In this document: one piece after another, positions 1 to 64,000 of the stretch
How positions within the stretch are numbered: the stretch's first letter is position 1
Layout: each line of letters starts with the position of its first letter
IMG/VR virus record: IMGVR_UViG_3300009068_000024
Coordinates: 64,001-128,000 of that record
Strand: one strand, 5' to 3'
DNA: 64,000 bases
From: a virus
The notes under the pieces: model-generated
The model's input: the letters and a program-made list of their open reading frames with translations, nothing else
Told to the model about the DNA's origin: nothing
The model's database searches: none
Translations under genes and position numbers: made by a program

Positions 1-2823
1 GAACTAAAGCGAACAGTCGACGGTGCAAGAATCATTGGTATTCAAGGATTCAAAAAGCCGTTGGATGGCGACTGGGGCGATGAAGGTGATCTTGGTAACT
101 TTATAAGTTATAAGATTGAAAATGGAGTTATCCGTCTATACAATACTGGAGACGCTAAGCCTTGGACACCTGAGCTTAAGAATCCTAATAATGGAACTAA
201 GAATAACTCTGACACCTTATCTTCAATGGGCTACACATGGGATACAGGTAAGACTTGGGACTGGACCACTCCTGTTCAAGGAAATGGATCTGAGCAACTA
301 AGCGCTCTTGTAGACGCTCTAAGTGGTGCAGATGTCGACAGCGTAGTTCTAACTGCTCACCGAGCCAAGGGACTAGAAGCTAAACAAGTTAAACTTTCAG
401 GAACATGGTTCAAGCCTAACCCACAAAAAGATGCTGACGCTATCGAGAAGGGCAATATGCCTAGATCTCTTACTACAGAAGCATTGAACCTTATGTATGT
501 TGCTGCAACTAGAACTATGGATGAATTAGATCCTGGAATGTTGGATTGGCTAGATGGTAAGACAGAAGAATTCAAGTCAAAGCGTAAGGATTACCTACGC
601 CAGCTAGAAGCTAGGTCTGATAAGAGCCCTGATCAACCTACTTCAAAGAATGTTGAAAGCTCAGGACCTGAAATTGTAGAAGTAGATCCTAATACTCTAC
701 AAAAGGGTGACACTGTAGTTACTGCTAAGGGAAACAAGAGAATTAAGATGATAAGTCGTCACGATTCCGATGAAGTTAGTGTATTCTTTGAAGCTATTGA
801 TGGCGGTGGCGGTATGACATATCGTAACGGTGGAATGGCTAAAAAGGTTATTGGAGGACCGTCACAGAACCGTGAAGGAGCTACTAACCCTGACACCAAG
901 TATGACTACACTGCTGACTGGAACACCGAATACCTTGGTGGACCTAACGGCGACTCATATAAGCACACTTGGAGCTCTCCAGATGGTAAGTATGAAGCAG
1001 ATATCACTAACGACTCTATTGCAGTTCGTAAGAATGGTAAAACTATATTCCAAGGAGATAACGGTCTGGATGCTAAGTCAGACCCAGAGAACGTCAGAGA
1101 ATCTAGCTTAGATATAGTTGCAAAGGCTATTGAATCAGATTCAGATATTAGCCCTAATAGATCCACTCCTGAGCAACCAGTAATGTCTCAGGAAGAGATT
1201 AATGCAGCCTACGACGAAGCTATCCAAGCCGAGTACGACTACCAGATGTCTCTTGAACCTATTTCTCGTGATCCTCGGTTCCCTGGCGGAGAGCGTGGTC
1301 TTAAGGAGCTTACAGAGGCAGTTCACGCTGCTGAAAGAATGGCAGCCGAAATCGAGACCCCTGTTCTTGACCCTATCCCTAACGGATTAGACCCAGAAGA
1401 GTACGTGGCTCAACTCAGATCAGCTTTGCCAAATAAAAAAATAGAACTTTATACTGACGAAAATGGTAATAAGTTTGTAAAGGTCTCTGAAGTAGCAAAT
1501 AGATCTGGAATCTTTGGAGCATCTCAAGCAATTTTTGGTATGAAAGACCTAGAAGACAACGGTCCTTCTCAAAACCGCGAAAATAACAAACCTATAAAGA
1601 GCAATAAAGATGCTGTAGATCAGGTTATGGCTCAGATTACCGAAGCTATGGATAAGGGAATTATTCCTTGGAAGAAGCCTTGGACTGGCGGCGGATCTTG
1701 GCTACCAACATCTGGTGCTACCGGTAAGAACTACAAGGGTGGAAACCTAATCATCCTGCAAGTTCTAGGTCAGTTTAGAGGCTATGAAGGAACACGCTGG
1801 TATACAAAGAACGCTATTGCTAAGCTTGGTGGCTACGTCGACGAGAACGATGGCGTGCTTATCACCAAGGTTGTGAAGAGTAAGTACACTGTAAAGCCAG
1901 ACGAGACCAAGACTATCATTGACCCAAAGACTGGTGATCAAAAGCCGGATGATGGTTCTAGAACCAAGACTAGACTCGACATTGATGTTGTCTATAACGA
2001 AGATGTGGTTAAGGGTATTACTATTCCACCACTTCCTAGAAAAGACCCACCTCCTATGCACGAAGTAGAAGATATTATTCTAGATTCTTACACAAATGGA
2101 CCTAATATCAAATACAGCCCTGGAGACTCGGCTTTCTGGTCACCTGATACTGACACAATCAGCTTGCCTCTGAGAGAACAGTTCAATAGCACTGAAGAGC
2201 ACCTAGATACTTTGTTCCATGAACTTACCCACAGTACTGGTGCCTCGGACAGACTAGACCGTAAGGATCTTCTAGAAAACTACGGCAAGCACAAGGATGT
2301 TCGTGCTCGTGAAGAACTTATTGCAGAAATTGGAGCAGCTATTCTAGCTTCTATGTTTGGGATCAACACTAGCATCGAAAACGTAGCTGCTTATGTTCAG
2401 TCTTGGAAGAGATTCCTAGAAACAGAGCCGAACGCTCTATTCGAGGCTGCTTCTATGGCAAGCAAGGCGGTTGATTACATCCTAGCCGGCTACTATGAAG
2501 ACAATCCAGATGAAGAGTATGATCCAAATAGCCAACCTGGAGCTACTTCTATGCCAATCGAACCGATTACTGGTGAAGATGGTTCTTCAGGAGGTCTTGG
2601 AGGCGGTGTCAACTATCGAATCGAAGGTAACCGAATCTTCCTGATGGGCGATACTATGGCTGCTAAGGATCTGATCAAGAGCATCTCTCTAGTTCCTAAA
2701 GATAAGAAGATCCCATTCTCATTCTTCTGGGACAGAAAAGCGAACAACTGGAGTATTAGCCTAGGTGATCCTGAGGATAGAGTAAATATTCTTAACCAAC
2801 TTAAAGCACTCCTAGGTGGTTAA
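1..2823 (+). CDS. Polyvalent protein 1 (5'-truncated by window): SF1/UvrD helicase C-terminus, SH3-like barrel, unknown module, ArdC-like ssDNA-binding domain plus zincin metallopeptidase
   Basis: Frame is open from base 1. Helicase motif V TAHRAKGLE and motif VI EALNLMYVAATR are present. ArdC-N signature IPWKKPW...TGKNYKGGNLIIL; HELTH at 2218-2232 followed by REELIAE and AAYVQSW. PSQNRE at 859 and 1564. Confidence 0.85.
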   Translation, partial: ELKRTVDGARIIGIQGFKKPLDGDWGDEGDLGNFISYKIENGVIRLYNTGDAKPWTPELKNPNNGTKNNSDTLSSMGYTWDTGKTWDWTTPVQGNGSEQLSALVDALSGADVDSVVLTAHRAKGLEAKQVKLSGTWFKPNPQKDADAIEKGNMPRSLTTEALNLMYVAATRTMDELDPGMLDWLDGKTEEFKSKRKDYLRQLEARSDKSPDQPTSKNVESSGPEIVEVDPNTLQKGDTVVTAKGNKRIKMISRHDSDEVSVFFEAIDGGGGMTYRNGGMAKKVIGGPSQNREGATNPDTKYDYTADWNTEYLGGPNGDSYKHTWSSPDGKYEADITNDSIAVRKNGKTIFQGDNGLDAKSDPENVRESSLDIVAKAIESDSDISPNRSTPEQPVMSQEEINAAYDEAIQAEYDYQMSLEPISRDPRFPGGERGLKELTEAVHAAERMAAEIETPVLDPIPNGLDPEEYVAQLRSALPNKKIELYTDENGNKFVKVSEVANRSGIFGASQAIFGMKDLEDNGPSQNRENNKPIKSNKDAVDQVMAQITEAMDKGIIPWKKPWTGGGSWLPTSGATGKNYKGGNLIILQVLGQFRGYEGTRWYTKNAIAKLGGYVDENDGVLITKVVKSKYTVKPDETKTIIDPKTGDQKPDDGSRTKTRLDIDVVYNEDVVKGITIPPLPRKDPPPMHEVEDIILDSYTNGPNIKYSPGDSAFWSPDTDTISLPLREQFNSTEEHLDTLFHELTHSTGASDRLDRKDLLENYGKHKDVRAREELIAEIGAAILASMFGINTSIENVAAYVQSWKRFLETEPNALFEAASMASKAVDYILAGYYEDNPDEEYDPNSQPGATSMPIEPITGEDGSSGGLGGGVNYRIEGNRIFLMGDTMAAKDLIKSISLVPKDKKIPFSFFWDRKANNWSISLGDPEDRVNILNQLKALLGG

Positions 2824-2845
2824 TTAAGTCTTTATTCAGATACTT

Positions 2846-2854
2846 TGGTATACT
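2846..2854 (+). promoter_or_regulatory. Putative extended -10 promoter (TGnTATACT)
   Basis: TGGTATACT in the AT-rich gap upstream of the GAGGAG RBS and ATG at 2892. Confidence 0.45.
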
Positions 2855-2891
2855 ATTTACAGACTTATTAATAACTTAGAGGAGTATTTAC

Positions 2892-3044
2892 ATGGAAAAT
2901 TATTTGAACCCTGATCACTATACTCCTGAAGATGAAGAGTATTGGACTGCTATCTCTTTCCCAAACCCCGATCCAGATTTCCTATATGATAGTGGTGAAG
3001 AGGATGTAGCAGAGCCTACTCCTAAAAACACTCCGTCAGAATAA
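2892..3044 (+). CDS. Small acidic hypothetical protein (50 aa, not in ORF track)
   Basis: GAGGAG RBS at 2879-2884; ATG at 2892; MENYLNPDHYTPEDEEYW...PSE then TAA. Confidence 0.65.
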   Translation: MENYLNPDHYTPEDEEYWTAISFPNPDPDFLYDSGEEDVAEPTPKNTPSE

Positions 3045-3061
3045 CTACGTAGGATATATAA

Positions 3062-3265
3062 ATGGACGAAAATAAAAAGTCTAAGGCCGAGCCTATGCTT
3101 ACCGTAGAGTCTTATAGAAATGACGAGCACATCATTAAAGAAGTGCCGTACTCATCTCTTAGCATCGAGCAATTAGTCAATCTAGCTCTAGGTGGATCTA
3201 AAGCTGCCAATGAAGAACTGCAGCGTTTGGTTGGAGTAGACATCCTTAAGGGTGGCGAAGAGTAG
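3062..3265 (+). CDS. Small hypothetical protein (67 aa)
   Basis: AGGA RBS; its TAG stop overlaps the GTG start of the giant gene (TAGTG). Confidence 0.7.
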   Translation: MDENKKSKAEPMLTVESYRNDEHIIKEVPYSSLSIEQLVNLALGGSKAANEELQRLVGVDILKGGEE

Positions 3266-6200
3266 TGGATTTTGAATACCTAAAACCTATCGTAGCTGAC
3301 GGCTCGGGAGATGGAGACGGCGAGTACACCTCTGCCGAACGTCGTGCCGACGTTGCTACTCAGTTCCGTGACAAATACGGACGCTGGGTTGAGATGGGTC
3401 GAGGTATTAAAGGTAAGATCCGTCTAGGTAAGCGTAGAGGTTCTGATGCAGGTAGAACTGCACGTATTGTCGGTAAGTTTATCAATGCAACTCCTGACGG
3501 TAAGTATGCAAGAGTTTTGGTTGACCCTAGTGATCCTTATTTTGCTGGAAAAGTTGCTTACATTAGGTATGACAATGCTGAAGAAGTACTTGCAACACTA
3601 GACCCTGAATACCTAAAAAAGCGTGGAATTGAGCTAGGGAAAAATACTGAAGGGTATGAAGTTGGAGACGGTGGCATTCAAGATGAAGACACTCTTAGAA
3701 TAGAAGACCCGACTCCACAGGATCTTAAAGATGCCGAAGCCGATCTTCCGGACCCGGGTGATTATAGGGAAGAAGCCGCTAAAAGAACTGCAACTGCACT
3801 CACTGGTAAAGATCTAGCTGTTGGAAATATTGTTTACGATCAGGGAGCTGATCAGTACGGAAAAATTACTCAGGTTAGAACTCTAGCTGACGGTACTAAG
3901 CAGATATTTATTCAGTTCCAAAATGGACGTCGTGCCATTATGAACATTGCTGCTGATCACCCTATTCAAGCTTGGTTAGGTGAAGAAGAGGCTAAACCTA
4001 CTCCAGAAGTTACACCTTCTCAGAGTAGAGAAGGATCTTCGATTGCTGATTTAGGTATTGACCTACAGCCAGCAACTATGGATGCCAACGGTGCACGCCT
4101 ACCTACCCCTGGTGCTTTTACTGGAGTTCTACAAAGAATCCTAGGCGGAGCCAAAAACTGGGCAGACGTTGCTAAAAGGCTATTAAACCAAACAATAACA
4201 TACTTTGACTTTGAAACAACTGGTATTAGCAACTACGATGGTGACGGAATTAAGAACTCTCCTATCCAGCTTGGCGCAGTAAAAGTTAAAAATGGAAAGA
4301 TTATTGGTAGATTCAATGTCTACATTAATCCTGGTAGTAAGCTTTCTGAATGGTCTGCAGATAACCTTAAGCGTGATGTTATTGATGAAAACGGAAACGT
4401 AGTTTTAGATGAAAACGGTAAGCCAGTAACTATTCCTGTAACTGCAGAGTGGCTTTCCGAGCAGATGAGCCCTGAAGAAGCTCTTAGGCAGTTCTTAGAG
4501 TTTATAGGTCCTAACGCTATTCTTGGTGGACAAAACGTCCCGTTCGATCTAGAGATTCTACAGCGTATGGCCGATGATGCAGGTATCGAACTAAAAATTG
4601 CTGGAACTGTAGATTCTAAAGACCTAGCCTCACTGCTGCCTACGTACGATCCTGAAAAAGGTATTGACGGTCCTAAGCAAATAGCAGACAAAGAAACTGG
4701 CCGTATGCGACCTAGCTCTAGCCTTGGTCCAGTTGCCAACTTCTTAGGTTTTGAACCTGCTAACTGGCACTCAGCTGATGGCGATGCAGAAGATTCTTAC
4801 AACCTTGTTCGAGAAATTATTGCTCGTGCTGCTAGAGAAAATAATCCAGACATGCGTCTACTTGACTTCCCGGAAATGCAGAGACTATACAAAGAACGTA
4901 TGGCTGCATTTAAAAACTCGATATCTTCAAATAACCCAGTTACCGAAGCTCAGCTAAACGCTCTTAATGAACTTGCTAATTCAGACAATCAGGAGATTGC
5001 AACAGAAGCTAGAAAAGCCATCAATGAAGCAACCACTAGAGGTAAGGCTGCAGAAGTACTAGCTCGTTTGAATAATGCTAAGGATAGACCTAACAACAAC
5101 CCTAGCCAGTTTAGGATCGGTGGTGGCGGAGATGTCGGCGATGGCAACGGCATCCCAAATAAAAAAGAATTAGCTATTCTAGAAAGACTCAAGTATTTCT
5201 TAAAGAAGAAATTTACAAAGAAGCCTAAGCAATATATTCCGGTTGGATATGATCGCATTGATAACTGGGGTATGTACCCTCAGTGGTATAAAGATGTTTA
5301 TGAATCTGCTGGAAATCTAGATGACTTTGTAAAGTTATTCTGGAAAGCCCTTAGAGAGTCTTATAAAGGTACCCGTCTTGAAGATCCAGAAGGCAGAACC
5401 GATATAAATGAGACAGAGTATGCTGTAGCAGCTGCTATCTACAAGAATCTACAAGGTATCGGTGAAAAGGTCATACTTCGCTATGGCGAGTTTACAATCG
5501 AGTTTGATAAGCAATCAGATATAAATGGTCAGCTTCTAGACGAACTTAAACCTTACCTAGACACTGCAAGAAAGCTTGGACTTAAGCTTCCGGTAAGAAT
5601 AAAAATTGCTAAGCAAGGGGATCCAGCTTTCACTGAAGGCGAAGTTATTGGCTTTGACAAAAATAATCCTGACATTGGAGTTTTGACTGGAGAGGCTCAC
5701 ACCGAGCCTGATGGCACTATGCATATGATTCTTTGGGATCAGCTTCATAACATGGAAAAGCTTGATGAAAGAAGACTATTTAAAGGATTAAACGAACAGG
5801 GTCAGGAAGAGTATTACGGTCAAAACCCTGGAGGATTTATTCCTGCACTTCAGTATGTATTTTTCCACGAACTAGGTCACCTATGGAATAGAGAAAAGCA
5901 CGGTAGACAGGTAAACTCTCCTGTTTGGGGCGAACTTAAGAAGATGTTCTGGGGCACTGATGCTAAGCCATTCAAGAGATTTGATGTTACCCCAAACTCT
6001 GGCAAAGATTTTGATGAAAGAATGGCTGAACTATTTATGGCAGCCGTTGTCGCATTCCACAATAAAGAGGGTGGTGTTCTACCAAACATCGGCCAGTTCT
6101 GGAAAGTCGCCATCGAGCCTTACATCCACGGAGAGCCGATCAACTGGACTGCAAACTCTACAAGAATTAACCCACCTAAAAAAGAAGAAAAAGGTAAGGG

Positions 6201-9200
6201 TAAAAAGACTACTACTGAAGAAACTAGAACTCCACGAGGCGGAAAAGCTAGAACTCCAGATGTAAAAAAACCTGAAGATGTTAAACCTGGAGACATTCTT
6301 TACGACAAGGACGGAAACCTTCACGGTAAAGTTATAAGAATAAGTAAAGACAGAAACGGTAACTGGCATTACTGGGTAGAAGGTAAAGACTACAAACCTG
6401 GAGATGTATTTCCAACAGGTCTAGATGAGTACGTTATTCACAAAAATGGAGTTGCTTATCTTACTAAAGCGGGAGCTAACTTTGTACCTGATGAAGGCCC
6501 AGACTTTGTCTATCCTTTGCCAGAAAAACTTGACTCTTCTAATGCTGACGGTGTAAAAGCTGAAGATCTTAAACCTGGAATGGTTTACGACAGCCCAGAC
6601 GGTCCAGCCAACGTTGTTAACGTTATCGAGCACGGTATCGGTGTGCCTGATGTTAAAAAGTCTAGCGATCGAGTTGTTGTTTACGTAGGTAAAGATGGTG
6701 AAGTCAAGCACGAAGTTGTTCCAGTTGGAACCTTCAAAAAAGTACTAACTTCCTCTAAGTCAAATGTTCCTGCACCTGCACCTGCTCCTGCACCTGCTCC
6801 TGCACCTGAAAATGAGAATCAAGGTGGAGAAGGTAATGGCAATGGTAGCGACAGAGGCGGAGAAGGTAGTGGTGGCGGTGGAGGTGGACGCGGCGGTAAC
6901 GCTCCAGAACCTGTCTCTGAAGAGCCTGAAGTTAAACCAGAGGCTGCCCCTGAAACTGAATCTAAACCAGAATCAGAAGTAACAAGAGAAGATCCTGTCG
7001 GCAAGGGAAAAATTGACCCTAAGGGTTATGCAGAAAAAGGCTATGTGCCAATGGTACATCCTAAGCCAGAATTCCCTGCCGAAACCGACGAGAAAAAGCT
7101 CATTGAAAAAGGCTTTGAGATTGAAGAGCAAGACAATAGGGGAGAACCTTCTCAAAACCGTGAAGAAGAAGAAGAGGGCGAAGAAGGTGCTCTTCCTACT
7201 GAAGATACTTCAGACTTTGGTGCAGGTAAAAAAGTAGTTATTCTTTGGCACAACAAAGACTTCAGTGCTCCAGGTGCTCGTATAAAGATTACTTTCACAA
7301 GAAAAGCTGACGGATCTTTAGATAAAAGATTTACTCAAATTCAGTGGAAGAACTGGGATGGAACTATATCGGGAGATGAATACGGTCCTTCAGAAGTATT
7401 GAATATAGGAGATTCTGAATCAGAAATCTTCAGAATGGAGTTCAAGCATACTGTAGGAATTCTTGCAAGAAGAAATGAAGAATATAACGATGGAGAACTA
7501 CCTGGAACAGTTCCTCACTTCTTTAGAAAAGTTGGAGACGACTACATTTGGAGAGCTGTAAAAGATCCTAAGACTGGAAAATGGAAAGCAGCTAGAGATC
7601 AAAAAATAGATTTAGTGAAGAAGCCTCCATTTGGAGCTATTATATCTAACAAGGATGGTAAGTGGACCGCTACCATTCTAGATCCAAAGGGTAATACAGT
7701 TGCAACTTTTGAAGTTGATGGCGATGAGAATGACAAGTCAGCTCTAGAGAATCTTATAAACCAGTCTTACGTTGAACTTGCTAAGAGATATAGAAACATT
7801 AATGCTCCAGCTACTGCACCTGCTCCAGCTGCAAGACCTGCCGGTAAAGCAACAGACGAGCACAGTTTCCCTCTACCTGATGACGTAAAGATGTGGAAAA
7901 TTAGAGACGGCAGAATGACTGAATATCTTATGGGTTATGAAGAGGGTGTAGATGAGTTTGGGAAGCATTACATTAAAATCCCTAAAGATTCAAGATTTGC
8001 TGCAATACTTCAATATATTGAAAGTCTAGGCCATTGGTATGTTGGATTAGCAGATGTTAATAGTTCCTTGGATCGAGAAAGAGGTATAAAAGAAGCTTTA
8101 TCTATTTCTGACAGTTCTAAAGTCGTTAAAGGTGATATAGATGACCCTAAAGTTTGGGAAGAAGCTTTAAAAGAAGCTAGAAAACTTATATCTGATGCAA
8201 TAGCCAATCGTGATGGTAAAAATGTTCGTTATGGATATGAACATCGTTCAATAGAATCTTTAGATGATATTAGGGTAAATGACTATATAATTTTTAGAAC
8301 TAGCTACCCACCTTCCATAAACTATGCTGACACTGATCGTCCGGAAGAATATATTTCAGGCATTATAGGTAAAGTACTATCCATCGGTAAAGATAAAGAA
8401 GGCAATCGTACTTTTAAAATCCAAGGAAAAGACGGTAAAATTAAAAATCTTACCGACAAAAAACTAGATTATGTCGGCGGTGCAGTAAGATTCTCTGATG
8501 ATGACCCAAATATTAATGTATCTACAACTGAAATCGTTAAAAAACGACTTGCAAAACGTGAAATGAGAGAATTACGTTTTTCTATTGAAATGGATATAGA
8601 TAAAGATCCTAATAAGTCTGAAGATTCTTTAGAAAAAATTTATAAAGCTGTAGAAGATAAAATTGGACCTGATCTTAGTGAAGATCATATATTTGTTCAA
8701 GGGTTGCAAAAAGCTCTTTCCAAAAAAATGTATGATAAGTCAAATACTAAAGCTTACCTCACCGAAGAAGAAATCTACGAAATAGTTGATAATTTTATAA
8801 AAGAATACTCCACTGAAAAGAAGTCTAAGGCAACCCCTGTTCAGCCTGTTGAGGAAAAAGAAGCTATCCCTACAACTAGCCCAGCAGGATTAGTAGGTGA
8901 GCACAACCACCCGCTTCCAGAAGACGTACAGATGTTCCCTGCAGGTGTGGGAGAACCTTACGCTAAATATGTAATAAATGGAGAAGGATTCCAGCACGAA
9001 TCGGACTACCCTGACGTTCGTGTAAAAGATGGGCTTCGCTATGGAGTAGAGATTTATTATGAAGAAGCAATTGAGCCTAATAGCTACAACAAAAAGGGAA
9101 GAGTTGCTGGTTGGAGAATAAGTTTATTAAATAACAAATGGCGAGAAGATATGTCTAGACGTAGACTTATTGACTATAGAAATGCCGAGGTTCCAGGAGA

Positions 9201-12200
9201 TATTAATGATCCGGAAGTTTGGAAGAAAGCTGTAGAAGAAGCCAGAAAAATGTTGGCTAATGCAATAGCTGAAAACGGTGGAAATAATAACCCTTACACA
9301 TCCGAATACATTCCTTTAAAATCTTTGGATCAAATTCAAGCTGGCGACTATCTAATGTATGGTGGGCACTTCCCTCCAACTACTAGATGGAGGGGAACTA
9401 AAAGCGAAGAAACTAGTCCTAACTTCTATGCACAAGTTGTATCCGTTAAGACCGATGAAAACGGAAATAGAGTTTTTGAAATTAAAGAACCTAACCGTGC
9501 ACAGGGCGGGTATTACGATAATGTCTTTGTTAATGATGAAGAATTTTTAGATAAATTTGGTGGAATAACCGGCCTAGCTCGTTACTCTGACGAGAACTCA
9601 AACGTTAAGCCTGCTGCCGAACCTGTAGCCGAAGCTCAGGTAGAAGAAGAGCCTAAAGAACTTACCGAGGAAGAACGTCAGGCTAACCGAGATGCTTGGA
9701 CCGAGGCTGGAAAACTTTACAGAGAATATAAAGCTGCAAGCCGAGCAAAGAATAAAAAGCGTGAAGCTAAGCGCCTAAGACAAGAACTAGAGCAGTTCCC
9801 TGTTGTAGTGCTACACGAGAAACTTAGAGAACTTAGAGATATTCTAGACAACACTAGAAACTCTTCAACAGATGAAAATGAAAGAAAAGCGGCATCTAAG
9901 AGAGCCGCTGAAGTAACTGACGCTATGAAGCAGCTTAATGTACTTACTAACGAGGGTATGAAAGAGGGATCTGTAAAACCAACTGATCCTCTAAAGTTTA
10001 ACTTTGACGATCTTTTCAAAGAAGTAGAAGCACAGGATGGCATTTCTGAATCTGACGTTGAAGAAGCTGCAGAAGAGCCAGAAGTTGTAGAAGAACCAGC
10101 AGCCGAACCTACAGAAGAACCTAAGAAAAACGTCATTGAGACTGCTGGCGGAGTTCTAGATTTTGATGCTTTATCTCCAATGCAACTAGGAAAAATTAAA
10201 GCCCACCTTGACAAGAAAGTTCGCTGGAATGGCGAGGTAATGACCTACCATGAACTTTATAGCAGATTTGCTATCGGTAGACACAAGAGCCAAAACCTTA
10301 AAGATGTTGACTATGTAAAAGGTGAGTCAGTTAAGTCTTGGGGACCTATTAAGTATTTCCTTTTTGTAGATGAAAACGGTGGCATGATCGATGTTCCTAA
10401 GATGGTCTACGATGCTTTCAAGCCAAACAGCGATGATCCAAAATTGGATTCAGATGCCACTGCTCCAGTTCAAGAAGCTGAAATGGCTGAAAGACAAAGA
10501 AAGTGGGATGAGCAAGCTAAGGCAAAAGCAGAAGCTGAAGCTGCTAAACCTGCTGAAGAAAAGCCAGAGGAACCTGTTGAAGCTAAGCCGGAAGAGCCTG
10601 CTGCAGCTCCTGCAACTCCAGTAGAAACTCCTAAAGATCTTGGACCGGTTCAAATAACCAAAGATACAGCTAAGCAATATCTAGCCGAAAAGGTAGATGT
10701 TGGGTGGACTATCTATGGTCCAGATGGTTATGCTCTTGGAGTTGTAGTTAAGAAAGATACTCTAGGTAGAGTTGTTCAGCTAACCGTAAGAGGTCCTAAC
10801 GGGAAAGAAACTACATATAACTTCAACATGCTTACTAAGCTCAATGCCTTTAGTCCTAAAGACAAAAAAGATATCGAGAAAGCTAATAAGGCTAAGCCGG
10901 CTCAACCTAAGCCAGAACCTAAGCCAGAAGTTGTAGAAGAACCTACTTCAGAAGAAGCTCCAGATAAGATCTCCCGTGAAGACGGTTACAGACTGTTCAA
11001 TGCTGTTAAAGAAGTCTATGATTTCATCCACAGAATGAAAAGGACTGACGATCCCGACGCTGCAAAGAAAGATGCAAACGACAAGGTCAATCAGTTAGCA
11101 AAGATCTTAAATCCTGAAGATGTAGATGATTTTATTAGGTATGTAAATGCTATAAATAAAGAACCAGCACTTATAATGTCTAGCATAGATTATCAAAAGA
11201 ATTTTAGTGATTACTTAGACAAATATGCTTCAGGTCAGGGAGTTGCTAACAACCCTATCTACAGATCAGCTGACGGAAAAGAAATCAAAGAAGGTGATTT
11301 CTTGATGGTTGTAGGTGCAGATGGTGCTTTAAAGAAAATACAACTTAGAATCTTTAGAAGACCTAACCCTAGAGCACTCTCAGATAAGACAGACTTCATC
11401 GAGACAGGCTACTATCTTGAATTTTATAGGGATAAAGATCCTAGAATTGTAAGGATAGGTGACCCTAAAGAGTCATACTCACTAGATAAGGTATTCCACA
11501 GTCAAAATGAAGCTGAAATTAGAAATTTCATCCTCAATGGACGTAAGAGCGAGTCCACACCTGCAACTGCTGCTCCTATTGAATTCATACCTTCTTCAAA
11601 AATAAGAGGGCTTCAAGCTGGGGATCTTTTCTATATCTATGAAGCTGGCAACGGCTATGCCAAGCAATACATAGTTGGTTCTAATGGAGAGAGTGTATAT
11701 GAAGCAGTAAATGGGGAACTTCCAGGAGGGGCTGAAGAAAATGTTATAAGACCTGACGATCTAGACTCTATTGCAGAAAGAGTAGCTACCGGTAGTGGAG
11801 AAGAAGTTTACAGAGGACTTATCCCCACAGATGAAAATGGGAACCCTCTCTCAGCTAGGCAGCACAAAGCTAGACTTGAGTCGGCTGCTACTAGTGCTCC
11901 TGAGATTAAACCTGAAACTAAACCTGAGCCTGAAGCATCTAAGTCTTACAACAAAGACCTAGAAAATGATCTAGCTGTATTTAAAAATGTTCTAGAGAAT
12001 GCAATTGAAAACTTTAGAAACCAGCCTGGTGCAGACAAGAATATCTACAAAGCTGCAGCTAAAGAACTTTACAATGAACTTAAAAAGCTGAACTCACTTT
12101 ACGAAGATTCCACTACAAGTGGTGATGATCTAGAGCAAATTCGTAACGTTTATGACGATAAAATCCGTGATCTAGGCGACGTTCAATCAGCTAAAGAAAA

Positions 12201-15200
12201 GTCTAACCCTAGCCAAAACCGTGAGGGCGATCAAAGAAATATTACTCAAGATACCGATCAAGTTTCAATTGCAGCTATAGCAGATGCTTTAGCAAATGGC
12301 GATATTAATAATGTAAATTCTAATGAAGACCCGTCTGACATATTTGCATCAAAAACCAATTTCGGAGTAAGCATGTTGCTCAAGCAGGTAACAGCTATGA
12401 GACTTCTCAACTATATGCCAGATGCCAAGTTTGACGATCTACTCAAAGCTTCTATAGAAGTAGATACACATCCGTTGTTTAGACAAGGTGGCGGTCTAGC
12501 TATCTATTACATGGACTTTAATTCTGGACAAGCATCATATTCACCACTTCCAGGCCAAAGAAATCCTGTGTGGATATACAATGCCCTCAATGCAGATATG
12601 TCAGATATAAAAGAAGGAACAGAACTTCTAGTTACCGATGCTAATGGTAGCGATAGTCTTTCAAATGTATCAATAATTACTGTAAATAAAGAGCTTTTAA
12701 ATTCCGTTCTTAAAACAATGGGAGATACCAATTCAAACAGTATCGTGAGATTTATAAACGATGAGCTCTTCCTTAGAGTGCACTCAAGTTCTAGTCAAGA
12801 AGATGTTGACGATATAAAGAAGATAATGATATCTCACTTGATTCACAGCTGGGCAATATCTTCTAATGATAGAAGCCTAAAGTCTCATGCTTTGCAAAGT
12901 TTAGCTAGAGAAATATTTGCTATGGACTCTAATTCAACAGCTGGCTGGAATTTTACTTCAAATCTTGCTGATTCTGATCTTGATATGTATAGGGACAGAG
13001 GGTATATACCTTATGAAGTAAAAGATTTAGTAGATTTCAATAATTATCTAAAGGGATTTATTGATCAAGAAATTAACGATCACAGGACCGTTTATGCTCA
13101 GTTCTTACATGCAATGTACAATGCTACCCAGGATCTACTAAAGGATCAGGGAATAGATGGTTTCGTTCTATACAGAGGAACTACTTCCAAAGAACTTACT
13201 GAAACCTCTCAAAGTCTAGGATCTACTGGAATATTTAGATCTAATGTTAAGCAGAGACCGATGTCTTCATGGTCAACTGATATCTATCAGGCTGGTAGCT
13301 TTGCATCTAGAGCTTCTGGCAAAGATACAATAGTTATGGCTACAGTAATTCCGGCTGACAAAATTATTTCATTTTCCGGATCTGGATTTGGATCTTACGA
13401 CGAGCGTGAGGTTGTTGTTTTAGGTGGAGAGATTAGAGAAGCTTTTGCTATTAGTCATGGATACCCTGGAGTTGTAGATCAAAGTCTTCAAAATCTCAAG
13501 ACTGAGGTTGTGGATCAACTTGCAAATAGTAGAAAGGTTCTAGATACTGACCGAGCAAGTGGCCAGCAGGTAGTTCAGGAACAAAGCAAGCCGTCTCAAA
13601 ACAGAGAAAACACTATAAACATTGATGACAATGATGGAAACTCAGACTGGATTAAGACAGTAGGCTGGGACCTACCTATCAACGTTGATAATTTCTTAAA
13701 GATGTTTAATGACAGGGAGCATCTTTCAAACTTTATGTCTAAGCCTACTGCTGAAGGTATGCCTGAAGAAATGCTACGCAACCTATGGCCGGCTGCTGAC
13801 AAGTATTTTGACAAGATAGAGTCTGCTCCTAAAGAAGAAGAGCCTAAATACCTACCAGAGCCTTTTGATCCAAGAAACCCTCAAATCGATCTAGATGAGT
13901 ATTACAACTACGACTACACCAGAATGCCTGATGGAACTCCGTTTAACTCTGAAGATCAGCAGCAGATGGATGCGGTAGAGAGAAAATTAAAAAATATTCT
14001 TAAAGGTAGCGATGGCTATGTCAATCCATCTGCTCTAAAAAATACAAAGAACTTTAGAAGAACTATTTACCAGCAGATAATTGCTAAACCTAATGAAAAC
14101 TCTTCTACTACAAGAGAGAGCATTCTTAAGCAAATAGAGTTTAGCGATAAACCTGCTGTTGAGTACTACGATGAAACTAGCGGAGTTAACTACATTAGAT
14201 ATGTAGACACATTCACAGATAAATATGGAAGAAAATACTATCTATCAACTAATATTGATAAGAGTTCTGGTCGTCAAACTGTAATTGCTTACGATGCACA
14301 AAACTATGAAAACATGGCTCTTCCGGAAGACTACGTAAGAAATGATCAGCCTGTATCTGGAATTAGTGACGTTGGTGTGCTTAGAAGTTCTGTCTATGAA
14401 GATCCATCTAAATCTGAAATTCAAAGTGCGTTAGTCAGCTATAACTACCAAAGAAGAGGTCTAGCAACAGCTATGGTGGCTGCTCTAGAGAAGAGAATAG
14501 GTATGCCAGTAGTTCACTCGGAGCACCTGTCTACCATGGGATTTGCTTTCTCTAACAGCATCGACCCTGGCAAGCCTGAGCTACACAATAACGAGAAATC
14601 TATAAAACTACAGGAAGACAATGCTCCTTCTCAGAATCGTGAAGGATTCTTCAAGAGAAACAAAGCCAAGAAGGAACCTTTTGACCCTACAGATCCTACC
14701 GTTGATCTAGAAAAGTATTACAACTATGACTACACTAAGCTACCTGATGGCACCCCATTTAGTGTCTATCAGCAGCAGCAGATGGATATTCTTAAAGATG
14801 CAATTGACAACGAAACCGATAACTTTGAAAGAAAACTACGTATCGATGAGAGAAGACGCATCTATCAGGGATATACTGCTAAGCCAAACTTAAAGTCCGG
14901 CACTAATCTTGAAAGTATTGAAAACCAGGTGGGACTTCTAGATGAAAATACTTCTAGAATGAGCTATAGCGGTGCCGGTAAGCCTTACGCAGATCTTTCA
15001 CCAGAATACAAGCAGAGCACTCAGTATATTGATGAGTTCACTGATAAATATGGTAGACAGTATTGGGTAGTTACCAAGGTAGTAAACGGCCTCGGTATGT
15101 CAAACGTAAAGATCTACGATAAGAGTAAAAACTCAGTGCAGGATCTTCAAGATAATTCAGAGGATAGAACTCCTGTATCTATGCTAGATGTCTTTAATAA

Positions 15201-18200
15201 CAAAATTAGTATGGTTTACACCTCAGATAGATACCTAAGAAGAGGATTAGCTACTGCGGCCCTTTACCTAGCAAGAAAGCGTTCTGGAAAAGAAGTTCAG
15301 CATTCAGAAATGCTAACTAATTTTGGTAGAGCATTCTCCCTTTCAGTTGACCCTAACCCTGATCTTCACAGAAACAGTGAGTCAAAAGATGCCCTATCTA
15401 ACAACCAGCCTTCTCAGAACCGTGAAAGAGAATACCTGCCAGAACCTTTTGACCCTAGTGATCGTAAAATTGATATGGATATTATCTATAACTACGATTA
15501 CACTAAGCTACCTGATGGCACTCCATTCAACGATAAGCAACAAAAAGCAATGGATCACGAGAATAAAATTCTTGAAGAAGCTATAGCTTCCGGAGATGAA
15601 TCAAAAATACGTGCAGCTAAAATTTCTAGAAGACATACATATAATACATTTATAACTGTAGCTAACCCAGACTCCAAAACAAACACTGAAACTATAGCTG
15701 ATCAGATTACTTTAGGTAAATCTAAACCTAAAAAGTTCACCGGGTTTGTCCGTTACACAGATAATTTTACAGATAAATACGGTAGAAAATATGTGATGTT
15801 TACTGACATAAGAACCGATGATAAGGGAGATAATTCTGCAATTGTAACAGTGCATGATATGAAGAGTATGTTCCTTGAGAAAATTTTTGTTCCTGAGGGT
15901 ATGGAAAATGTTGATCAATTTGGAGGAAAAAGTCTCCACTCAGCTGCGTTAAAAGTTGTCGATGATAATAGAAAAGATCCAGATGCTGCTGCTTATATTG
16001 GTATGGTACTTACTGATGATGCGTATAGACGCCGCGGTCTTGCAACAGCAATGCTGTACTTAGCTCGTAAGCACTACAGTAAACCTGTTAACCACTCAAG
16101 CACTCTTACCATGTACGGTAAAGCTTTCTCTAACTCTGTGGATGCTGGAAAACCAGACGTGCACGATTCTTTAGAATCTAAGCAGCTACAGATTGATCTT
16201 CTTAAGGAGAAGGGTCTTCCTGTAGAAGAGTCTGAACTTGATGGCGATGAAATTGATTACGGGCCTAGCCAAAATAGAGAAGGTACTTCAGAACCATCTA
16301 TTCTTAATGAATATCGTGAAGTAATTCCTTTAAATAATTCCTATAGAGATAAGAATGACCCTAATTTAGACATTACTGAATGGACTGGCGAAGGTGTCAA
16401 AATATATGGAATAGGTAATGGCGGTAATCCACTGGGCTATGTAAAAACTGAAAAGCTTGCTACAATGAAAGGCAATCTTGCAGATATGGAGAGCAGTACA
16501 TCTTCTATAGCTCGGGATCTTGAAGACGGTACTGGCTATTTAGAGCCAGTACTAGTTTGGTACAACCCTCTTACTGGAAAAGCTTTTATTGCAGAGGGAA
16601 ATCACAGGGTTGAAGCTGCACGTATAGCTGGAAGAGAATATGTGCCTGTTGTAGTTGGCGTTAGCACTGTAAAGTTTAAAAATCCAACTAAAATGGAGAG
16701 AGCCGGGGGGGTTGGAGATGCATTTTTAAATAAGGATGGAAGTTTAGATAACTTTGAAAATGTTAAAGATGGATCTCTTATAAATCCATACCACTTATTT
16801 AATGATGAAGATCTTTTATATCCTAAAACTAATTTAGATTCAAGCAATGTTTCTGGACTTACAGATGTACTCAAAATACAATCAGATCTTTTAGATGAAC
16901 TTATGGCTGAAAAGAAAGAACCCGGACCTAATGATATTGTTTATTGGCACGATCCTGACAGTTTTAATGCCAATAGCTCGATTGGGCATATGGGACATGC
17001 TTCAGAAAAATTAAAAAGTATTACTGCTAAAAACATAAGTGAAAACATGCTGTCTTCCGCTAAAGATATGCTAGATGCGGTTCACTACGCCATAACACTT
17101 AGTGAAGCTGTACGTAATAGAATTGGTTCGATAACCTCAGATACCTCGGAAATAGCTAAAAAAGCTATGCAAACTAGAGTAGATAGTTTAAATAGAGATT
17201 CTATTGTACTAATAATAGATGACTCTTATGATTCTCCATATGAAGGATTACGTTTAGAAACTTTAGGGGAGATATTGGATAATGTGGATCCTCACGAGGA
17301 GGGGGCTTACGGAGATAAATATGATGATCAAAGTATTGATTACAAAGCTCTTTTAAATGATTATTACGACGATTGGGATAGAAAAACATTATTTTTTGAT
17401 AATCCAAAAGATATGGAAGCACTAAAAGAAAAGGTAGCTTCAATTCTTGTTTCACAGTGGGCAGAAACATCTAACGGTAATGATATGGTTTCTCACGCTC
17501 TTCAAATGGCTGCAACTGAAGTATTTAAAATGCCTAATGGATCGTGGGCGGAGTGGAGATTCCCTAAAGGTCAGTATGGGGATCAAATTAAAGAAAATGC
17601 GGAATATCATTATGGAATATACGGAACAGTACTTAAAGATTTCTTAAAAACTATGTACGACCTTACTCAGGATCGGTTTAAAAACTATGGAATAAAGTAT
17701 TTAACCCTTTACAGAGGTACTGGAGTAGATGAAGAAGCTTTAAAAATGAACATTGATGTTGAACGTTATGGTGTAGGAGATATTGAAGTATTGCAAAGAC
17801 CTATGTCATCATGGTCTTGGCTTAATGGCAGTGCTTTCCAGTTTGCTACTAGTAGAATAAAACATAGAGCAGGAATGTTTATGGGAGCTATAATTCCCGT
17901 TGATCAGGTTCTTTCTATTCCTGGAACTGGTTTTGGTTGTTTTGAAGAAGCTGAAGTAGTTCTACTAGCAGGAAAAAATAGACTAGTAAGAGCTGTAATT
18001 AGTGATGATTCTCATAAAGTACTTGACCAAAAAACTTTTATTGCTGAAAATGTGGATAAAATACTTTCTTACTTATCAGATGAACTTCCTAAAGATAAAA
18101 ATGCTTTTTACAATTTAATAGAGTTCAACAGCAGTTCTTTTAATGATTCTAAGCCTTCTCAAAACCGTGAAAACAAGTCGGTTGACATTGACAGTAGCAC

Positions 18201-21200
18201 AGAAAACTCTGACTGGATTAAACCTTTTAGATGGGATCTAACTACTAACGTAAAGAGCTTCCTAAATAAATTTAAGACCAAAAAAGATGTCAAAGACTTT
18301 ATGGAACTTCCAGCAGCCGAGGCTATTCCAGAAGATCTAAAGAAAGAGCTAGATGCCAAGGAATCAAGTCTTCCAGAAGATTCTTCAGAATCTGGTGAAA
18401 AAGATACACCGATTTCTCTACAAGAATTGCACAGAACATTTATTACTTCTATATTAATGGGAGCGGGGGATCAGAGAACTAGGCCTATCCCTGGGATTGG
18501 ACCTGAATGGCTACCGGCTAGCGTTAATGAGGATAAGTTAACTAACCTTGAAAGACTTTCCATACATATGTGGTATATGGATGTTATGACTAATGGAGGA
18601 GCTTCTAATGCAACTCTCACCTCTAAAGCAGCTGATTATCTGACTAAATATGTTATCCCTCTTATTGATAGACATAAAGAAGAGTTTATGCTTCTCCCTA
18701 ACCATGACATTTATATCAACAAAGACAATAATGCCGCTATTAAAGTTCTTAGATTTATAACTAATCCAACTAAGAAAAATGGAAAAACTAACGTAAATAC
18801 TGACTATAGGGCAGCCTCTGCTGCTGGAGTAGCTAAATTTGCAAATAAACTTTCAAAAGTTTTAGCTAAAACAAGATTTAAATTCCCTGTCAAAGAACTT
18901 CAGGTAATAATTACTCACCCTAATATTGAAGATTTCTTTAAGAGAATAGATAATGGTGATGGAACTCATAGGCAAAGATTAGCTGGAATAGCTTTCCCTA
19001 ACCTCTTTATTCATGGTCAGATTTTAAACGAAGACGATAAAGCTCCTAGTCGTAAACTTACCGAAAACCCTAGACCGGATGCTACCGATTTAGAGGCCAC
19101 CATTGCTCACGAAATAGGTCATATTCTCCACCAAAAAGGTATCATCAATACAGCTGATCCAGCTACAAAAGACACTATTCGTAGATTTATGAATGAATAC
19201 CCTCTAACCGATTATGCAAATACAGACGAAGACGAGTATTTAGCTGAGGCATATGCTGGAATGATGTTGTCTGAAGATGGCATTGGCCGATACAAAGAAG
19301 TTGCTGATTGGATTAATAACCAGATCGACACTGTTGATGAAAGAAAAGAAAAAGCTGCTATAGATCTTCTTAAGACTATGCTAGATAAACTTGGTATTCC
19401 AGGTAGCAGCAAGCCTAGCCAAAATAGGGAAGGTTCTAGAGAACAGATTATTGCGTCTGCTGCAAAAGACATTGCTTCTAGCGGAATAGGTTTTGTGCCT
19501 GGAAAAGTTAAAAATGATATAAGCATAGCAACTGACGGTCCTGTAATAAATATCGAAGGATCTCCTAAAAAAGATGCAGTAGCTCCATCTGATCAGGCTA
19601 CCGCTATTAAAAATGAAATAATCGATCTAGGACATATGATTCTAGATGATGCTAGAGCTATTTCAGATGAGCAAGCTAGATCTGAAGGTCTTATCCCTGA
19701 AGGATTTACTGCTGAAGAATATAGAAAAAAACTAAAGAATGATGCTAGAACTGCAGAACTAAATATACTTATAGCAGAAAGTAAGTTTAAGGCTATGTCT
19801 CAGGATCTTATGAGAAATGCTTTTAATAGACTTTCTTACGAAGATAAAGAAGAGGTTTTCCAAAGCTTCAAAAAAGAAAATTCTAAAAATAGCATATTGT
19901 CAGGTAAAGATAAAAATACTTTTGATGCAGAAGAAACTTTTAATATGCTTCTAGTCGAGTATGGTGATGATCTTTCTCATAAGCTTGCTTACGATTACAG
20001 TACTCGATATCCAGAGTTTACTTTTGATACCGGTAAAACTGTACTACAAAGAACTAGAAACAGGAGCGGAAAACTAACTAAAGAAGTAGAAGAAAGAAAG
20101 ACTTTAGTAGACGTTACTTGGGCACATGAGGGACCTGACACTATTCTAAGTATGCTTACCAAGTGGGCAATTCAAACAGGCAAAATTGACATGTCAGATT
20201 TTGCTCAAAAAGCAGCTGAGATAAAAGAGCTAAGAGATCAGCTCAGAACTTCTCCAAAAGCAGAAGATTTTGTAGAAAAGTATCACTCTATAATTGGTAA
20301 AAATATTAAATCTCAGATGGAAAAAGCGGGAGTTGAATTTGACTCGGTGCCTGCACATGAGTTTTTTAATCAGTATAAGGACTACAAATATGTTAATAGT
20401 AATGAAAAATTCCAGGATATTAGAATAGATAGAAATAAGAACCTTATTAAAAATCTAGAAGAAACTCTTAGTTTTATTCCTAAAGATATTATTCTAGCTG
20501 GAATGGAATATCTAGCTAATACTGGTGGAAAACTTGGGGTTCAAATTTCCGACGCACGTGCGCAATTTAAACAGCACTGGAAAAATAAAAATTTAATAAA
20601 TTCATTGAGATGGAAAAAAGAGCAGGGAGATGGAGGATTCTTCCGTGGGAGATCAACTGACGACTACCTACACGAAGTTTGGCATTTCTTCCAGATGATC
20701 AACCATGATATTGCAGCTTTAGAGCACGCTTTCTCTTATGACAGAATTAAAGCATCTGACAACACTAATATCATTCCGTCAATGGAACTTTATGGAAATT
20801 GGGTAGAAGAATCCTTCTCCGGGGCAAAGGTGGCAGATCCTTATACTGTGAAGGTATATCCTCGTTCAACCAGTAAGTTTACTACCTTCAGTCCGAACAA
20901 CCACAGTGCCGAAGTTATAACTACTACAATGCAGGATCTATTTACTTCTCCTGGTAGCTTCTCTACTCCTAAGGGAGTTACGGTTAAAACTGGAAAAGGC
21001 AAAAATACTACGTTGTTTAGCGATGCTCATATGGATATAGCTACTGGCATTTGGTATACTGATGCCACCATGACAACTAAAATTGACCCTAAGCTGATCA
21101 CTGGAATTGAAGGACTAGATCCTTCGAATGACACTGACTGGGATCTAAAAGCTTTTGGAATCGGTCTACTGATGTCGCTATTGAACTGGGAGAATAAGTA

Positions 21201-21201
21201 A
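3265..21201 (+). CDS. Giant polyvalent protein (5978 aa), candidate internal-head/ejected effector polyprotein
   Basis: DEDDh exonuclease (DFETTG at 4207, QNVPFD, HSADGD); HExxH at 5866, 19108 and 20671; two ART domains (YRG, SSWS, ExE); three GNAT domains (RRGLA); ParB-like EGNHR at 16594. Lies just upstream of the head protease and capsid genes. Confidence 0.9.
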   Translation: MDFEYLKPIVADGSGDGDGEYTSAERRADVATQFRDKYGRWVEMGRGIKGKIRLGKRRGSDAGRTARIVGKFINATPDGKYARVLVDPSDPYFAGKVAYIRYDNAEEVLATLDPEYLKKRGIELGKNTEGYEVGDGGIQDEDTLRIEDPTPQDLKDAEADLPDPGDYREEAAKRTATALTGKDLAVGNIVYDQGADQYGKITQVRTLADGTKQIFIQFQNGRRAIMNIAADHPIQAWLGEEEAKPTPEVTPSQSREGSSIADLGIDLQPATMDANGARLPTPGAFTGVLQRILGGAKNWADVAKRLLNQTITYFDFETTGISNYDGDGIKNSPIQLGAVKVKNGKIIGRFNVYINPGSKLSEWSADNLKRDVIDENGNVVLDENGKPVTIPVTAEWLSEQMSPEEALRQFLEFIGPNAILGGQNVPFDLEILQRMADDAGIELKIAGTVDSKDLASLLPTYDPEKGIDGPKQIADKETGRMRPSSSLGPVANFLGFEPANWHSADGDAEDSYNLVREIIARAARENNPDMRLLDFPEMQRLYKERMAAFKNSISSNNPVTEAQLNALNELANSDNQEIATEARKAINEATTRGKAAEVLARLNNAKDRPNNNPSQFRIGGGGDVGDGNGIPNKKELAILERLKYFLKKKFTKKPKQYIPVGYDRIDNWGMYPQWYKDVYESAGNLDDFVKLFWKALRESYKGTRLEDPEGRTDINETEYAVAAAIYKNLQGIGEKVILRYGEFTIEFDKQSDINGQLLDELKPYLDTARKLGLKLPVRIKIAKQGDPAFTEGEVIGFDKNNPDIGVLTGEAHTEPDGTMHMILWDQLHNMEKLDERRLFKGLNEQGQEEYYGQNPGGFIPALQYVFFHELGHLWNREKHGRQVNSPVWGELKKMFWGTDAKPFKRFDVTPNSGKDFDERMAELFMAAVVAFHNKEGGVLPNIGQFWKVAIEPYIHGEPINWTANSTRINPPKKEEKGKGKKTTTEETRTPRGGKARTPDVKKPEDVKPGDILYDKDGNLHGKVIRISKDRNGNWHYWVEGKDYKPGDVFPTGLDEYVIHKNGVAYLTKAGANFVPDEGPDFVYPLPEKLDSSNADGVKAEDLKPGMVYDSPDGPANVVNVIEHGIGVPDVKKSSDRVVVYVGKDGEVKHEVVPVGTFKKVLTSSKSNVPAPAPAPAPAPAPENENQGGEGNGNGSDRGGEGSGGGGGGRGGNAPEPVSEEPEVKPEAAPETESKPESEVTREDPVGKGKIDPKGYAEKGYVPMVHPKPEFPAETDEKKLIEKGFEIEEQDNRGEPSQNREEEEEGEEGALPTEDTSDFGAGKKVVILWHNKDFSAPGARIKITFTRKADGSLDKRFTQIQWKNWDGTISGDEYGPSEVLNIGDSESEIFRMEFKHTVGILARRNEEYNDGELPGTVPHFFRKVGDDYIWRAVKDPKTGKWKAARDQKIDLVKKPPFGAIISNKDGKWTATILDPKGNTVATFEVDGDENDKSALENLINQSYVELAKRYRNINAPATAPAPAARPAGKATDEHSFPLPDDVKMWKIRDGRMTEYLMGYEEGVDEFGKHYIKIPKDSRFAAILQYIESLGHWYVGLADVNSSLDRERGIKEALSISDSSKVVKGDIDDPKVWEEALKEARKLISDAIANRDGKNVRYGYEHRSIESLDDIRVNDYIIFRTSYPPSINYADTDRPEEYISGIIGKVLSIGKDKEGNRTFKIQGKDGKIKNLTDKKLDYVGGAVRFSDDDPNINVSTTEIVKKRLAKREMRELRFSIEMDIDKDPNKSEDSLEKIYKAVEDKIGPDLSEDHIFVQGLQKALSKKMYDKSNTKAYLTEEEIYEIVDNFIKEYSTEKKSKATPVQPVEEKEAIPTTSPAGLVGEHNHPLPEDVQMFPAGVGEPYAKYVINGEGFQHESDYPDVRVKDGLRYGVEIYYEEAIEPNSYNKKGRVAGWRISLLNNKWREDMSRRRLIDYRNAEVPGDINDPEVWKKAVEEARKMLANAIAENGGNNNPYTSEYIPLKSLDQIQAGDYLMYGGHFPPTTRWRGTKSEETSPNFYAQVVSVKTDENGNRVFEIKEPNRAQGGYYDNVFVNDEEFLDKFGGITGLARYSDENSNVKPAAEPVAEAQVEEEPKELTEEERQANRDAWTEAGKLYREYKAASRAKNKKREAKRLRQELEQFPVVVLHEKLRELRDILDNTRNSSTDENERKAASKRAAEVTDAMKQLNVLTNEGMKEGSVKPTDPLKFNFDDLFKEVEAQDGISESDVEEAAEEPEVVEEPAAEPTEEPKKNVIETAGGVLDFDALSPMQLGKIKAHLDKKVRWNGEVMTYHELYSRFAIGRHKSQNLKDVDYVKGESVKSWGPIKYFLFVDENGGMIDVPKMVYDAFKPNSDDPKLDSDATAPVQEAEMAERQRKWDEQAKAKAEAEAAKPAEEKPEEPVEAKPEEPAAAPATPVETPKDLGPVQITKDTAKQYLAEKVDVGWTIYGPDGYALGVVVKKDTLGRVVQLTVRGPNGKETTYNFNMLTKLNAFSPKDKKDIEKANKAKPAQPKPEPKPEVVEEPTSEEAPDKISREDGYRLFNAVKEVYDFIHRMKRTDDPDAAKKDANDKVNQLAKILNPEDVDDFIRYVNAINKEPALIMSSIDYQKNFSDYLDKYASGQGVANNPIYRSADGKEIKEGDFLMVVGADGALKKIQLRIFRRPNPRALSDKTDFIETGYYLEFYRDKDPRIVRIGDPKESYSLDKVFHSQNEAEIRNFILNGRKSESTPATAAPIEFIPSSKIRGLQAGDLFYIYEAGNGYAKQYIVGSNGESVYEAVNGELPGGAEENVIRPDDLDSIAERVATGSGEEVYRGLIPTDENGNPLSARQHKARLESAATSAPEIKPETKPEPEASKSYNKDLENDLAVFKNVLENAIENFRNQPGADKNIYKAAAKELYNELKKLNSLYEDSTTSGDDLEQIRNVYDDKIRDLGDVQSAKEKSNPSQNREGDQRNITQDTDQVSIAAIADALANGDINNVNSNEDPSDIFASKTNFGVSMLLKQVTAMRLLNYMPDAKFDDLLKASIEVDTHPLFRQGGGLAIYYMDFNSGQASYSPLPGQRNPVWIYNALNADMSDIKEGTELLVTDANGSDSLSNVSIITVNKELLNSVLKTMGDTNSNSIVRFINDELFLRVHSSSSQEDVDDIKKIMISHLIHSWAISSNDRSLKSHALQSLAREIFAMDSNSTAGWNFTSNLADSDLDMYRDRGYIPYEVKDLVDFNNYLKGFIDQEINDHRTVYAQFLHAMYNATQDLLKDQGIDGFVLYRGTTSKELTETSQSLGSTGIFRSNVKQRPMSSWSTDIYQAGSFASRASGKDTIVMATVIPADKIISFSGSGFGSYDEREVVVLGGEIREAFAISHGYPGVVDQSLQNLKTEVVDQLANSRKVLDTDRASGQQVVQEQSKPSQNRENTINIDDNDGNSDWIKTVGWDLPINVDNFLKMFNDREHLSNFMSKPTAEGMPEEMLRNLWPAADKYFDKIESAPKEEEPKYLPEPFDPRNPQIDLDEYYNYDYTRMPDGTPFNSEDQQQMDAVERKLKNILKGSDGYVNPSALKNTKNFRRTIYQQIIAKPNENSSTTRESILKQIEFSDKPAVEYYDETSGVNYIRYVDTFTDKYGRKYYLSTNIDKSSGRQTVIAYDAQNYENMALPEDYVRNDQPVSGISDVGVLRSSVYEDPSKSEIQSALVSYNYQRRGLATAMVAALEKRIGMPVVHSEHLSTMGFAFSNSIDPGKPELHNNEKSIKLQEDNAPSQNREGFFKRNKAKKEPFDPTDPTVDLEKYYNYDYTKLPDGTPFSVYQQQQMDILKDAIDNETDNFERKLRIDERRRIYQGYTAKPNLKSGTNLESIENQVGLLDENTSRMSYSGAGKPYADLSPEYKQSTQYIDEFTDKYGRQYWVVTKVVNGLGMSNVKIYDKSKNSVQDLQDNSEDRTPVSMLDVFNNKISMVYTSDRYLRRGLATAALYLARKRSGKEVQHSEMLTNFGRAFSLSVDPNPDLHRNSESKDALSNNQPSQNREREYLPEPFDPSDRKIDMDIIYNYDYTKLPDGTPFNDKQQKAMDHENKILEEAIASGDESKIRAAKISRRHTYNTFITVANPDSKTNTETIADQITLGKSKPKKFTGFVRYTDNFTDKYGRKYVMFTDIRTDDKGDNSAIVTVHDMKSMFLEKIFVPEGMENVDQFGGKSLHSAALKVVDDNRKDPDAAAYIGMVLTDDAYRRRGLATAMLYLARKHYSKPVNHSSTLTMYGKAFSNSVDAGKPDVHDSLESKQLQIDLLKEKGLPVEESELDGDEIDYGPSQNREGTSEPSILNEYREVIPLNNSYRDKNDPNLDITEWTGEGVKIYGIGNGGNPLGYVKTEKLATMKGNLADMESSTSSIARDLEDGTGYLEPVLVWYNPLTGKAFIAEGNHRVEAARIAGREYVPVVVGVSTVKFKNPTKMERAGGVGDAFLNKDGSLDNFENVKDGSLINPYHLFNDEDLLYPKTNLDSSNVSGLTDVLKIQSDLLDELMAEKKEPGPNDIVYWHDPDSFNANSSIGHMGHASEKLKSITAKNISENMLSSAKDMLDAVHYAITLSEAVRNRIGSITSDTSEIAKKAMQTRVDSLNRDSIVLIIDDSYDSPYEGLRLETLGEILDNVDPHEEGAYGDKYDDQSIDYKALLNDYYDDWDRKTLFFDNPKDMEALKEKVASILVSQWAETSNGNDMVSHALQMAATEVFKMPNGSWAEWRFPKGQYGDQIKENAEYHYGIYGTVLKDFLKTMYDLTQDRFKNYGIKYLTLYRGTGVDEEALKMNIDVERYGVGDIEVLQRPMSSWSWLNGSAFQFATSRIKHRAGMFMGAIIPVDQVLSIPGTGFGCFEEAEVVLLAGKNRLVRAVISDDSHKVLDQKTFIAENVDKILSYLSDELPKDKNAFYNLIEFNSSSFNDSKPSQNRENKSVDIDSSTENSDWIKPFRWDLTTNVKSFLNKFKTKKDVKDFMELPAAEAIPEDLKKELDAKESSLPEDSSESGEKDTPISLQELHRTFITSILMGAGDQRTRPIPGIGPEWLPASVNEDKLTNLERLSIHMWYMDVMTNGGASNATLTSKAADYLTKYVIPLIDRHKEEFMLLPNHDIYINKDNNAAIKVLRFITNPTKKNGKTNVNTDYRAASAAGVAKFANKLSKVLAKTRFKFPVKELQVIITHPNIEDFFKRIDNGDGTHRQRLAGIAFPNLFIHGQILNEDDKAPSRKLTENPRPDATDLEATIAHEIGHILHQKGIINTADPATKDTIRRFMNEYPLTDYANTDEDEYLAEAYAGMMLSEDGIGRYKEVADWINNQIDTVDERKEKAAIDLLKTMLDKLGIPGSSKPSQNREGSREQIIASAAKDIASSGIGFVPGKVKNDISIATDGPVINIEGSPKKDAVAPSDQATAIKNEIIDLGHMILDDARAISDEQARSEGLIPEGFTAEEYRKKLKNDARTAELNILIAESKFKAMSQDLMRNAFNRLSYEDKEEVFQSFKKENSKNSILSGKDKNTFDAEETFNMLLVEYGDDLSHKLAYDYSTRYPEFTFDTGKTVLQRTRNRSGKLTKEVEERKTLVDVTWAHEGPDTILSMLTKWAIQTGKIDMSDFAQKAAEIKELRDQLRTSPKAEDFVEKYHSIIGKNIKSQMEKAGVEFDSVPAHEFFNQYKDYKYVNSNEKFQDIRIDRNKNLIKNLEETLSFIPKDIILAGMEYLANTGGKLGVQISDARAQFKQHWKNKNLINSLRWKKEQGDGGFFRGRSTDDYLHEVWHFFQMINHDIAALEHAFSYDRIKASDNTNIIPSMELYGNWVEESFSGAKVADPYTVKVYPRSTSKFTTFSPNNHSAEVITTTMQDLFTSPGSFSTPKGVTVKTGKGKNTTLFSDAHMDIATGIWYTDATMTTKIDPKLITGIEGLDPSNDTDWDLKAFGIGLLMSLLNWENK
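6769..6807 (+). repeat. (CCTGCW)n hexamer repeat encoding a Pro-Ala linker
   Basis: cctgcacctgcacctgctcctgcacctgctcctgcacct encodes PAPAPAPAPAPAP, followed by a Gly-rich stretch. Confidence 0.9.
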
Positions 21202-21203
21202 TC

Positions 21204-21575
21204 GTGGATGAAGAACTAGAATACCCGTATGATGAATGGTCTGAAATTTGGAACTTCATTATAGAAGGAGTAGAGATAACCTGGACTCCTCGTCCCCCAT
21301 ACCTTATAGGGAATGGATCAGATGATGGCGATCACATAATTTTTCAGATAGAGCAATTTATAGATTCCATAAGATCCAAATCAGACGGCACTTTTCTTAT
21401 CCCACCGTCTGGTCCAGAGTTGCTTAAAAGCATAAGTTCAGCCTATACGGTTCTTTTTGCTATAGCTTCTATATATGGACTAGATCCAGAGATAGTATCT
21501 TTTTCCGATAATGCTCCAAAGTGGTCAGACCTAGACCCAAAAGATGACGATGAAGAAGACTATTCAGTCAACTAA
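21204..21575 (+). CDS. Acidic hypothetical protein (123 aa), coupled to the giant gene
   Basis: Starts 2 nt after the giant gene's TAA; strongly D/E-rich. Confidence 0.7.
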   Translation: MDEELEYPYDEWSEIWNFIIEGVEITWTPRPPYLIGNGSDDGDHIIFQIEQFIDSIRSKSDGTFLIPPSGPELLKSISSAYTVLFAIASIYGLDPEIVSFSDNAPKWSDLDPKDDDEEDYSVN

Positions 21576-21623
21576 TAGATTGTAAATAGACTATATAATA
21601 ATAGTTAGAATAGAAGGTATTTA

Positions 21624-21818
21624 ATGAGCATTGATAATATTGTGCAAATAGTAACGGACACATTTGATCCTGAGCAGAAGCCAGAAACTATCTATATCAA
21701 TTTAAAAACTGCAACTTTGGAAGAGCTTAAACCATACATTGGTTTAAACGACAAAATCCGAGATGCTTACGGTAGAAAATTCATTGAAGAAATGAACCGT
21801 AAAAAAGACACTAAATAA
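21624..21818 (+). CDS. Small hypothetical protein (64 aa)
   Basis: GAAGG RBS before the ATG; fills the gap before the protease gene. Confidence 0.6.
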   Translation: MSIDNIVQIVTDTFDPEQKPETIYINLKTATLEELKPYIGLNDKIRDAYGRKFIEEMNRKKDTK

Positions 21819-21824
21819 TAGTAC

Positions 21825-21836
21825 TGATAGAATAGA
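21825..21836 (+). promoter_or_regulatory. Putative extended -10 promoter (TGA-TAGAAT-AGA) upstream of the head protease gene
   Basis: TGATAGAATAGA in the intergenic gap; GGAGG RBS precedes the ATG at 21902. Confidence 0.4.
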
Positions 21837-21901
21837 ACTGCGTACAAGCGTTATATTTGCCTACGCTGACGTTACCATCCATTATGGAGGATTTTACTTA
21901 G

Positions 21902-24900
21902 ATGTTTGAATCGGAAAACGCCCCCACATTTTCTGGTAGGGATGGGTCATTGGCTCTATTTACCTACGAAAACCGCGGTGTTGTAATTGATACAGATGTC
22001 AATCTTGTAGTTCAGATTGGACTCTCTGAAGCCCTTTCCTCCTCTAAAGACTGGGAACTTTCTGAAGAAGAGTTCTCTTCTAACGTTCTAGAATTAGTGT
22101 CCGGAGCTCTATCAGATCTTGACATGAAGATCCTTGCCTCAGCTAATAGACTTTACACTATCCCAAAGGGTGCCCAGGCAGAGGCCAAAAAAGCACTTGA
22201 GTGGCATAAAGAACACCACCGTGGCGGTACACCTGTTGGCATGAACACTGCTCGTATCCTTGCTAAGGGTGGACAGATCGGACTGCAAAAGGTTCGCCAC
22301 ATTGCTAAATACTTCCCTCGTCACGAAGTTGACAAAAAGGGTAAGGGTTGGAAGCCTGGAGAAGACGGCTTCCCAAGCAACGGACGAATCGCGTGGGCCT
22401 TGTGGGGTGGAGACACCGCATGGCGTTGGGCTCAAGCTATCGTTGAACGTGAGAATAAAGCTCTGACTGCTGACGCATATGCCGAATCCGAGTTGACTTC
22501 TTATCTTCCAGAACGTAATTATGATTCCGATCTAGAAGACTTCACTAAGTCTATGTATTTAGATCCTCTCTCAGCTCCAGACTTTATTGCCAGAGTAAGA
22601 ATGGATGGCTCTGGTATTGATCGCCTATATAAAGTAGTACAAACTGGCGACGTCTACGTTTGGGATGACGGTCAGTGGGACAACATTGGTAATATGAATG
22701 GGACTATTTGGGATTATGACCGTGAGCTTGATGCTGACTATGACAATGTAGATAAGACTCACATATCTATCGATCCAGACTCTGCAATTATTATATCAGC
22801 TAGACTTCAACAAAACCCATACAAATGCGTATCAATTTCTGACATTGATTTTGATGAAGCTATGCTTGCAGCAGAGGCCTACCGGGAATTAGACCTGGTT
22901 GCTATAGATAGATCTCTTATTGCTGCTGGAGAAGATCCAATTGGATCTGACGGATATACTCCAGAAGAACGCGCTCAGAATGCACAACGCCAGTCTAGAG
23001 ACTACGGAGGCAAGTTCGCTCCTCAGGGTGGTAGCGCTCCAAGTGGTGCAACCGAGGAACAAAAAGCTATTGCCGAAAGAACTAAGTATAAAACTCCACC
23101 TCTAGGAGATTATTCTCATCCTCTAGACACATCAGGTATTCTTGGACGTCCGCGCTCACCGATTGATAAGCCTCAGGCTCACATCAAGGGTGATCTTCCT
23201 GCAATGACTTCTAACGATCTACACAACCTTCTTTACGATTGGGCCGGTTGGGTAGACTCTCAGCGTGCTGCAGCCGGAGAAGGTCCTGCTCACGGTATCC
23301 AGAGTTCAGCGGCTAATGAATCTGAAGTACAAGAAAGTAGCGATGTTTTAGCGTACGACCACCCGCTTCTACAAAAATGGATTAAGTCTGTAAACGAACC
23401 TAAAAAGACTCAGTCAGAAAATGAAGATGATTCTTGGGCCAAGCCTGTAGTTGCTGCTACTGAAGCTGCACCTAAGGAAAAAGGCGTAGAGATGACTCCA
23501 AAGACATCTGACGTCAAGCCTATCTACCTCGCTGTAGTTGCTCAGGATGATCCTCGTGCAGTTTTAAACCTAGTAGCTATTGTTCCAGAAAGTTCTACAT
23601 CACCTAAGCCTATGACTTACGTTCGCAAAGAAGGTAAGTGGGTCCGCGATCCTAGCGTTTTAAATGATTTTAAGTCGGCTACTCCACCGCCAGTAGTTCC
23701 TCTAGATAAAGCAACTTTAAATGACGTTCTTCTTCAAGTTGATGAATCTTCTAAGCCTGTTACTGCTTCAGTTCTTATGGATATTGATCATTTGCTAACT
23801 GTTTTGTGGGGGCCTGATCCTCTAATTTCTGCCGGTGGGCTTGATCGTAACAAGGGTAAGGCAGAAGAACTTCGTCACTATTGGACAGTCGGTAAGGGCG
23901 GTCTAAAGATTAGATGGGGTACTGGAGGAGATTGGACTCGTTGTGTACGTCACCTAGGTAAGTACCTTGGGCCACGTGCCAAGGGTTACTGTGCCCTACG
24001 TCACAAAGAAGTTACTGGCATGTGGACCGGTGACAAAAAGCACCGTCAGATCTATGGCCACAAGCGTGGTGGAAGAAATGTCTTTAGCACAGAGTTAATC
24101 GAATCCACAGACAATATTATTGTTAAATCTGAAGTACTAGCTAGAGCAGCTGATGCAAAACTTAGAGTTGGGCTTACAGCTGCTTCCGGACTTGTTACCG
24201 AAGGTTTTAAGTTTAAAATTCCTTTAGTTATTCCTGAAGAAATGGAATCTGGAGATGGACGTTCGTTTATTCGTGGTGCTTTATCTATTCGTGAACTTCC
24301 ACTGCCGCTGCTGTGGCAGATGAAAACTGCAGAAGGTCATATGGGATCTGTAGTCGTTGGACGTATTGACCACATGGAACGCACTTCTCAGGGTATTGGA
24401 AATGCTTATGGAGTATTTGATACTAGCCCGTATGGTAAAGAAGCGCAAAGACTTATTCAACATGGATTTATAAAAGGTGTGTCAGCTGATTTAGATCAGT
24501 TTGAGGCAAAAGAGATCAAGCCAGAAGCTTCTGGAGATAGCGAAGATCCAGGAAAGAGCAAACTTTCTATAAATAAAGCACGCGTAATGGCTGTTACAAT
24601 TGTACCTAAGCCAGCATTTCAAGAATGCAAAATATTAATTGAAAACCCAACAAACATCCAACAGGAGGATACTATGATTGCCGATGGCATCTACCAAGAT
24701 GACTCGGACGCAGCCAATGTTCAAGCACTAATTGCTTGTGGCATTATTGCCGGTGCGATCCCAGTCGTTCCGCCTACTGAATGGTTTGACAACCCGAATC
24801 TAACTAAGGCTACTCCTATTACTGTTGATGACAATGGTAGAGTGTTTGGTCATATTGCGGCTTGGAATGTAGACCACATCGGTTTGGCATTTGGAACAAA

Positions 24901-26446
24901 ACCACCACGTAGTAAGAGTGGATACGCTTACTTCCACACTGGAGTAGTTAGAACCGAAAACGGTAAAGACGTTCCAGTAGGTCAGCTAACTCTTGCTGGT
25001 GGACATGCTTCATTGGAAGCTAGTGCTGCCGAAGCAGTTAAGCACTATGACGATACTGCATCTGCCATCGCAGACGTTCACGCAGGTGAAGATTCCTATG
25101 GCATCTGGGTAGCTGGAGCTTTACGCCCGAGCGCTCAGCCGGAGCAGATTCGTGCACTTCGTGCTTCAGCTCCTTCTGGTGACTGGAGACCTATCCGTGG
25201 TGGACTAGAACTTGTTGCTGTATGTCAGGTAAACGTTCCAGGATTCCCTATTGCTCGTGCTCGTGTTGCTTCAGGTGCTGTTATGGCTCTAGTAGCTGCT
25301 GGTGCTCTACCTCTAGCTAGAATGAAAGCAGACCCAACTGCAGAGCTCAATGCTCACATTGAAAGACTTCAAAACCTAAACTTTATCGAGTCTGGTAAGT
25401 CTACAAAGGCTTCCACTGATGAGTATGCAGCAAAGATTGCAGAACTTTCAGCTAGAGTTCGTGATGGTGAGCTAACCTATATTCCTCGTGATGAACGTCA
25501 AAAATTAGCTAAAGAAGGTAAAGCTCTTCCAGACGGATCATTCCCTATTCAAAACGTAGAAGATCTTCGTGCTGCTATTCATGCTTATGGACGTGCAAAA
25601 GAAAGTCACAAGTCAAATGTTCGTAAGCACATCATTAAGATGGCCGGTAAGTTGAACGTTCGTCACCTCGTCCCAGAGGAATGGAAGGCTCATTCCGAAG
25701 ATGCAGTAACTGCAAGTGCAGAAGATCTTCGTTCTAGAATTACTGTTAAGGCTCTACTAGCTAGTGCAGACGAAGCTAAGGCTCGTGTACTTTCTATTAA
25801 GGATAGCCTGGGAAAAGCATTAGCGGCTGATGGATCCGTTCCGGAGGAAGCTCCGGCTCCAGTAAGTGAGGATAACGTTCCTGTACCGACAGATGGTGCA
25901 AAAGAAGTTATAGGAAACCCTGAAGAAGAGGGCTTCAAATTTACTCCTGGAATCAATCAGCCGCGTGACTACACCGGACGTTTTCAAGACGTTTTAGCTC
26001 GACTAAAGCAGGATCTTGGGACATCAGGCCTACAAGATGTAGTCGATGAAGTAAATAACGTTGAGAAGGTATATAAGACTGGTAGCTATGCTGATGCAGC
26101 TAAAGCTGGTCAGTCATTGATAGAGCTACTTGATAGAATCGACAGCAAATCTTTGACCGGACCTTCTCTAGAGAATGTTCGTGCAGCATCTAAAGAACTG
26201 GGAAAGGTTATTGGAAACCTACCTCTACCTTTCGGAGATGAGAATGCAAAACTTAGGTTTAGCGATCTACCGCCTGCCTTGAAAAACCTTATGACAAATA
26301 TGGTTGACAGGGTAGGTAAAAGACTAGGTGAGAAAGATGGCAGCCAGGCCACCTCCGATATTGCAGAATTTATGCGTGGTGGAGACCTATTTAGTCAAGC
26401 AGATATATCGTCTGCCATGACTAAAATGCTTAGACTTCTAACTTAA
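21902..26446 (+). CDS. Multidomain capsid maturation (prohead) protease fusion protein (1514 aa)
   Basis: Protease-like segment ESGDGR...LPLPLLWQ...GH...VVVGRID...GVSADLD. Actinophage head module VFGHIAAW...GIWVAGA...SGDWR...VNVPGFP. Further head-associated modules (IAWALWGGD; RWGTGGDWTRC; LPDGSFPI). Immediately precedes the capsid gene. Confidence 0.75.
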   Translation: MFESENAPTFSGRDGSLALFTYENRGVVIDTDVNLVVQIGLSEALSSSKDWELSEEEFSSNVLELVSGALSDLDMKILASANRLYTIPKGAQAEAKKALEWHKEHHRGGTPVGMNTARILAKGGQIGLQKVRHIAKYFPRHEVDKKGKGWKPGEDGFPSNGRIAWALWGGDTAWRWAQAIVERENKALTADAYAESELTSYLPERNYDSDLEDFTKSMYLDPLSAPDFIARVRMDGSGIDRLYKVVQTGDVYVWDDGQWDNIGNMNGTIWDYDRELDADYDNVDKTHISIDPDSAIIISARLQQNPYKCVSISDIDFDEAMLAAEAYRELDLVAIDRSLIAAGEDPIGSDGYTPEERAQNAQRQSRDYGGKFAPQGGSAPSGATEEQKAIAERTKYKTPPLGDYSHPLDTSGILGRPRSPIDKPQAHIKGDLPAMTSNDLHNLLYDWAGWVDSQRAAAGEGPAHGIQSSAANESEVQESSDVLAYDHPLLQKWIKSVNEPKKTQSENEDDSWAKPVVAATEAAPKEKGVEMTPKTSDVKPIYLAVVAQDDPRAVLNLVAIVPESSTSPKPMTYVRKEGKWVRDPSVLNDFKSATPPPVVPLDKATLNDVLLQVDESSKPVTASVLMDIDHLLTVLWGPDPLISAGGLDRNKGKAEELRHYWTVGKGGLKIRWGTGGDWTRCVRHLGKYLGPRAKGYCALRHKEVTGMWTGDKKHRQIYGHKRGGRNVFSTELIESTDNIIVKSEVLARAADAKLRVGLTAASGLVTEGFKFKIPLVIPEEMESGDGRSFIRGALSIRELPLPLLWQMKTAEGHMGSVVVGRIDHMERTSQGIGNAYGVFDTSPYGKEAQRLIQHGFIKGVSADLDQFEAKEIKPEASGDSEDPGKSKLSINKARVMAVTIVPKPAFQECKILIENPTNIQQEDTMIADGIYQDDSDAANVQALIACGIIAGAIPVVPPTEWFDNPNLTKATPITVDDNGRVFGHIAAWNVDHIGLAFGTKPPRSKSGYAYFHTGVVRTENGKDVPVGQLTLAGGHASLEASAAEAVKHYDDTASAIADVHAGEDSYGIWVAGALRPSAQPEQIRALRASAPSGDWRPIRGGLELVAVCQVNVPGFPIARARVASGAVMALVAAGALPLARMKADPTAELNAHIERLQNLNFIESGKSTKASTDEYAAKIAELSARVRDGELTYIPRDERQKLAKEGKALPDGSFPIQNVEDLRAAIHAYGRAKESHKSNVRKHIIKMAGKLNVRHLVPEEWKAHSEDAVTASAEDLRSRITVKALLASADEAKARVLSIKDSLGKALAADGSVPEEAPAPVSEDNVPVPTDGAKEVIGNPEEEGFKFTPGINQPRDYTGRFQDVLARLKQDLGTSGLQDVVDEVNNVEKVYKTGSYADAAKAGQSLIELLDRIDSKSLTGPSLENVRAASKELGKVIGNLPLPFGDENAKLRFSDLPPALKNLMTNMVDRVGKRLGEKDGSQATSDIAEFMRGGDLFSQADISSAMTKMLRLLT

Positions 26447-26589
26447 ATAATAAACAAATAAAAACTAATGTAAAATAATAACTAGGTGGAGTGCCTTCAC
26501 GTTTCTATGCGTGATAGTCCCTTTACCTTGAACCGATTAGCATGATGCTCAAAATATGACATCATCAACTGTCCTATTAAGGAGGAACA

Positions 26590-28638
26590 GTGGACCACAT
26601 TAAATCACAGGTAGATCGCCTGTCAGAGCTAGATAATGAACAACTATCAGCTCTTCAGGATCAGATCATTGGTGAATTTGAGACGGTCGAAGGCCAAGAG
26701 CCTACCGCTGAATCAGTTGACGCTATGACGTCACTTGCCGATATGCTTGACGCCTGCAGAGGCGAATCTAAGCGTCGCGAGATGGCCGCCCAGGAGCTTG
26801 CACAGCAAGCTGCCGAGGCTGCTATGCGCGTTAAGGGTAGTGACGAGGAGAATATGGATGGTGCAATGCCAGCTGAGGATATGCCTGTAGAGGATATGCC
26901 AGTTGAGGAAGTTCCTGCAGAGGAAGTTCCAGCAACTCCAGAAGAAGCCCCAGTAGAGGGAGAACCTGTTGAAGGTACTCCTGAAGAAGAAATGGGCGAG
27001 ACTCCTGAGGAAGAGGATGACGAGAAGAAGAAGAAGGCAACTGAATCTACTTACTCCACCGAATCTGTCGATGCGTCTGCTACTGCGGTAGAGGGTTCTG
27101 AACTTTCAACCGATGAAAATCCAACCGTTGAGGTCGTCGAAGACGTCCCAGCACAAGAACCAGAAGAGGCTCCAGTTGAGGTCGTCGAAGACGTCCCAGC
27201 AGAAGTCCCAGCAGAAGACACAGCGTTTTCTACTGAAGAACCAGCACAAACAACTATTGCTCCAGAAGAGCAGGAAGGGCAGGCCCCAGTGACCGCCACA
27301 GCAGAACAGCCTTTCGAGGCTCCAGCTGACCGTCAGCCTGTAGTTCAGGTTTCAGAGCCAGCACCGGTAGCAATTACCGCTGGTGCTGACATTCCTGGCT
27401 ACACAGCCGGCAGCGAAATTAAAGACATGAGCGAGGTAGCAGTAGCTATGGAGAAGCGTCTCCACTCACTTCGCCGTGTTAACGGAGGAGACGGAGAGCA
27501 GCACATCGTTGCATCTTTCTCAACCTCTTACCCAGAGTCACGTACTCTATCATCAAATGCAGAAGAGAACACACTTAAGATTGCAGCTGTTGCAGGCCCA
27601 CAGGCCCTTGTTGCTTCCGGTGGTCACGCTGCTCCATTTGAAGTAAAGTATGACATCTACTCAATCGGTTCAACCAACGTTCGTCCAGTTCGCGATGCTT
27701 TGCCTCGCTTCCAGGCTGATCGCGGTGGTATCCGATACATCACTCCACCGAGCCTAGCTCTAGGTTTTAGCAACAACACCACGATTGCTACATCTAGACT
27801 AGCCTACGACAATGCTGTAGGACAGTGGACTGCTTCTACCGATCTAACTCCTAGCACCTCAACAAAGACCAGCTTGACAATCACTTCATCATATGAGAAC
27901 ACAGTGGCTACCTATGCTATGACTCTACAGTTGAAGTTTGGTAACTTGATGACTCGTGCTTACCCAGAGTTGATTGCTCGTCACAACGAACTTGCTCTAG
28001 TACAGCACGCTCGTGAAGCTGAGCAGAACCTTGTCTCTAGAATCGCAACAGAGTCTACCTCTGTAAGCACTTCTAGCTTGCTTGGTTTTGGTCGCGACTT
28101 CTTGGTACAGGTTCGTCGTGCTGCAACTGCATATCGTCAGCGCCACCGCATTGCTCCAGACACCCAGCTACAGGCAGTAATTCCTGTTTGGTTCTACGAT
28201 GCAATGGCAGCTGACTTGACTCTGTCTATGCCAGGCGACGGTACTCTAGATCTATCAAAAGCTGAAATTAATGGCTATCTAGAGCACGTCAACGTAACAG
28301 TTGTCCCTTACATGGACTCAGACACAAGCTCAAACACAATGATCACAACTCAGAGTGCTAACGCTTTACTAAATGGTTTCCCGAACACTCTAGTTTGGTA
28401 CCTATTCGCTGAAGGTACATTTATCTTCCTTGATGGCGGTACTCTAGACCTAGGTATCGTTCGTGACAGCACCCTTGTTGGCACCAACGACTACATTATG
28501 TTCCTAGAAACATTTGAAAACGTAGCGAAGGTTGGTATCGAGTCTCTCGCGATCACCTCAACCATCAACGTCAACGGTGCTGCTGCAGCTCTACGTGACG
28601 TCCTTGGTGGCGTTACTGCTGCAACAATCGAGTACTAA
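26590..28638 (+). CDS. Major capsid protein with acidic N-terminal scaffold-like region
   Basis: AAGGAGG RBS plus GTG; coiled-coil then E/P-rich N-terminal third; ALVASGG...RPVRDALPRFQADRGGI resembles actinophage major capsid (hexamer-type) proteins. Confidence 0.85.
   Translation: MDHIKSQVDRLSELDNEQLSALQDQIIGEFETVEGQEPTAESVDAMTSLADMLDACRGESKRREMAAQELAQQAAEAAMRVKGSDEENMDGAMPAEDMPVEDMPVEEVPAEEVPATPEEAPVEGEPVEGTPEEEMGETPEEEDDEKKKKATESTYSTESVDASATAVEGSELSTDENPTVEVVEDVPAQEPEEAPVEVVEDVPAEVPAEDTAFSTEEPAQTTIAPEEQEGQAPVTATAEQPFEAPADRQPVVQVSEPAPVAITAGADIPGYTAGSEIKDMSEVAVAMEKRLHSLRRVNGGDGEQHIVASFSTSYPESRTLSSNAEENTLKIAAVAGPQALVASGGHAAPFEVKYDIYSIGSTNVRPVRDALPRFQADRGGIRYITPPSLALGFSNNTTIATSRLAYDNAVGQWTASTDLTPSTSTKTSLTITSSYENTVATYAMTLQLKFGNLMTRAYPELIARHNELALVQHAREAEQNLVSRIATESTSVSTSSLLGFGRDFLVQVRRAATAYRQRHRIAPDTQLQAVIPVWFYDAMAADLTLSMPGDGTLDLSKAEINGYLEHVNVTVVPYMDSDTSSNTMITTQSANALLNGFPNTLVWYLFAEGTFIFLDGGTLDLGIVRDSTLVGTNDYIMFLETFENVAKVGIESLAITSTINVNGAAAALRDVLGGVTAATIEY
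27127..27201 (+). repeat. 27-bp perfect direct repeat in the capsid scaffold region (VEVVEDVPA x2)
   Basis: gttgaggtcgtcgaagacgtcccagca at 27127-27153 and 27175-27201. Confidence 0.9.
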
Positions 28639-28648
28639 AAATCCTGGT

Positions 28649-28674
28649 GTGCCCGGGGCTTCGGCCCCGGGTAC
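28649..28674 (+). terminator. GC-rich hairpin with cUUCGg tetraloop after the capsid gene (terminator or mRNA stabiliser)
   Basis: gtgcccggggc-ttcg-gccccgggtac; no clear U-tract on the + strand. Confidence 0.65.
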
Positions 28675-28709
28675 TCCAACTAAAAACTTATAGACTTTAA
28701 GGAAAATAA

Positions 28710-29861
28710 ATGGCTTTTGATGGAGCTTTTAAGGCCCCCGCTATCGTACCCTCTGCGTTCGGCCTATTTTCTATATTCCCTCCAACTAATCCTACTTCAG
28801 GAGAAAAATGGGTTAGAGGATTTGATCAGTGGTGGGACACTACCCCTAGCTACGTTAGAGTATTAGACGCTAACTACACATCATATACAGTTGCTACAGT
28901 AGACTCTAACCCTACTGTACCTCTATATAGTCGCCACATCCCATTCTTTATTGAAGTTCAAGATGACAGATCTACTCTAGGTCTCCTTGGTGAAGAACGT
29001 ATGGCTCGAGTTCTACGTCAGCTAGAAGGTGTATCACAGAAAGCCTGTGAACTTGAGCTTTGGGACGGTGCCGTTGCTTTGCAAGGATCTTCAACAGATC
29101 TTGTAAACCCGTACCTATCTAAAGGTACTACCCTAACTATTCTTCCTGGACGTAAGTCTGACGGATCGGTTGCAGATTCAACTTCTGATGGAGCTGCTAT
29201 TTCTGTTAAACACGGTATTGCTGTTCTAGAGCAGAATATCGGACTCTACTCTTCTGCCGGTGAGCAAGGCTGGATTCACCTTACTCGCGACTCTGCCGCT
29301 GTTCTTAGCTCTTATAATCAAATGGTAGTTGACTATTATGACCCTAATAAAGGTTCTCGCCAACACCTACAAACTTTTGGCGGAACTCCGCTAGTACTCG
29401 GCTCTGGCTATTCAGGTAACGGTCCCGTTGTAAACGTAACTAACAAAGCTGCTGATGGAACTAACGCAACACTAACTACAGCTAATAACCATGGTCTTGC
29501 TGTTGGTGACACTGTAACTGTTACTGGCGTTGACGCTACTTTCAATGGTACTTACACCACAATAACTGGTACCACTGCAACTACTATTAAGTATGCAAAA
29601 GCGGCAACTGTGTCGACTGTTGCTACTACAGGCGGAACTGCACAAATGCAGGCTAACAGCCGCTACAAATGGATTTACGCGTCAGGTGAAGTACGAGTCT
29701 ATCTCGGTGACTCTGATCTTGTAAATGATAGTTTAGGTCAAGGCCTTTCTGTCAGCTCAAACCAAAATGACATGAGAATCAAGGCTACCCGCCCTGCTGC
29801 GGTCTACTTTGATACATCCATCCACCTAGGTGTCAAGGTTGACTTGACTCTAACTAACTAA
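28710..29861 (+). CDS. Second capsid-associated protein (possible pentamer-type capsid protein) with an inserted beta-rich domain
   Basis: Follows the major capsid gene; PFFIEV...SQKACELELWDG; insert ATLTTANNHGLAVGDTVTVTGVDATFNGTY. Confidence 0.55.
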   Translation: MAFDGAFKAPAIVPSAFGLFSIFPPTNPTSGEKWVRGFDQWWDTTPSYVRVLDANYTSYTVATVDSNPTVPLYSRHIPFFIEVQDDRSTLGLLGEERMARVLRQLEGVSQKACELELWDGAVALQGSSTDLVNPYLSKGTTLTILPGRKSDGSVADSTSDGAAISVKHGIAVLEQNIGLYSSAGEQGWIHLTRDSAAVLSSYNQMVVDYYDPNKGSRQHLQTFGGTPLVLGSGYSGNGPVVNVTNKAADGTNATLTTANNHGLAVGDTVTVTGVDATFNGTYTTITGTTATTIKYAKAATVSTVATTGGTAQMQANSRYKWIYASGEVRVYLGDSDLVNDSLGQGLSVSSNQNDMRIKATRPAAVYFDTSIHLGVKVDLTLTN

Positions 29862-29876
29862 TAAGGAGAATAGGTA

Positions 29877-31421
29877 ATGCCTACTCAAGAATATGCAGCC
29901 AGCATCCAAGGTGTGTCGATCCGTGTCACCCGCCTAGACGCAGCTGGCAACCTACAAACAGGTCCGGGTGATAGCTACACTACATCAGCTTTCATGCGTC
30001 TGTCATTCACCCCAGAGTACGAAGAAGGCGATGAAATCACCGAGAAGGGTGCCAATGGTGCCGTTTGTGTGACTTTCAAGTCTCCTGACACTCTAAAAAG
30101 AATCACAATGGAACTTGCTATCTGTGAGCCAGACCCTGAGCTTTCTGCACTTCTTTCAGGTGGTCTATTGCTTCGCAAGAACGTGGGAACCTTTGCTTCA
30201 GCTAACAACCTATCAGTAGGTTGGGCTTCACCTGCAGTTGGCGATGACCCAGCTGGTTTCGGTGTTGCTATCGAAGCTTGGTCATGGGCTGTCAAGGATG
30301 GTAAGCGTGCTGGTACACGTCCATACTTCCACTGGGTATTCCCATTCGTTAAGCTACGTCAGTCTGGTGACCGTGTAATTGAGAATGGTGTTCTTGCTAA
30401 CACATTCCAGGGTTATGGTCTAGGAAATTCCAACTTCTCATCAGGTATTGATGGTCGTTGGGAGTTCCCAACTGCTTCTGAGCGTCCATATGCATACTCA
30501 CGTGCTACATGGGCTCCAGTTGGTCTAAATGGTTTCTACACCTGGAACTACGCTGGTGAAGGCACTACTGAGCTTGGTACTCCAAACTACTCAGCTGTTA
30601 CTTCTCTTGAGGGTATTAACTACAGCCTATCTACTGAAGCAATCACAACTGCTGGTGCGATCACTCTAGTTACTTCAGCTAGCCACACTTACAGCGTTGG
30701 TGACAGCATTACAGTCGGTAACGCAGATACTACTTACCTAGTAACTAACAAGGCTGCTACTACTTCTACTGTAACTTTGACACTTGCGTCTGGTCACGGT
30801 GTTGTAGTTGGTGACAAGATCATCGTAGCAATTGGTGACAGTGCATTTGATGGTACTTATGGTGTAGCTACAGTGTCGACTAACGACATTACCTACGCTA
30901 AGACCAATGCGGTTGCTGTGACTAGCGTTGCTGTAAACAGTTCTTCTGCTGTTGTTACCCGTAACATCTTCAACGGTACATTCACTGCTCTTGCAGGTAC
31001 AACTGGAACTAGCATTTCTGTTGCTCGTCGTGTTGCAATTTCAGCATGTACAGGCGCTACAACTACGGGTACATACACTGCTACAGCTCACGGTCTAGTT
31101 ACTGGTCAGCTTGTTACTGTTACTGGATTCTCAACTAACGCAGCATTCAACGTTACCGCTGCTGCTATTACAGTAACTGGTGTAAACACCTTCACTGCAA
31201 CTATCTCAAGCACAACCGCTACAGAAACTATTGCGGCCGTTGCTCAGGTAACTCGTGGTACTGCAATCACAACTACTACAGTTCCTTACGGTGCTAGCGT
31301 ATCGTCAGCTGTTGCAGGTACTTCATCTACAACTGGATACAACGTTCCTGGAAGCCTGCTCTACAACGCTGATCAGCCAGTTGACCGCGTAATCAAGTCA
31401 AACGAGGACCCAACCTCTTAA
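29877..31421 (+). CDS. Major tail (tube) protein with C-terminal beta-rich decoration domains
   Basis: IRVTRLDAAG...FTPEYEEGDEITEKGANGAVCV is actinophage tail-tube-like; AAGGAG RBS; Thr-rich C-terminal modules. Confidence 0.75.
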   Translation: MPTQEYAASIQGVSIRVTRLDAAGNLQTGPGDSYTTSAFMRLSFTPEYEEGDEITEKGANGAVCVTFKSPDTLKRITMELAICEPDPELSALLSGGLLLRKNVGTFASANNLSVGWASPAVGDDPAGFGVAIEAWSWAVKDGKRAGTRPYFHWVFPFVKLRQSGDRVIENGVLANTFQGYGLGNSNFSSGIDGRWEFPTASERPYAYSRATWAPVGLNGFYTWNYAGEGTTELGTPNYSAVTSLEGINYSLSTEAITTAGAITLVTSASHTYSVGDSITVGNADTTYLVTNKAATTSTVTLTLASGHGVVVGDKIIVAIGDSAFDGTYGVATVSTNDITYAKTNAVAVTSVAVNSSSAVVTRNIFNGTFTALAGTTGTSISVARRVAISACTGATTTGTYTATAHGLVTGQLVTVTGFSTNAAFNVTAAAITVTGVNTFTATISSTTATETIAAVAQVTRGTAITTTTVPYGASVSSAVAGTSSTTGYNVPGSLLYNADQPVDRVIKSNEDPTS

Positions 31422-31440
31422 TAACCACTAAATGATGAAG

Positions 31441-31479
31441 GCGGCGTGCCTTGGTGTGCGAGACATGCCAGCACGCCGC
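31441..31479 (+). terminator. Stem-loop after the major tail gene
   Basis: gcggcgtgc...gcacgccgc 9-bp perfect outer stem plus an inner stem, followed by ttaatt. Confidence 0.55.
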
Positions 31480-31504
31480 TTAATTCATATCTAGGAGATA
31501 TACT

Positions 31505-32617
31505 ATGGGAACTTCACTATGGGTCCAACCAGAAGAGCTTGGATCATATGCAAACACTGAGTTCGCTCAGGAGGCTTGCCAGACTGCATCATATTTGATG
31601 TGGACTATGTCTGGCCGTAAGTTTACTGGTGAAACAACTGTAACTGAGCGTTACGTTTGTGCTAAACGAGCTTATCGCCTTGGACCATCTTCTAGAAACT
31701 ATTATGGAACTTTAATTACTGGTCAGCTCTACAATATTCCTGTAGCTGACTTTAATGAATACACAGAACTTGTGTCCGACGGTCTTTCTCCCGAATCAAG
31801 AATCAAACTGCGCGGACGTCCTGTAACTAAGATTCACACCGTTAGAAATATGAACGGTGAGATCATTAGCCCAGATCTTTACTACCTTGTAGATCACTCT
31901 ACCATTCAAGCTTCCGCTGGTATTCCATGGACTCCTTGCAACGTTGAAGTTACCTACACCTACGGGTCTCCGATCCCTATGGCTGGAAAAATGGCTGCTC
32001 GTACTCTTGCTATGGAGTTTGCTAAACTATGGGCTGGCGACGATGACTGTATGCTTCCGCAGCGTATTACATCTATCTCTCGTCAAGGTGTCTCTTACAC
32101 ACTTCTAGATTCTCAAGACTTTATTGACGATCTTCGCACCGGCGTGTATGTCATTGATTTATTTTTAAAATCTGTTAATCCAGACAAAGCCCGCGCTCGT
32201 GCTCGTGTATTTAGTCCGGATGCTCCGAGAGCTAGACGCTATACTCCAAAGACAGCCGTCTTAACTGAAAATTCTAATTTTGATATATCCGTAGTTCAAA
32301 ATACTTCAGCTACTTGGACATCTGTTGGAAAAACTGGAGCAGATGTTTCTGTCTTCTTTACCGAAGCAGGTTGGACTCCAGTAGTCACTATACGTAGTGC
32401 CGGTGGAAGTAAAAGTTTAGATATTGCATCTAGCAATATAGTTGTAAATAACACAAATAGTTCTGTGTCATTTACAGTTACATACAATGATGCAAGATCA
32501 GTGTTGGGCTTTATTGACCCAGGCACGTGGACTCTGTACGCAACTAAGACCGTAGCCGGTATTACGACCGTATCTGAGCTTGAGACTGGAAACCTCCAGA
32601 TCAAGTTAAATAACTAG
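31505..32617 (+). CDS. Head-to-tail adaptor/connector protein
   Basis: ASYLMWTMSGRKF...LPQRITSISRQGVS...TGVYVIDLFL..VNP pattern and gene position. Confidence 0.65.
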   Translation: MGTSLWVQPEELGSYANTEFAQEACQTASYLMWTMSGRKFTGETTVTERYVCAKRAYRLGPSSRNYYGTLITGQLYNIPVADFNEYTELVSDGLSPESRIKLRGRPVTKIHTVRNMNGEIISPDLYYLVDHSTIQASAGIPWTPCNVEVTYTYGSPIPMAGKMAARTLAMEFAKLWAGDDDCMLPQRITSISRQGVSYTLLDSQDFIDDLRTGVYVIDLFLKSVNPDKARARARVFSPDAPRARRYTPKTAVLTENSNFDISVVQNTSATWTSVGKTGADVSVFFTEAGWTPVVTIRSAGGSKSLDIASSNIVVNNTNSSVSFTVTYNDARSVLGFIDPGTWTLYATKTVAGITTVSELETGNLQIKLNN

Positions 32618-32631
32618 GAAAGAAGATAAAA

Positions 32632-32850
32632 ATGTCAGCTCAAACAAATTTCACTGCTGCCGATATGGTTGTAGTTGATGAAAATGGTATTGTAGCTACA
32701 GTTTCTGCTGCCAAAGTGGTGGAGGAAAGTAAAGTTACTGCAAAACCAGTCGTAAAAAAGGTAGAAGCCAAGGTTGAAGAAGTTAAACCTGAAGTTACTG
32801 TAGAACCTGAGGCTGAAGTTGCTGCAGAAGAAACTCCAGAAGTTAAGTAG
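32632..32850 (+). CDS. Small low-complexity (E/K/V) hypothetical protein
   Basis: AGGA RBS; fits between neighbouring genes. Confidence 0.6.
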   Translation: MSAQTNFTAADMVVVDENGIVATVSAAKVVEESKVTAKPVVKKVEAKVEEVKPEVTVEPEAEVAAEETPEVK

Positions 32851-32852
32851 GT

Positions 32853-33356
32853 ATGTCTGTGGCAGTGAACATTGGTGATTTTTCTGAGGATGCATTAAAC
32901 CTCAAGGATATGATGGACGGAATTCTTGAAAAAGTTGAAACCGTCTTTCAGTCATACAATGTTCCTCTGCCTCAGCGTAGGTACTGGACAATGGGTAATC
33001 CAGCTATTGATTGCGATCAGGTAGTGGTTTCTTTTAGTCAAATGTATTTAGGATCTCCTGGAGATCAAGTAAGCACCCCTCAACGTTGTAACGTCCCTCG
33101 TACAGCTATTGTAAATATTAGTATTGCCCGTGAAGTTCCCACTGTTGGCATGAATGGACGTCCGCCTACAGGTGAAAAAATTCAACAAGGTGCTGCCTTG
33201 TCAGCGGTTGATGCTTGGGTATTAATGGCTTCTATGAAGTCATTCGATATGTGGGATGGTATCTTTGGGCTAGGTGTTATGGCTACCGTAGAAGCTGGCG
33301 ACATAGAAGGCGGTTTTCAAGTTGTAACTATGGAGCTAACTCTGGCGGTTCCATAA
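32853..33356 (+). CDS. Neck/tail-completion protein (tail terminator-like)
   Basis: Position between adaptor and tail chaperone; size; PAIDCDQ motif. Confidence 0.5.
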   Translation: MSVAVNIGDFSEDALNLKDMMDGILEKVETVFQSYNVPLPQRRYWTMGNPAIDCDQVVVSFSQMYLGSPGDQVSTPQRCNVPRTAIVNISIAREVPTVGMNGRPPTGEKIQQGAALSAVDAWVLMASMKSFDMWDGIFGLGVMATVEAGDIEGGFQVVTMELTLAVP

Positions 33357-33754
33357 TGGCTAAAACCATAAAAGTGACTTTAGATCACAATAAAATAAAT
33401 AATCTTTTAAACTCCCCTAGAGAAGATGTGGGGAGAGAACTTTCAAGAAGAGCTAAAAGAGTTCAAGTTGCAGCTAAAAGACAGGTTGGAGTTAGAACCG
33501 GAAGACTTAGAAACTCCATACGAGTTTATGGTCACAGTAGAACTGCTAACGGACAACATATGTATATCGGATCTGCCGTTCCGTATGCTCGTCTACATCA
33601 TGATGGCACAAAAAGACATGTAATAGAACCGAAGAGAAAGTCTTATCTTAAGTTTAGAAAGGGTGCGGTCTTTGTTTATAGAAAGAGAGTTAACCATCCT
33701 GGTACCAAGGCAAATAGGTATTTAACAGATAATTTATACTTATTCTATAGCTAA
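33356..33754 (+). CDS. HK97 gp10-like neck protein; likely start is ATG 33356
   Basis: TAATG overlap with the previous stop; VRTGRLRNSI...YARLHHDGT...VNHPGTKANRYL. Confidence 0.7.
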   Translation: MAKTIKVTLDHNKINNLLNSPREDVGRELSRRAKRVQVAAKRQVGVRTGRLRNSIRVYGHSRTANGQHMYIGSAVPYARLHHDGTKRHVIEPKRKSYLKFRKGAVFVYRKRVNHPGTKANRYLTDNLYLFYS

Positions 33755-33799
33755 ATAGCTATAAATACGCAAGTATTCAATACAAACTAAGGATAACAA

Positions 33800-34138
33800 A
33801 TGACTCGATTTAAAGACTTTGGTACTGGTGATCAGGACCCAAATGCTGAACCAATTTCGTTCAAACTACACGGCCAAGAATTCAAATGCGTAAAGCAGAT
33901 TCAAGGCAAAACCATGCTGGAACTTATTTCAGCTAGCTCATCTGATGACCCTAGCAGAAATGCTGATGCAGTAAATATGTTCTTCTCTAAGGTTCTTTTG
34001 AAGGACAGCTACGAACAGTTCCAGGCTCTTCAGGAAGATCCAGAAAAAATTGTTTCGGTTGAAACTCTATCAGAGATCACTTCGTGGCTCATCGAGGAGT
34101 ATTCAAGCCGCCCTACAGAGCGGCCATCAGTCTCCTAA
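33800..34138 (+). CDS. Tail assembly chaperone (G-like)
   Basis: Two ORFs upstream of the tape measure gene; ends ...WLIEEYSSRPT; AAGGA RBS. Confidence 0.7.
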   Translation: MTRFKDFGTGDQDPNAEPISFKLHGQEFKCVKQIQGKTMLELISASSSDDPSRNADAVNMFFSKVLLKDSYEQFQALQEDPEKIVSVETLSEITSWLIEEYSSRPTERPSVS

Positions 34139-34542
34139 GTTGGGGGATTGATCTCTGGCCGTACGTCAACGGAAAGGCATTAGTGAGCGGTCTACAACTT
34201 GCAAGTATGGAAGCATGTGACATGCTTGACGTCCTTCACTATTTCCTCGAAGAAGACTTCAGATACTCTGGCGAATATGAGCCAATTTACAAGGATAACT
34301 TTAGAAAGAATATTTATGATTCTTTGTATGGATCTGACTACAAGTATCTAAGTCAAGATGAAATTAGTCCTGAATTCGATGACATAAGTACACTAGAGGC
34401 TCCAGAGGAAGCTCTCGAGCCCGAAGAGATTATCGAGCCTTTCAATCCGAGAAAAGCTTCGGTAAAACCATATATTGAACCTACCCCGGTATTTGACGGA
34501 GAACTTCCTTTTGGAAGGCTTCTTGATGAGCCGATGGGTTAA
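34084..34542 (+). CDS. Tail assembly chaperone extension (T-like), probably made by -1 frameshift
   Basis: Overlaps the chaperone in the -1 frame, lacks a clear RBS and directly precedes the tape measure gene. Confidence 0.55.
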   Translation: MAHRGVFKPPYRAAISLLSWGIDLWPYVNGKALVSGLQLASMEACDMLDVLHYFLEEDFRYSGEYEPIYKDNFRKNIYDSLYGSDYKYLSQDEISPEFDDISTLEAPEEALEPEEIIEPFNPRKASVKPYIEPTPVFDGELPFGRLLDEPMG

Positions 34543-34568
34543 TTGTAAGAAGGAGGTGAGTCATAGCC

Positions 34569-37500
34569 ATGGTTGGTGTAAATAAAATCGGTGAAGCCGA
34601 AATTGAAGTAGGAGCCAATACTAAAAAAGCTGATATGCAGCTTGAAGCATTTAGAAGAAGGTTGCAACAAACTGGTCGTGGTTATGACAAACTTTTTAAA
34701 GAAGACATAACTAGGAAATTTTCTGAAAACTTTAGAAAAGGTTTTGAAGTTGGTGTTCTTCGCGGTGTAGAAAAAGGTGAAAATCAATTTTTTCAACTTA
34801 ATCGAGGCATAAACGTTGCTGCTTCATCTTTAAATAAGATTAAAGGTCCTGCTGAAATGGCAGCCGATCGTTTTATGAAACTCCAACGTACCGCACTTAA
34901 AATGCAAGCAGCTTTTGGAACTATAGCCGGAACCATTGGAGATCTAGCTGGAGGTCTTTTATCTGTTGTAGGAGTACTTGGAGCCGCAGCTCCTGCAGCA
35001 GTAGCACTTGGTGGTGCTATGGCATCCGTAGGAGTTGGATTTGTTGGCGTCAAAGTTGCTATGGCAGGTGTCTCGGAGGCCATAACTACGGTTTGGAAAT
35101 CTCAAACTGCCTTAAATGATACTTTCCGTGCTGCTGCCCAAGAATATATTGGGTTAAAGTTTGCCGCTGAAGAAGCTGCACTTTCCCAGGAAGACGCGGC
35201 TTTAAAACTTGAGTCTGCACGTGAAGCGTTAGCTCGTGTTCAAGATCTTCCTCCAGATAACCGACTACGTCGTCAGACAGAACTTGCTTTTAAGCAAGCA
35301 GATTTGCAACTTCGAGAAGCTAAACATAAGAGCGAAGAAGCTTTCAGGGCTGTTAAAAAGGGTATTACAGCTACAAATGCATACCAACCTTTGGCAGCTC
35401 TATCCGATGTACAACTAGAATTTGTAAAGTTTGTAGTTGCTCTTAGACCGCAAATGCAGCAACTTAAAAAAGAAGTTGCTGAAGGGTTTATTCCTAAACT
35501 TACAGAATCTATAAATACTGTTATGAAGTATGGATTCCCTATATTTAAAGAAGGACTTAAAGAAGTTGCATCTGCAATGGGAGATGCAACTAAGACTTTT
35601 GCAAGTGCATTTAAAAATCCTCAAAATCTACAGCAGCTAGCTGGTTTCTTTAAAAGTTCTACTGGAATTATTAAAAGTTTTGGTGGAGCTTTAAAGTCAT
35701 CTTTTGGTATTCTTATTACTCTTCTTCATGCTTCAGAACCTATAACTAAACGTTTCGCTGATTGGGTAGATAAATATCTTGCAAATCTTGATAAAAAAGT
35801 TAAAGTGGGCAGTTTTACTGGCAGCCTTCAGAGAATGTTTGACCTTGCCGGAGATGTTTCTGCAAGGCTTGGAAAAGCATTTAGCACGGTATTTGATGGA
35901 ATAAAAAATATTATTAAAGCAACTTTTCCTAGCGGTCCTAAGAGTGGTGCTGGTGGAGTTTTACTTGATTTTATTGACAGGGTGACTCAGGGATTTGAAA
36001 AATTTACTGGAAGTAAATCATTTGGTACTTGGCTTGAAAGATCTACTAAGGGTGCTGTATCCGCTTTAGAAACTATCGGTAAGTTTTTAGGTATTTTTGT
36101 TGACTTAGCTGGTAGTAAAGATACTAAAGCTTTCTGGGACACTCTACAACTTGCTATTCCTTATGTAAAAACTATACTTGAAAATGGTCAAGCGGTCGGT
36201 GTGCAGATTGCAGGTATTTTAGTTGACATAACAAAGATTTTAGCTGCTTTTGGTGATCAAGGTACGCTTGTCACATTTTTTAACTCTCTTAGAGTAATTT
36301 TTGATGCATTTGCTACTTTTGTAGATTCGCCTATTGTAAAAACAGTAATAGGCTTTCTTGGTCAAATGCATGGACCTCTTCTTGCTATTGCTGGAGTATT
36401 AATTTTAGCTAAAAAAGGTTTTGAGATACTTTTAGGCTATTTAGCTAAATTTGCAAACATAATGGGCTCTGCCACTATGAAAGTTAGGGCTGCTCAGCAG
36501 GCTCATCAGGCTTGGAACCGAGAAATGAAACTTGGCGGACAAGCAGGAGAAACTTTCTGGCAAAAAATTAAGAGAGCTTCTGCAACAGCTAATAACCAAA
36601 AACTTTTGGCAATGGGTAGAGAAGCTGGTTTTGCTAAAGATCGTCTAGCTCAGCTAGAACTTCAAATGATTTCCAACTCTAGAACTGCTACTTTGTTCAA
36701 TGAGCAAACTCAAGAGAGTACTCATTTAATGCAGTTGGATGCTGCTCAAGCTCAGCAATTGGCCGATAGAATCACCGTTCTTGCTCAAAGGCAGGGTATG
36801 GGAGAGGAAGAGCTAAAGCAGTTAAATGCGCAGCTTAAGGCAAATATTGAAGCTACTAAAGGTGCAAGCATATCTAATCAAGCACTGCTTGCTGGAACTG
36901 GATTTGAAAATGGTAAGTACAAAGCCCCATATGTAAATATGAATAGTGCTGGTGCTTATGGTCAACCTATGTATGCTGGTGGAGCTAACCCTAATCTAGT
37001 TCTTACAGGTGGTAAAGCTGGATTCAGAGCTGCTGGATCCGCTGTAAAAGGACTATTTAAAGGCATTGGTGGGGGTGGTATCGCTGGTGGTATAGGTATG
37101 GGTCTTACAGCAGCTAGCGGATTATTTGGTCTTGGTACAGGTCAAATGGGCCCTGTTGGTGCAACCACTCAGGCTCTTGCCGGTGTTGCTTCTATGTTTG
37201 GTCCCGGTGGTATGGTTGTCGGTGGTCTTTTATCAGTTGGTGGAACTATTGTTGATGGAATTATAGCTGCAGAAGCTAAACGTCAACAGAATATTAAAGA
37301 ATTTAAAATTATAACTGCAAACATGTCAGTTGAAAATTTGAATAGTATCAAGTCATTTGGTGCAAAAGCTGCAGCTGCCGGATTTGCTGGAACTACAGCA
37401 CTAGGAACCTTAAGAGCCGGAAGCTTCTCTGAGGCAGCTAGCCAGATGGTTATAGATAATCCAGATATAGGATTAACTAAATCTAAACTACAGCAATCTT

Positions 37501-38762
37501 TGCAAGATTTTGCTATAAGTAATAAGAGGGCTTATCAATTATCTGGAGTTGAGGCTAACCGAACTGCTCTTTTGACTGCAGTTGGAGACCTTAAGAAGAG
37601 TTCTAGTTTAAATGTTCAAGAAATTTCAGGAGCCTTAGGATCTTTATCTTCTATAACTGCTAAGACTCAAAAGGGTGTTTTAGAAGGATTAGTAGGAACC
37701 GGTTTAGTTGGAAAATTAGATATTCCAACTTTAACAAAAGATCTTGCATACAATGAAAAAGGTTTATTAACCTCTGCATCTTTCCAAAAACTTTTAACGG
37801 ACATTTCTAAAATATCCGCCGGTCAACAAATAGAAGTTCCAACTGACAACCCTCCTCTTGGAACTCCTGGACTAAATGATGTGAGAACTAATAAATTTAC
37901 TCCAATATCTGCTACTCAAATTAATCCAAACATATATGACTCTTCAGATTTTAGAGGATATAGCAATGTACAGCTAGCTGCTGCTGGCAAGTTTAAATTA
38001 GCACCTGGTTCGAGAGATATTGCAAAAGAAGCTATTGGAGATTTATTTACTAATAAAAAAGATCTTTTTACAATAAAAGATGGAAAAGTAATCTTTAAAA
38101 ACTTAACTACTCAGAACCAAAGCGCTACTGCTGTTGCTAACTTAGCTGGAGCTCTTACTGGAACTCGTGGAAGCATAACTGCAGAAAATAGAGCATATAA
38201 ACAATACAACAATGTTATTTATTCTCCGGATGATTTAAAAAAACTTCAAAGAACTAATACGGCTCTGTATAACGCAGTAGTACAGAGCCGAACTCAGGTT
38301 GAAACCGGGTATAACGTGGCTGGACAATTCTTCAGTGATGTGTTGCTTCAAAAAGCTCTTAGTAAAATTACGGTTAAAACTGCAGATGGATCTACTGTAA
38401 ATGCTTTTGAAGCTTTAGGATCTGGAGGTTTAAAAACTCTTGGTAAAATTGGAGCTGCGACAACTGCTGGAACAACTGGAAACCCTATTCTCGATGCGGC
38501 AAATGCTAGTGACGCCAAGCAATTAGATACTTTTAAAACAGCCGGTGCTGACATGAAAAGTGGTGCCGCTGAGATAGGTAAAGCTGCCGCTAAATTTGAA
38601 GGCTATGGCGATCTTATTAAAGACAATACAAATAGAGCTATTGCTTTTGCTGTAGTAGCCAGCTCTACTCAAGGAAAGTCAGCTTTAAACTCTGGAAATG
38701 TGGATAAAATTAATAACTTGATAAATATGGAATTGAAGAAACTAGGATTGAGTACCGAATAA
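34569..38762 (+). CDS. Tape measure protein
   Basis: 1397 aa, Ala/Gly-rich helical and coiled-coil with hydrophobic stretches; AGGAGG RBS; follows the chaperones. Confidence 0.85.
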   Translation: MVGVNKIGEAEIEVGANTKKADMQLEAFRRRLQQTGRGYDKLFKEDITRKFSENFRKGFEVGVLRGVEKGENQFFQLNRGINVAASSLNKIKGPAEMAADRFMKLQRTALKMQAAFGTIAGTIGDLAGGLLSVVGVLGAAAPAAVALGGAMASVGVGFVGVKVAMAGVSEAITTVWKSQTALNDTFRAAAQEYIGLKFAAEEAALSQEDAALKLESAREALARVQDLPPDNRLRRQTELAFKQADLQLREAKHKSEEAFRAVKKGITATNAYQPLAALSDVQLEFVKFVVALRPQMQQLKKEVAEGFIPKLTESINTVMKYGFPIFKEGLKEVASAMGDATKTFASAFKNPQNLQQLAGFFKSSTGIIKSFGGALKSSFGILITLLHASEPITKRFADWVDKYLANLDKKVKVGSFTGSLQRMFDLAGDVSARLGKAFSTVFDGIKNIIKATFPSGPKSGAGGVLLDFIDRVTQGFEKFTGSKSFGTWLERSTKGAVSALETIGKFLGIFVDLAGSKDTKAFWDTLQLAIPYVKTILENGQAVGVQIAGILVDITKILAAFGDQGTLVTFFNSLRVIFDAFATFVDSPIVKTVIGFLGQMHGPLLAIAGVLILAKKGFEILLGYLAKFANIMGSATMKVRAAQQAHQAWNREMKLGGQAGETFWQKIKRASATANNQKLLAMGREAGFAKDRLAQLELQMISNSRTATLFNEQTQESTHLMQLDAAQAQQLADRITVLAQRQGMGEEELKQLNAQLKANIEATKGASISNQALLAGTGFENGKYKAPYVNMNSAGAYGQPMYAGGANPNLVLTGGKAGFRAAGSAVKGLFKGIGGGGIAGGIGMGLTAASGLFGLGTGQMGPVGATTQALAGVASMFGPGGMVVGGLLSVGGTIVDGIIAAEAKRQQNIKEFKIITANMSVENLNSIKSFGAKAAAAGFAGTTALGTLRAGSFSEAASQMVIDNPDIGLTKSKLQQSLQDFAISNKRAYQLSGVEANRTALLTAVGDLKKSSSLNVQEISGALGSLSSITAKTQKGVLEGLVGTGLVGKLDIPTLTKDLAYNEKGLLTSASFQKLLTDISKISAGQQIEVPTDNPPLGTPGLNDVRTNKFTPISATQINPNIYDSSDFRGYSNVQLAAAGKFKLAPGSRDIAKEAIGDLFTNKKDLFTIKDGKVIFKNLTTQNQSATAVANLAGALTGTRGSITAENRAYKQYNNVIYSPDDLKKLQRTNTALYNAVVQSRTQVETGYNVAGQFFSDVLLQKALSKITVKTADGSTVNAFEALGSGGLKTLGKIGAATTAGTTGNPILDAANASDAKQLDTFKTAGADMKSGAAEIGKAAAKFEGYGDLIKDNTNRAIAFAVVASSTQGKSALNSGNVDKINNLINMELKKLGLSTE

Positions 38763-40720
38763 TGGCACGTACAAACTTAATCACTAATGCTTCATTTAGA
38801 ACGGCTTCTACCGGAACTACCGGCTGGTCAGCCTTATCTACTGCATCTATCGTAAGAGCCACTACCGGTGGGTTTATTGGGGAATCTTGCTTACAGGTTT
38901 ACAGCGTAACGTCTACGTCAACTGGTGTAGTTCTTACCGACTACATAACTATAGATGAGTCGAAAGATTACTCTATATCTGCATATTTGAAAATAGCTTC
39001 TACAGCTGTAGCCGGATCTATAACAATGACTATTACTTGGTACAACTCTAGTAGCTCGTCTGTCTTATCTTCAACCGCGACTTTAGCTGTTCCAGCTGAC
39101 GGTGCTTGGTATAGAATCGGTGAAACAGTTCTTGCTGCAACTATCCCCGCTACTGCTGTAAAAGCTAAAGTTCAGTTTACCCCTACAACGTCTAGCACAA
39201 TAACTAGCTTTAGCCTAGATGCTATTCTTTTTGAGCAAGATTCATATATTGAAGAATTTTATGAAGACTTTGATCAAGTTCCAAGCACCATTCAAAGTCA
39301 GGTAGAAACTAAAGATTCTACAATTCTTGCTGCATCTAAACAAGCACTTGAAAATAATATTGTCAATGCAGCTCTACGTAAGATGCCTACTCCGTATATT
39401 AGCGGACTTAAGCTGAATGCGGACATCAACATCAACGGGCTTGTGCTTAACACGATAGATGAAAATAACGTTGTTTGGGTTTGCACCGATATTAAAGGTT
39501 GGTGGACTCTTCCTGATACTGACGTTCCAGATATTGCACGTGGTTTAGACGATGGTTCATATGACGTTCGTGGACGTTGGAAAGCTAGGGTTATAACTCT
39601 TGAAGGATCTATTCTTCCCCCGCATCCAAACTATATAGCTGCTGCAAGATCTAAACTAATTTCTGCTCTTTCTTCCTTGGTTTACTTAGGAGGTACCTTG
39701 TCTGTAGATGAAGGACCTGTAAAAGTAGCCAAAGTATTTATGATCGGCCAGCCAACAATGGATGTTAAAAATGCTCGTGGACGTATAGATTTCAGTGTTC
39801 AACTTCGTGCTGGTGATCCTGTTAAATATGAATGGAACTATGAGGCGACTGATGGTTACTACTCAGCTACACCTTTTCCATATAAAGTTTCTGGGTCTAT
39901 ATCAAACGTCTCCCAGGGAGCTGGAATTCGTAGGTATTACGCAACTAATACTTTTGTTGTGGGTGAGTACGTAACTATTTCAGGAGTGAGTCCATCAGGA
40001 TATAATACAACTTCCACTTCTCCAGTAGCTATTACTAACGTAGATCCAAGTGGTGCTTGGTTTGAAACAGCCGGTACTTCAGCTGGAGCATTTTCAAGCT
40101 CTGCCGGAACTGCAAAGCTAGCTTATTCATCTACATCTATTACCAACAGTGGAAATACGTCTGTTCCGACTATTGTAACTATTACTGGACCGATGTCTAG
40201 TGGAAGTTATATAAACAATCTTACTAATTCAACTTCTATAAAATTAGTTAAACAGTTAAGACCGGCAGGTTATTCTGTGCCTATTGGCTATGTATCTAGA
40301 TTTAGCAATGTGGCAACTTTAACTACCTCAAACTCAACTGGTCACGGGTTATTTGTAGGAGATACTGTCACCATTTCTATTAGCGGTTACGGATCTTTTA
40401 ATGATAATCCAGCAACTGTTACTTCAGTTACTACAAATACTTTTACATACGCATCGTCCGGTGCTGATTTGTCGGCTACCAGTGTGTCTAGCTCTACGGC
40501 TACTCTATTAAATGCTGATACTGCTGTAATTGATACTTACAATCAAACTGTAAAATATCGCGGAATAGCTGACGCTGGACGTTCTATTTTAGATGCAAAT
40601 ATAGATTGGTTAAGGCTAGTTCCAGGAACTAATACAATTCGAGTTCAAACGCAGGATACTTCGGTATCAGATACGACTACAAAAGTGGTTGTCCAATACC
40701 GTTCCGGCTGGATCGGTTAG
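38762..40720 (+). CDS. Minor tail protein (distal-tail-like) with N-terminal carbohydrate-binding-like module
   Basis: TAATG overlap with the tape measure gene; NLITNASF...GW N-terminus; GWWTLPD...RGLDDGSY...LRAGDPVKY; ends WLRLVPGTN...YRSGWIG. Confidence 0.7.
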   Translation: MARTNLITNASFRTASTGTTGWSALSTASIVRATTGGFIGESCLQVYSVTSTSTGVVLTDYITIDESKDYSISAYLKIASTAVAGSITMTITWYNSSSSSVLSSTATLAVPADGAWYRIGETVLAATIPATAVKAKVQFTPTTSSTITSFSLDAILFEQDSYIEEFYEDFDQVPSTIQSQVETKDSTILAASKQALENNIVNAALRKMPTPYISGLKLNADININGLVLNTIDENNVVWVCTDIKGWWTLPDTDVPDIARGLDDGSYDVRGRWKARVITLEGSILPPHPNYIAAARSKLISALSSLVYLGGTLSVDEGPVKVAKVFMIGQPTMDVKNARGRIDFSVQLRAGDPVKYEWNYEATDGYYSATPFPYKVSGSISNVSQGAGIRRYYATNTFVVGEYVTISGVSPSGYNTTSTSPVAITNVDPSGAWFETAGTSAGAFSSSAGTAKLAYSSTSITNSGNTSVPTIVTITGPMSSGSYINNLTNSTSIKLVKQLRPAGYSVPIGYVSRFSNVATLTTSNSTGHGLFVGDTVTISISGYGSFNDNPATVTSVTTNTFTYASSGADLSATSVSSSTATLLNADTAVIDTYNQTVKYRGIADAGRSILDANIDWLRLVPGTNTIRVQTQDTSVSDTTTKVVVQYRSGWIG

Positions 40721-40752
40721 AATAGATACAACGACAATTACGTGAGGTCTAG

Positions 40753-43700
40753 ATGACAGAAGCATATCCAATAGGTACGTCTGCTACAGCAGCTAAGTAC
40801 ACCTACTATGCCGTTGATATTGTGTCTAATAAAATTCTTGCTCAGATCCCTTTTGAAGACGTTATTTATGAAAGAACTTTAAAAGGTTCAGGAAGTTTTG
40901 ATGGAAAGATTTCTATCAATAAACAGACTAAAGATCTTGATCTATACAACTCTTTGCTTCCAGGAAAATCTGCTCTTTACGTTGTTCGTAATGGCGTTTG
41001 TATGTGGGGCGGTATTATTTGGGGTAGAACCTATGATCTTTTTGGAAGGTCTCTAAACGTCACTGCTTCGGAGTTTACTAGCTATTTAAAGCATCGTATT
41101 ATATGGAAAACATATTCTTATCAATTTACGGCTAATGTATTTAAACAAACAAAAGATCTTCCAGCTATAGTTTCTTTGCAAAATACTAGCAATATAAACT
41201 TAAAAATTCCTATTAAAGTTTTAGATGACTATGGAAATTTAAACACCGTTTACGTTAGCTTTACTAGATCTGATTTGATTCAATACAACGGATACTATCC
41301 GCTGTCTTCTTCTACTACCCCAACAACAACTAAATTTGCCATAACTATTCCAAATATTCCGTCTGGAACTTATACAGACGTGAGTATTTCTGTACGAGTT
41401 GATACCTACGAATATCTAAAAGAGTTGATGAAGGAGGCTGCTCAAGACTTTATTGACACTCAATTTGCTAATGAGATTATTACTCCAGGAGTTAAGATTC
41501 CATATGAAATTACTAATAAAGTTGCTAGTGGGGGGGTTGTAACCCTAACTACGTCTACTAACCATGATTTGGTGCCGGGTCAAAACGTAGAGATACGAAA
41601 TGTAGACGAGAGCGTAGATGGTAATCGTTTAATTTTTGATACTCCTAGCAGTAATACTTTTAGTGTAACTGTTCCTGCCTACAATATAACTAAAGTATCT
41701 GCTAGTGCAACTACTGCAACTGTAGTTGTTGACGTAGTAGACACAAATGACTTATTTAAATTAAGATCTGGCAGTAAAGTGACTATCACCGGTGTTCCAA
41801 CTTTTAATGGATATAATTATTTTAATTTTTCAAATGTTAAAATACTTAGCGTAACTAACAATAATACATTTACTTATGCAATAACTAATCCTCGTGGATC
41901 TGTTACTATCACAAATGCCACATCAACTTCTTCTTTAATCACATACACTGGAACAAATACTTTTTCTGTAGGAGATTATGTAACTGTAAAAAATGCAAAT
42001 AAGGATAAATTAAACGTAATAAATAGCATTGTAACGTTTGCAAACGGAACTACATTTAAAGTGGCTAATCCTTATGGATCGGTTATTGCCGGTGGGTATA
42101 AATCAAACTCAGCTACTGCTTACGCGGGAGTGAACACTGCTTCAGGATCTCCAGGAGTTGTTTCTCAGGTAGCTATTCCATCTACTAATATATACACCAA
42201 TAAATATGAAGTAGCTACTAGGGCTTTAAAAACTACTAAACCATATGGCGTGACTTCGGCTAAGAGATCTTATAATGCTGATAAAAGTCTTTTCATAGTC
42301 ACTCTTCAATTATCTTTAAGTAAGAGTAGAACTTTTCCTTTTGTTAAAGGAGATACTATAACCACTAGCCTTGCCGGTGACACTAAAAAAGATGTTAATG
42401 ATAATTATATGTACACTGCTTTAACAAATGGAGATGGAGGAGGAGTTGTTCTCACATCCGTGGATGCCGCTAAAAAAACTGTTTCATATGAGCTTACTGG
42501 GGTGTCTACTACAAAAGAAGATGGTACCACTTATCTAGCAGAGCAAACGACTTTTACTACGCTAGCTGGTACAAATACCATAAATTATGCAAATGCAATA
42601 ACTGAAGTAGAACTAGGTATCTCGGAGGAAACTCCTCTTAGAACTGATATGTATGTGTATGTTACTGGTGTAGACGGAGCTGGTTGGAGCCAACCACTTT
42701 ATAACGGATTCCATAAAGTAAGTGCTGTCTCTAATACCGATCCTGATACCAACGTAGTTAGTACAAAAATTACTCACTACTCTACACTTGCCGGAATAGC
42801 TACTTTATACACTAGTAAAAACAACAGCTTTGTCAATGACAATATGCTTACTGTAGCCGGATTCACTGGCTCACTTACTTTTTTAAATGGTTCATTTAAA
42901 ATAATTGATTCAATACAAGGACCTTTAGATCGTTCAAGTTATGTTACTTACTCCATAGATGACAATATTACTAGGGCTAAAACAGCAACAGCCGCTGGTG
43001 TAACGGGTAGGGTTAAGGGTCAAAATATATTTAGATATGATCTTCCAGAATACGGACCCATGGGTGAGCCAGATGGGGCATACACTGTAACGGAGTACAA
43101 AGTGTATGGTTATGCTGACGATGCAACTGATAAAAGATCTACAGTAAGAATAAAAACCCAGGTTCCGGTTAAATTTAACGTTGGAGATTCTGTATATGTA
43201 GCTATTGGAGTTGCTGCTGCTGATGGTACTCACAAGGTTGCAACTATTTCTCCAACAAGAGACTCGTTTACCTATAGAGCTTTAGCAATTAATTCAGCTA
43301 AGTATGCAGCTGGAGATGAAAAATATAAAACTACTAGTGGAACGGTTACAAGAACTAGTGCTCAGTTAGATCAACAAAGTTTAAAATACATGATAACTAT
43401 TTCTGGCGTAAGCTGTGAAAACAATGTGGTTACAGTTAGAAAAGATAATCATCAATTCAGTGTTGAAGACTCTATTGATTTAGTGTTTCCTACAGCTTTT
43501 CAAGATTACGACAACAATGGATATAAAGCCACTATTCAATCTGTAGACAATAATAGTTTTACTTATACTCTTACTAATTTTAGAACTGGAGTAACTACTG
43601 CACCAACATCAGGAGTTGCTCAGATATCTAAATATCAGTTTACAAAAAATACTTCAAATAAAAAATCTGGAACTATAAGATTTACAACAGTTGCTGAGCA

Positions 43701-45645
43701 TTACTATATGGTTGGGTCTAAAGTTACTGTTACAAAAATTAACAGACTTGATGCCGGTAATGTTTTTGCTAAAAGTCTTGCGTGGAGCAATGTTTACACT
43801 ATTACTGAAGTTAGCAATCCAGGTTCAACTGTTAAATGGTTTGAAGTTTATGTTGAAGGTCTAACTAATGCATCAACCATAGAGGTGCAAACTTTGAGCA
43901 GCCCGAACTATGGTAAGGCAGTTTCTACTGCAATGCTGGTTTCAGATGCTAAAGCTCTTACTTCTGGATCTGCAACTACGACTCAACTAACTTACAATGG
44001 AACTAGCTTACCTTTTTCTACAGGACAAATGCTTACCGTTGTTGGATTTACCGGGGGAAACGCTGCTAGATTAAATGACAAAGGTAAAATAAGTGTTGCA
44101 TCAAATAGTCAAGTAAAAGTTGATATAGACGGGGCAACCGCATCCAGCACTTCAACCGGGGCTCCATTTGCTTACGTTAGATTGTATGCATCTGCTTATC
44201 TAGACTATTCTCAATCAATTACCGCTCAGACTGTTTACGGTATTTCTGCTGTTTCTGGTACAAAAACTATCACTCTATACTCTCCAGGGCATGGTTTTTC
44301 TAATCAAGATTTAATAAAACTTGTACTTCCAGGTACAGCATACTCCAAATATTATCCAACTGACAGTTCCCCCGTTTTAATTACAAAAATAGATGCTGAT
44401 ACTTTTAGTTATACAGTAGCTAACGCTATCTCTAGCATTCCTACATCTGGAACTATTACAAATATTACTTTTCCAACTTCCGGAACTGTAAGATTTACGG
44501 CTACCAATAGTTTTTCTACAAATGATAGAATAACTATAAAAGGTGTACTCCCTGCAGTTTATAATTTAAATGCTGCAACTGTAACTGCTAGAACTAATAG
44601 TTATTTTGAGATCTCAAGTGCAGAAACTTCTGCTTACGTAGCTTCAAGCGGTATTGCTATGCAAGCTTTGAGTCCTAACGGTACAGCAATAAATGCTCCT
44701 TATGTATCTATAACCCCAGTTGTATTTTCTAGAAGCTATGGAGAGTTTCCCAACAATGCAAATATTGGTGGATTAGATTTTGATGGCACTACTTATACCG
44801 GTAATTTCTACCCAAACACCATTGTTCGTGGTAGCGATATGGTCACTCTTGATGCTCATATGGAGCAGTACAGCAACTCAGTAAATGGCTTTAATTATCG
44901 AATAGATTGTACTTTAGATGCTTCAAGCGGTGTAAGTACTTTTAAACGTAAATTTGTTTTAATACCTATAACTCCTGTAACACTTAAAGAGTATTTAGCT
45001 ACAAAAGCAAACGGCGTTCTTCCTAGAGGTGAAGTTGCTCCTCCTTATGCTTTTGGTGCGGACAAGATCACATTTGAGCATCCTGGCAACGTAAAAAATG
45101 TTAGCTTCAGTGAGAGTGCTGAAAACGCTGCTACAAGAATGTTTGTTTCCGGTAATAATGGTGCCGGAGATCCAAACTCTATGGCGCGATTTTCTGGAGC
45201 CGCGGATGGTGGTCTTCTTGAGGCTGGCTGGCCTATCCTAGATAGAGCTGAAAAAATTGACTGGCCTACTCAATATAATCCTTTAGTTATAACTGTTAAT
45301 AAAGATAACTGGGGTAACTACGATGCTGAGGCAGATTTCTATTTAACAGCTAAAAGATTCTTATATCAATCTAGACCTCCTCAGGGTGACTTTATAATTA
45401 GAGTTAATGGATCTTTGCCTCCAGTTATTGGTACATATAATCCCGGAGACTGGTGTCAATTAATAGTTGATGATGAGGCTGGATTCATTAATAGTAGATT
45501 AGCTAGCGTACTAGAACCTAGAAAAGATGTCATTCTTAGAAGGATTGACAACATCAAGGTTTCAGTTCCAAATAGCCCTGCATTCCCAGAAGAAATTGAT
45601 TTGACCCTAGTTACAGACTGGGAGGTGGATAAAGTTGGCATATAG
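40753..45645 (+). CDS. Large minor tail/baseplate-hub protein with many inserted beta-rich modules
   Basis: N-terminal LYVVRNGVCMWGGIIW and C-terminal YNPGDWC hub-like halves flank about 1100 aa of Thr/Ser-rich modules. Confidence 0.7.
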   Translation: MTEAYPIGTSATAAKYTYYAVDIVSNKILAQIPFEDVIYERTLKGSGSFDGKISINKQTKDLDLYNSLLPGKSALYVVRNGVCMWGGIIWGRTYDLFGRSLNVTASEFTSYLKHRIIWKTYSYQFTANVFKQTKDLPAIVSLQNTSNINLKIPIKVLDDYGNLNTVYVSFTRSDLIQYNGYYPLSSSTTPTTTKFAITIPNIPSGTYTDVSISVRVDTYEYLKELMKEAAQDFIDTQFANEIITPGVKIPYEITNKVASGGVVTLTTSTNHDLVPGQNVEIRNVDESVDGNRLIFDTPSSNTFSVTVPAYNITKVSASATTATVVVDVVDTNDLFKLRSGSKVTITGVPTFNGYNYFNFSNVKILSVTNNNTFTYAITNPRGSVTITNATSTSSLITYTGTNTFSVGDYVTVKNANKDKLNVINSIVTFANGTTFKVANPYGSVIAGGYKSNSATAYAGVNTASGSPGVVSQVAIPSTNIYTNKYEVATRALKTTKPYGVTSAKRSYNADKSLFIVTLQLSLSKSRTFPFVKGDTITTSLAGDTKKDVNDNYMYTALTNGDGGGVVLTSVDAAKKTVSYELTGVSTTKEDGTTYLAEQTTFTTLAGTNTINYANAITEVELGISEETPLRTDMYVYVTGVDGAGWSQPLYNGFHKVSAVSNTDPDTNVVSTKITHYSTLAGIATLYTSKNNSFVNDNMLTVAGFTGSLTFLNGSFKIIDSIQGPLDRSSYVTYSIDDNITRAKTATAAGVTGRVKGQNIFRYDLPEYGPMGEPDGAYTVTEYKVYGYADDATDKRSTVRIKTQVPVKFNVGDSVYVAIGVAAADGTHKVATISPTRDSFTYRALAINSAKYAAGDEKYKTTSGTVTRTSAQLDQQSLKYMITISGVSCENNVVTVRKDNHQFSVEDSIDLVFPTAFQDYDNNGYKATIQSVDNNSFTYTLTNFRTGVTTAPTSGVAQISKYQFTKNTSNKKSGTIRFTTVAEHYYMVGSKVTVTKINRLDAGNVFAKSLAWSNVYTITEVSNPGSTVKWFEVYVEGLTNASTIEVQTLSSPNYGKAVSTAMLVSDAKALTSGSATTTQLTYNGTSLPFSTGQMLTVVGFTGGNAARLNDKGKISVASNSQVKVDIDGATASSTSTGAPFAYVRLYASAYLDYSQSITAQTVYGISAVSGTKTITLYSPGHGFSNQDLIKLVLPGTAYSKYYPTDSSPVLITKIDADTFSYTVANAISSIPTSGTITNITFPTSGTVRFTATNSFSTNDRITIKGVLPAVYNLNAATVTARTNSYFEISSAETSAYVASSGIAMQALSPNGTAINAPYVSITPVVFSRSYGEFPNNANIGGLDFDGTTYTGNFYPNTIVRGSDMVTLDAHMEQYSNSVNGFNYRIDCTLDASSGVSTFKRKFVLIPITPVTLKEYLATKANGVLPRGEVAPPYAFGADKITFEHPGNVKNVSFSESAENAATRMFVSGNNGAGDPNSMARFSGAADGGLLEAGWPILDRAEKIDWPTQYNPLVITVNKDNWGNYDAEADFYLTAKRFLYQSRPPQGDFIIRVNGSLPPVIGTYNPGDWCQLIVDDEAGFINSRLASVLEPRKDVILRRIDNIKVSVPNSPAFPEEIDLTLVTDWEVDKVGI

Positions 45646-48600
45646 ACGCATACAAAGGAGTAAAGAGCTTTCTGATTATTTAAGAGCTATGAATGAAGAT
45701 GTTACTAAATTAAATAATAGGAACTACGTCACTTCTATTGCCGCAAATGCTATTGGATCTAGTGAAATTGGTGAAGATGTAATTTTAGATAATAAATCTA
45801 TTTCCAGTTTAAATTATCTTCCAGGAGTATCTGGTTGGAGAATTGATGGTTACGGAAACTCTGAGTTTGCTAACGTCTACGTTCGTGGGGATATTAATGC
45901 TTACTCTGGCACTATTGGTTATTGGAATATTAGCCAACCTTTAGTCAAAAGAACTTTTGGAGATTATGTAATTTATGGAACTCTTCTTGAAAGTTCTGAT
46001 CTAGGATTGACAGACGACGGAGTTACCTCCGGTACTTACGTCGGTCTTTTTAAATCTTATATAGATGAACAAATTAGCGTACTGTCTGCATCTAGAGATT
46101 CTGAAATTGCAACAATAACTGTTGCGGCGCACAATTATTCTGTAGGGGATTACATTAAAGTTAGGGTTGTTGAAGATTCTAGTTTTAACACCAACTCTTC
46201 AATAATTGTAGACGTAAGTGATACAACTTATAAATATTATAATGCCGGATCTGACGTAACGGTTGATCAAATCTCTGGCTATTCTATTCTTGCTATAAAA
46301 GATATTGCCGGTCTTTATCTTCGAGATTACTCAAGGTCTGAATTTGATTATGGATATTTTTCTAATACTGGTATAAAGTATGTTTCAGCTGAAGATATCA
46401 ACATAATTGAAAATCCTAGCTTTGAATATAAGGATGACAGCGGATCAACGGTATCATCTTTGGTGTCCTGGTCGGCCGGATCTGGACTTACTTTAGCAAC
46501 TTTAGATATCAGCTCTGTATATTCTAGCGATAGTGCTTACGGTGGAAAACTTACATGGTCTGGCACTGGGCTATCTACCTATTTATCTTCAAAAATTGAC
46601 TATTCTTCCGGAAGTAGTTATGGCGTATTTAATTCAGGAAAGAGTCTTTACCTTGATCTGACAGTTTTTCCTTACTATGTTCCTGTAGCCAAAACTATAA
46701 GCTCTATAGCAAGTTGGTCAGTGGGAAGTACTTGGTATCTAAAAGTATACTCCACAGCTCACGGATTTTCTGCAGGAGATACTGTATTTTTAGACGTTAA
46801 TGCTACTTTTACTAAAGATGGTGTAACAACAACCCACTGTCCGCATACAATTGCTGATGGTACACTTGGATACACCTTCACCGTCCTATCTAGCCCTGCC
46901 CCGGCTAGTAATTATTTTTATGTAAATGCAAATCCAAGTGGAAGTTTTAACGCTCCTGAGCAGACTTTAACAACAGCTTCTGCCACCAGCGTATCTATAT
47001 CTGCTTATAAAGCATATGAAGTTGCTTTGGATTTAACTGCAATACAGTTTAGGTATGAAAACGGTACTACAACCCCAATAACTGATGTTGTATCTATTGC
47101 AACAAAAACTTTATGGGATGATGGAAAAAATAAATACTTATTTAGTAATTCAAATGATTACATTTTTTCTTATATTAAGCATCAAAATGACCCAACTTTC
47201 GTGGTTGAGCCAATGTATAAAACTGATCCTATCATTATTGATGCTGAAAGTCTTGAAACTAGTTACAGAAGCTCTGACATTGATAGTTTAAATGATCAGT
47301 TAGATTTTTATTTAGATATTCCTGGCTGGTTGCTTAAGCACGATGGTAATTACGTAGTTTCTGGTACAAAAGTGACTAATTCTTCTGGAATAGGTTACAT
47401 TGTAGATAATGTTTTATTGTCAACTGCATCTAATTTTTTCTATGGTTCTTATCTAGACACAAATCGTTGGGCTGATGGTAATAATAATCCTGCTCAAGCG
47501 TCTATTGAAAGCAGTAAAACTTGGTTAAATGTAGACTTAGCGGGTCAATCTGCTAGCCTAGATTATTTTGATTACGTTAAATTTAGAAATAATACTTTTA
47601 CTAAAACTATGATTCAGCGGCCATCTTTAAGTATGAGTGATTCTTTAGAATTATATGTACCTTTTTCTGGAAATAATTATGATACACTTACTCTTAGTTC
47701 TGGAGAATATCAGTATTTAGCTGCTTCATCTATTTATAAAAATATTAACTCTAATTTAAAACTTATAACTGGAGACAATAATTCTCAGTTTGAGCTTTCT
47801 ACTAGCAGTAGGTATATAGATACTACTACTGGGATTCTAGATTATAGAGTTGCAGCTGTTATATCTGGAAACGTAGAGTCATCATACGGTTCTGAAACTT
47901 CTACTATTCGAATTGCTAGCGATAAACTTGTTTGGACTTATGTACCAGATGAAATGACAACTGATGAAAAAGTTGTTTTTGATCAAGATCATATACTTTT
48001 ATCTGCTCCTCAAACTACTATAGATGGTGATTTATTAGTTACTGGAGCTGCAGTCTATACTGGTGGAGCTAGCTATTCTGGAGATACTTCTTATCAAAGA
48101 ATAAGAATTACATCCGTTGATGGTGTTGGAAGCGGTACCCAAGGTTTTCAGTTGGGAGCTACTTCTGGCTTAAATCTTCAAATGGATAGAAATAGTATTC
48201 AGGTATATAGCAATAGCGTTGCATCAGATATAGATATAAATGGTTCAGGTGGATCAGTTAGTATTGGAAGTACCTCATCTGATGTGGCGATTAAAAAACT
48301 AACTGTTGCAGGATACGTCACTAATACTTCTGGTGGAGTACTAGGCACTGTTGCTACAATACCTAATTCTGGTTTAACGAACTCTGCAATAACAATTAAT
48401 GGATCATCAGTGTCATTGGGCGGTTCAATAACAGTAACAGTTGCAAACTTTAGTGGTTCTGGAACATCAATCACTGGTTTGCAATCTGCTGCTGGTATTG
48501 CACTACCTATATCAACTGCAAATAACACTACTGCATCTGGTGCTATCACTATTGCAACTGGTACATCGTCTAACTCTGGTACCACAACTGGAACTCTATC

Positions 48601-50209
48601 TATAAGCACGGGAAATAGTGCAAGTGCTGGAACTTCTGCTTCTGGATCTATTACGATCAAAACAGGCGATGGCCTTGGTGGAGCTGGTAGTACTGGTGGA
48701 GTAACTATTGATGTTGGCTCTAGCGCTGGAACTGGTCTTGCTGGAACTATTAATATTGGTGCTAATAATTCACCTACTATAAACATTGGTAAAACTTCTT
48801 CATCTGTATCTATAAAACCTTTAACTGCTGCAGGATACGTCACTAATACTTCTGACGGAACCCTAGGAACTACTACAACCATCCCTAAGTCTGTAGTTGG
48901 CCTTGGTAACGTAGACAATACTTCAGATGTTAATAAGCCAGTATCGACCGCTCAGCAGACTGCGTTGGATTTAAAACTTACTTCTAGTGTTGCAGCATCA
49001 ACTTATGCTCCTATAGCATCGCCTACATTTACAGGAACTGTTTCTGGTATTACAAAGACAATGGTTGGGCTTGGTAACGTAGACAATACTTCAGATGTTA
49101 ATAAGCCAGTATCGACCGCTCAGCAGACTGCGTTAGATCTAAAGGCAAATAAAAATAATGCTGTATTTACTGGAACTATGCCATCAGTCACTAGCTCTAC
49201 TTCTTCAAGTGTTAAGTCTAGTACTGATTTAGTAAACAGAGCATACATAGATTCTGTTGTTAATCCAACAACTTGGAAAGTTTCAGTCGTATGCGCGACT
49301 ACAGCAGCTTTAGGTACTTCTGGAAACCTAGTTGGTGGAACTATCACTACTACCTATAATAATGGAACTTCAGGTGTAGGGGCAACTTTAACTATTGCTA
49401 CTTCATCAAACTGGACAGCTATTACTATCGATGGATATAGTTTTAACACAAGTGATCGTGTACTTATTAAGAATCAAGCATCAGCTTTTCAAAATGGTAT
49501 TTATACAGTTACAACTAAAGGAACTGTTGGAACAACTACTTCATTTGTTTTTACTAGAGCAACTGACGCAGACACTTCTACAGAAAATTTTGAAAAACAC
49601 TCCCTGTATGTTGAGTACGGAACTAATTATGCTGACAATGCTTTTGTAAATATTATAAATGGTGATATTGTAATGGGGACTACCGATATAGTATACAGCC
49701 TTGGTGTTTTTAATTCAACTGTCCCACTTTCAGGATTAGGTAGAATTCCTTACACAAATTCTGATAGAGGGATTACCTATACTGCTCCATATACAAAGAC
49801 TGGTCAGGTTTTAAAAAGTGGATTTGCTGCACCTGGTGCAGATTTAGGTTGGTATGATCCAGTCCCATTTGATATGAAAACTGGAAAAATTGCTTCCACT
49901 GACTGGGATAATGTTGCTAGTCCAGTTGGTGAAGTGATCGTTACTTTTGATGCTGCTTTTCAAACAGGAGCTGTTCCTAATATAACATTTAGTCCGATAT
50001 CTACATCTACAACTACAATTTTTACAGTTACCTTAAAATCAGCCCCTACGGAAACTGGTTTTACTGCCATTATTAGAACTTGGAATGGTACAGCTTTTTC
50101 AGTTACTACGGCTCCTACTGTATATTGGACTGCAGTGCAAGGAGCAAGAATAGTAGGTACTGCATCCAGCACTAATGATGGCAGAACAGACTATGGAACT
50201 GTTGGTTAG
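45635..50209 (+). CDS. Tail fibre / receptor-binding protein
   Basis: GVSGWRIDGYGNSEF N-terminus; two VGLGNVDNTSDVNKPVSTAQQTALDLK repeats; RVLIKNQ...NGIY...TRATDAD module; lectin-like C-terminus. Confidence 0.75.
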   Translation: MAYRRIQRSKELSDYLRAMNEDVTKLNNRNYVTSIAANAIGSSEIGEDVILDNKSISSLNYLPGVSGWRIDGYGNSEFANVYVRGDINAYSGTIGYWNISQPLVKRTFGDYVIYGTLLESSDLGLTDDGVTSGTYVGLFKSYIDEQISVLSASRDSEIATITVAAHNYSVGDYIKVRVVEDSSFNTNSSIIVDVSDTTYKYYNAGSDVTVDQISGYSILAIKDIAGLYLRDYSRSEFDYGYFSNTGIKYVSAEDINIIENPSFEYKDDSGSTVSSLVSWSAGSGLTLATLDISSVYSSDSAYGGKLTWSGTGLSTYLSSKIDYSSGSSYGVFNSGKSLYLDLTVFPYYVPVAKTISSIASWSVGSTWYLKVYSTAHGFSAGDTVFLDVNATFTKDGVTTTHCPHTIADGTLGYTFTVLSSPAPASNYFYVNANPSGSFNAPEQTLTTASATSVSISAYKAYEVALDLTAIQFRYENGTTTPITDVVSIATKTLWDDGKNKYLFSNSNDYIFSYIKHQNDPTFVVEPMYKTDPIIIDAESLETSYRSSDIDSLNDQLDFYLDIPGWLLKHDGNYVVSGTKVTNSSGIGYIVDNVLLSTASNFFYGSYLDTNRWADGNNNPAQASIESSKTWLNVDLAGQSASLDYFDYVKFRNNTFTKTMIQRPSLSMSDSLELYVPFSGNNYDTLTLSSGEYQYLAASSIYKNINSNLKLITGDNNSQFELSTSSRYIDTTTGILDYRVAAVISGNVESSYGSETSTIRIASDKLVWTYVPDEMTTDEKVVFDQDHILLSAPQTTIDGDLLVTGAAVYTGGASYSGDTSYQRIRITSVDGVGSGTQGFQLGATSGLNLQMDRNSIQVYSNSVASDIDINGSGGSVSIGSTSSDVAIKKLTVAGYVTNTSGGVLGTVATIPNSGLTNSAITINGSSVSLGGSITVTVANFSGSGTSITGLQSAAGIALPISTANNTTASGAITIATGTSSNSGTTTGTLSISTGNSASAGTSASGSITIKTGDGLGGAGSTGGVTIDVGSSAGTGLAGTINIGANNSPTINIGKTSSSVSIKPLTAAGYVTNTSDGTLGTTTTIPKSVVGLGNVDNTSDVNKPVSTAQQTALDLKLTSSVAASTYAPIASPTFTGTVSGITKTMVGLGNVDNTSDVNKPVSTAQQTALDLKANKNNAVFTGTMPSVTSSTSSSVKSSTDLVNRAYIDSVVNPTTWKVSVVCATTAALGTSGNLVGGTITTTYNNGTSGVGATLTIATSSNWTAITIDGYSFNTSDRVLIKNQASAFQNGIYTVTTKGTVGTTTSFVFTRATDADTSTENFEKHSLYVEYGTNYADNAFVNIINGDIVMGTTDIVYSLGVFNSTVPLSGLGRIPYTNSDRGITYTAPYTKTGQVLKSGFAAPGADLGWYDPVPFDMKTGKIASTDWDNVASPVGEVIVTFDAAFQTGAVPNITFSPISTSTTTIFTVTLKSAPTETGFTAIIRTWNGTAFSVTTAPTVYWTAVQGARIVGTASSTNDGRTDYGTVG
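48902..49134 (+). repeat. 65-bp perfect direct repeat in the tail fibre gene
   Basis: cttggtaacgtagacaatacttcagatgttaataagccagtatcgaccgctcagcagactgcgtt at 48902-48966 and 49070-49134. Confidence 0.9.
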
Positions 50210-50246
50210 TGATGATAAAATTAAGTAAAGTTTTGGAGGATAAGTA

Positions 50247-50375
50247 ATGTACACGATTCTAAAAATAACTACTGATGAAGTAGACGAATTTATTGTATAT
50301 AATAAACTAACTAATTTAGAGGTTGCTCGCTATTCTACATATAGTGAAGCATTTCAAGATTTATTATCTAGATAA
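50247..50375 (+). CDS. Small hypothetical protein (42 aa, not in ORF track)
   Basis: GGAGG RBS at 50235-50239; MYTILKITTDEVDEFIVYNKLTNLEVARYSTYSEAFQDLLSR then stop. Confidence 0.6.
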   Translation: MYTILKITTDEVDEFIVYNKLTNLEVARYSTYSEAFQDLLSR

Positions 50376-50377
50376 AT

Positions 50378-50527
50378 TTAATTTTTAGGTCTAGGTTCTT
50401 GCCTGGGATCTCTAATAAATACAATACCTTGATGTTTTAATTCACAACATCTAGCCAATTTCATCACAACAAATACTTTTTTACATTCATTGCATTGATA
50501 TGGATCTTGCCTATTATTCTGTTTCAC
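50378..50527 (-). CDS. Small zinc-finger-like protein (49 aa, not in ORF track)
   Basis: GTG start; YQCNECKKVFVVMKLARCCELKH; converges on the 50247 ORF with a 2-nt gap. Confidence 0.5.
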   Translation of the reverse strand: MKQNNRQDPYQCNECKKVFVVMKLARCCELKHQGIVFIRDPRQEPRPKN

Positions 50528-50635
50528 TCGGGGCCTTACGGTCTACGATTACTATCAATTTATTATCTCACGTGTGTTATATCTCGTTATGCTAGTATTT
50601 ATGTATAAAGTTACTATATAACCATAGGAGACAAA

Positions 50636-51196
50636 ATGACCGAATTTATCGGAATATCTGGATTTGCTAGATCTGGAAAAGATACTGCTGCTGATTATTT
50701 AGTAAAAAACCATGGATTTACAAGAATATCTTTTGCCGACCCGATGAGAGAAGCACTACTTGCATTAGACCCTAGTGTATCTTTTGGAATCTCTTCTATA
50801 AAAATATCTACTCTAGTTAGGCTAGGTGGGTGGGATACGGTAAAAGAAGATTATCCAGAAGTTAGAGAACTTTTACAACGGATGGGTACAGAAGTTGGTC
50901 GTAATCTTTTTGGAAAAGATTTTTGGGTAGACCAGGCTTTTAAAAAAGCTGAGCAATATGACAAAGTTGTATTTTCAGATTGTAGGTTTATCAATGAAGC
51001 CGATGCCGTGACAGCTCATGGCGGGTCTGTGTGGCGTATCAACAGAGCCGGACTTCTTGCTCCAAATAATCACGTGTCTGAAAAAGAACTGAATGATTAC
51101 AACTTCAATGTGATCTTTAACAATGACGGTACCCTAGAAGATTTTTATAATAATATTGAAAGACACTTGGAGATTAAATGTCTGATCAAGGAATAG
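50636..51196 (+). CDS. Deoxynucleoside monophosphate kinase
   Basis: P-loop GFARSGKDT, SFADPMRE, RELLQRMGTEVGR, SDCRFINE. Confidence 0.85.
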   Translation: MTEFIGISGFARSGKDTAADYLVKNHGFTRISFADPMREALLALDPSVSFGISSIKISTLVRLGGWDTVKEDYPEVRELLQRMGTEVGRNLFGKDFWVDQAFKKAEQYDKVVFSDCRFINEADAVTAHGGSVWRINRAGLLAPNNHVSEKELNDYNFNVIFNNDGTLEDFYNNIERHLEIKCLIKE

Positions 51197-51834
51197 CTCT
51201 TTTGTATGCTCGTGTATCTACTCAACTGCAGGTAAGTGACGGAGTTTCATTAGATGTTCAGGAACGTCAACTACGTCAAGCAGCTGAGTTGGCTGGGTAT
51301 ACAGAGTTTGAACTTATCCGTGAAGAGGGTCGCTCAGGTAAGTCAATTACGGGCCGTCCGGCTCTTACAGCCGCTTTGAAGCGTTTAGATACTGGCACTG
51401 CTTCAGCCCTGTTTGTGACGCGTATCGACCGCCTAGCCCGCTCTACGAAGGACTTTTTGAGCATAATAGACCGGGCAAATGCCAATAAATGGCGTCTAGT
51501 TATGCTAGATCTAAACCTGGACACAGCCAGCTATCAGGGCCGTTTTGTGGTTACGATTATGTCTGCTCTGGCTGAGATGGAACGTGGCATTATCGCTGAG
51601 CGTCAAAAAGATGTGCATAAAGATCGTCGAGCTCGTGGAATTAAGTGGGGGGTTGATATGGGCCCTAAAAATAAAACTTCTGATGAAGTAAAGGATCTCG
51701 TTAGAAAGCAGAAAGATTCCGGTCTTTCATTCCACGAAATAGCTAGAAGATTAAACAATAATGGCGTACCAACCCAGAATGGAGGGAGATGGTACGCCAC
51801 TACAGTTAAAAATATTTACGATTCTTTAGATTAA
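51178..51834 (+). CDS. Small serine recombinase (resolvase/invertase family) with C-terminal HTH
   Basis: YARVST (catalytic Ser), SGK...RPAL, RIDRLAR, AEMERGII.ER; C-terminal SFHEIARRLN...GGRWYATTV. Confidence 0.9.
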   Translation: MSDQGIALLYARVSTQLQVSDGVSLDVQERQLRQAAELAGYTEFELIREEGRSGKSITGRPALTAALKRLDTGTASALFVTRIDRLARSTKDFLSIIDRANANKWRLVMLDLNLDTASYQGRFVVTIMSALAEMERGIIAERQKDVHKDRRARGIKWGVDMGPKNKTSDEVKDLVRKQKDSGLSFHEIARRLNNNGVPTQNGGRWYATTVKNIYDSLD

Positions 51835-52559
51835 TCTCTCTTCATAATCGTTTGAGCAAAACTTCCCGAGAATCCGTAAGTTCCATAATGAGTAGTGTCT
51901 ACCCATGGGGCAGCATAAATCTTACCGCCTATAGACTTCCATCTTTCGCAGAAGTAGTAATCTTCTCCTAGTAACTGATTGTTGTCATCAAATTGCATAT
52001 CAAAAAATTGAGTAAGCTCTCTTTCAATTTGAACACCGTTGCGGCTACTGACATCTGTATATGTTCTACAACTTGGAGCCAACTCTTCAAAAACTTTTCG
52101 ACTTATATATACAAGCCCAGTTCCGACTCTTTCAACTTCCATAGGTTCCGTAATTTTTATTTCTTTACTTGTTGGAACTACTCCGGTAAAAAATCCTGTA
52201 TATTTTTCAAGATCTTCTTCGCCATTTAATGCAGCTTGTCTTACTTGCTCCCAGTTAATGGCTTTTTTAGGGTAGATAGCTCCAATAAAATCTTTACCGG
52301 AGTGGACCATTTCCGCAACTGCAATAGGATCAAAACCAGTATCTGCATCGATAAATAAGATACCGTCGGCTTCTTTGTTTTGAAGCATGTCGTGTACTAA
52401 AGCATCCCTACCTCTACTTATGATACTTTCATTAATTATTACCGGATAGAACATAGAATCGCCTTTTCCCGCAAGTGTAAAAGACAGTGGTAAAACACTA
52501 TGCATGTATCCACCGTGGCACATACCGCCAAACATTGGGGTTGCAATTGCAATTAACAT
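51831..52559 (-). CDS. GT-A fold glycosyltransferase-like protein
   Basis: IAIATPMFGG, DxD motif LFIDAD, GTGLVYISR, GEDYYFCERW. Confidence 0.75.
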   Translation of the reverse strand: MLIAIATPMFGGMCHGGYMHSVLPLSFTLAGKGDSMFYPVIINESIISRGRDALVHDMLQNKEADGILFIDADTGFDPIAVAEMVHSGKDFIGAIYPKKAINWEQVRQAALNGEEDLEKYTGFFTGVVPTSKEIKITEPMEVERVGTGLVYISRKVFEELAPSCRTYTDVSSRNGVQIERELTQFFDMQFDDNNQLLGEDYYFCERWKSIGGKIYAAPWVDTTHYGTYGFSGSFAQTIMKRD

Positions 52560-52579
52560 AAAACTCCTTGATTGTTAGA

Positions 52580-52605
52580 GGAAGGGGTCTTTTTAGACCC
52601 CTTCC
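52580..52605. terminator. Perfect 11-bp inverted repeat downstream of the primase-helicase gene
   Basis: ggaaggggtct-tttt-agaccccttcc. Confidence 0.65.
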
Positions 52606-52655
52606 ATGTCTTTCTCCCGAATAGATCCCAAGACACAATTACATCCTATACCACA

Positions 52656-55256
52656 TTAATGGGCTAGGCGAACTGCGACATTCCAATCAATTTCTTTGGA
52701 TTCTACAGCTCTTGGAGCAAGAGTTCTATTTTTAATTTCAGCTTTAGAGCCTTGACCTAGAATTTGTAACCCTCTATCTGAAAGTTTTCTGTGAAACGCA
52801 ATTTGAGTTAGTGGACGTTCACCACGTTCATCCGACCACATTCTATAAATTGAATACATCTGCTTGACTAAAACTGAAGCTCCCTCATTTTCACGAGTCT
52901 CTTCATTCAAGAACATCCCAATTCGGTCTTCATTCTTACGATAGATCTCAGCTGCCTCAGAAACGGCTGTACACCACCCTAGAGGGTCTCTAGCAGACGA
53001 TCCTAGGTATTTTATGGCTCCCTCTACTGCCCAAGCCAAAACAGCCGGTAAACCGCCCTCAGGGTCGAATAGATAAGCTTTTAGATCTGGATCTGGCATT
53101 TCAGGAACATTGCTCCATGGAATAGGTCTAATACGACGCCACATAGCATCGTCATTAATCATAGGACGGTGGTTAGTTGTAATCCATAATTTGGCTTGAG
53201 CCTTAAATGTAAATGGCTTTTCACCTGGAGAACGAGCAGAAATTTCAGATGAACCAGTTAACTTTTTAACAGCATTTTCTTTTAGACGTTCTGATTCTGG
53301 AAGCTCGTCTACCCAGACCATTCGACGACCTCTAAGTTCAGCCCAGTGGTACATATCTGTACTACTTGAGCTAGCACCAGTATCAGCAAGAATGCTGGAG
53401 TCAAGTGGCCAGGCATATTGCTGAGTACCTAGAGCCTTAACGATTGCTTCAACAAACGTGTTTTTACCCGATCCCGGGGGACCATAAACAAGGAACATTA
53501 AATCTTGATTGTTCAAACCAGTCAGTGTATAGCCAACTGCACGTTGAATCCAGTCTTGTAGTTCTCTATCCCCGCCAGTAGCAAAGTCGATAAACTGCTC
53601 CCAACGCATATTACGCATTCCTGGGGTGTAAGACAAGGGGATACGCTTTGTGATATGTAGATCTGGTCTACCTTTCATAAGCTCTCCGGTTTTAAGATTG
53701 ATTACACCATTAAGCACACCAAGAAGATATTCATCTCCATCCCAAGATTCAACTGCAGTAATTACTCGACTATCTGAATTAGCACTTTCAATAGCTGCAT
53801 TTAATCTGCTATTTGATCTAACCTGATTGGCCCACTTGATAACTTCGCTACGCTTATCTTCATCTGGATAATTGACTACTTCAGTGGTAATAATTGTTGG
53901 TAAGTGCTTTGCCAGTTCTTTCATTCCAAGATCTTCAGCATCTGGTTTCCAATACTGACCATCCCAAATAAACCAACCAATGCCGGGAGTGTATCTAACT
54001 GACGATCCAAATGAATCTACTAATCGACGTCCATTACCGATGTCAGATAGAGATCGGTTTCCTGGCTTTCCACCCTCGGCTTCCGAAATAGCGTCGACGT
54101 TTTTAGGGACATCAACGTTTCCACTACTAAATGCATCCGAAATTGATACACCATTATGAGCTGCCTCTGAGATAGAATGACCTACAGTTCCAACCTGAGA
54201 CTGTGCTGTTGGGCTAGGGTCTGATTCAGTTTTAGGTTTAGCTGATCTAGATTCTTCTTGAGACCTGTTTGCCCAGTCTTATAGTCCAGGCCAAAGTTTT
54301 TCTGTAATTGGATTTTCAGCAACAAAGTCCATGGCACGGCGGACGTGCATAAGAAGAGAGTTAACACCCTCCAATTCCATTGGCGGACGTACTTTTTCGT
54401 AGTTGAATCGGATCATCAAAGTCTCGATCATCAAACGCTTTTCAGGAGTCTCTACTCCATACTTGTTTGATAGTGCACATGCAAGCTTGTAGATATCTAC
54501 AGCACGTGATCCTTCATCAATTCCTTCTTCAAGAATTTTTGCAATATCAACCCGATCACCTTTATAGTCAAGGTCACCCATCCAACTCCAGTCACCATCA
54601 GCGTGGGACGATCCAGACTTGCGATTCTTTTTACGAATAACCTCTAGTAAAGCTTCCGGGGCATCTGCCATTTCAATTTCCCATGGGGCATGTCCTGGCT
54701 TCCATTCATAGTTGACTCCAGATCCATGGCGGCTAGGTGCAAGCATCACATACCCATTGTGCTTGATGTCAATACCATTTAAACCGCTAGCTTTTAAATT
54801 ACCTACAAACTGTTCTGAATTATCTACTTTAAAAAATAAGTGACGTCCACGTTCAGCTTTACCGTTATATGTATATCTTCCAGTAAGTGCTTCTACAGTG
54901 TTTGGTAATGCACCATCTAAAAGTTCATCTAGTTTTTCAAATGATTCAATACCACCGGATCTAGGGTCAATATCAATGACTATAAATCCAGATGGTTGGC
55001 AAAACACACCAATGTTGTTGATAGGGGAAGTGCTCCACCAGTTATGAATAACTAGCTGATCATCGGTAGCACGTGCGTTCCACTCACCGATGGCTGGGTG
55101 CTTACCTACATCTTTAGGTTCACCGTGAATACCGTTGCAAGTACAGCGACCTCCGTCATCAATACCGTGGCAAGGTAGGATCTTCCAGCCTTGTTGGGCA
55201 TACCAGACGGATGCTTTAGATAATTTCTCAATGTGAGTAGATTCAGGTTGAGTCAT
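52656..55256 (-). CDS. Bifunctional primase-polymerase plus D5-like SF3 helicase; one reading frame interrupted by a single TAA at 54279-54281
   Basis: Prim-pol motifs (NIGV, VIDIDPR, GRHLFF, GIDIK...GYVMLAPS). After the TAA the same frame continues through D5_N-like SDIGNGRRLVD...WFIWDGQYW into Walker A GPPGSGKNT, Walker B WVDE and TTNHRP. Confidence 0.85.
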
Positions 55257-55468
55257 AGTTAGTTACCTGCCGTAAATTGTCGTTGCATAAAAAGCCTCTC
55301 AATAGGAGCTGTATCAAAAACGATACAGCAAAGACGTGAAAAATTCAAGTTGAAATGTAATTTTAATTACTTTTAGAGAAGAAAGCGTAGCACGTCTAGG
55401 GCTAGTCGCCAATCAGAGGATAGGGTACAATTATACACAAGATATCCATCATCAATTAAGGCATTATT

Positions 55469-55798
55469 TTGATCATCGACCAAATTTTTACGACTTCAGC
55501 AGTCATCACTGCAATCGGCATAATCGTCGGCGGAATCCTTGCTGTATACAGATTAGCACATAAAATTCAAAAATCTATTGGATTGGACTCTCAGGGTAGG
55601 ACAATATCTGAAAGATTAGATAAAGTTGAGCACCAACTTTGGGAAAATGGCGGTAGTTCGTTGGCTGATAGGGTAAATACTATTGAACTTCATGTTGTAA
55701 AAACCCAGGCTGAAGTTGAATTAATTAAGAATTTTGTTATTGGCGTGTCGCCAGCTCCTGCCCCGGCTAAAAAAACTAGACTAAAAAAAGTTAGTTAA
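55469..55798 (+). CDS. Small membrane protein (one N-terminal TM helix plus coiled coil), possibly lysis-associated
   Basis: Hydrophobic VITAIGIIVGGILAVY; LWENGGSSLADRV; basic C-terminus. Confidence 0.55.
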   Translation: MIIDQIFTTSAVITAIGIIVGGILAVYRLAHKIQKSIGLDSQGRTISERLDKVEHQLWENGGSSLADRVNTIELHVVKTQAEVELIKNFVIGVSPAPAPAKKTRLKKVS

Positions 55799-55864
55799 TA
55801 CATATAAAAGTACAAAAATGTACTAGTATTAAAAAGACATAAATGACACACTAAGGAGTACGCT

Positions 55865-56128
55865 ATGTCTCTATCGGATAAATTAGCCGAAGCTTCAAAA
55901 AAATCTGGATCTAAATGTAAATTAGGCGCTTTGCTTGCTGGCACGGTATTGCCTGAAAAAGATTGTAATTATTTAATTGATGTTTTATCTGTACCTGAAG
56001 GAGATCCGCGTAGAATATCTAATGTAGATATTGCTAGAGTTCTTCGGGATGAAGGATTTGATATTTCAGATAGTTCCGTTGATCGTCATCGCCGCAGAGA
56101 TTGCGGTTGCTACAGGAAGGTAGCCTAA
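55865..56128 (+). CDS. Small Zn-binding/HTH-like protein
   Basis: AAGGAG RBS; C...ISNVDIARVL...RHRRRDCGC. Confidence 0.65.
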   Translation: MSLSDKLAEASKKSGSKCKLGALLAGTVLPEKDCNYLIDVLSVPEGDPRRISNVDIARVLRDEGFDISDSSVDRHRRRDCGCYRKVA

Positions 56129-57345
56129 TGGGAATTTCAGATAAATTAGAAACTCTAGCAAGTCCTGGAGTTAGTGGTTCAGATATTAAAACACTTAACA
56201 CTCCAGAAGATTGGCGACCACGTTTGGATCTTGACGACTCCAAGGGTGGTTTTGTTGTATCTAAGCCGCATCCGGTCGGTGAGATTCCTGACGCAGCAGA
56301 CGTGCTCAAGGACTTTGATCTTGACCCAAACTCTTGGACAGTAACCTCTTTACGTCGTTCTCGTTGGCAAACGTATCATGGTGAATGGTTGGAATCGGTT
56401 CGTGTAAACGTTACTCCAGCTGGATTAGCTATTGCTGATGCTCTAGACGCCGAAGCTCTTATTGATGAAATTAAAAAATGGCGTCCAGAACGCGGTATCA
56501 AAGTTGCTACCGGTGAGGGTGCTTTTATTGTAGCCCCTAGCGATCAGCAGATTGGTAAAAAAGCTAATGGTCAAGGTACCCAGCAGTCAATCGATCGTAT
56601 TTTGTATTTAACTGAAGCATCGGTAAGTAGGTTTAAAGATCTTAAAAAGATTGGACTAAACTTAGGGACAATAGTTCTAGCACTTCCGGGAGATCACGTT
56701 GAAGGTCTTACAAGTCAAAATGGACGTTTGCAAGGTCAAGCAGCATCTGACCTAGGTCTTACTGAACAAGTTCGTGTTGCACGTCGTTTGCTTATGGCGC
56801 AAATTAAAGCTTTAGCTCCCTATGCGGAGCGTATAGTTGTTCCAGTCATCAACGGAAACCACGATGAAGTAACTCGTCAGGTTGCTGCCGATCCCGCTGA
56901 TGGCTGGAACGTTGAGATTGCTTCGGCAGTGCAAGATGCATGTGCAGAAAATCCAGCGCTACAACACGTTGAGTTTAGATACCCATCTTCAGGTCATCAG
57001 ACTCTTACCCTTAATATCAACGGGACCATGCTTGGATTATTTCATGGTCACCAGGTTGGTAGAGATGTAATGAAATACTTATCTGGTCAAGCAGCAGGTC
57101 AAACTGCGCTGGGTCTTGCTGATGTTTGGATTTCTGGACATTTCCACAACTTTAAAAGCATGGATATCGGTCAACGTTTATGGCTTCAGTGTCCAACTAC
57201 CGATCCAGGTTCAGAATGGTTCCGTGATCGTGCAGGTCTAGAGTCAAAGCCAGGTCTATTGACACTAGTTATGGGTGGAGATTACGAACCTCGCGAACAC
57301 ATAAGCGTTCTAGCTGTTAATCCAGATCTTCTTCCATCTCGTTAA
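56128..57345 (+). CDS. Calcineurin-like metallophosphoesterase; likely start is ATG 56128
   Basis: SDQQIG, GDHVEG, GNHD, FHGH and SGHFH motifs; TAATG coupling. Confidence 0.8.
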   Translation: MGISDKLETLASPGVSGSDIKTLNTPEDWRPRLDLDDSKGGFVVSKPHPVGEIPDAADVLKDFDLDPNSWTVTSLRRSRWQTYHGEWLESVRVNVTPAGLAIADALDAEALIDEIKKWRPERGIKVATGEGAFIVAPSDQQIGKKANGQGTQQSIDRILYLTEASVSRFKDLKKIGLNLGTIVLALPGDHVEGLTSQNGRLQGQAASDLGLTEQVRVARRLLMAQIKALAPYAERIVVPVINGNHDEVTRQVAADPADGWNVEIASAVQDACAENPALQHVEFRYPSSGHQTLTLNINGTMLGLFHGHQVGRDVMKYLSGQAAGQTALGLADVWISGHFHNFKSMDIGQRLWLQCPTTDPGSEWFRDRAGLESKPGLLTLVMGGDYEPREHISVLAVNPDLLPSR

Positions 57346-57862
57346 GATCAACCCCAGCTGCTTCAAGTTCTTCATTAACTTCTTCTTGAGCATCAAACTC
57401 TTCTTGTTTGTCTGCTGTAAGTTTTAAATATGCATTTACTGCATTCACGCTTGTTCTACTTCTCCATGTAAAATCGCACATTATGCAATTTACTAGACGA
57501 ACAGTTGCCCATCTACCGCTGTCTGGATTATCTGCAATTAATGGTCTTAAAAATTTGGTTTTAGCCCCGCAATATAGACATTTAGGAAATCGATCATATC
57601 TGGTCTCGGCTTTATCTATGTTTACAGATAAAGTTCGTCTAATTTCATATTCATCATGTCCTCCCCAGATCCCCCAGATCTCCATATTCTCTAAAGCTGA
57701 TTTAATGCATTCTTTTCTCACCGGGCAAACAAAACAAAGATTTTTAGCCTTCATTTTATCTTCACTCTTGTGCGAGAAAAAATCTACTTCTCTATTTTCT
57801 CTCTTGGCACATTCAGCATTTTCTTGCCAATCAAAGCCATTACTTGGTTTCCAATTTGTCAT
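57317..57862 (-). CDS. whiB: WhiB-family transcription factor with C-terminal Zn-ribbon-like extension
   Basis: WQENAEC...FF...AKNLCFVCPVRKEC...WGIWGG, plus extra CLYC and CIMC pairs; ATGA overlap with the upstream gene. Confidence 0.85.
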   Translation of the reverse strand: MTNWKPSNGFDWQENAECAKRENREVDFFSHKSEDKMKAKNLCFVCPVRKECIKSALENMEIWGIWGGHDEYEIRRTLSVNIDKAETRYDRFPKCLYCGAKTKFLRPLIADNPDSGRWATVRLVNCIMCDFTWRSRTSVNAVNAYLKLTADKQEEFDAQEEVNEELEAAGVDLNEMEEDLD

Positions 57863-58197
57863 ATTATCTCCACCCAAGTTACGGCTTTAGGAGTTTTAAC
57901 TATCTCTCCGTACTCGGTATTTCCATGATTGTTACATACAGTAGGGTATATCTCTTCGTCTATTTCTCCGGCATAGCCGTAAGAAATATGAGCCCTTTCA
58001 ACAGCTTTATAACCTTCTCCTAAAGAAACGACTATTCCGTCTCTTTGAAGTGCTGAAGCTAAAGCTCTTCTGATCAGATCTATATCAAGATCTACGTGGT
58101 CATACGTATAGAAGATAATAGAAGAAGGCCTGGAGACGGCAAAGCCAGCTCCAGACCATTCAAACCATAGGCATTCGCCTGTACGTTTATCTCGCAT
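57859..58197 (-). CDS. Hypothetical protein
   Basis: GGAG RBS; coupled to whiB. Confidence 0.65.
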   Translation of the reverse strand: MRDKRTGECLWFEWSGAGFAVSRPSSIIFYTYDHVDLDIDLIRRALASALQRDGIVVSLGEGYKAVERAHISYGYAGEIDEEIYPTVCNNHGNTEYGEIVKTPKAVTWVEII

Positions 58198-58273
58198 TAG
58201 TAATCAACTCCACAAATTAATTGTACAGTTTTTTTCGAAAAAATGTTCGAAAACGCGGTTTATTTTTAATTAT

Positions 58274-58492
58274 TTAAATTGAATTTAGAGATATTCCAGT
58301 CTTTACCTGAATATGAGCTGTAACTTTAAACTTATCTGTAGATTCAGAATTTTTGACTTTTAATTCTACAGATAGTTTCTCTGACACTTCAGTTACATCT
58401 AGTTTTAAATAGTTAGCAACATAATTTAAAGCTATGGCCTGTGATTCATAAAAATCAGATGCTTCAAACTCTAGTTCAAATGATGTACGCAT
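58274..58492 (-). CDS. Hypothetical protein
   Basis: TAATG overlap with the upstream gene. Confidence 0.6.
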   Translation of the reverse strand: MRTSFELEFEASDFYESQAIALNYVANYLKLDVTEVSEKLSVELKVKNSESTDKFKVTAHIQVKTGISLNSI

Positions 58493-58911
58493 TATTGGAC
58501 TCTCTTCAGTAGGTTTTCAGGTTGATAGTGGGCAGATTTAACCGGAGGGTTTTCTAGATCAGTTAGGTCAACAATAATGTCACCAGATCTGATAGCTACA
58601 ATAACTCCTGGACGTCCATTATGGATCATTCCAAGCTCTCCTGCAAAGGCATCGTTCTTTACTCTAACGATATCTCTAACTTTTAGAGCTCCTCTTTCTG
58701 CTTGAACGTAGACCTCATCTTTAGGGGGTGGTACCAGTGAATGCTCTAGAGCAAGGTGCATGAATATATTGGCGATCTGCTCTGCATCTTCACGTTTGAA
58801 TTCTGGAAGTTCTTTCCAAGCATTTAATAGGTGAATTACAGCATTACCGTTACCCATTCGAACATTTAAATTTCCTAACTGGTATTTAACCCAGTCCATA
58901 TTTACCTTCAT
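58492..58911 (-). CDS. Hypothetical protein with C-terminal SH3/KOW-like segment
   Basis: LKVRDIVRVK...HNGRPGVIVAIRSGDIIV; AAGGA RBS. Confidence 0.65.
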   Translation of the reverse strand: MKVNMDWVKYQLGNLNVRMGNGNAVIHLLNAWKELPEFKREDAEQIANIFMHLALEHSLVPPPKDEVYVQAERGALKVRDIVRVKNDAFAGELGMIHNGRPGVIVAIRSGDIIVDLTDLENPPVKSAHYQPENLLKRVQ

Positions 58912-58919
58912 ATTTATCC

Positions 58920-59936
58920 TTAATCTACTAGTTTTAATGCTTTTTCAAGCATCTTTATTGACTGTTTTTTGTTTGGTATCTTAGCTATATAACTCTCTCT
59001 TTGAGCTATAGCTATTAATACTCGTTTTTCTTCAGACATTGAATCTATAGTTGAAGCAAGTAAATTCCACTCGATTCCAATAGATCCTGACTCTTCCCAG
59101 AAAGTTGCTACTGGAGTGAGACTATTTATTGATTGAATGTATCTATATGACCACCAGGTGCCTTCGTTTTTATACGGAGCTAGTAATATTCCTACAGATC
59201 TAGATATTTGATGTAGCACATCCTTATCCGTAGCTCCTTTATTAAGTTTTGCAGGAGACACAGGTAGTCCGATAGTTTTTGAAATCTTTTTAGTCCACAT
59301 TGACTCGGGCTGATCAGCAGTCCATTTATAGATTCTATCTAGCTGCTCTACTGGATCTTGGATTAGGTAAGAGTCTAAGTTTAGATAGATTATTGATTTT
59401 TTAGCTAGCTCTGGGAGATTCAGTTCTTTATCTGAATAGCTTTGTTTCCAGGGTAGAACTGGCACTAACGTAGTTGGCCAATCTTGATCCAATAAATTAT
59501 CTATGGATTTTAGAATATTTGATTTTAAGTTCTGATCTGAAACTACAGAAGAGTAGCCTTTTTTATTTGAAAAAAATTGTTTAGTTAGAGTCTCTGGATT
59601 GTTTTTTACAGATCTTAAAGTGGTGGCTATTTGAGAGACATTTGGAGCATCTATAAGCAAGCTAAGCTTTTCTGACCCCCAAAGAGAGTTAATTATGTTT
59701 AAAGCACCATAAATTTTATTTGCACTAAGGCTAGTAATAGGTGCAATTCCTACAATTACAGAATCATAGGAATCAAGTTCTTCTTTTGTTATGTCAATTT
59801 TGGGATCTTCCCAGACTACGGTATGTCCAGAATTTTGTAATGCTGAATTGATAGCTGAAGAAAAAGTTAGATTTTTTGTATTAGCGTTTAAGGAAGACTG
59901 AGGCGCGGTCATACCAGTTAATAAAATTTTTGACAT
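58920..59936 (-). CDS. Hypothetical protein (338 aa; glycosyltransferase-like fold possible)
   Basis: Long ORF with a Rossmann-like start KILLTGMT; no diagnostic motif recognised. Confidence 0.55.
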   Translation of the reverse strand: MSKILLTGMTAPQSSLNANTKNLTFSSAINSALQNSGHTVVWEDPKIDITKEELDSYDSVIVGIAPITSLSANKIYGALNIINSLWGSEKLSLLIDAPNVSQIATTLRSVKNNPETLTKQFFSNKKGYSSVVSDQNLKSNILKSIDNLLDQDWPTTLVPVLPWKQSYSDKELNLPELAKKSIIYLNLDSYLIQDPVEQLDRIYKWTADQPESMWTKKISKTIGLPVSPAKLNKGATDKDVLHQISRSVGILLAPYKNEGTWWSYRYIQSINSLTPVATFWEESGSIGIEWNLLASTIDSMSEEKRVLIAIAQRESYIAKIPNKKQSIKMLEKALKLVD

Positions 59937-59953
59937 ATAAACCTTTAATTAGA

Positions 59954-59983
59954 GGGGGGCACTAGTTTTACCTAATGCCCCCC
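59954..59983 (-). terminator. GC-rich hairpin after the SSB-like gene
   Basis: Minus strand ggggggcattag-gtaaaa-ctagtgcccccc, a 12-bp stem with one GU pair. Confidence 0.6.
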
Positions 59984-59997
59984 GCAATTACTGCAGA

Positions 59998-60537
59998 TTA
60001 GAACGGAGCTGCAGGTGGGGCCGGTGGAACTGCTACTCCAGCAGTGCTTGGAGCAGGTGGAGCGGGTGGAGCAGGTGGGGCAGGTGGAGTACTTGCCTGA
60101 GCAGGAATGGTTCCAGCAGTCTGCTGAACATAGTAACGCTTTAGTTCATTGCGCTTGCTACCGTTCCAGGTGCGTGATCCAATCTGAGCACGGAATGAGC
60201 GACCAATAAGCATTGACTCAATCTGTGCGTTAGTTGGGTTGTTGTTCGTGAAAAACTCACGAGGGAGTCCAAGTGCGGTCATCTTCGAGAAGAAGATATC
60301 TAGAGCATTTGAGCTCCCTGGACTGACTACCAAGTTATCCCAGACGCGGCGCTTGTTGTGTGCGCCACCCTGAACTTCAGTAGTGATCTTGAACATGGTT
60401 TTGCCACTTTGTGAAGTGGTTGCGGAAGCTTCAATGACCTTTAGGTCATAGTCGCCATCTGGAAGTGGTTCGTAATTACCGCCACTTGCAGTTTCGCCAG
60501 CATCTTTGACTAGGTCGCCCCAGTTGAGAGTACTCAT
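59998..60537 (-). CDS. DUF669-like single-stranded DNA-binding protein
   Basis: YEPLPDGDYDLKV...SGKTMFK...RRVWDNLV; Pro-rich tail ending APF; RBS spacing favours ATG 60537. Confidence 0.7.
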   Translation of the reverse strand: MSTLNWGDLVKDAGETASGGNYEPLPDGDYDLKVIEASATTSQSGKTMFKITTEVQGGAHNKRRVWDNLVVSPGSSNALDIFFSKMTALGLPREFFTNNNPTNAQIESMLIGRSFRAQIGSRTWNGSKRNELKRYYVQQTAGTIPAQASTPPAPPAPPAPPAPSTAGVAVPPAPPAAPF

Positions 60538-60584
60538 ATGCATAACTCCTATAGTTATTATTTAGGGTTTAATCGGCTAGGGAT

Positions 60585-61343
60585 CTAAGCCGACTTTTTT
60601 TTCTCGGTCTGTGGACCGAAAATCATGTCGAGCATACGCTCAATACCAAGATCCTGTTGTTCTACAACAGAACCTAAACGGCCTTGAACACGCTCACCGG
60701 CATCATACTTGTCCGTACGTTCCACGTACATACGGCGTGCCTTGTAAGGCAGCTGAGTAGGATCCGGATTTGGAATATTTTCAATTGCAATAGCACCTAA
60801 TACATCATAGAAGTATGGAGCTTGAACTGCAAGTTGACCCTGCAAGTAAGGCTTCATGTGACCATTCTGATCAGCACGTGCCATTGCAGTTAGGACTACG
60901 GCCTCTAGAGGCTGAGTTGGGTGCATTGTAAGGTCACGCAGGTCACGAAGTAGTGCACCCATGTGGCGAAGTAGTTCGCCCCACTGTTGCATCTTCATTT
61001 GCTCGGTACCAGCAATGTTGTCCATGCACTTAACCTGCAACTCAGAAATTGAGTCAATGATCAGAGACTTGAACTGGTGCTTACCGGCTTGTAGCCATTG
61101 GAAAGCTTTTAGAACTACGTCATAGTCACGCACTGTAACTACTACTGTATCCCAGGTGCCGTCAGCCACAGGTGGCTCCTCACGCATTGGGTCCCAATAC
61201 TTTACGTTGATTGGTAGGAATCTGTGTCCACCCTCAACGTCTAGCATAAGGCGAGGGTATGGTGCTGTGACAGCAAAAGTTGACTTACCAACCTTTGATT
61301 CGCCATAGACCATGATAGTTAGTGAACGCTGTACATCTGACAT
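60585..61343 (-). CDS. Sak4-like AAA ATPase (ssDNA annealing)
   Basis: YGESKVGKST, LDVEGG, IIDSISE; lies between the exonuclease and SSB genes. Confidence 0.75.
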   Translation of the reverse strand: MSDVQRSLTIMVYGESKVGKSTFAVTAPYPRLMLDVEGGHRFLPINVKYWDPMREEPPVADGTWDTVVVTVRDYDVVLKAFQWLQAGKHQFKSLIIDSISELQVKCMDNIAGTEQMKMQQWGELLRHMGALLRDLRDLTMHPTQPLEAVVLTAMARADQNGHMKPYLQGQLAVQAPYFYDVLGAIAIENIPNPDPTQLPYKARRMYVERTDKYDAGERVQGRLGSVVEQQDLGIERMLDMIFGPQTEKKKSA

Positions 61344-61345
61344 GC

Positions 61346-62308
61346 TTAGTCACTACCTTTCTTTTCGTCTTGTGATTTGTAATATCCGTATGGGTCGGAG
61401 ACCTCATACATATCTTCAATAGCTGCTTCTGCTGATGAACCATCATCAATCATTGGGCAGATAGTGTAGAACTGGCACTTCCACTTGCAATCCTTGGTAG
61501 GACGTGGGTAAGCGACAAAATTAGGATCCTGACCTGCATCAAGAGCTTTCTTGACACCCATCAGATCTGCAACTGTACCATGAATACGTTGCCAAAAAGA
61601 ACGCATTGTAAATACATTGTGTCGAACTTCGATTTGCTCGTAGAACGGAGGTTTAGCGTTTGCAGTACGCTTTACCTTTTTTAGCATAGTAAATATACCA
61701 CCCTCGGAACGTTCTTCCGGTGATTTGTTCTGGGCGTGTTCCAACATCATGTAAGTAAGAATTTGCTCGTTCATCTGTGCTTGATTAGCAAAGTCTGCAA
61801 ACGAGCCACCGACAGTTTTGAAGTCTCGGAACATACGAACGCCATCAATCTTACGACGAACACGCATATCAAGTTTTCCTTGAAGAATAACTTCTCCGTC
61901 AAACATTGGCATTTCAATAATCTCTTCAGTAGAGATCATTTCAAGCTCGGCATCAATACCTTCGTCGTCCATCCACTGTAGGTAGCCTTCAAGCATAATT
62001 CTACCTAGTTCAGCTTCTGATTCAAGATCAGAGGTGTCTCTATACTCAGCTACAAGAGTTTCCATATCCTTCTTTACAAGGGCAGCATGAGCCTCTAGAA
62101 GGCCTATTTCACCGTTAGATGAATAGTACTGATCTAAAGCTTCGTGGATACGAGAACCAAGAGCAAGGGCACCTGTGTAGTCTCTCTGCTTTGGCATAAG
62201 ACGTCTGTAGTAGTTAAGCCACCACTTGCGTCGGCAATCTTTGAATACCTGAATCTCTGAGTTAGAGAGACGGTATGGTACAACTTCTTGTGTAGTTTCG
62301 TCATTCAT
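61346..62308 (-). CDS. PD-(D/E)XK Cas4/RecB-like exonuclease
   Basis: SNSEI..FKDCRRKW, GSRIHEAL, GKLD, DFKT, Q...Y, CKWKCQFYTIC. Confidence 0.8.
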   Translation of the reverse strand: MNDETTQEVVPYRLSNSEIQVFKDCRRKWWLNYYRRLMPKQRDYTGALALGSRIHEALDQYYSSNGEIGLLEAHAALVKKDMETLVAEYRDTSDLESEAELGRIMLEGYLQWMDDEGIDAELEMISTEEIIEMPMFDGEVILQGKLDMRVRRKIDGVRMFRDFKTVGGSFADFANQAQMNEQILTYMMLEHAQNKSPEERSEGGIFTMLKKVKRTANAKPPFYEQIEVRHNVFTMRSFWQRIHGTVADLMGVKKALDAGQDPNFVAYPRPTKDCKWKCQFYTICPMIDDGSSAEAAIEDMYEVSDPYGYYKSQDEKKGSD

Positions 62309-62310
62309 GG

Positions 62311-64000
62311 TTATAGCTTACCAGCCTTATCGTCTTTTAGCAACTGTAGTAGTTTGTCTTTATCTTTAACAATCTGTTCAAAGTTATCAGCCTTAGTTTC
62401 AAGAACTTGAATAACACGCTCCTCGATTGTTCCCTCAGTAACGTAATCCATCACAACCACTGAATCGTGGATCTCAGAACCGATTCTGTGAATACGGTCT
62501 AGAGCTTGCTTGTGATCAACTAGTGACCATGGTCTTTGTAGCATAACAAGTCTTCGAGCAGCTGTCAAGGTGACACCAACTCCACCTGCTTGTGCGGTGA
62601 ATAGAATCCATTTTATACGACCGGACTGGAAATCGTCAATAGCCTTTTGACGTTCATCTTCATCTTGAGCACCGGTAATTAAACCATGTGCAATACCTTC
62701 TTTAGTTAGGCGTGCGCTTAGAATATCGATTAGCTGACGAGATACGGCACAGACTGCAACAGAATCATCTCCGAAGTCTCCCTCTTTGATGTCATCCATA
62801 ACAGCGTCAACCTTACAGGATGGTTCTGCTAAAATTGCTTTAGGCTCTCCAGTAGCTTCATCTACAGACATTTCTGCAAATGAGCTAGCAAACTGTGACA
62901 GTCTAATAGTTTGAGTTAGAACACTGGGTGCTACAACTGCATCACCATTTTCAATCTCGGCAATCATGTTGTCACGCATCTGCTCGTAAGCTTTCTTCTG
63001 CTTAGCTGACATCTCGACGTCGCGACGTTCAAACATCATTTCCGGCAACCAAGGTAGTACACGAGCCTTAAGCATACGACGCATACGAGGGTTGATGGTT
63101 GCATGGAACTCGTCAGCCATATGAGGCTTTACTCCAAGAACCATCATTCCACCAAAAGCATTAATCATAGTGTCTACCATGCGATCAATCCACTTGGTTT
63201 TGCTAGGCCACTCTTCTGGGGAAATCCAGTGCAGGATTGCCCACATGTCGAGAACGTTATTGGCAATTGGTGTACCAGTAAGTGCGAAACGAATGTCAGC
63301 ATCTCCGGTAGCTGCCCATAAAGCACGGGTCTGCTTGGATTTAGGCTCCTTTGAGCGGTGCATTTCATCGGCAATAACTGCTTTGAAATCTATTGAGTTA
63401 AGGTCACGCTTGTGAACTTCACAACGGTTTTCTGAAACTCTATCATCATGCCCACCACACTCTACGCAACGAGCAAGTGCTACTGATCCATAAGGAGCTA
63501 GACGTGAGTGAGAGCGTAGTGATTCCCAGTTAATTACATAGATGTCTGCCGGAGTTTCAAACTGTTTGCGACGCTGTGCAGCTGATCCTTTAATTACTTG
63601 CACTGTCGGACCATCTTCTGGCCACCATTTATTGAACTCACGTTGCCAGTTCTTTTTAAGAGTATTAGGGCAAACTATTAGTGCAGGGAACACTGTTTCA
63701 CCTTGGTCTTGTAGTGTCTTTAGGGCACGGATAGCCTGAGCTGTTTTACCTAAACCTGGTTCATCGGCAAGTAGTGCACGACGAGCAGTAGTCAAAAACT
63801 TCACTCCAGCGCGCTGGTGAGGAAATAGGTCTGAATCACCCTCGCCATCTGGAAGTTCTTCTAGATCACGTAAAGCATTGGACGGATCAATTCTATTAGC
63901 ACGTTCTGCAATAGCCCATGCTTGAAGACGTTCACCAATAACTAAATCATTTTTAAAGGTAGATCTAAGTGCTAGGCATGTGGCCCAGGAAGTCTGGACA
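62311..64000 (-). CDS. SNF2-family SF2 helicase (5'-truncated by window)
   Basis: Frame is open to the window end; LFPHQ Q-motif, LADEPGLGKT, DEMH, LTGTP, GGVGVTLT, QALDRIHRIG. Confidence 0.9.
   Translation of the reverse strand, partial: VQTSWATCLALRSTFKNDLVIGERLQAWAIAERANRIDPSNALRDLEELPDGEGDSDLFPHQRAGVKFLTTARRALLADEPGLGKTAQAIRALKTLQDQGETVFPALIVCPNTLKKNWQREFNKWWPEDGPTVQVIKGSAAQRRKQFETPADIYVINWESLRSHSRLAPYGSVALARCVECGGHDDRVSENRCEVHKRDLNSIDFKAVIADEMHRSKEPKSKQTRALWAATGDADIRFALTGTPIANNVLDMWAILHWISPEEWPSKTKWIDRMVDTMINAFGGMMVLGVKPHMADEFHATINPRMRRMLKARVLPWLPEMMFERRDVEMSAKQKKAYEQMRDNMIAEIENGDAVVAPSVLTQTIRLSQFASSFAEMSVDEATGEPKAILAEPSCKVDAVMDDIKEGDFGDDSVAVCAVSRQLIDILSARLTKEGIAHGLITGAQDEDERQKAIDDFQSGRIKWILFTAQAGGVGVTLTAARRLVMLQRPWSLVDHKQALDRIHRIGSEIHDSVVVMDYVTEGTIEERVIQVLETKADNFEQIVKDKDKLLQLLKDDKAGKL

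Follow-up and report, generated by a model that had tools for sequence, protein, structure and literature searches.

The hexapeptide PSQNRE recurs between the enzyme modules of two giant phage proteins, P1 (3229 aa) and P2 (5978 aa), and is probably a cleavage signal of a polyprotein, a reading that we draw from sequence comparison. A preliminary description of this DNA had proposed a dedicated peptide-level signal delimiting the modules of these proteins, and this core claim is strongly supported by copy excess, conservation, a concerted switch of the motif between lineages and placement in linkers. P1 and P2 are neighbors in the head-gene cluster of a 137.5-kb siphovirus-type phage. The stretch that we analyzed, here called the window, is 64,000 nt long and covers bases 64001-128000 of the complete 137,503-bp phage record. 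Gene order runs from a portal-like gene through a 389-aa protein, P1, P2, a protease protein and a capsid protein to the tail genes. The portal-like gene has a weak Phage_portal match (E 0.019, below cut-off), and its equivalent in phage DSL-LC01 is annotated as portal. With the portal gene on one side and the prohead-protease and capsid genes on the other, P1 and P2 are placed as phage-type polyvalent proteins are, with the portal-terminase head module.

Six-frame translation placed in frame all the copies first reported for the window, namely ten PSQNRE, one PSQSRE and one PSQFRI, with every exact copy in frame 1 of the plus strand (Table 1). The remaining PSQ occurrences in the window lie only in stop-broken frames or opposite a gene. 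While these positions held, the total number of copies and the list of domains were incomplete because the window truncates P1, whose upstream part adds one PSQNRE as well as PSQRRE, PSQNRA and PSQLRQ. The whole genome carries 11 exact copies and 6 variants, every one in P1 or P2. No PSQNRE, one-mismatch variant or QNRE (the latter checked in ORFs of at least 100 aa) was found elsewhere in the genome, which extends genome-wide the earlier statement that no other protein of the window has the motif. An IUPAC scan of the genome returned 11 forward and 0 reverse matches, and 0 for the reversed-pattern control. The amino-acid composition of P1 and P2 predicts 0.00016 copies by chance against the 11 found, and P2 has 9 near-copies compared with at most 3 in shuffled sequences. 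Some copies are degenerate (PSQFRI, PSQNRA, PSQLRQ).

Table 1. Motif copies, modules and neighboring head genes in the window (nucleotide positions of the window; aa, residues of the full-length protein)
Feature	Position	Strand	Remarks
P1, C-terminal part, 940 aa	1..2823	+	ORF listing; starts 6866 bases before the window; full length 3229 aa; in the window: last part of the UvrD-type helicase module, an unknown module of 235 aa, then ArdC-N + MPTase-PolyVal as one module
PSQNRE, P1 aa 2576-2581	859..876	+	helicase module / unknown module boundary; aligns with GPSPKEE (G2) and GPSPKQE (G1)
PSQNRE, P1 aa 2811-2816	1564..1581	+	ArdC-N Pfam match starts 9 residues later
ArdC-N and MPTase-PolyVal zincin of P1	1606..2454	+	Pfam; ArdC-N nt 1606-1929, MPTase-PolyVal nt 2098-2454
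P2, 5978 aa	3265..21201	+	10 motif copies mark off 11 segments
Leader-like motif QFRDKYGRW	3361..3387	+	near P2 N-terminus
PSQSRE variant	4015..4032	+	leader / DEDDh module boundary; PAQNRE in L006-L008
PSQFRI degenerate variant	5101..5118	+	DEDDh / HExxH module boundary; PNQFRI in relatives, GPSPK(K/E)E in G1/G2
HExxH of P2 segment 3, aa 868-872	5866..5880	+	segment follows species tree
PSQNRE, P2 aa 1295	7147..7164	+	
PSQNRE, P2 aa 2982	12208..12225	+	PNQNRE in relatives
PSQNRE, P2 aa 3443	13591..13608	+	model residues 64-69, pLDDT<50 coil
PSQNRE, P2 aa 3788	14626..14643	+	model residues 409-414, coil 407-425, directly past last helix of GNAT-like module
PSQNRE, P2 aa 4049	15409..15426	+	model residues 670-675, coil 668-696
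PSQNRE, P2 aa 4334	16264..16281	+	model residues 955-960, coil 942-1021
PSQNRE, P2 aa 4964	18154..18171	+	orthologue comparison with L005 and L006
HExxH of P2 segment 10, aa 5282-5286	19108..19122	+	weak Peptidase_M78 match
PSQNRE, P2 aa 5384	19414..19431	+	directly ahead of C-terminal peptidase module
P2 segment 11, 589 aa, candidate reader/processing peptidase	19432..21198	+	HExxH nt 20671-20685; conserved Glu nt 20722-20724
1514-aa head protein	21902..26446	+	HK97-like prohead-protease region aa 812-912 (nt 24335-24637); phrog_3244 5.5e-5; phrog_18402
Major capsid protein	26590..28638	+	~145-aa N-terminal extension, no motif copy; NF033847 9.7e-93; phrog_777

The copies share a peptide and not a nucleotide sequence. 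The 11 exact copies comprise 10 distinct 18-mers with a mean pairwise nucleotide identity of 76%, and Ser is written TCT, TCA or AGC and Arg CGT, CGC, AGA or AGG; the codon variation noted earlier is therefore real, and its synonymous nature places the constraint on the peptide. Complete relatives have 9 (G003), 10 (G004) and 6 (G005) exact copies, always on one strand, with 0 for the reversed-pattern controls. In orthologous linkers the motif is kept while its flanks diverge. We made 22 orthologous site comparisons, dropped one because of a 4-residue insertion shift, and in the 21 counted found residue differences at 4/126 motif positions (all Ser to Asn at position 2) versus 102/336 flanking positions; motif nucleotides differed at 49/378. 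The copy at 18154 has 6 synonymous nucleotide differences from L005 and L006 and 0 amino-acid changes, amid 12-13 differing residues out of 16 in the flanks.

Module gain and loss occur exactly at motif sites, as with an extra module of ~400 aa inserted at one of them in G2, a behavior that a feature of the DNA itself (a recombination joint, a gene-conversion tract or a binding site, for example) could produce. The single frame and strand of all copies, their excess over chance and shuffled sequences, and the synonymous differences (up to 6) at an orthologous site whose amino acids stay unchanged leave this explanation, and that of a chance or low-complexity artifact, with almost no credibility, and we consider a DNA-level repeat refuted by the codon data.

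As expected of polyvalent proteins, P1 and P2 each join multiple domains, catalytic or binding and unrelated to one another, in a single chain (Pfam). P1 matches RNase_T (1.6e-17), UvrD-helicase (5.3e-18), ArdcN (3.6e-17) and MPTase-PolyVal (1.2e-29), and P2 matches RNase_T (1.8e-13) with weak GNAT and M78 matches. Among the domain names first proposed, UvrD helicase, RNase_T/DEDDh, ArdC-N and MPTase-PolyVal are thus solid, whereas GNAT, M78-like peptidase and ParB correspond to weak matches, and the ART modules are putative. A Foldseek search with a model of the GNAT region returned mostly GNAT rows, at E values of only 0.3-1. Sequence searches of the PDB with the protease protein and P2 segments 5 and 9, and of the ESM Atlas with segment 9, gave no usable match, and segment 7 has no standalone homologue of 143-457 aa, which is neutral regarding module autonomy.

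None of the motif copies in P1 or P2 falls inside a Pfam-matched domain. In AlphaFold model mefff41949db6, 4/4 copies lie in coil of pLDDT<50 between modules, 2-19 residues past the last helix of a module; a second, poor AF2 model likewise has 2/2 copies in pLDDT<50 coil. This agrees with the proposal that no copy interrupts a catalytic core. Hydrophobicity over 15 residues on either side of each copy is mildly below average, a deviation too small to serve as a linker test. We propose that PSQNRE is a peptide-level recognition signal set in the disordered linker that would follow each enzyme module of P1 and P2.

The preliminary description had suggested looking for homologues with a boundary motif of their own, and these exist. 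In three more distant relatives (G1, G2 and L026), the aligned linkers have GPSPK(E/Q/K)E instead, with PSPK(E/Q/K)E in the place of PSQNRE. For P1, PSPK(E/Q)E stands opposite 6/6 sites in G2 and 5/6 in G1; for P2, 10/10 sites align with a PSPK-type motif in at least one of G1 and G2, and 8/10 in both. G1 and G2 have 19 copies of PSPK.E each, all within the two giant proteins and none outside them. Replacement of the motif at all sites together implies one trans-acting reader. When motif-less outgroups root the tree of the 1514-aa head protein, it reads ((L026,G1),(G2,Q clade)) with all branches starred, and therefore makes PSPKEE the older form and PSQNRE a motif that arose once. Since this amounts to a single switch event, co-variation with it comes without statistical replication.

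Other lineages have different solutions. A third lineage with a segment-11 module (L104, P0003, P0004) repeats a linker motif of its own, PDAEG.P, and other clades carry G[LF]DQ or MDPP in the linkers of giant proteins devoid of any HExxH. None of these three motifs ends in E, whereas the PSQNRE and PSPK types both do. The nearest outgroups, L029 and L030, have no repeated motif even next to a homologous DEDDh module, and the giant proteins of the Actinomycetia phage DSL-LC01 and the Microbacterium phage Pumpernickel show no repeated hexapeptide, only PE/PA-rich low-complexity linkers.

Concerted replacement also weighs on what the motif does. An isopeptide or transglutaminase site was rejected, as replacing Q/N by K would reverse the chemistry, and ribosome skipping and a purely structural linker were rejected because they leave the concerted replacement unexplained. 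A binder acting in trans would explain the concerted evolution too. In that case a component of the head, the portal or a chaperone would dock on the uncut motif copies, or use them as packaging or ejection signals, and the giant proteins would travel intact; Iyer et al., 2017 (PMC5512222) describe transfer without processing for N4 virion RNA polymerase and ArdC. We find this alternative somewhat unlikely, as no head protein tracks motif type (in the portal, 389-aa, protease and capsid proteins, G2 is always nearer to the window than to G1), a separate leader-like motif is already present near the N-termini, and one signal per boundary, always in a linker, is what cutting needs and would be superfluous for docking a single polypeptide. 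Under cleavage, a single reader, most likely an endopeptidase, would recognize every copy and split P1 and P2 into ~18 separate proteins, within the prohead or once they have been ejected into the host, in the manner of viral polyprotein processing.

Our best candidate for this reader is the HExxH module at the C terminus of P2 (segment 11), a tentative assignment made from sequence and weakened by one counter-example. An alignment of 23 segment-11 sequences shows H414, E415 and H418 in every sequence and E431 conserved in at least 90%; in 7 sequences that span three motif types, neither the HExxH nor the Glu varies. The segment matches no Pfam, NCBIfam or PHROG peptidase family, and its AF2 model (mean pLDDT 42.9) is too poor for a fold search. 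Homologues are located at the C-termini of giant proteins; they were found at 8/8 PS-motif loci and not in L029 and L030. Fixed differences between motif types reach 27-29% in P2 aa 5650-5800 versus a 5% background. We scanned the portal, the 389-aa protein, P1, P2, the protease protein and the capsid protein in 332 windows of 120 aa, and strong reversals of the species signal, grouping G2 with G1, appeared only in P2 aa 5449-5943.

The counter-example, P0002, is a 2680-aa fragment with 6 copies of GPSPKEE, yet the backbone of its C-terminal module is PSQNRE-type: it is 74% identical to that of the window and has the PSQNRE-type residue at 138/183 discriminating positions. Provided that P0002 is no assembly chimera, this combination means that the large divergence of segment 11 predates the motif switch, and the claim that the whole segment-11 allele segregates together with motif type had to be softened. 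In aa 5790-5869 (P2 numbering), 5/17 residues of the P0002 module are PSQNRE-type, 5 PSPKEE-type and 7 other, so that only residues close to the active site follow motif type. A segment-11-type peptidase also occurs in the long proteins P0012-P0035, which have no detectable repeated motif, and L040, with only a weak homologue (30% identity over ~260 aa), has no repeated motif either.

It is very doubtful that another embedded zincin is the reader. The ArdC-N and MPTase region of P1 is 72% invariant with 1% fixed differences between motif types, and no second HExxH of the segment-10 kind was seen in G2, L026 or P0002. A host protease, or one otherwise unseen, takes whatever likelihood the named candidates leave.

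The 1514-aa head protein offers a further candidate. T4 gp21 and phiKZ gp175 cut head and ejection proteins after Glu in short motifs. SPN3US gp245 is described as cutting after AXE in head and ejection proteins (PMC10052503). By analogy, the HK97-like prohead protease of this phage might cut the motif after Glu inside the prohead. The giant genes do lie between the portal and the protease and capsid genes, and both the PSQNRE and PSPK types end in Glu, wherever any cut may fall. Nevertheless, the capsid, portal and protease proteins contain neither the motif nor a one-mismatch variant, for either motif type. Only 21/1514 positions of the protease protein (whose TIGR01543 match, E 0.011, is below its cut-off) are fixed-different between motif types, with just four differences (L764I, L804M, E881D and N1160R) in aa 760-1190, and this near-identity persists although PK(E/Q/K) takes the place of QNR at motif positions 3-5. 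The protein is moreover kept, at 43-58% identity, both in the nearest outgroups and in DSL-LC01 and Pumpernickel, none of which has a repeated motif. We therefore regard this protease as an unlikely reader, and the analogy to T4 and phiKZ head proteases drawn in the preliminary description is disfavored. The SPN3US system resembles ours in its short Glu-ending motif, head-packaged proteins and multiple cuts per substrate; prohead-protease motifs of this kind, however, span 3 residues and are common to capsid, portal and protease proteins, whereas the PSQNRE-type motif spans 6-10 residues and is confined to P1 and P2.

Picornavirus 3C and potyvirus NIa polyproteins combine an embedded protease with a conserved junction motif. 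Our system is alike in logic only, with one long product, a repeated extended junction motif and a candidate terminal protease; there is no homology, the virus is a dsDNA phage, the candidate is an HExxH zincin and not a chymotrypsin-like protease, and cleavage is here inferred. P1 and P2 are closest to the polyvalent proteins (PMC5512222), giant chains with helicase, nuclease, ArdC-N, GNAT-type and zincin (MPTase-PolyVal, PF18818) domains, encoded next to the portal/terminase head module, for which packaging, injection and autoproteolytic release of domains by embedded zincins were predicted (Iyer et al., 2017). That processing was predicted without any known site: we found no cleavage site defined in that work, whose main text uses the word "linker" 0 times. 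P1 and P2, in contrast, have a discrete 6-7-residue signal at every module boundary that changes in concert between lineages, and their MPTase-PolyVal domain does not track this change. The Dar/Ddr antirestriction proteins of phage P1 are likewise large anti-defense proteins packaged in the head, and DdrB, with a C-terminal MPTase, was reported to be processed (Iyer et al., 2017, PMC5512222); going by description only, they differ in having a single processing event and no repeated junction motif.

A literature search found no paper carrying PSQNRE and, by title, no phage paper on PSPKEE, PSPKQE, PNQNRE or SQNRE. Polyvalent proteins, which are widely distributed among phages and conjugative elements, might act as intact chains or after release of their parts, a question as old as their first description; a lineage-specific motif at every module boundary makes this question directly testable, and gives exact boundaries for ~18 mostly unannotated anti-host enzymes. 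Should the C-terminal zincin be the reader, natural sequence-specific protease/site pairs would be available. In the fullest form of the polyprotein reading, which is more tentative still than the assignment of the reader, a self-contained system would produce two chains with ~1 MDa of anti-host enzymes, and the C-terminal zincin would cut both at an extended linker motif of ~7-10 residues, with enzyme and sites co-evolving. If this form is true, the mutually distinct motifs of related phages (PSQNRE, GPSPK(E/Q/K)E and PDAEG.P) would belong to natural orthogonal protease/site pairs, and these would be the first defined processing sites for polyvalent proteins. The pattern of the leader motif QFRDKYGRW recurs in P1 (aa 216) and, in two copies, in the 1514-aa protease protein; visual inspection showed it near the start of distant family members too, at their N-termini.

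In the window, six-frame translation recovered ten exact PSQNRE copies in a single plus-strand frame, together with PSQSRE and PSQFRI, at the positions reported in the preliminary description (see table), and the series extends upstream. The genome (137,503 bp, of which the window covers bases 64,001-128,000; classed as complete, with direct terminal repeats) encodes two adjacent giant multi-enzyme proteins: P1, which is truncated at the window edge, measures 3229 aa in full and carries one further PSQNRE plus PSQRRE, PSQNRA and PSQLRQ in its upstream part, and P2 (5978 aa). The genome total is 11 exact copies and six variants, in P1 (6 sites) and P2 (10 sites, dividing it into 11 segments), with 0.00016 PSQNRE copies expected by chance from the composition of both proteins. 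We found no one-mismatch variant of PSQNRE and no QNRE in any other genomic ORF of at least 100 aa, in agreement with the initial claim that other proteins are free of copies, and codon comparison confirmed that codons vary at each motif position. Scanned across the genome, a degenerate DNA pattern for the motif found 11 forward matches, with none in reverse and none in the control.

Locations of the motifs, modules and proteins discussed
Feature	Location	Details
PSQNRE	window 859, 1564, 7147, 12208, 13591, 14626, 15409, 16264, 18154, 19414	plus strand
PSQSRE	window 4015	
PSQFRI	window 5101	
Q.RD..G[RK][WF], P2	window 3361-3387	P2 aa 33
Q.RD..G[RK][WF], P1	P1 aa 216	upstream of window, L003
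Q.RD..G[RK][WF], 1514-aa protein	aa 364 and 1353	window about 22991 and 25958
Tandem GNAT-like modules	window 13609-16281	345, 261, 285 aa
Capsid N-terminal extension	window 26590-27030	~145 aa
Ferritin-like/DUF5824 protein	L003:7959-9113	upstream of window; about 385-389 aa
Extra module, G2 P2 orthologue (L016)	around aa 4326-4809	~400 aa
PDAEG.P, two adjacent giant ORFs	L104:2763-11611	7 copies
G-[LF]-D-Q-[AD] giant protein	L066:1978-7458	[LF]DQ after Gly 7/8
G-[LF]-D-Q-[AD] giant protein	L039:2254-7464	[LF]DQ after Gly 7/8
G-[LF]-D-Q-[AD] giant protein	L038:3-3794	[LF]DQ after Gly 6/6
G-[LF]-D-Q-[AD] giant protein	L048:2535-5240	[LF]DQ after Gly 3/5
I-[IM]-MDPP-[KM] giant protein	L075:1911-9254, L077:1911-9254	2448 aa; 5-6 copies
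K[RA]NADA, head-module ORFs	L081:5040-8543, L082:6124-9930	11-13 copies
DKANAG, head-module ORF	L096:9962-12778	7 copies; related to K[RA]NADA
PGAW[DS]T, head-module ORF	L104:12652-15927	10 copies

Among IMG/VR relatives at 68-94% identity, the motif is kept at orthologous linkers, with the variants PNQNRE, PAQNRE and TSQNRE. We made 22 orthologous site comparisons, one of which is shifted by a four-residue insertion. In the 21 unshifted comparisons, 4/126 motif residues differ versus 102/336 in the flanks, and 49/378 motif nucleotides differ; with the shifted site included, these counts are 9/132, 116/352 and 63/396, respectively. We modelled P2 aa 3380-4400 with AlphaFold2 (6-row alignment, mean pLDDT 58.5); each of the four motif copies in this stretch falls in coil at pLDDT <50, starting 2-19 residues past the last helix of a GNAT-like module. 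The model of P2 aa 4900-5978 is poor (mean pLDDT 42.9), and the position of its two copies in low-confidence coil carries little weight. In P1, the ArdC-N Pfam match begins 9 residues downstream of a motif copy. The motif is a genuine, selected boundary signal that acts at the peptide level and is most likely read in trans.

The possibility had been raised that homologues use a boundary motif of their own, and they do: in the more distant relatives G1 and G2, PSPK(E/Q/K)E stands at the same aligned linker positions, usually preceded by Gly. Such counterparts exist for 6/6 P1 sites in G2 and 5/6 in G1, and for 10/10 P2 sites in G1 and/or G2 (8/10 in both). The extended motif reads [NS][GKN]-PSQNRE-[GNRE] in the window genome, [KL]G-PSPK[QEK]E-[RGK] in G1 and [TL]G-PSPKEE-xP in G2. 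Each of the G1 and G2 contigs has 19 PSPK.E copies, all within the two giant proteins, and none in the portal, 389-aa, protease or capsid proteins. The relatives L026, L102 and P0002 share the PSPKEE-type motif; L102 also has GPSQKE, intermediate in form between the two main motifs, alongside GPSPKE. Rooting the tree of the 1514-aa protease protein with outgroups that lack the motif gave ((L026,G1),(G2,PSQNRE clade)), each branch being supported; PSPKEE is therefore the ancestral form, and PSQNRE had a single origin. That about 17 sites changed together while synonymous variation stayed free is hard to explain other than by a single trans-acting reader. The G2 orthologue of P2 has gained an extra module precisely where a motif site lies, with motif copies on its flanks; module and motif may behave as an evolutionary cassette.

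Pfam searches matched RNase_T, UvrD helicase, ArdC-N and the zincin MPTase-PolyVal in P1, and RNase_T in P2. The helicase, DEDDh and ArdC-like entries of the preliminary domain list stand; its GNAT assignments correspond to weak signals in P2, which also has a weak M78-like signal, and ParB to a weak ParB-like PHROG match in segment 9, while no search run on P1 and P2 gave confirmation of the ART modules. The GNAT-like modules are three tandem paralogues sharing blocks such as LPEPFDP, YNYDYT, FTDKYGR and YRRRGLATA. For segment 7 of P2, we found no standalone homologue of similar length. Upstream, a 601-aa ORF matches Phage_portal weakly (E 0.019, below cut-off), and the equivalent gene is annotated as portal in DSL-LC01, which with Microbacterium phages such as Pumpernickel is among the nearest annotated relatives, all actinobacterial phages. 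The gene between the portal and P1 encodes a ferritin-like domain (8e-15) together with DUF5824, and its position is conserved in all relatives examined. Downstream of the giant genes follow the 1514-aa protein, which contains an HK97-like prohead-protease region, then the major capsid protein and tail genes. The N-terminal extension of the capsid protein, a helical part and then an acidic Pro/Glu-rich run (MPVEDMPVEEVPAEE...), contains no PS-type motif and resembles a scaffold or delta domain.

This neighbourhood matches the phage-type polyvalent-protein context described in the accessible part of Iyer et al. 2017 (PMC5512222), which predicts packaging and autoproteolytic processing and gives no site. 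Compared with the polyvalent proteins and prohead-protease motifs already described, what is new is an extended, lineage-specific motif present at each junction and confined to the polyproteins. A literature search returned no paper containing PSQNRE; PSPKEE or SQNRE appeared only in papers whose titles are unrelated to phages, and a search for phage polyprotein processing gave nothing relevant by title.

Cleavage at the motif, which we infer and consider rather likely, is the best-supported mechanism. The prohead protease, as a possible reader, is encoded nearby, yet the protein is 82-85% identical across motif types, with fixed differences at 21/1514 positions (4 in aa 760-1190), and the capsid protein lacks the motif, though its extension would be the classic substrate. 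MPTase-PolyVal of P1 likewise has 72% invariant positions and 1% fixed differences between motif types. A second HExxH of the segment-10 kind was not seen in G2, L026 or P0002. We place the predicted zincin at the C-terminal end of P2 (segment 11), as candidate reader, ahead of the prohead protease and MPTase-PolyVal.

Fixed differences between motif types reach 27-29% at P2 aa 5650-5800 versus a 5% background. G2-window versus G2-G1 values place G2 nearer the window genome in the portal (0.90 vs 0.85), 389-aa protein (0.75 vs 0.66), P1 (0.72 vs 0.62), P2 overall (0.63 vs 0.46), protease protein (0.85 vs 0.81) and capsid protein (0.88 vs 0.80), whereas segment 11 reverses the order (0.38 vs 0.48); its window-G2 tree path is 2.33 substitutions per site versus 0.20 for the protease protein. 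The module is rare: a search of 1.84 billion proteins gave 45 representatives at E<=0.001. It sits at or near the C-terminal end of long homologues, with an invariant HExxH and a nearly invariant Glu 13 residues downstream. It was found in 8/8 PS-motif loci and not in the nearest motif-less outgroups, L029 and L030. In a third lineage with the module (L104, P0003, P0004), the linkers repeat a motif peculiar to that lineage, PDAEG.P, in fuller form (N-I-A)-P-D-A-E-G-x-P; the second of the two adjacent giant ORFs of L104 ends in a segment-11-like peptidase, and one of three copies in P0003 lies ~30 residues ahead of such a module.

Other observations weigh against segment 11. P0002 has six GPSPKEE sites, yet segment 11 of this protein shares 74% identity with that of the window and has the PSQNRE-type state at 138/183 discriminating positions. 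It departs from that type only around the active site, where aa 5790-5869 comprise 5 PSQNRE-type, 5 PSPKEE-type and 7 other states; shared states lie at P2 aa 5767, 5814, 5824, 5857 and 5864. The large divergence of segment 11 is therefore older than the switch, and its link with motif type rests on few residues and one switch event. Moreover, giant proteins of other clades have linker motifs G[LF]DQ[AD] (6-8 copies) or I[IM]MDPP[KM] (5-6 copies) without any HExxH, and some long proteins carry the segment-11 module with no detectable repeat.

A second common motif, Q.RD..G[RK][WF], often followed by.EMG.G, is present close to the N-terminus of each giant protein, and the protease protein has two copies. 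On inspection by eye, many distant giant proteins with a segment-11-like peptidase at their end (P0013, P0015, P0017, P0018, P0035, P0039) begin with this pattern, which could be a capsid-targeting leader. Further repeats were seen in other head-module ORFs (see table). Because Asp-Pro bonds are chemically labile, the I[IM]MDPP[KM] sites could mark boundaries of another kind. The G[LF]DQ[AD] motifs lie in polar linkers of giant proteins in L066, L039, L038 and L048, from another clade of this phage group, none of which contains HExxH; all four share one [LF]DQ site, which follows LRR(K/R)PD.
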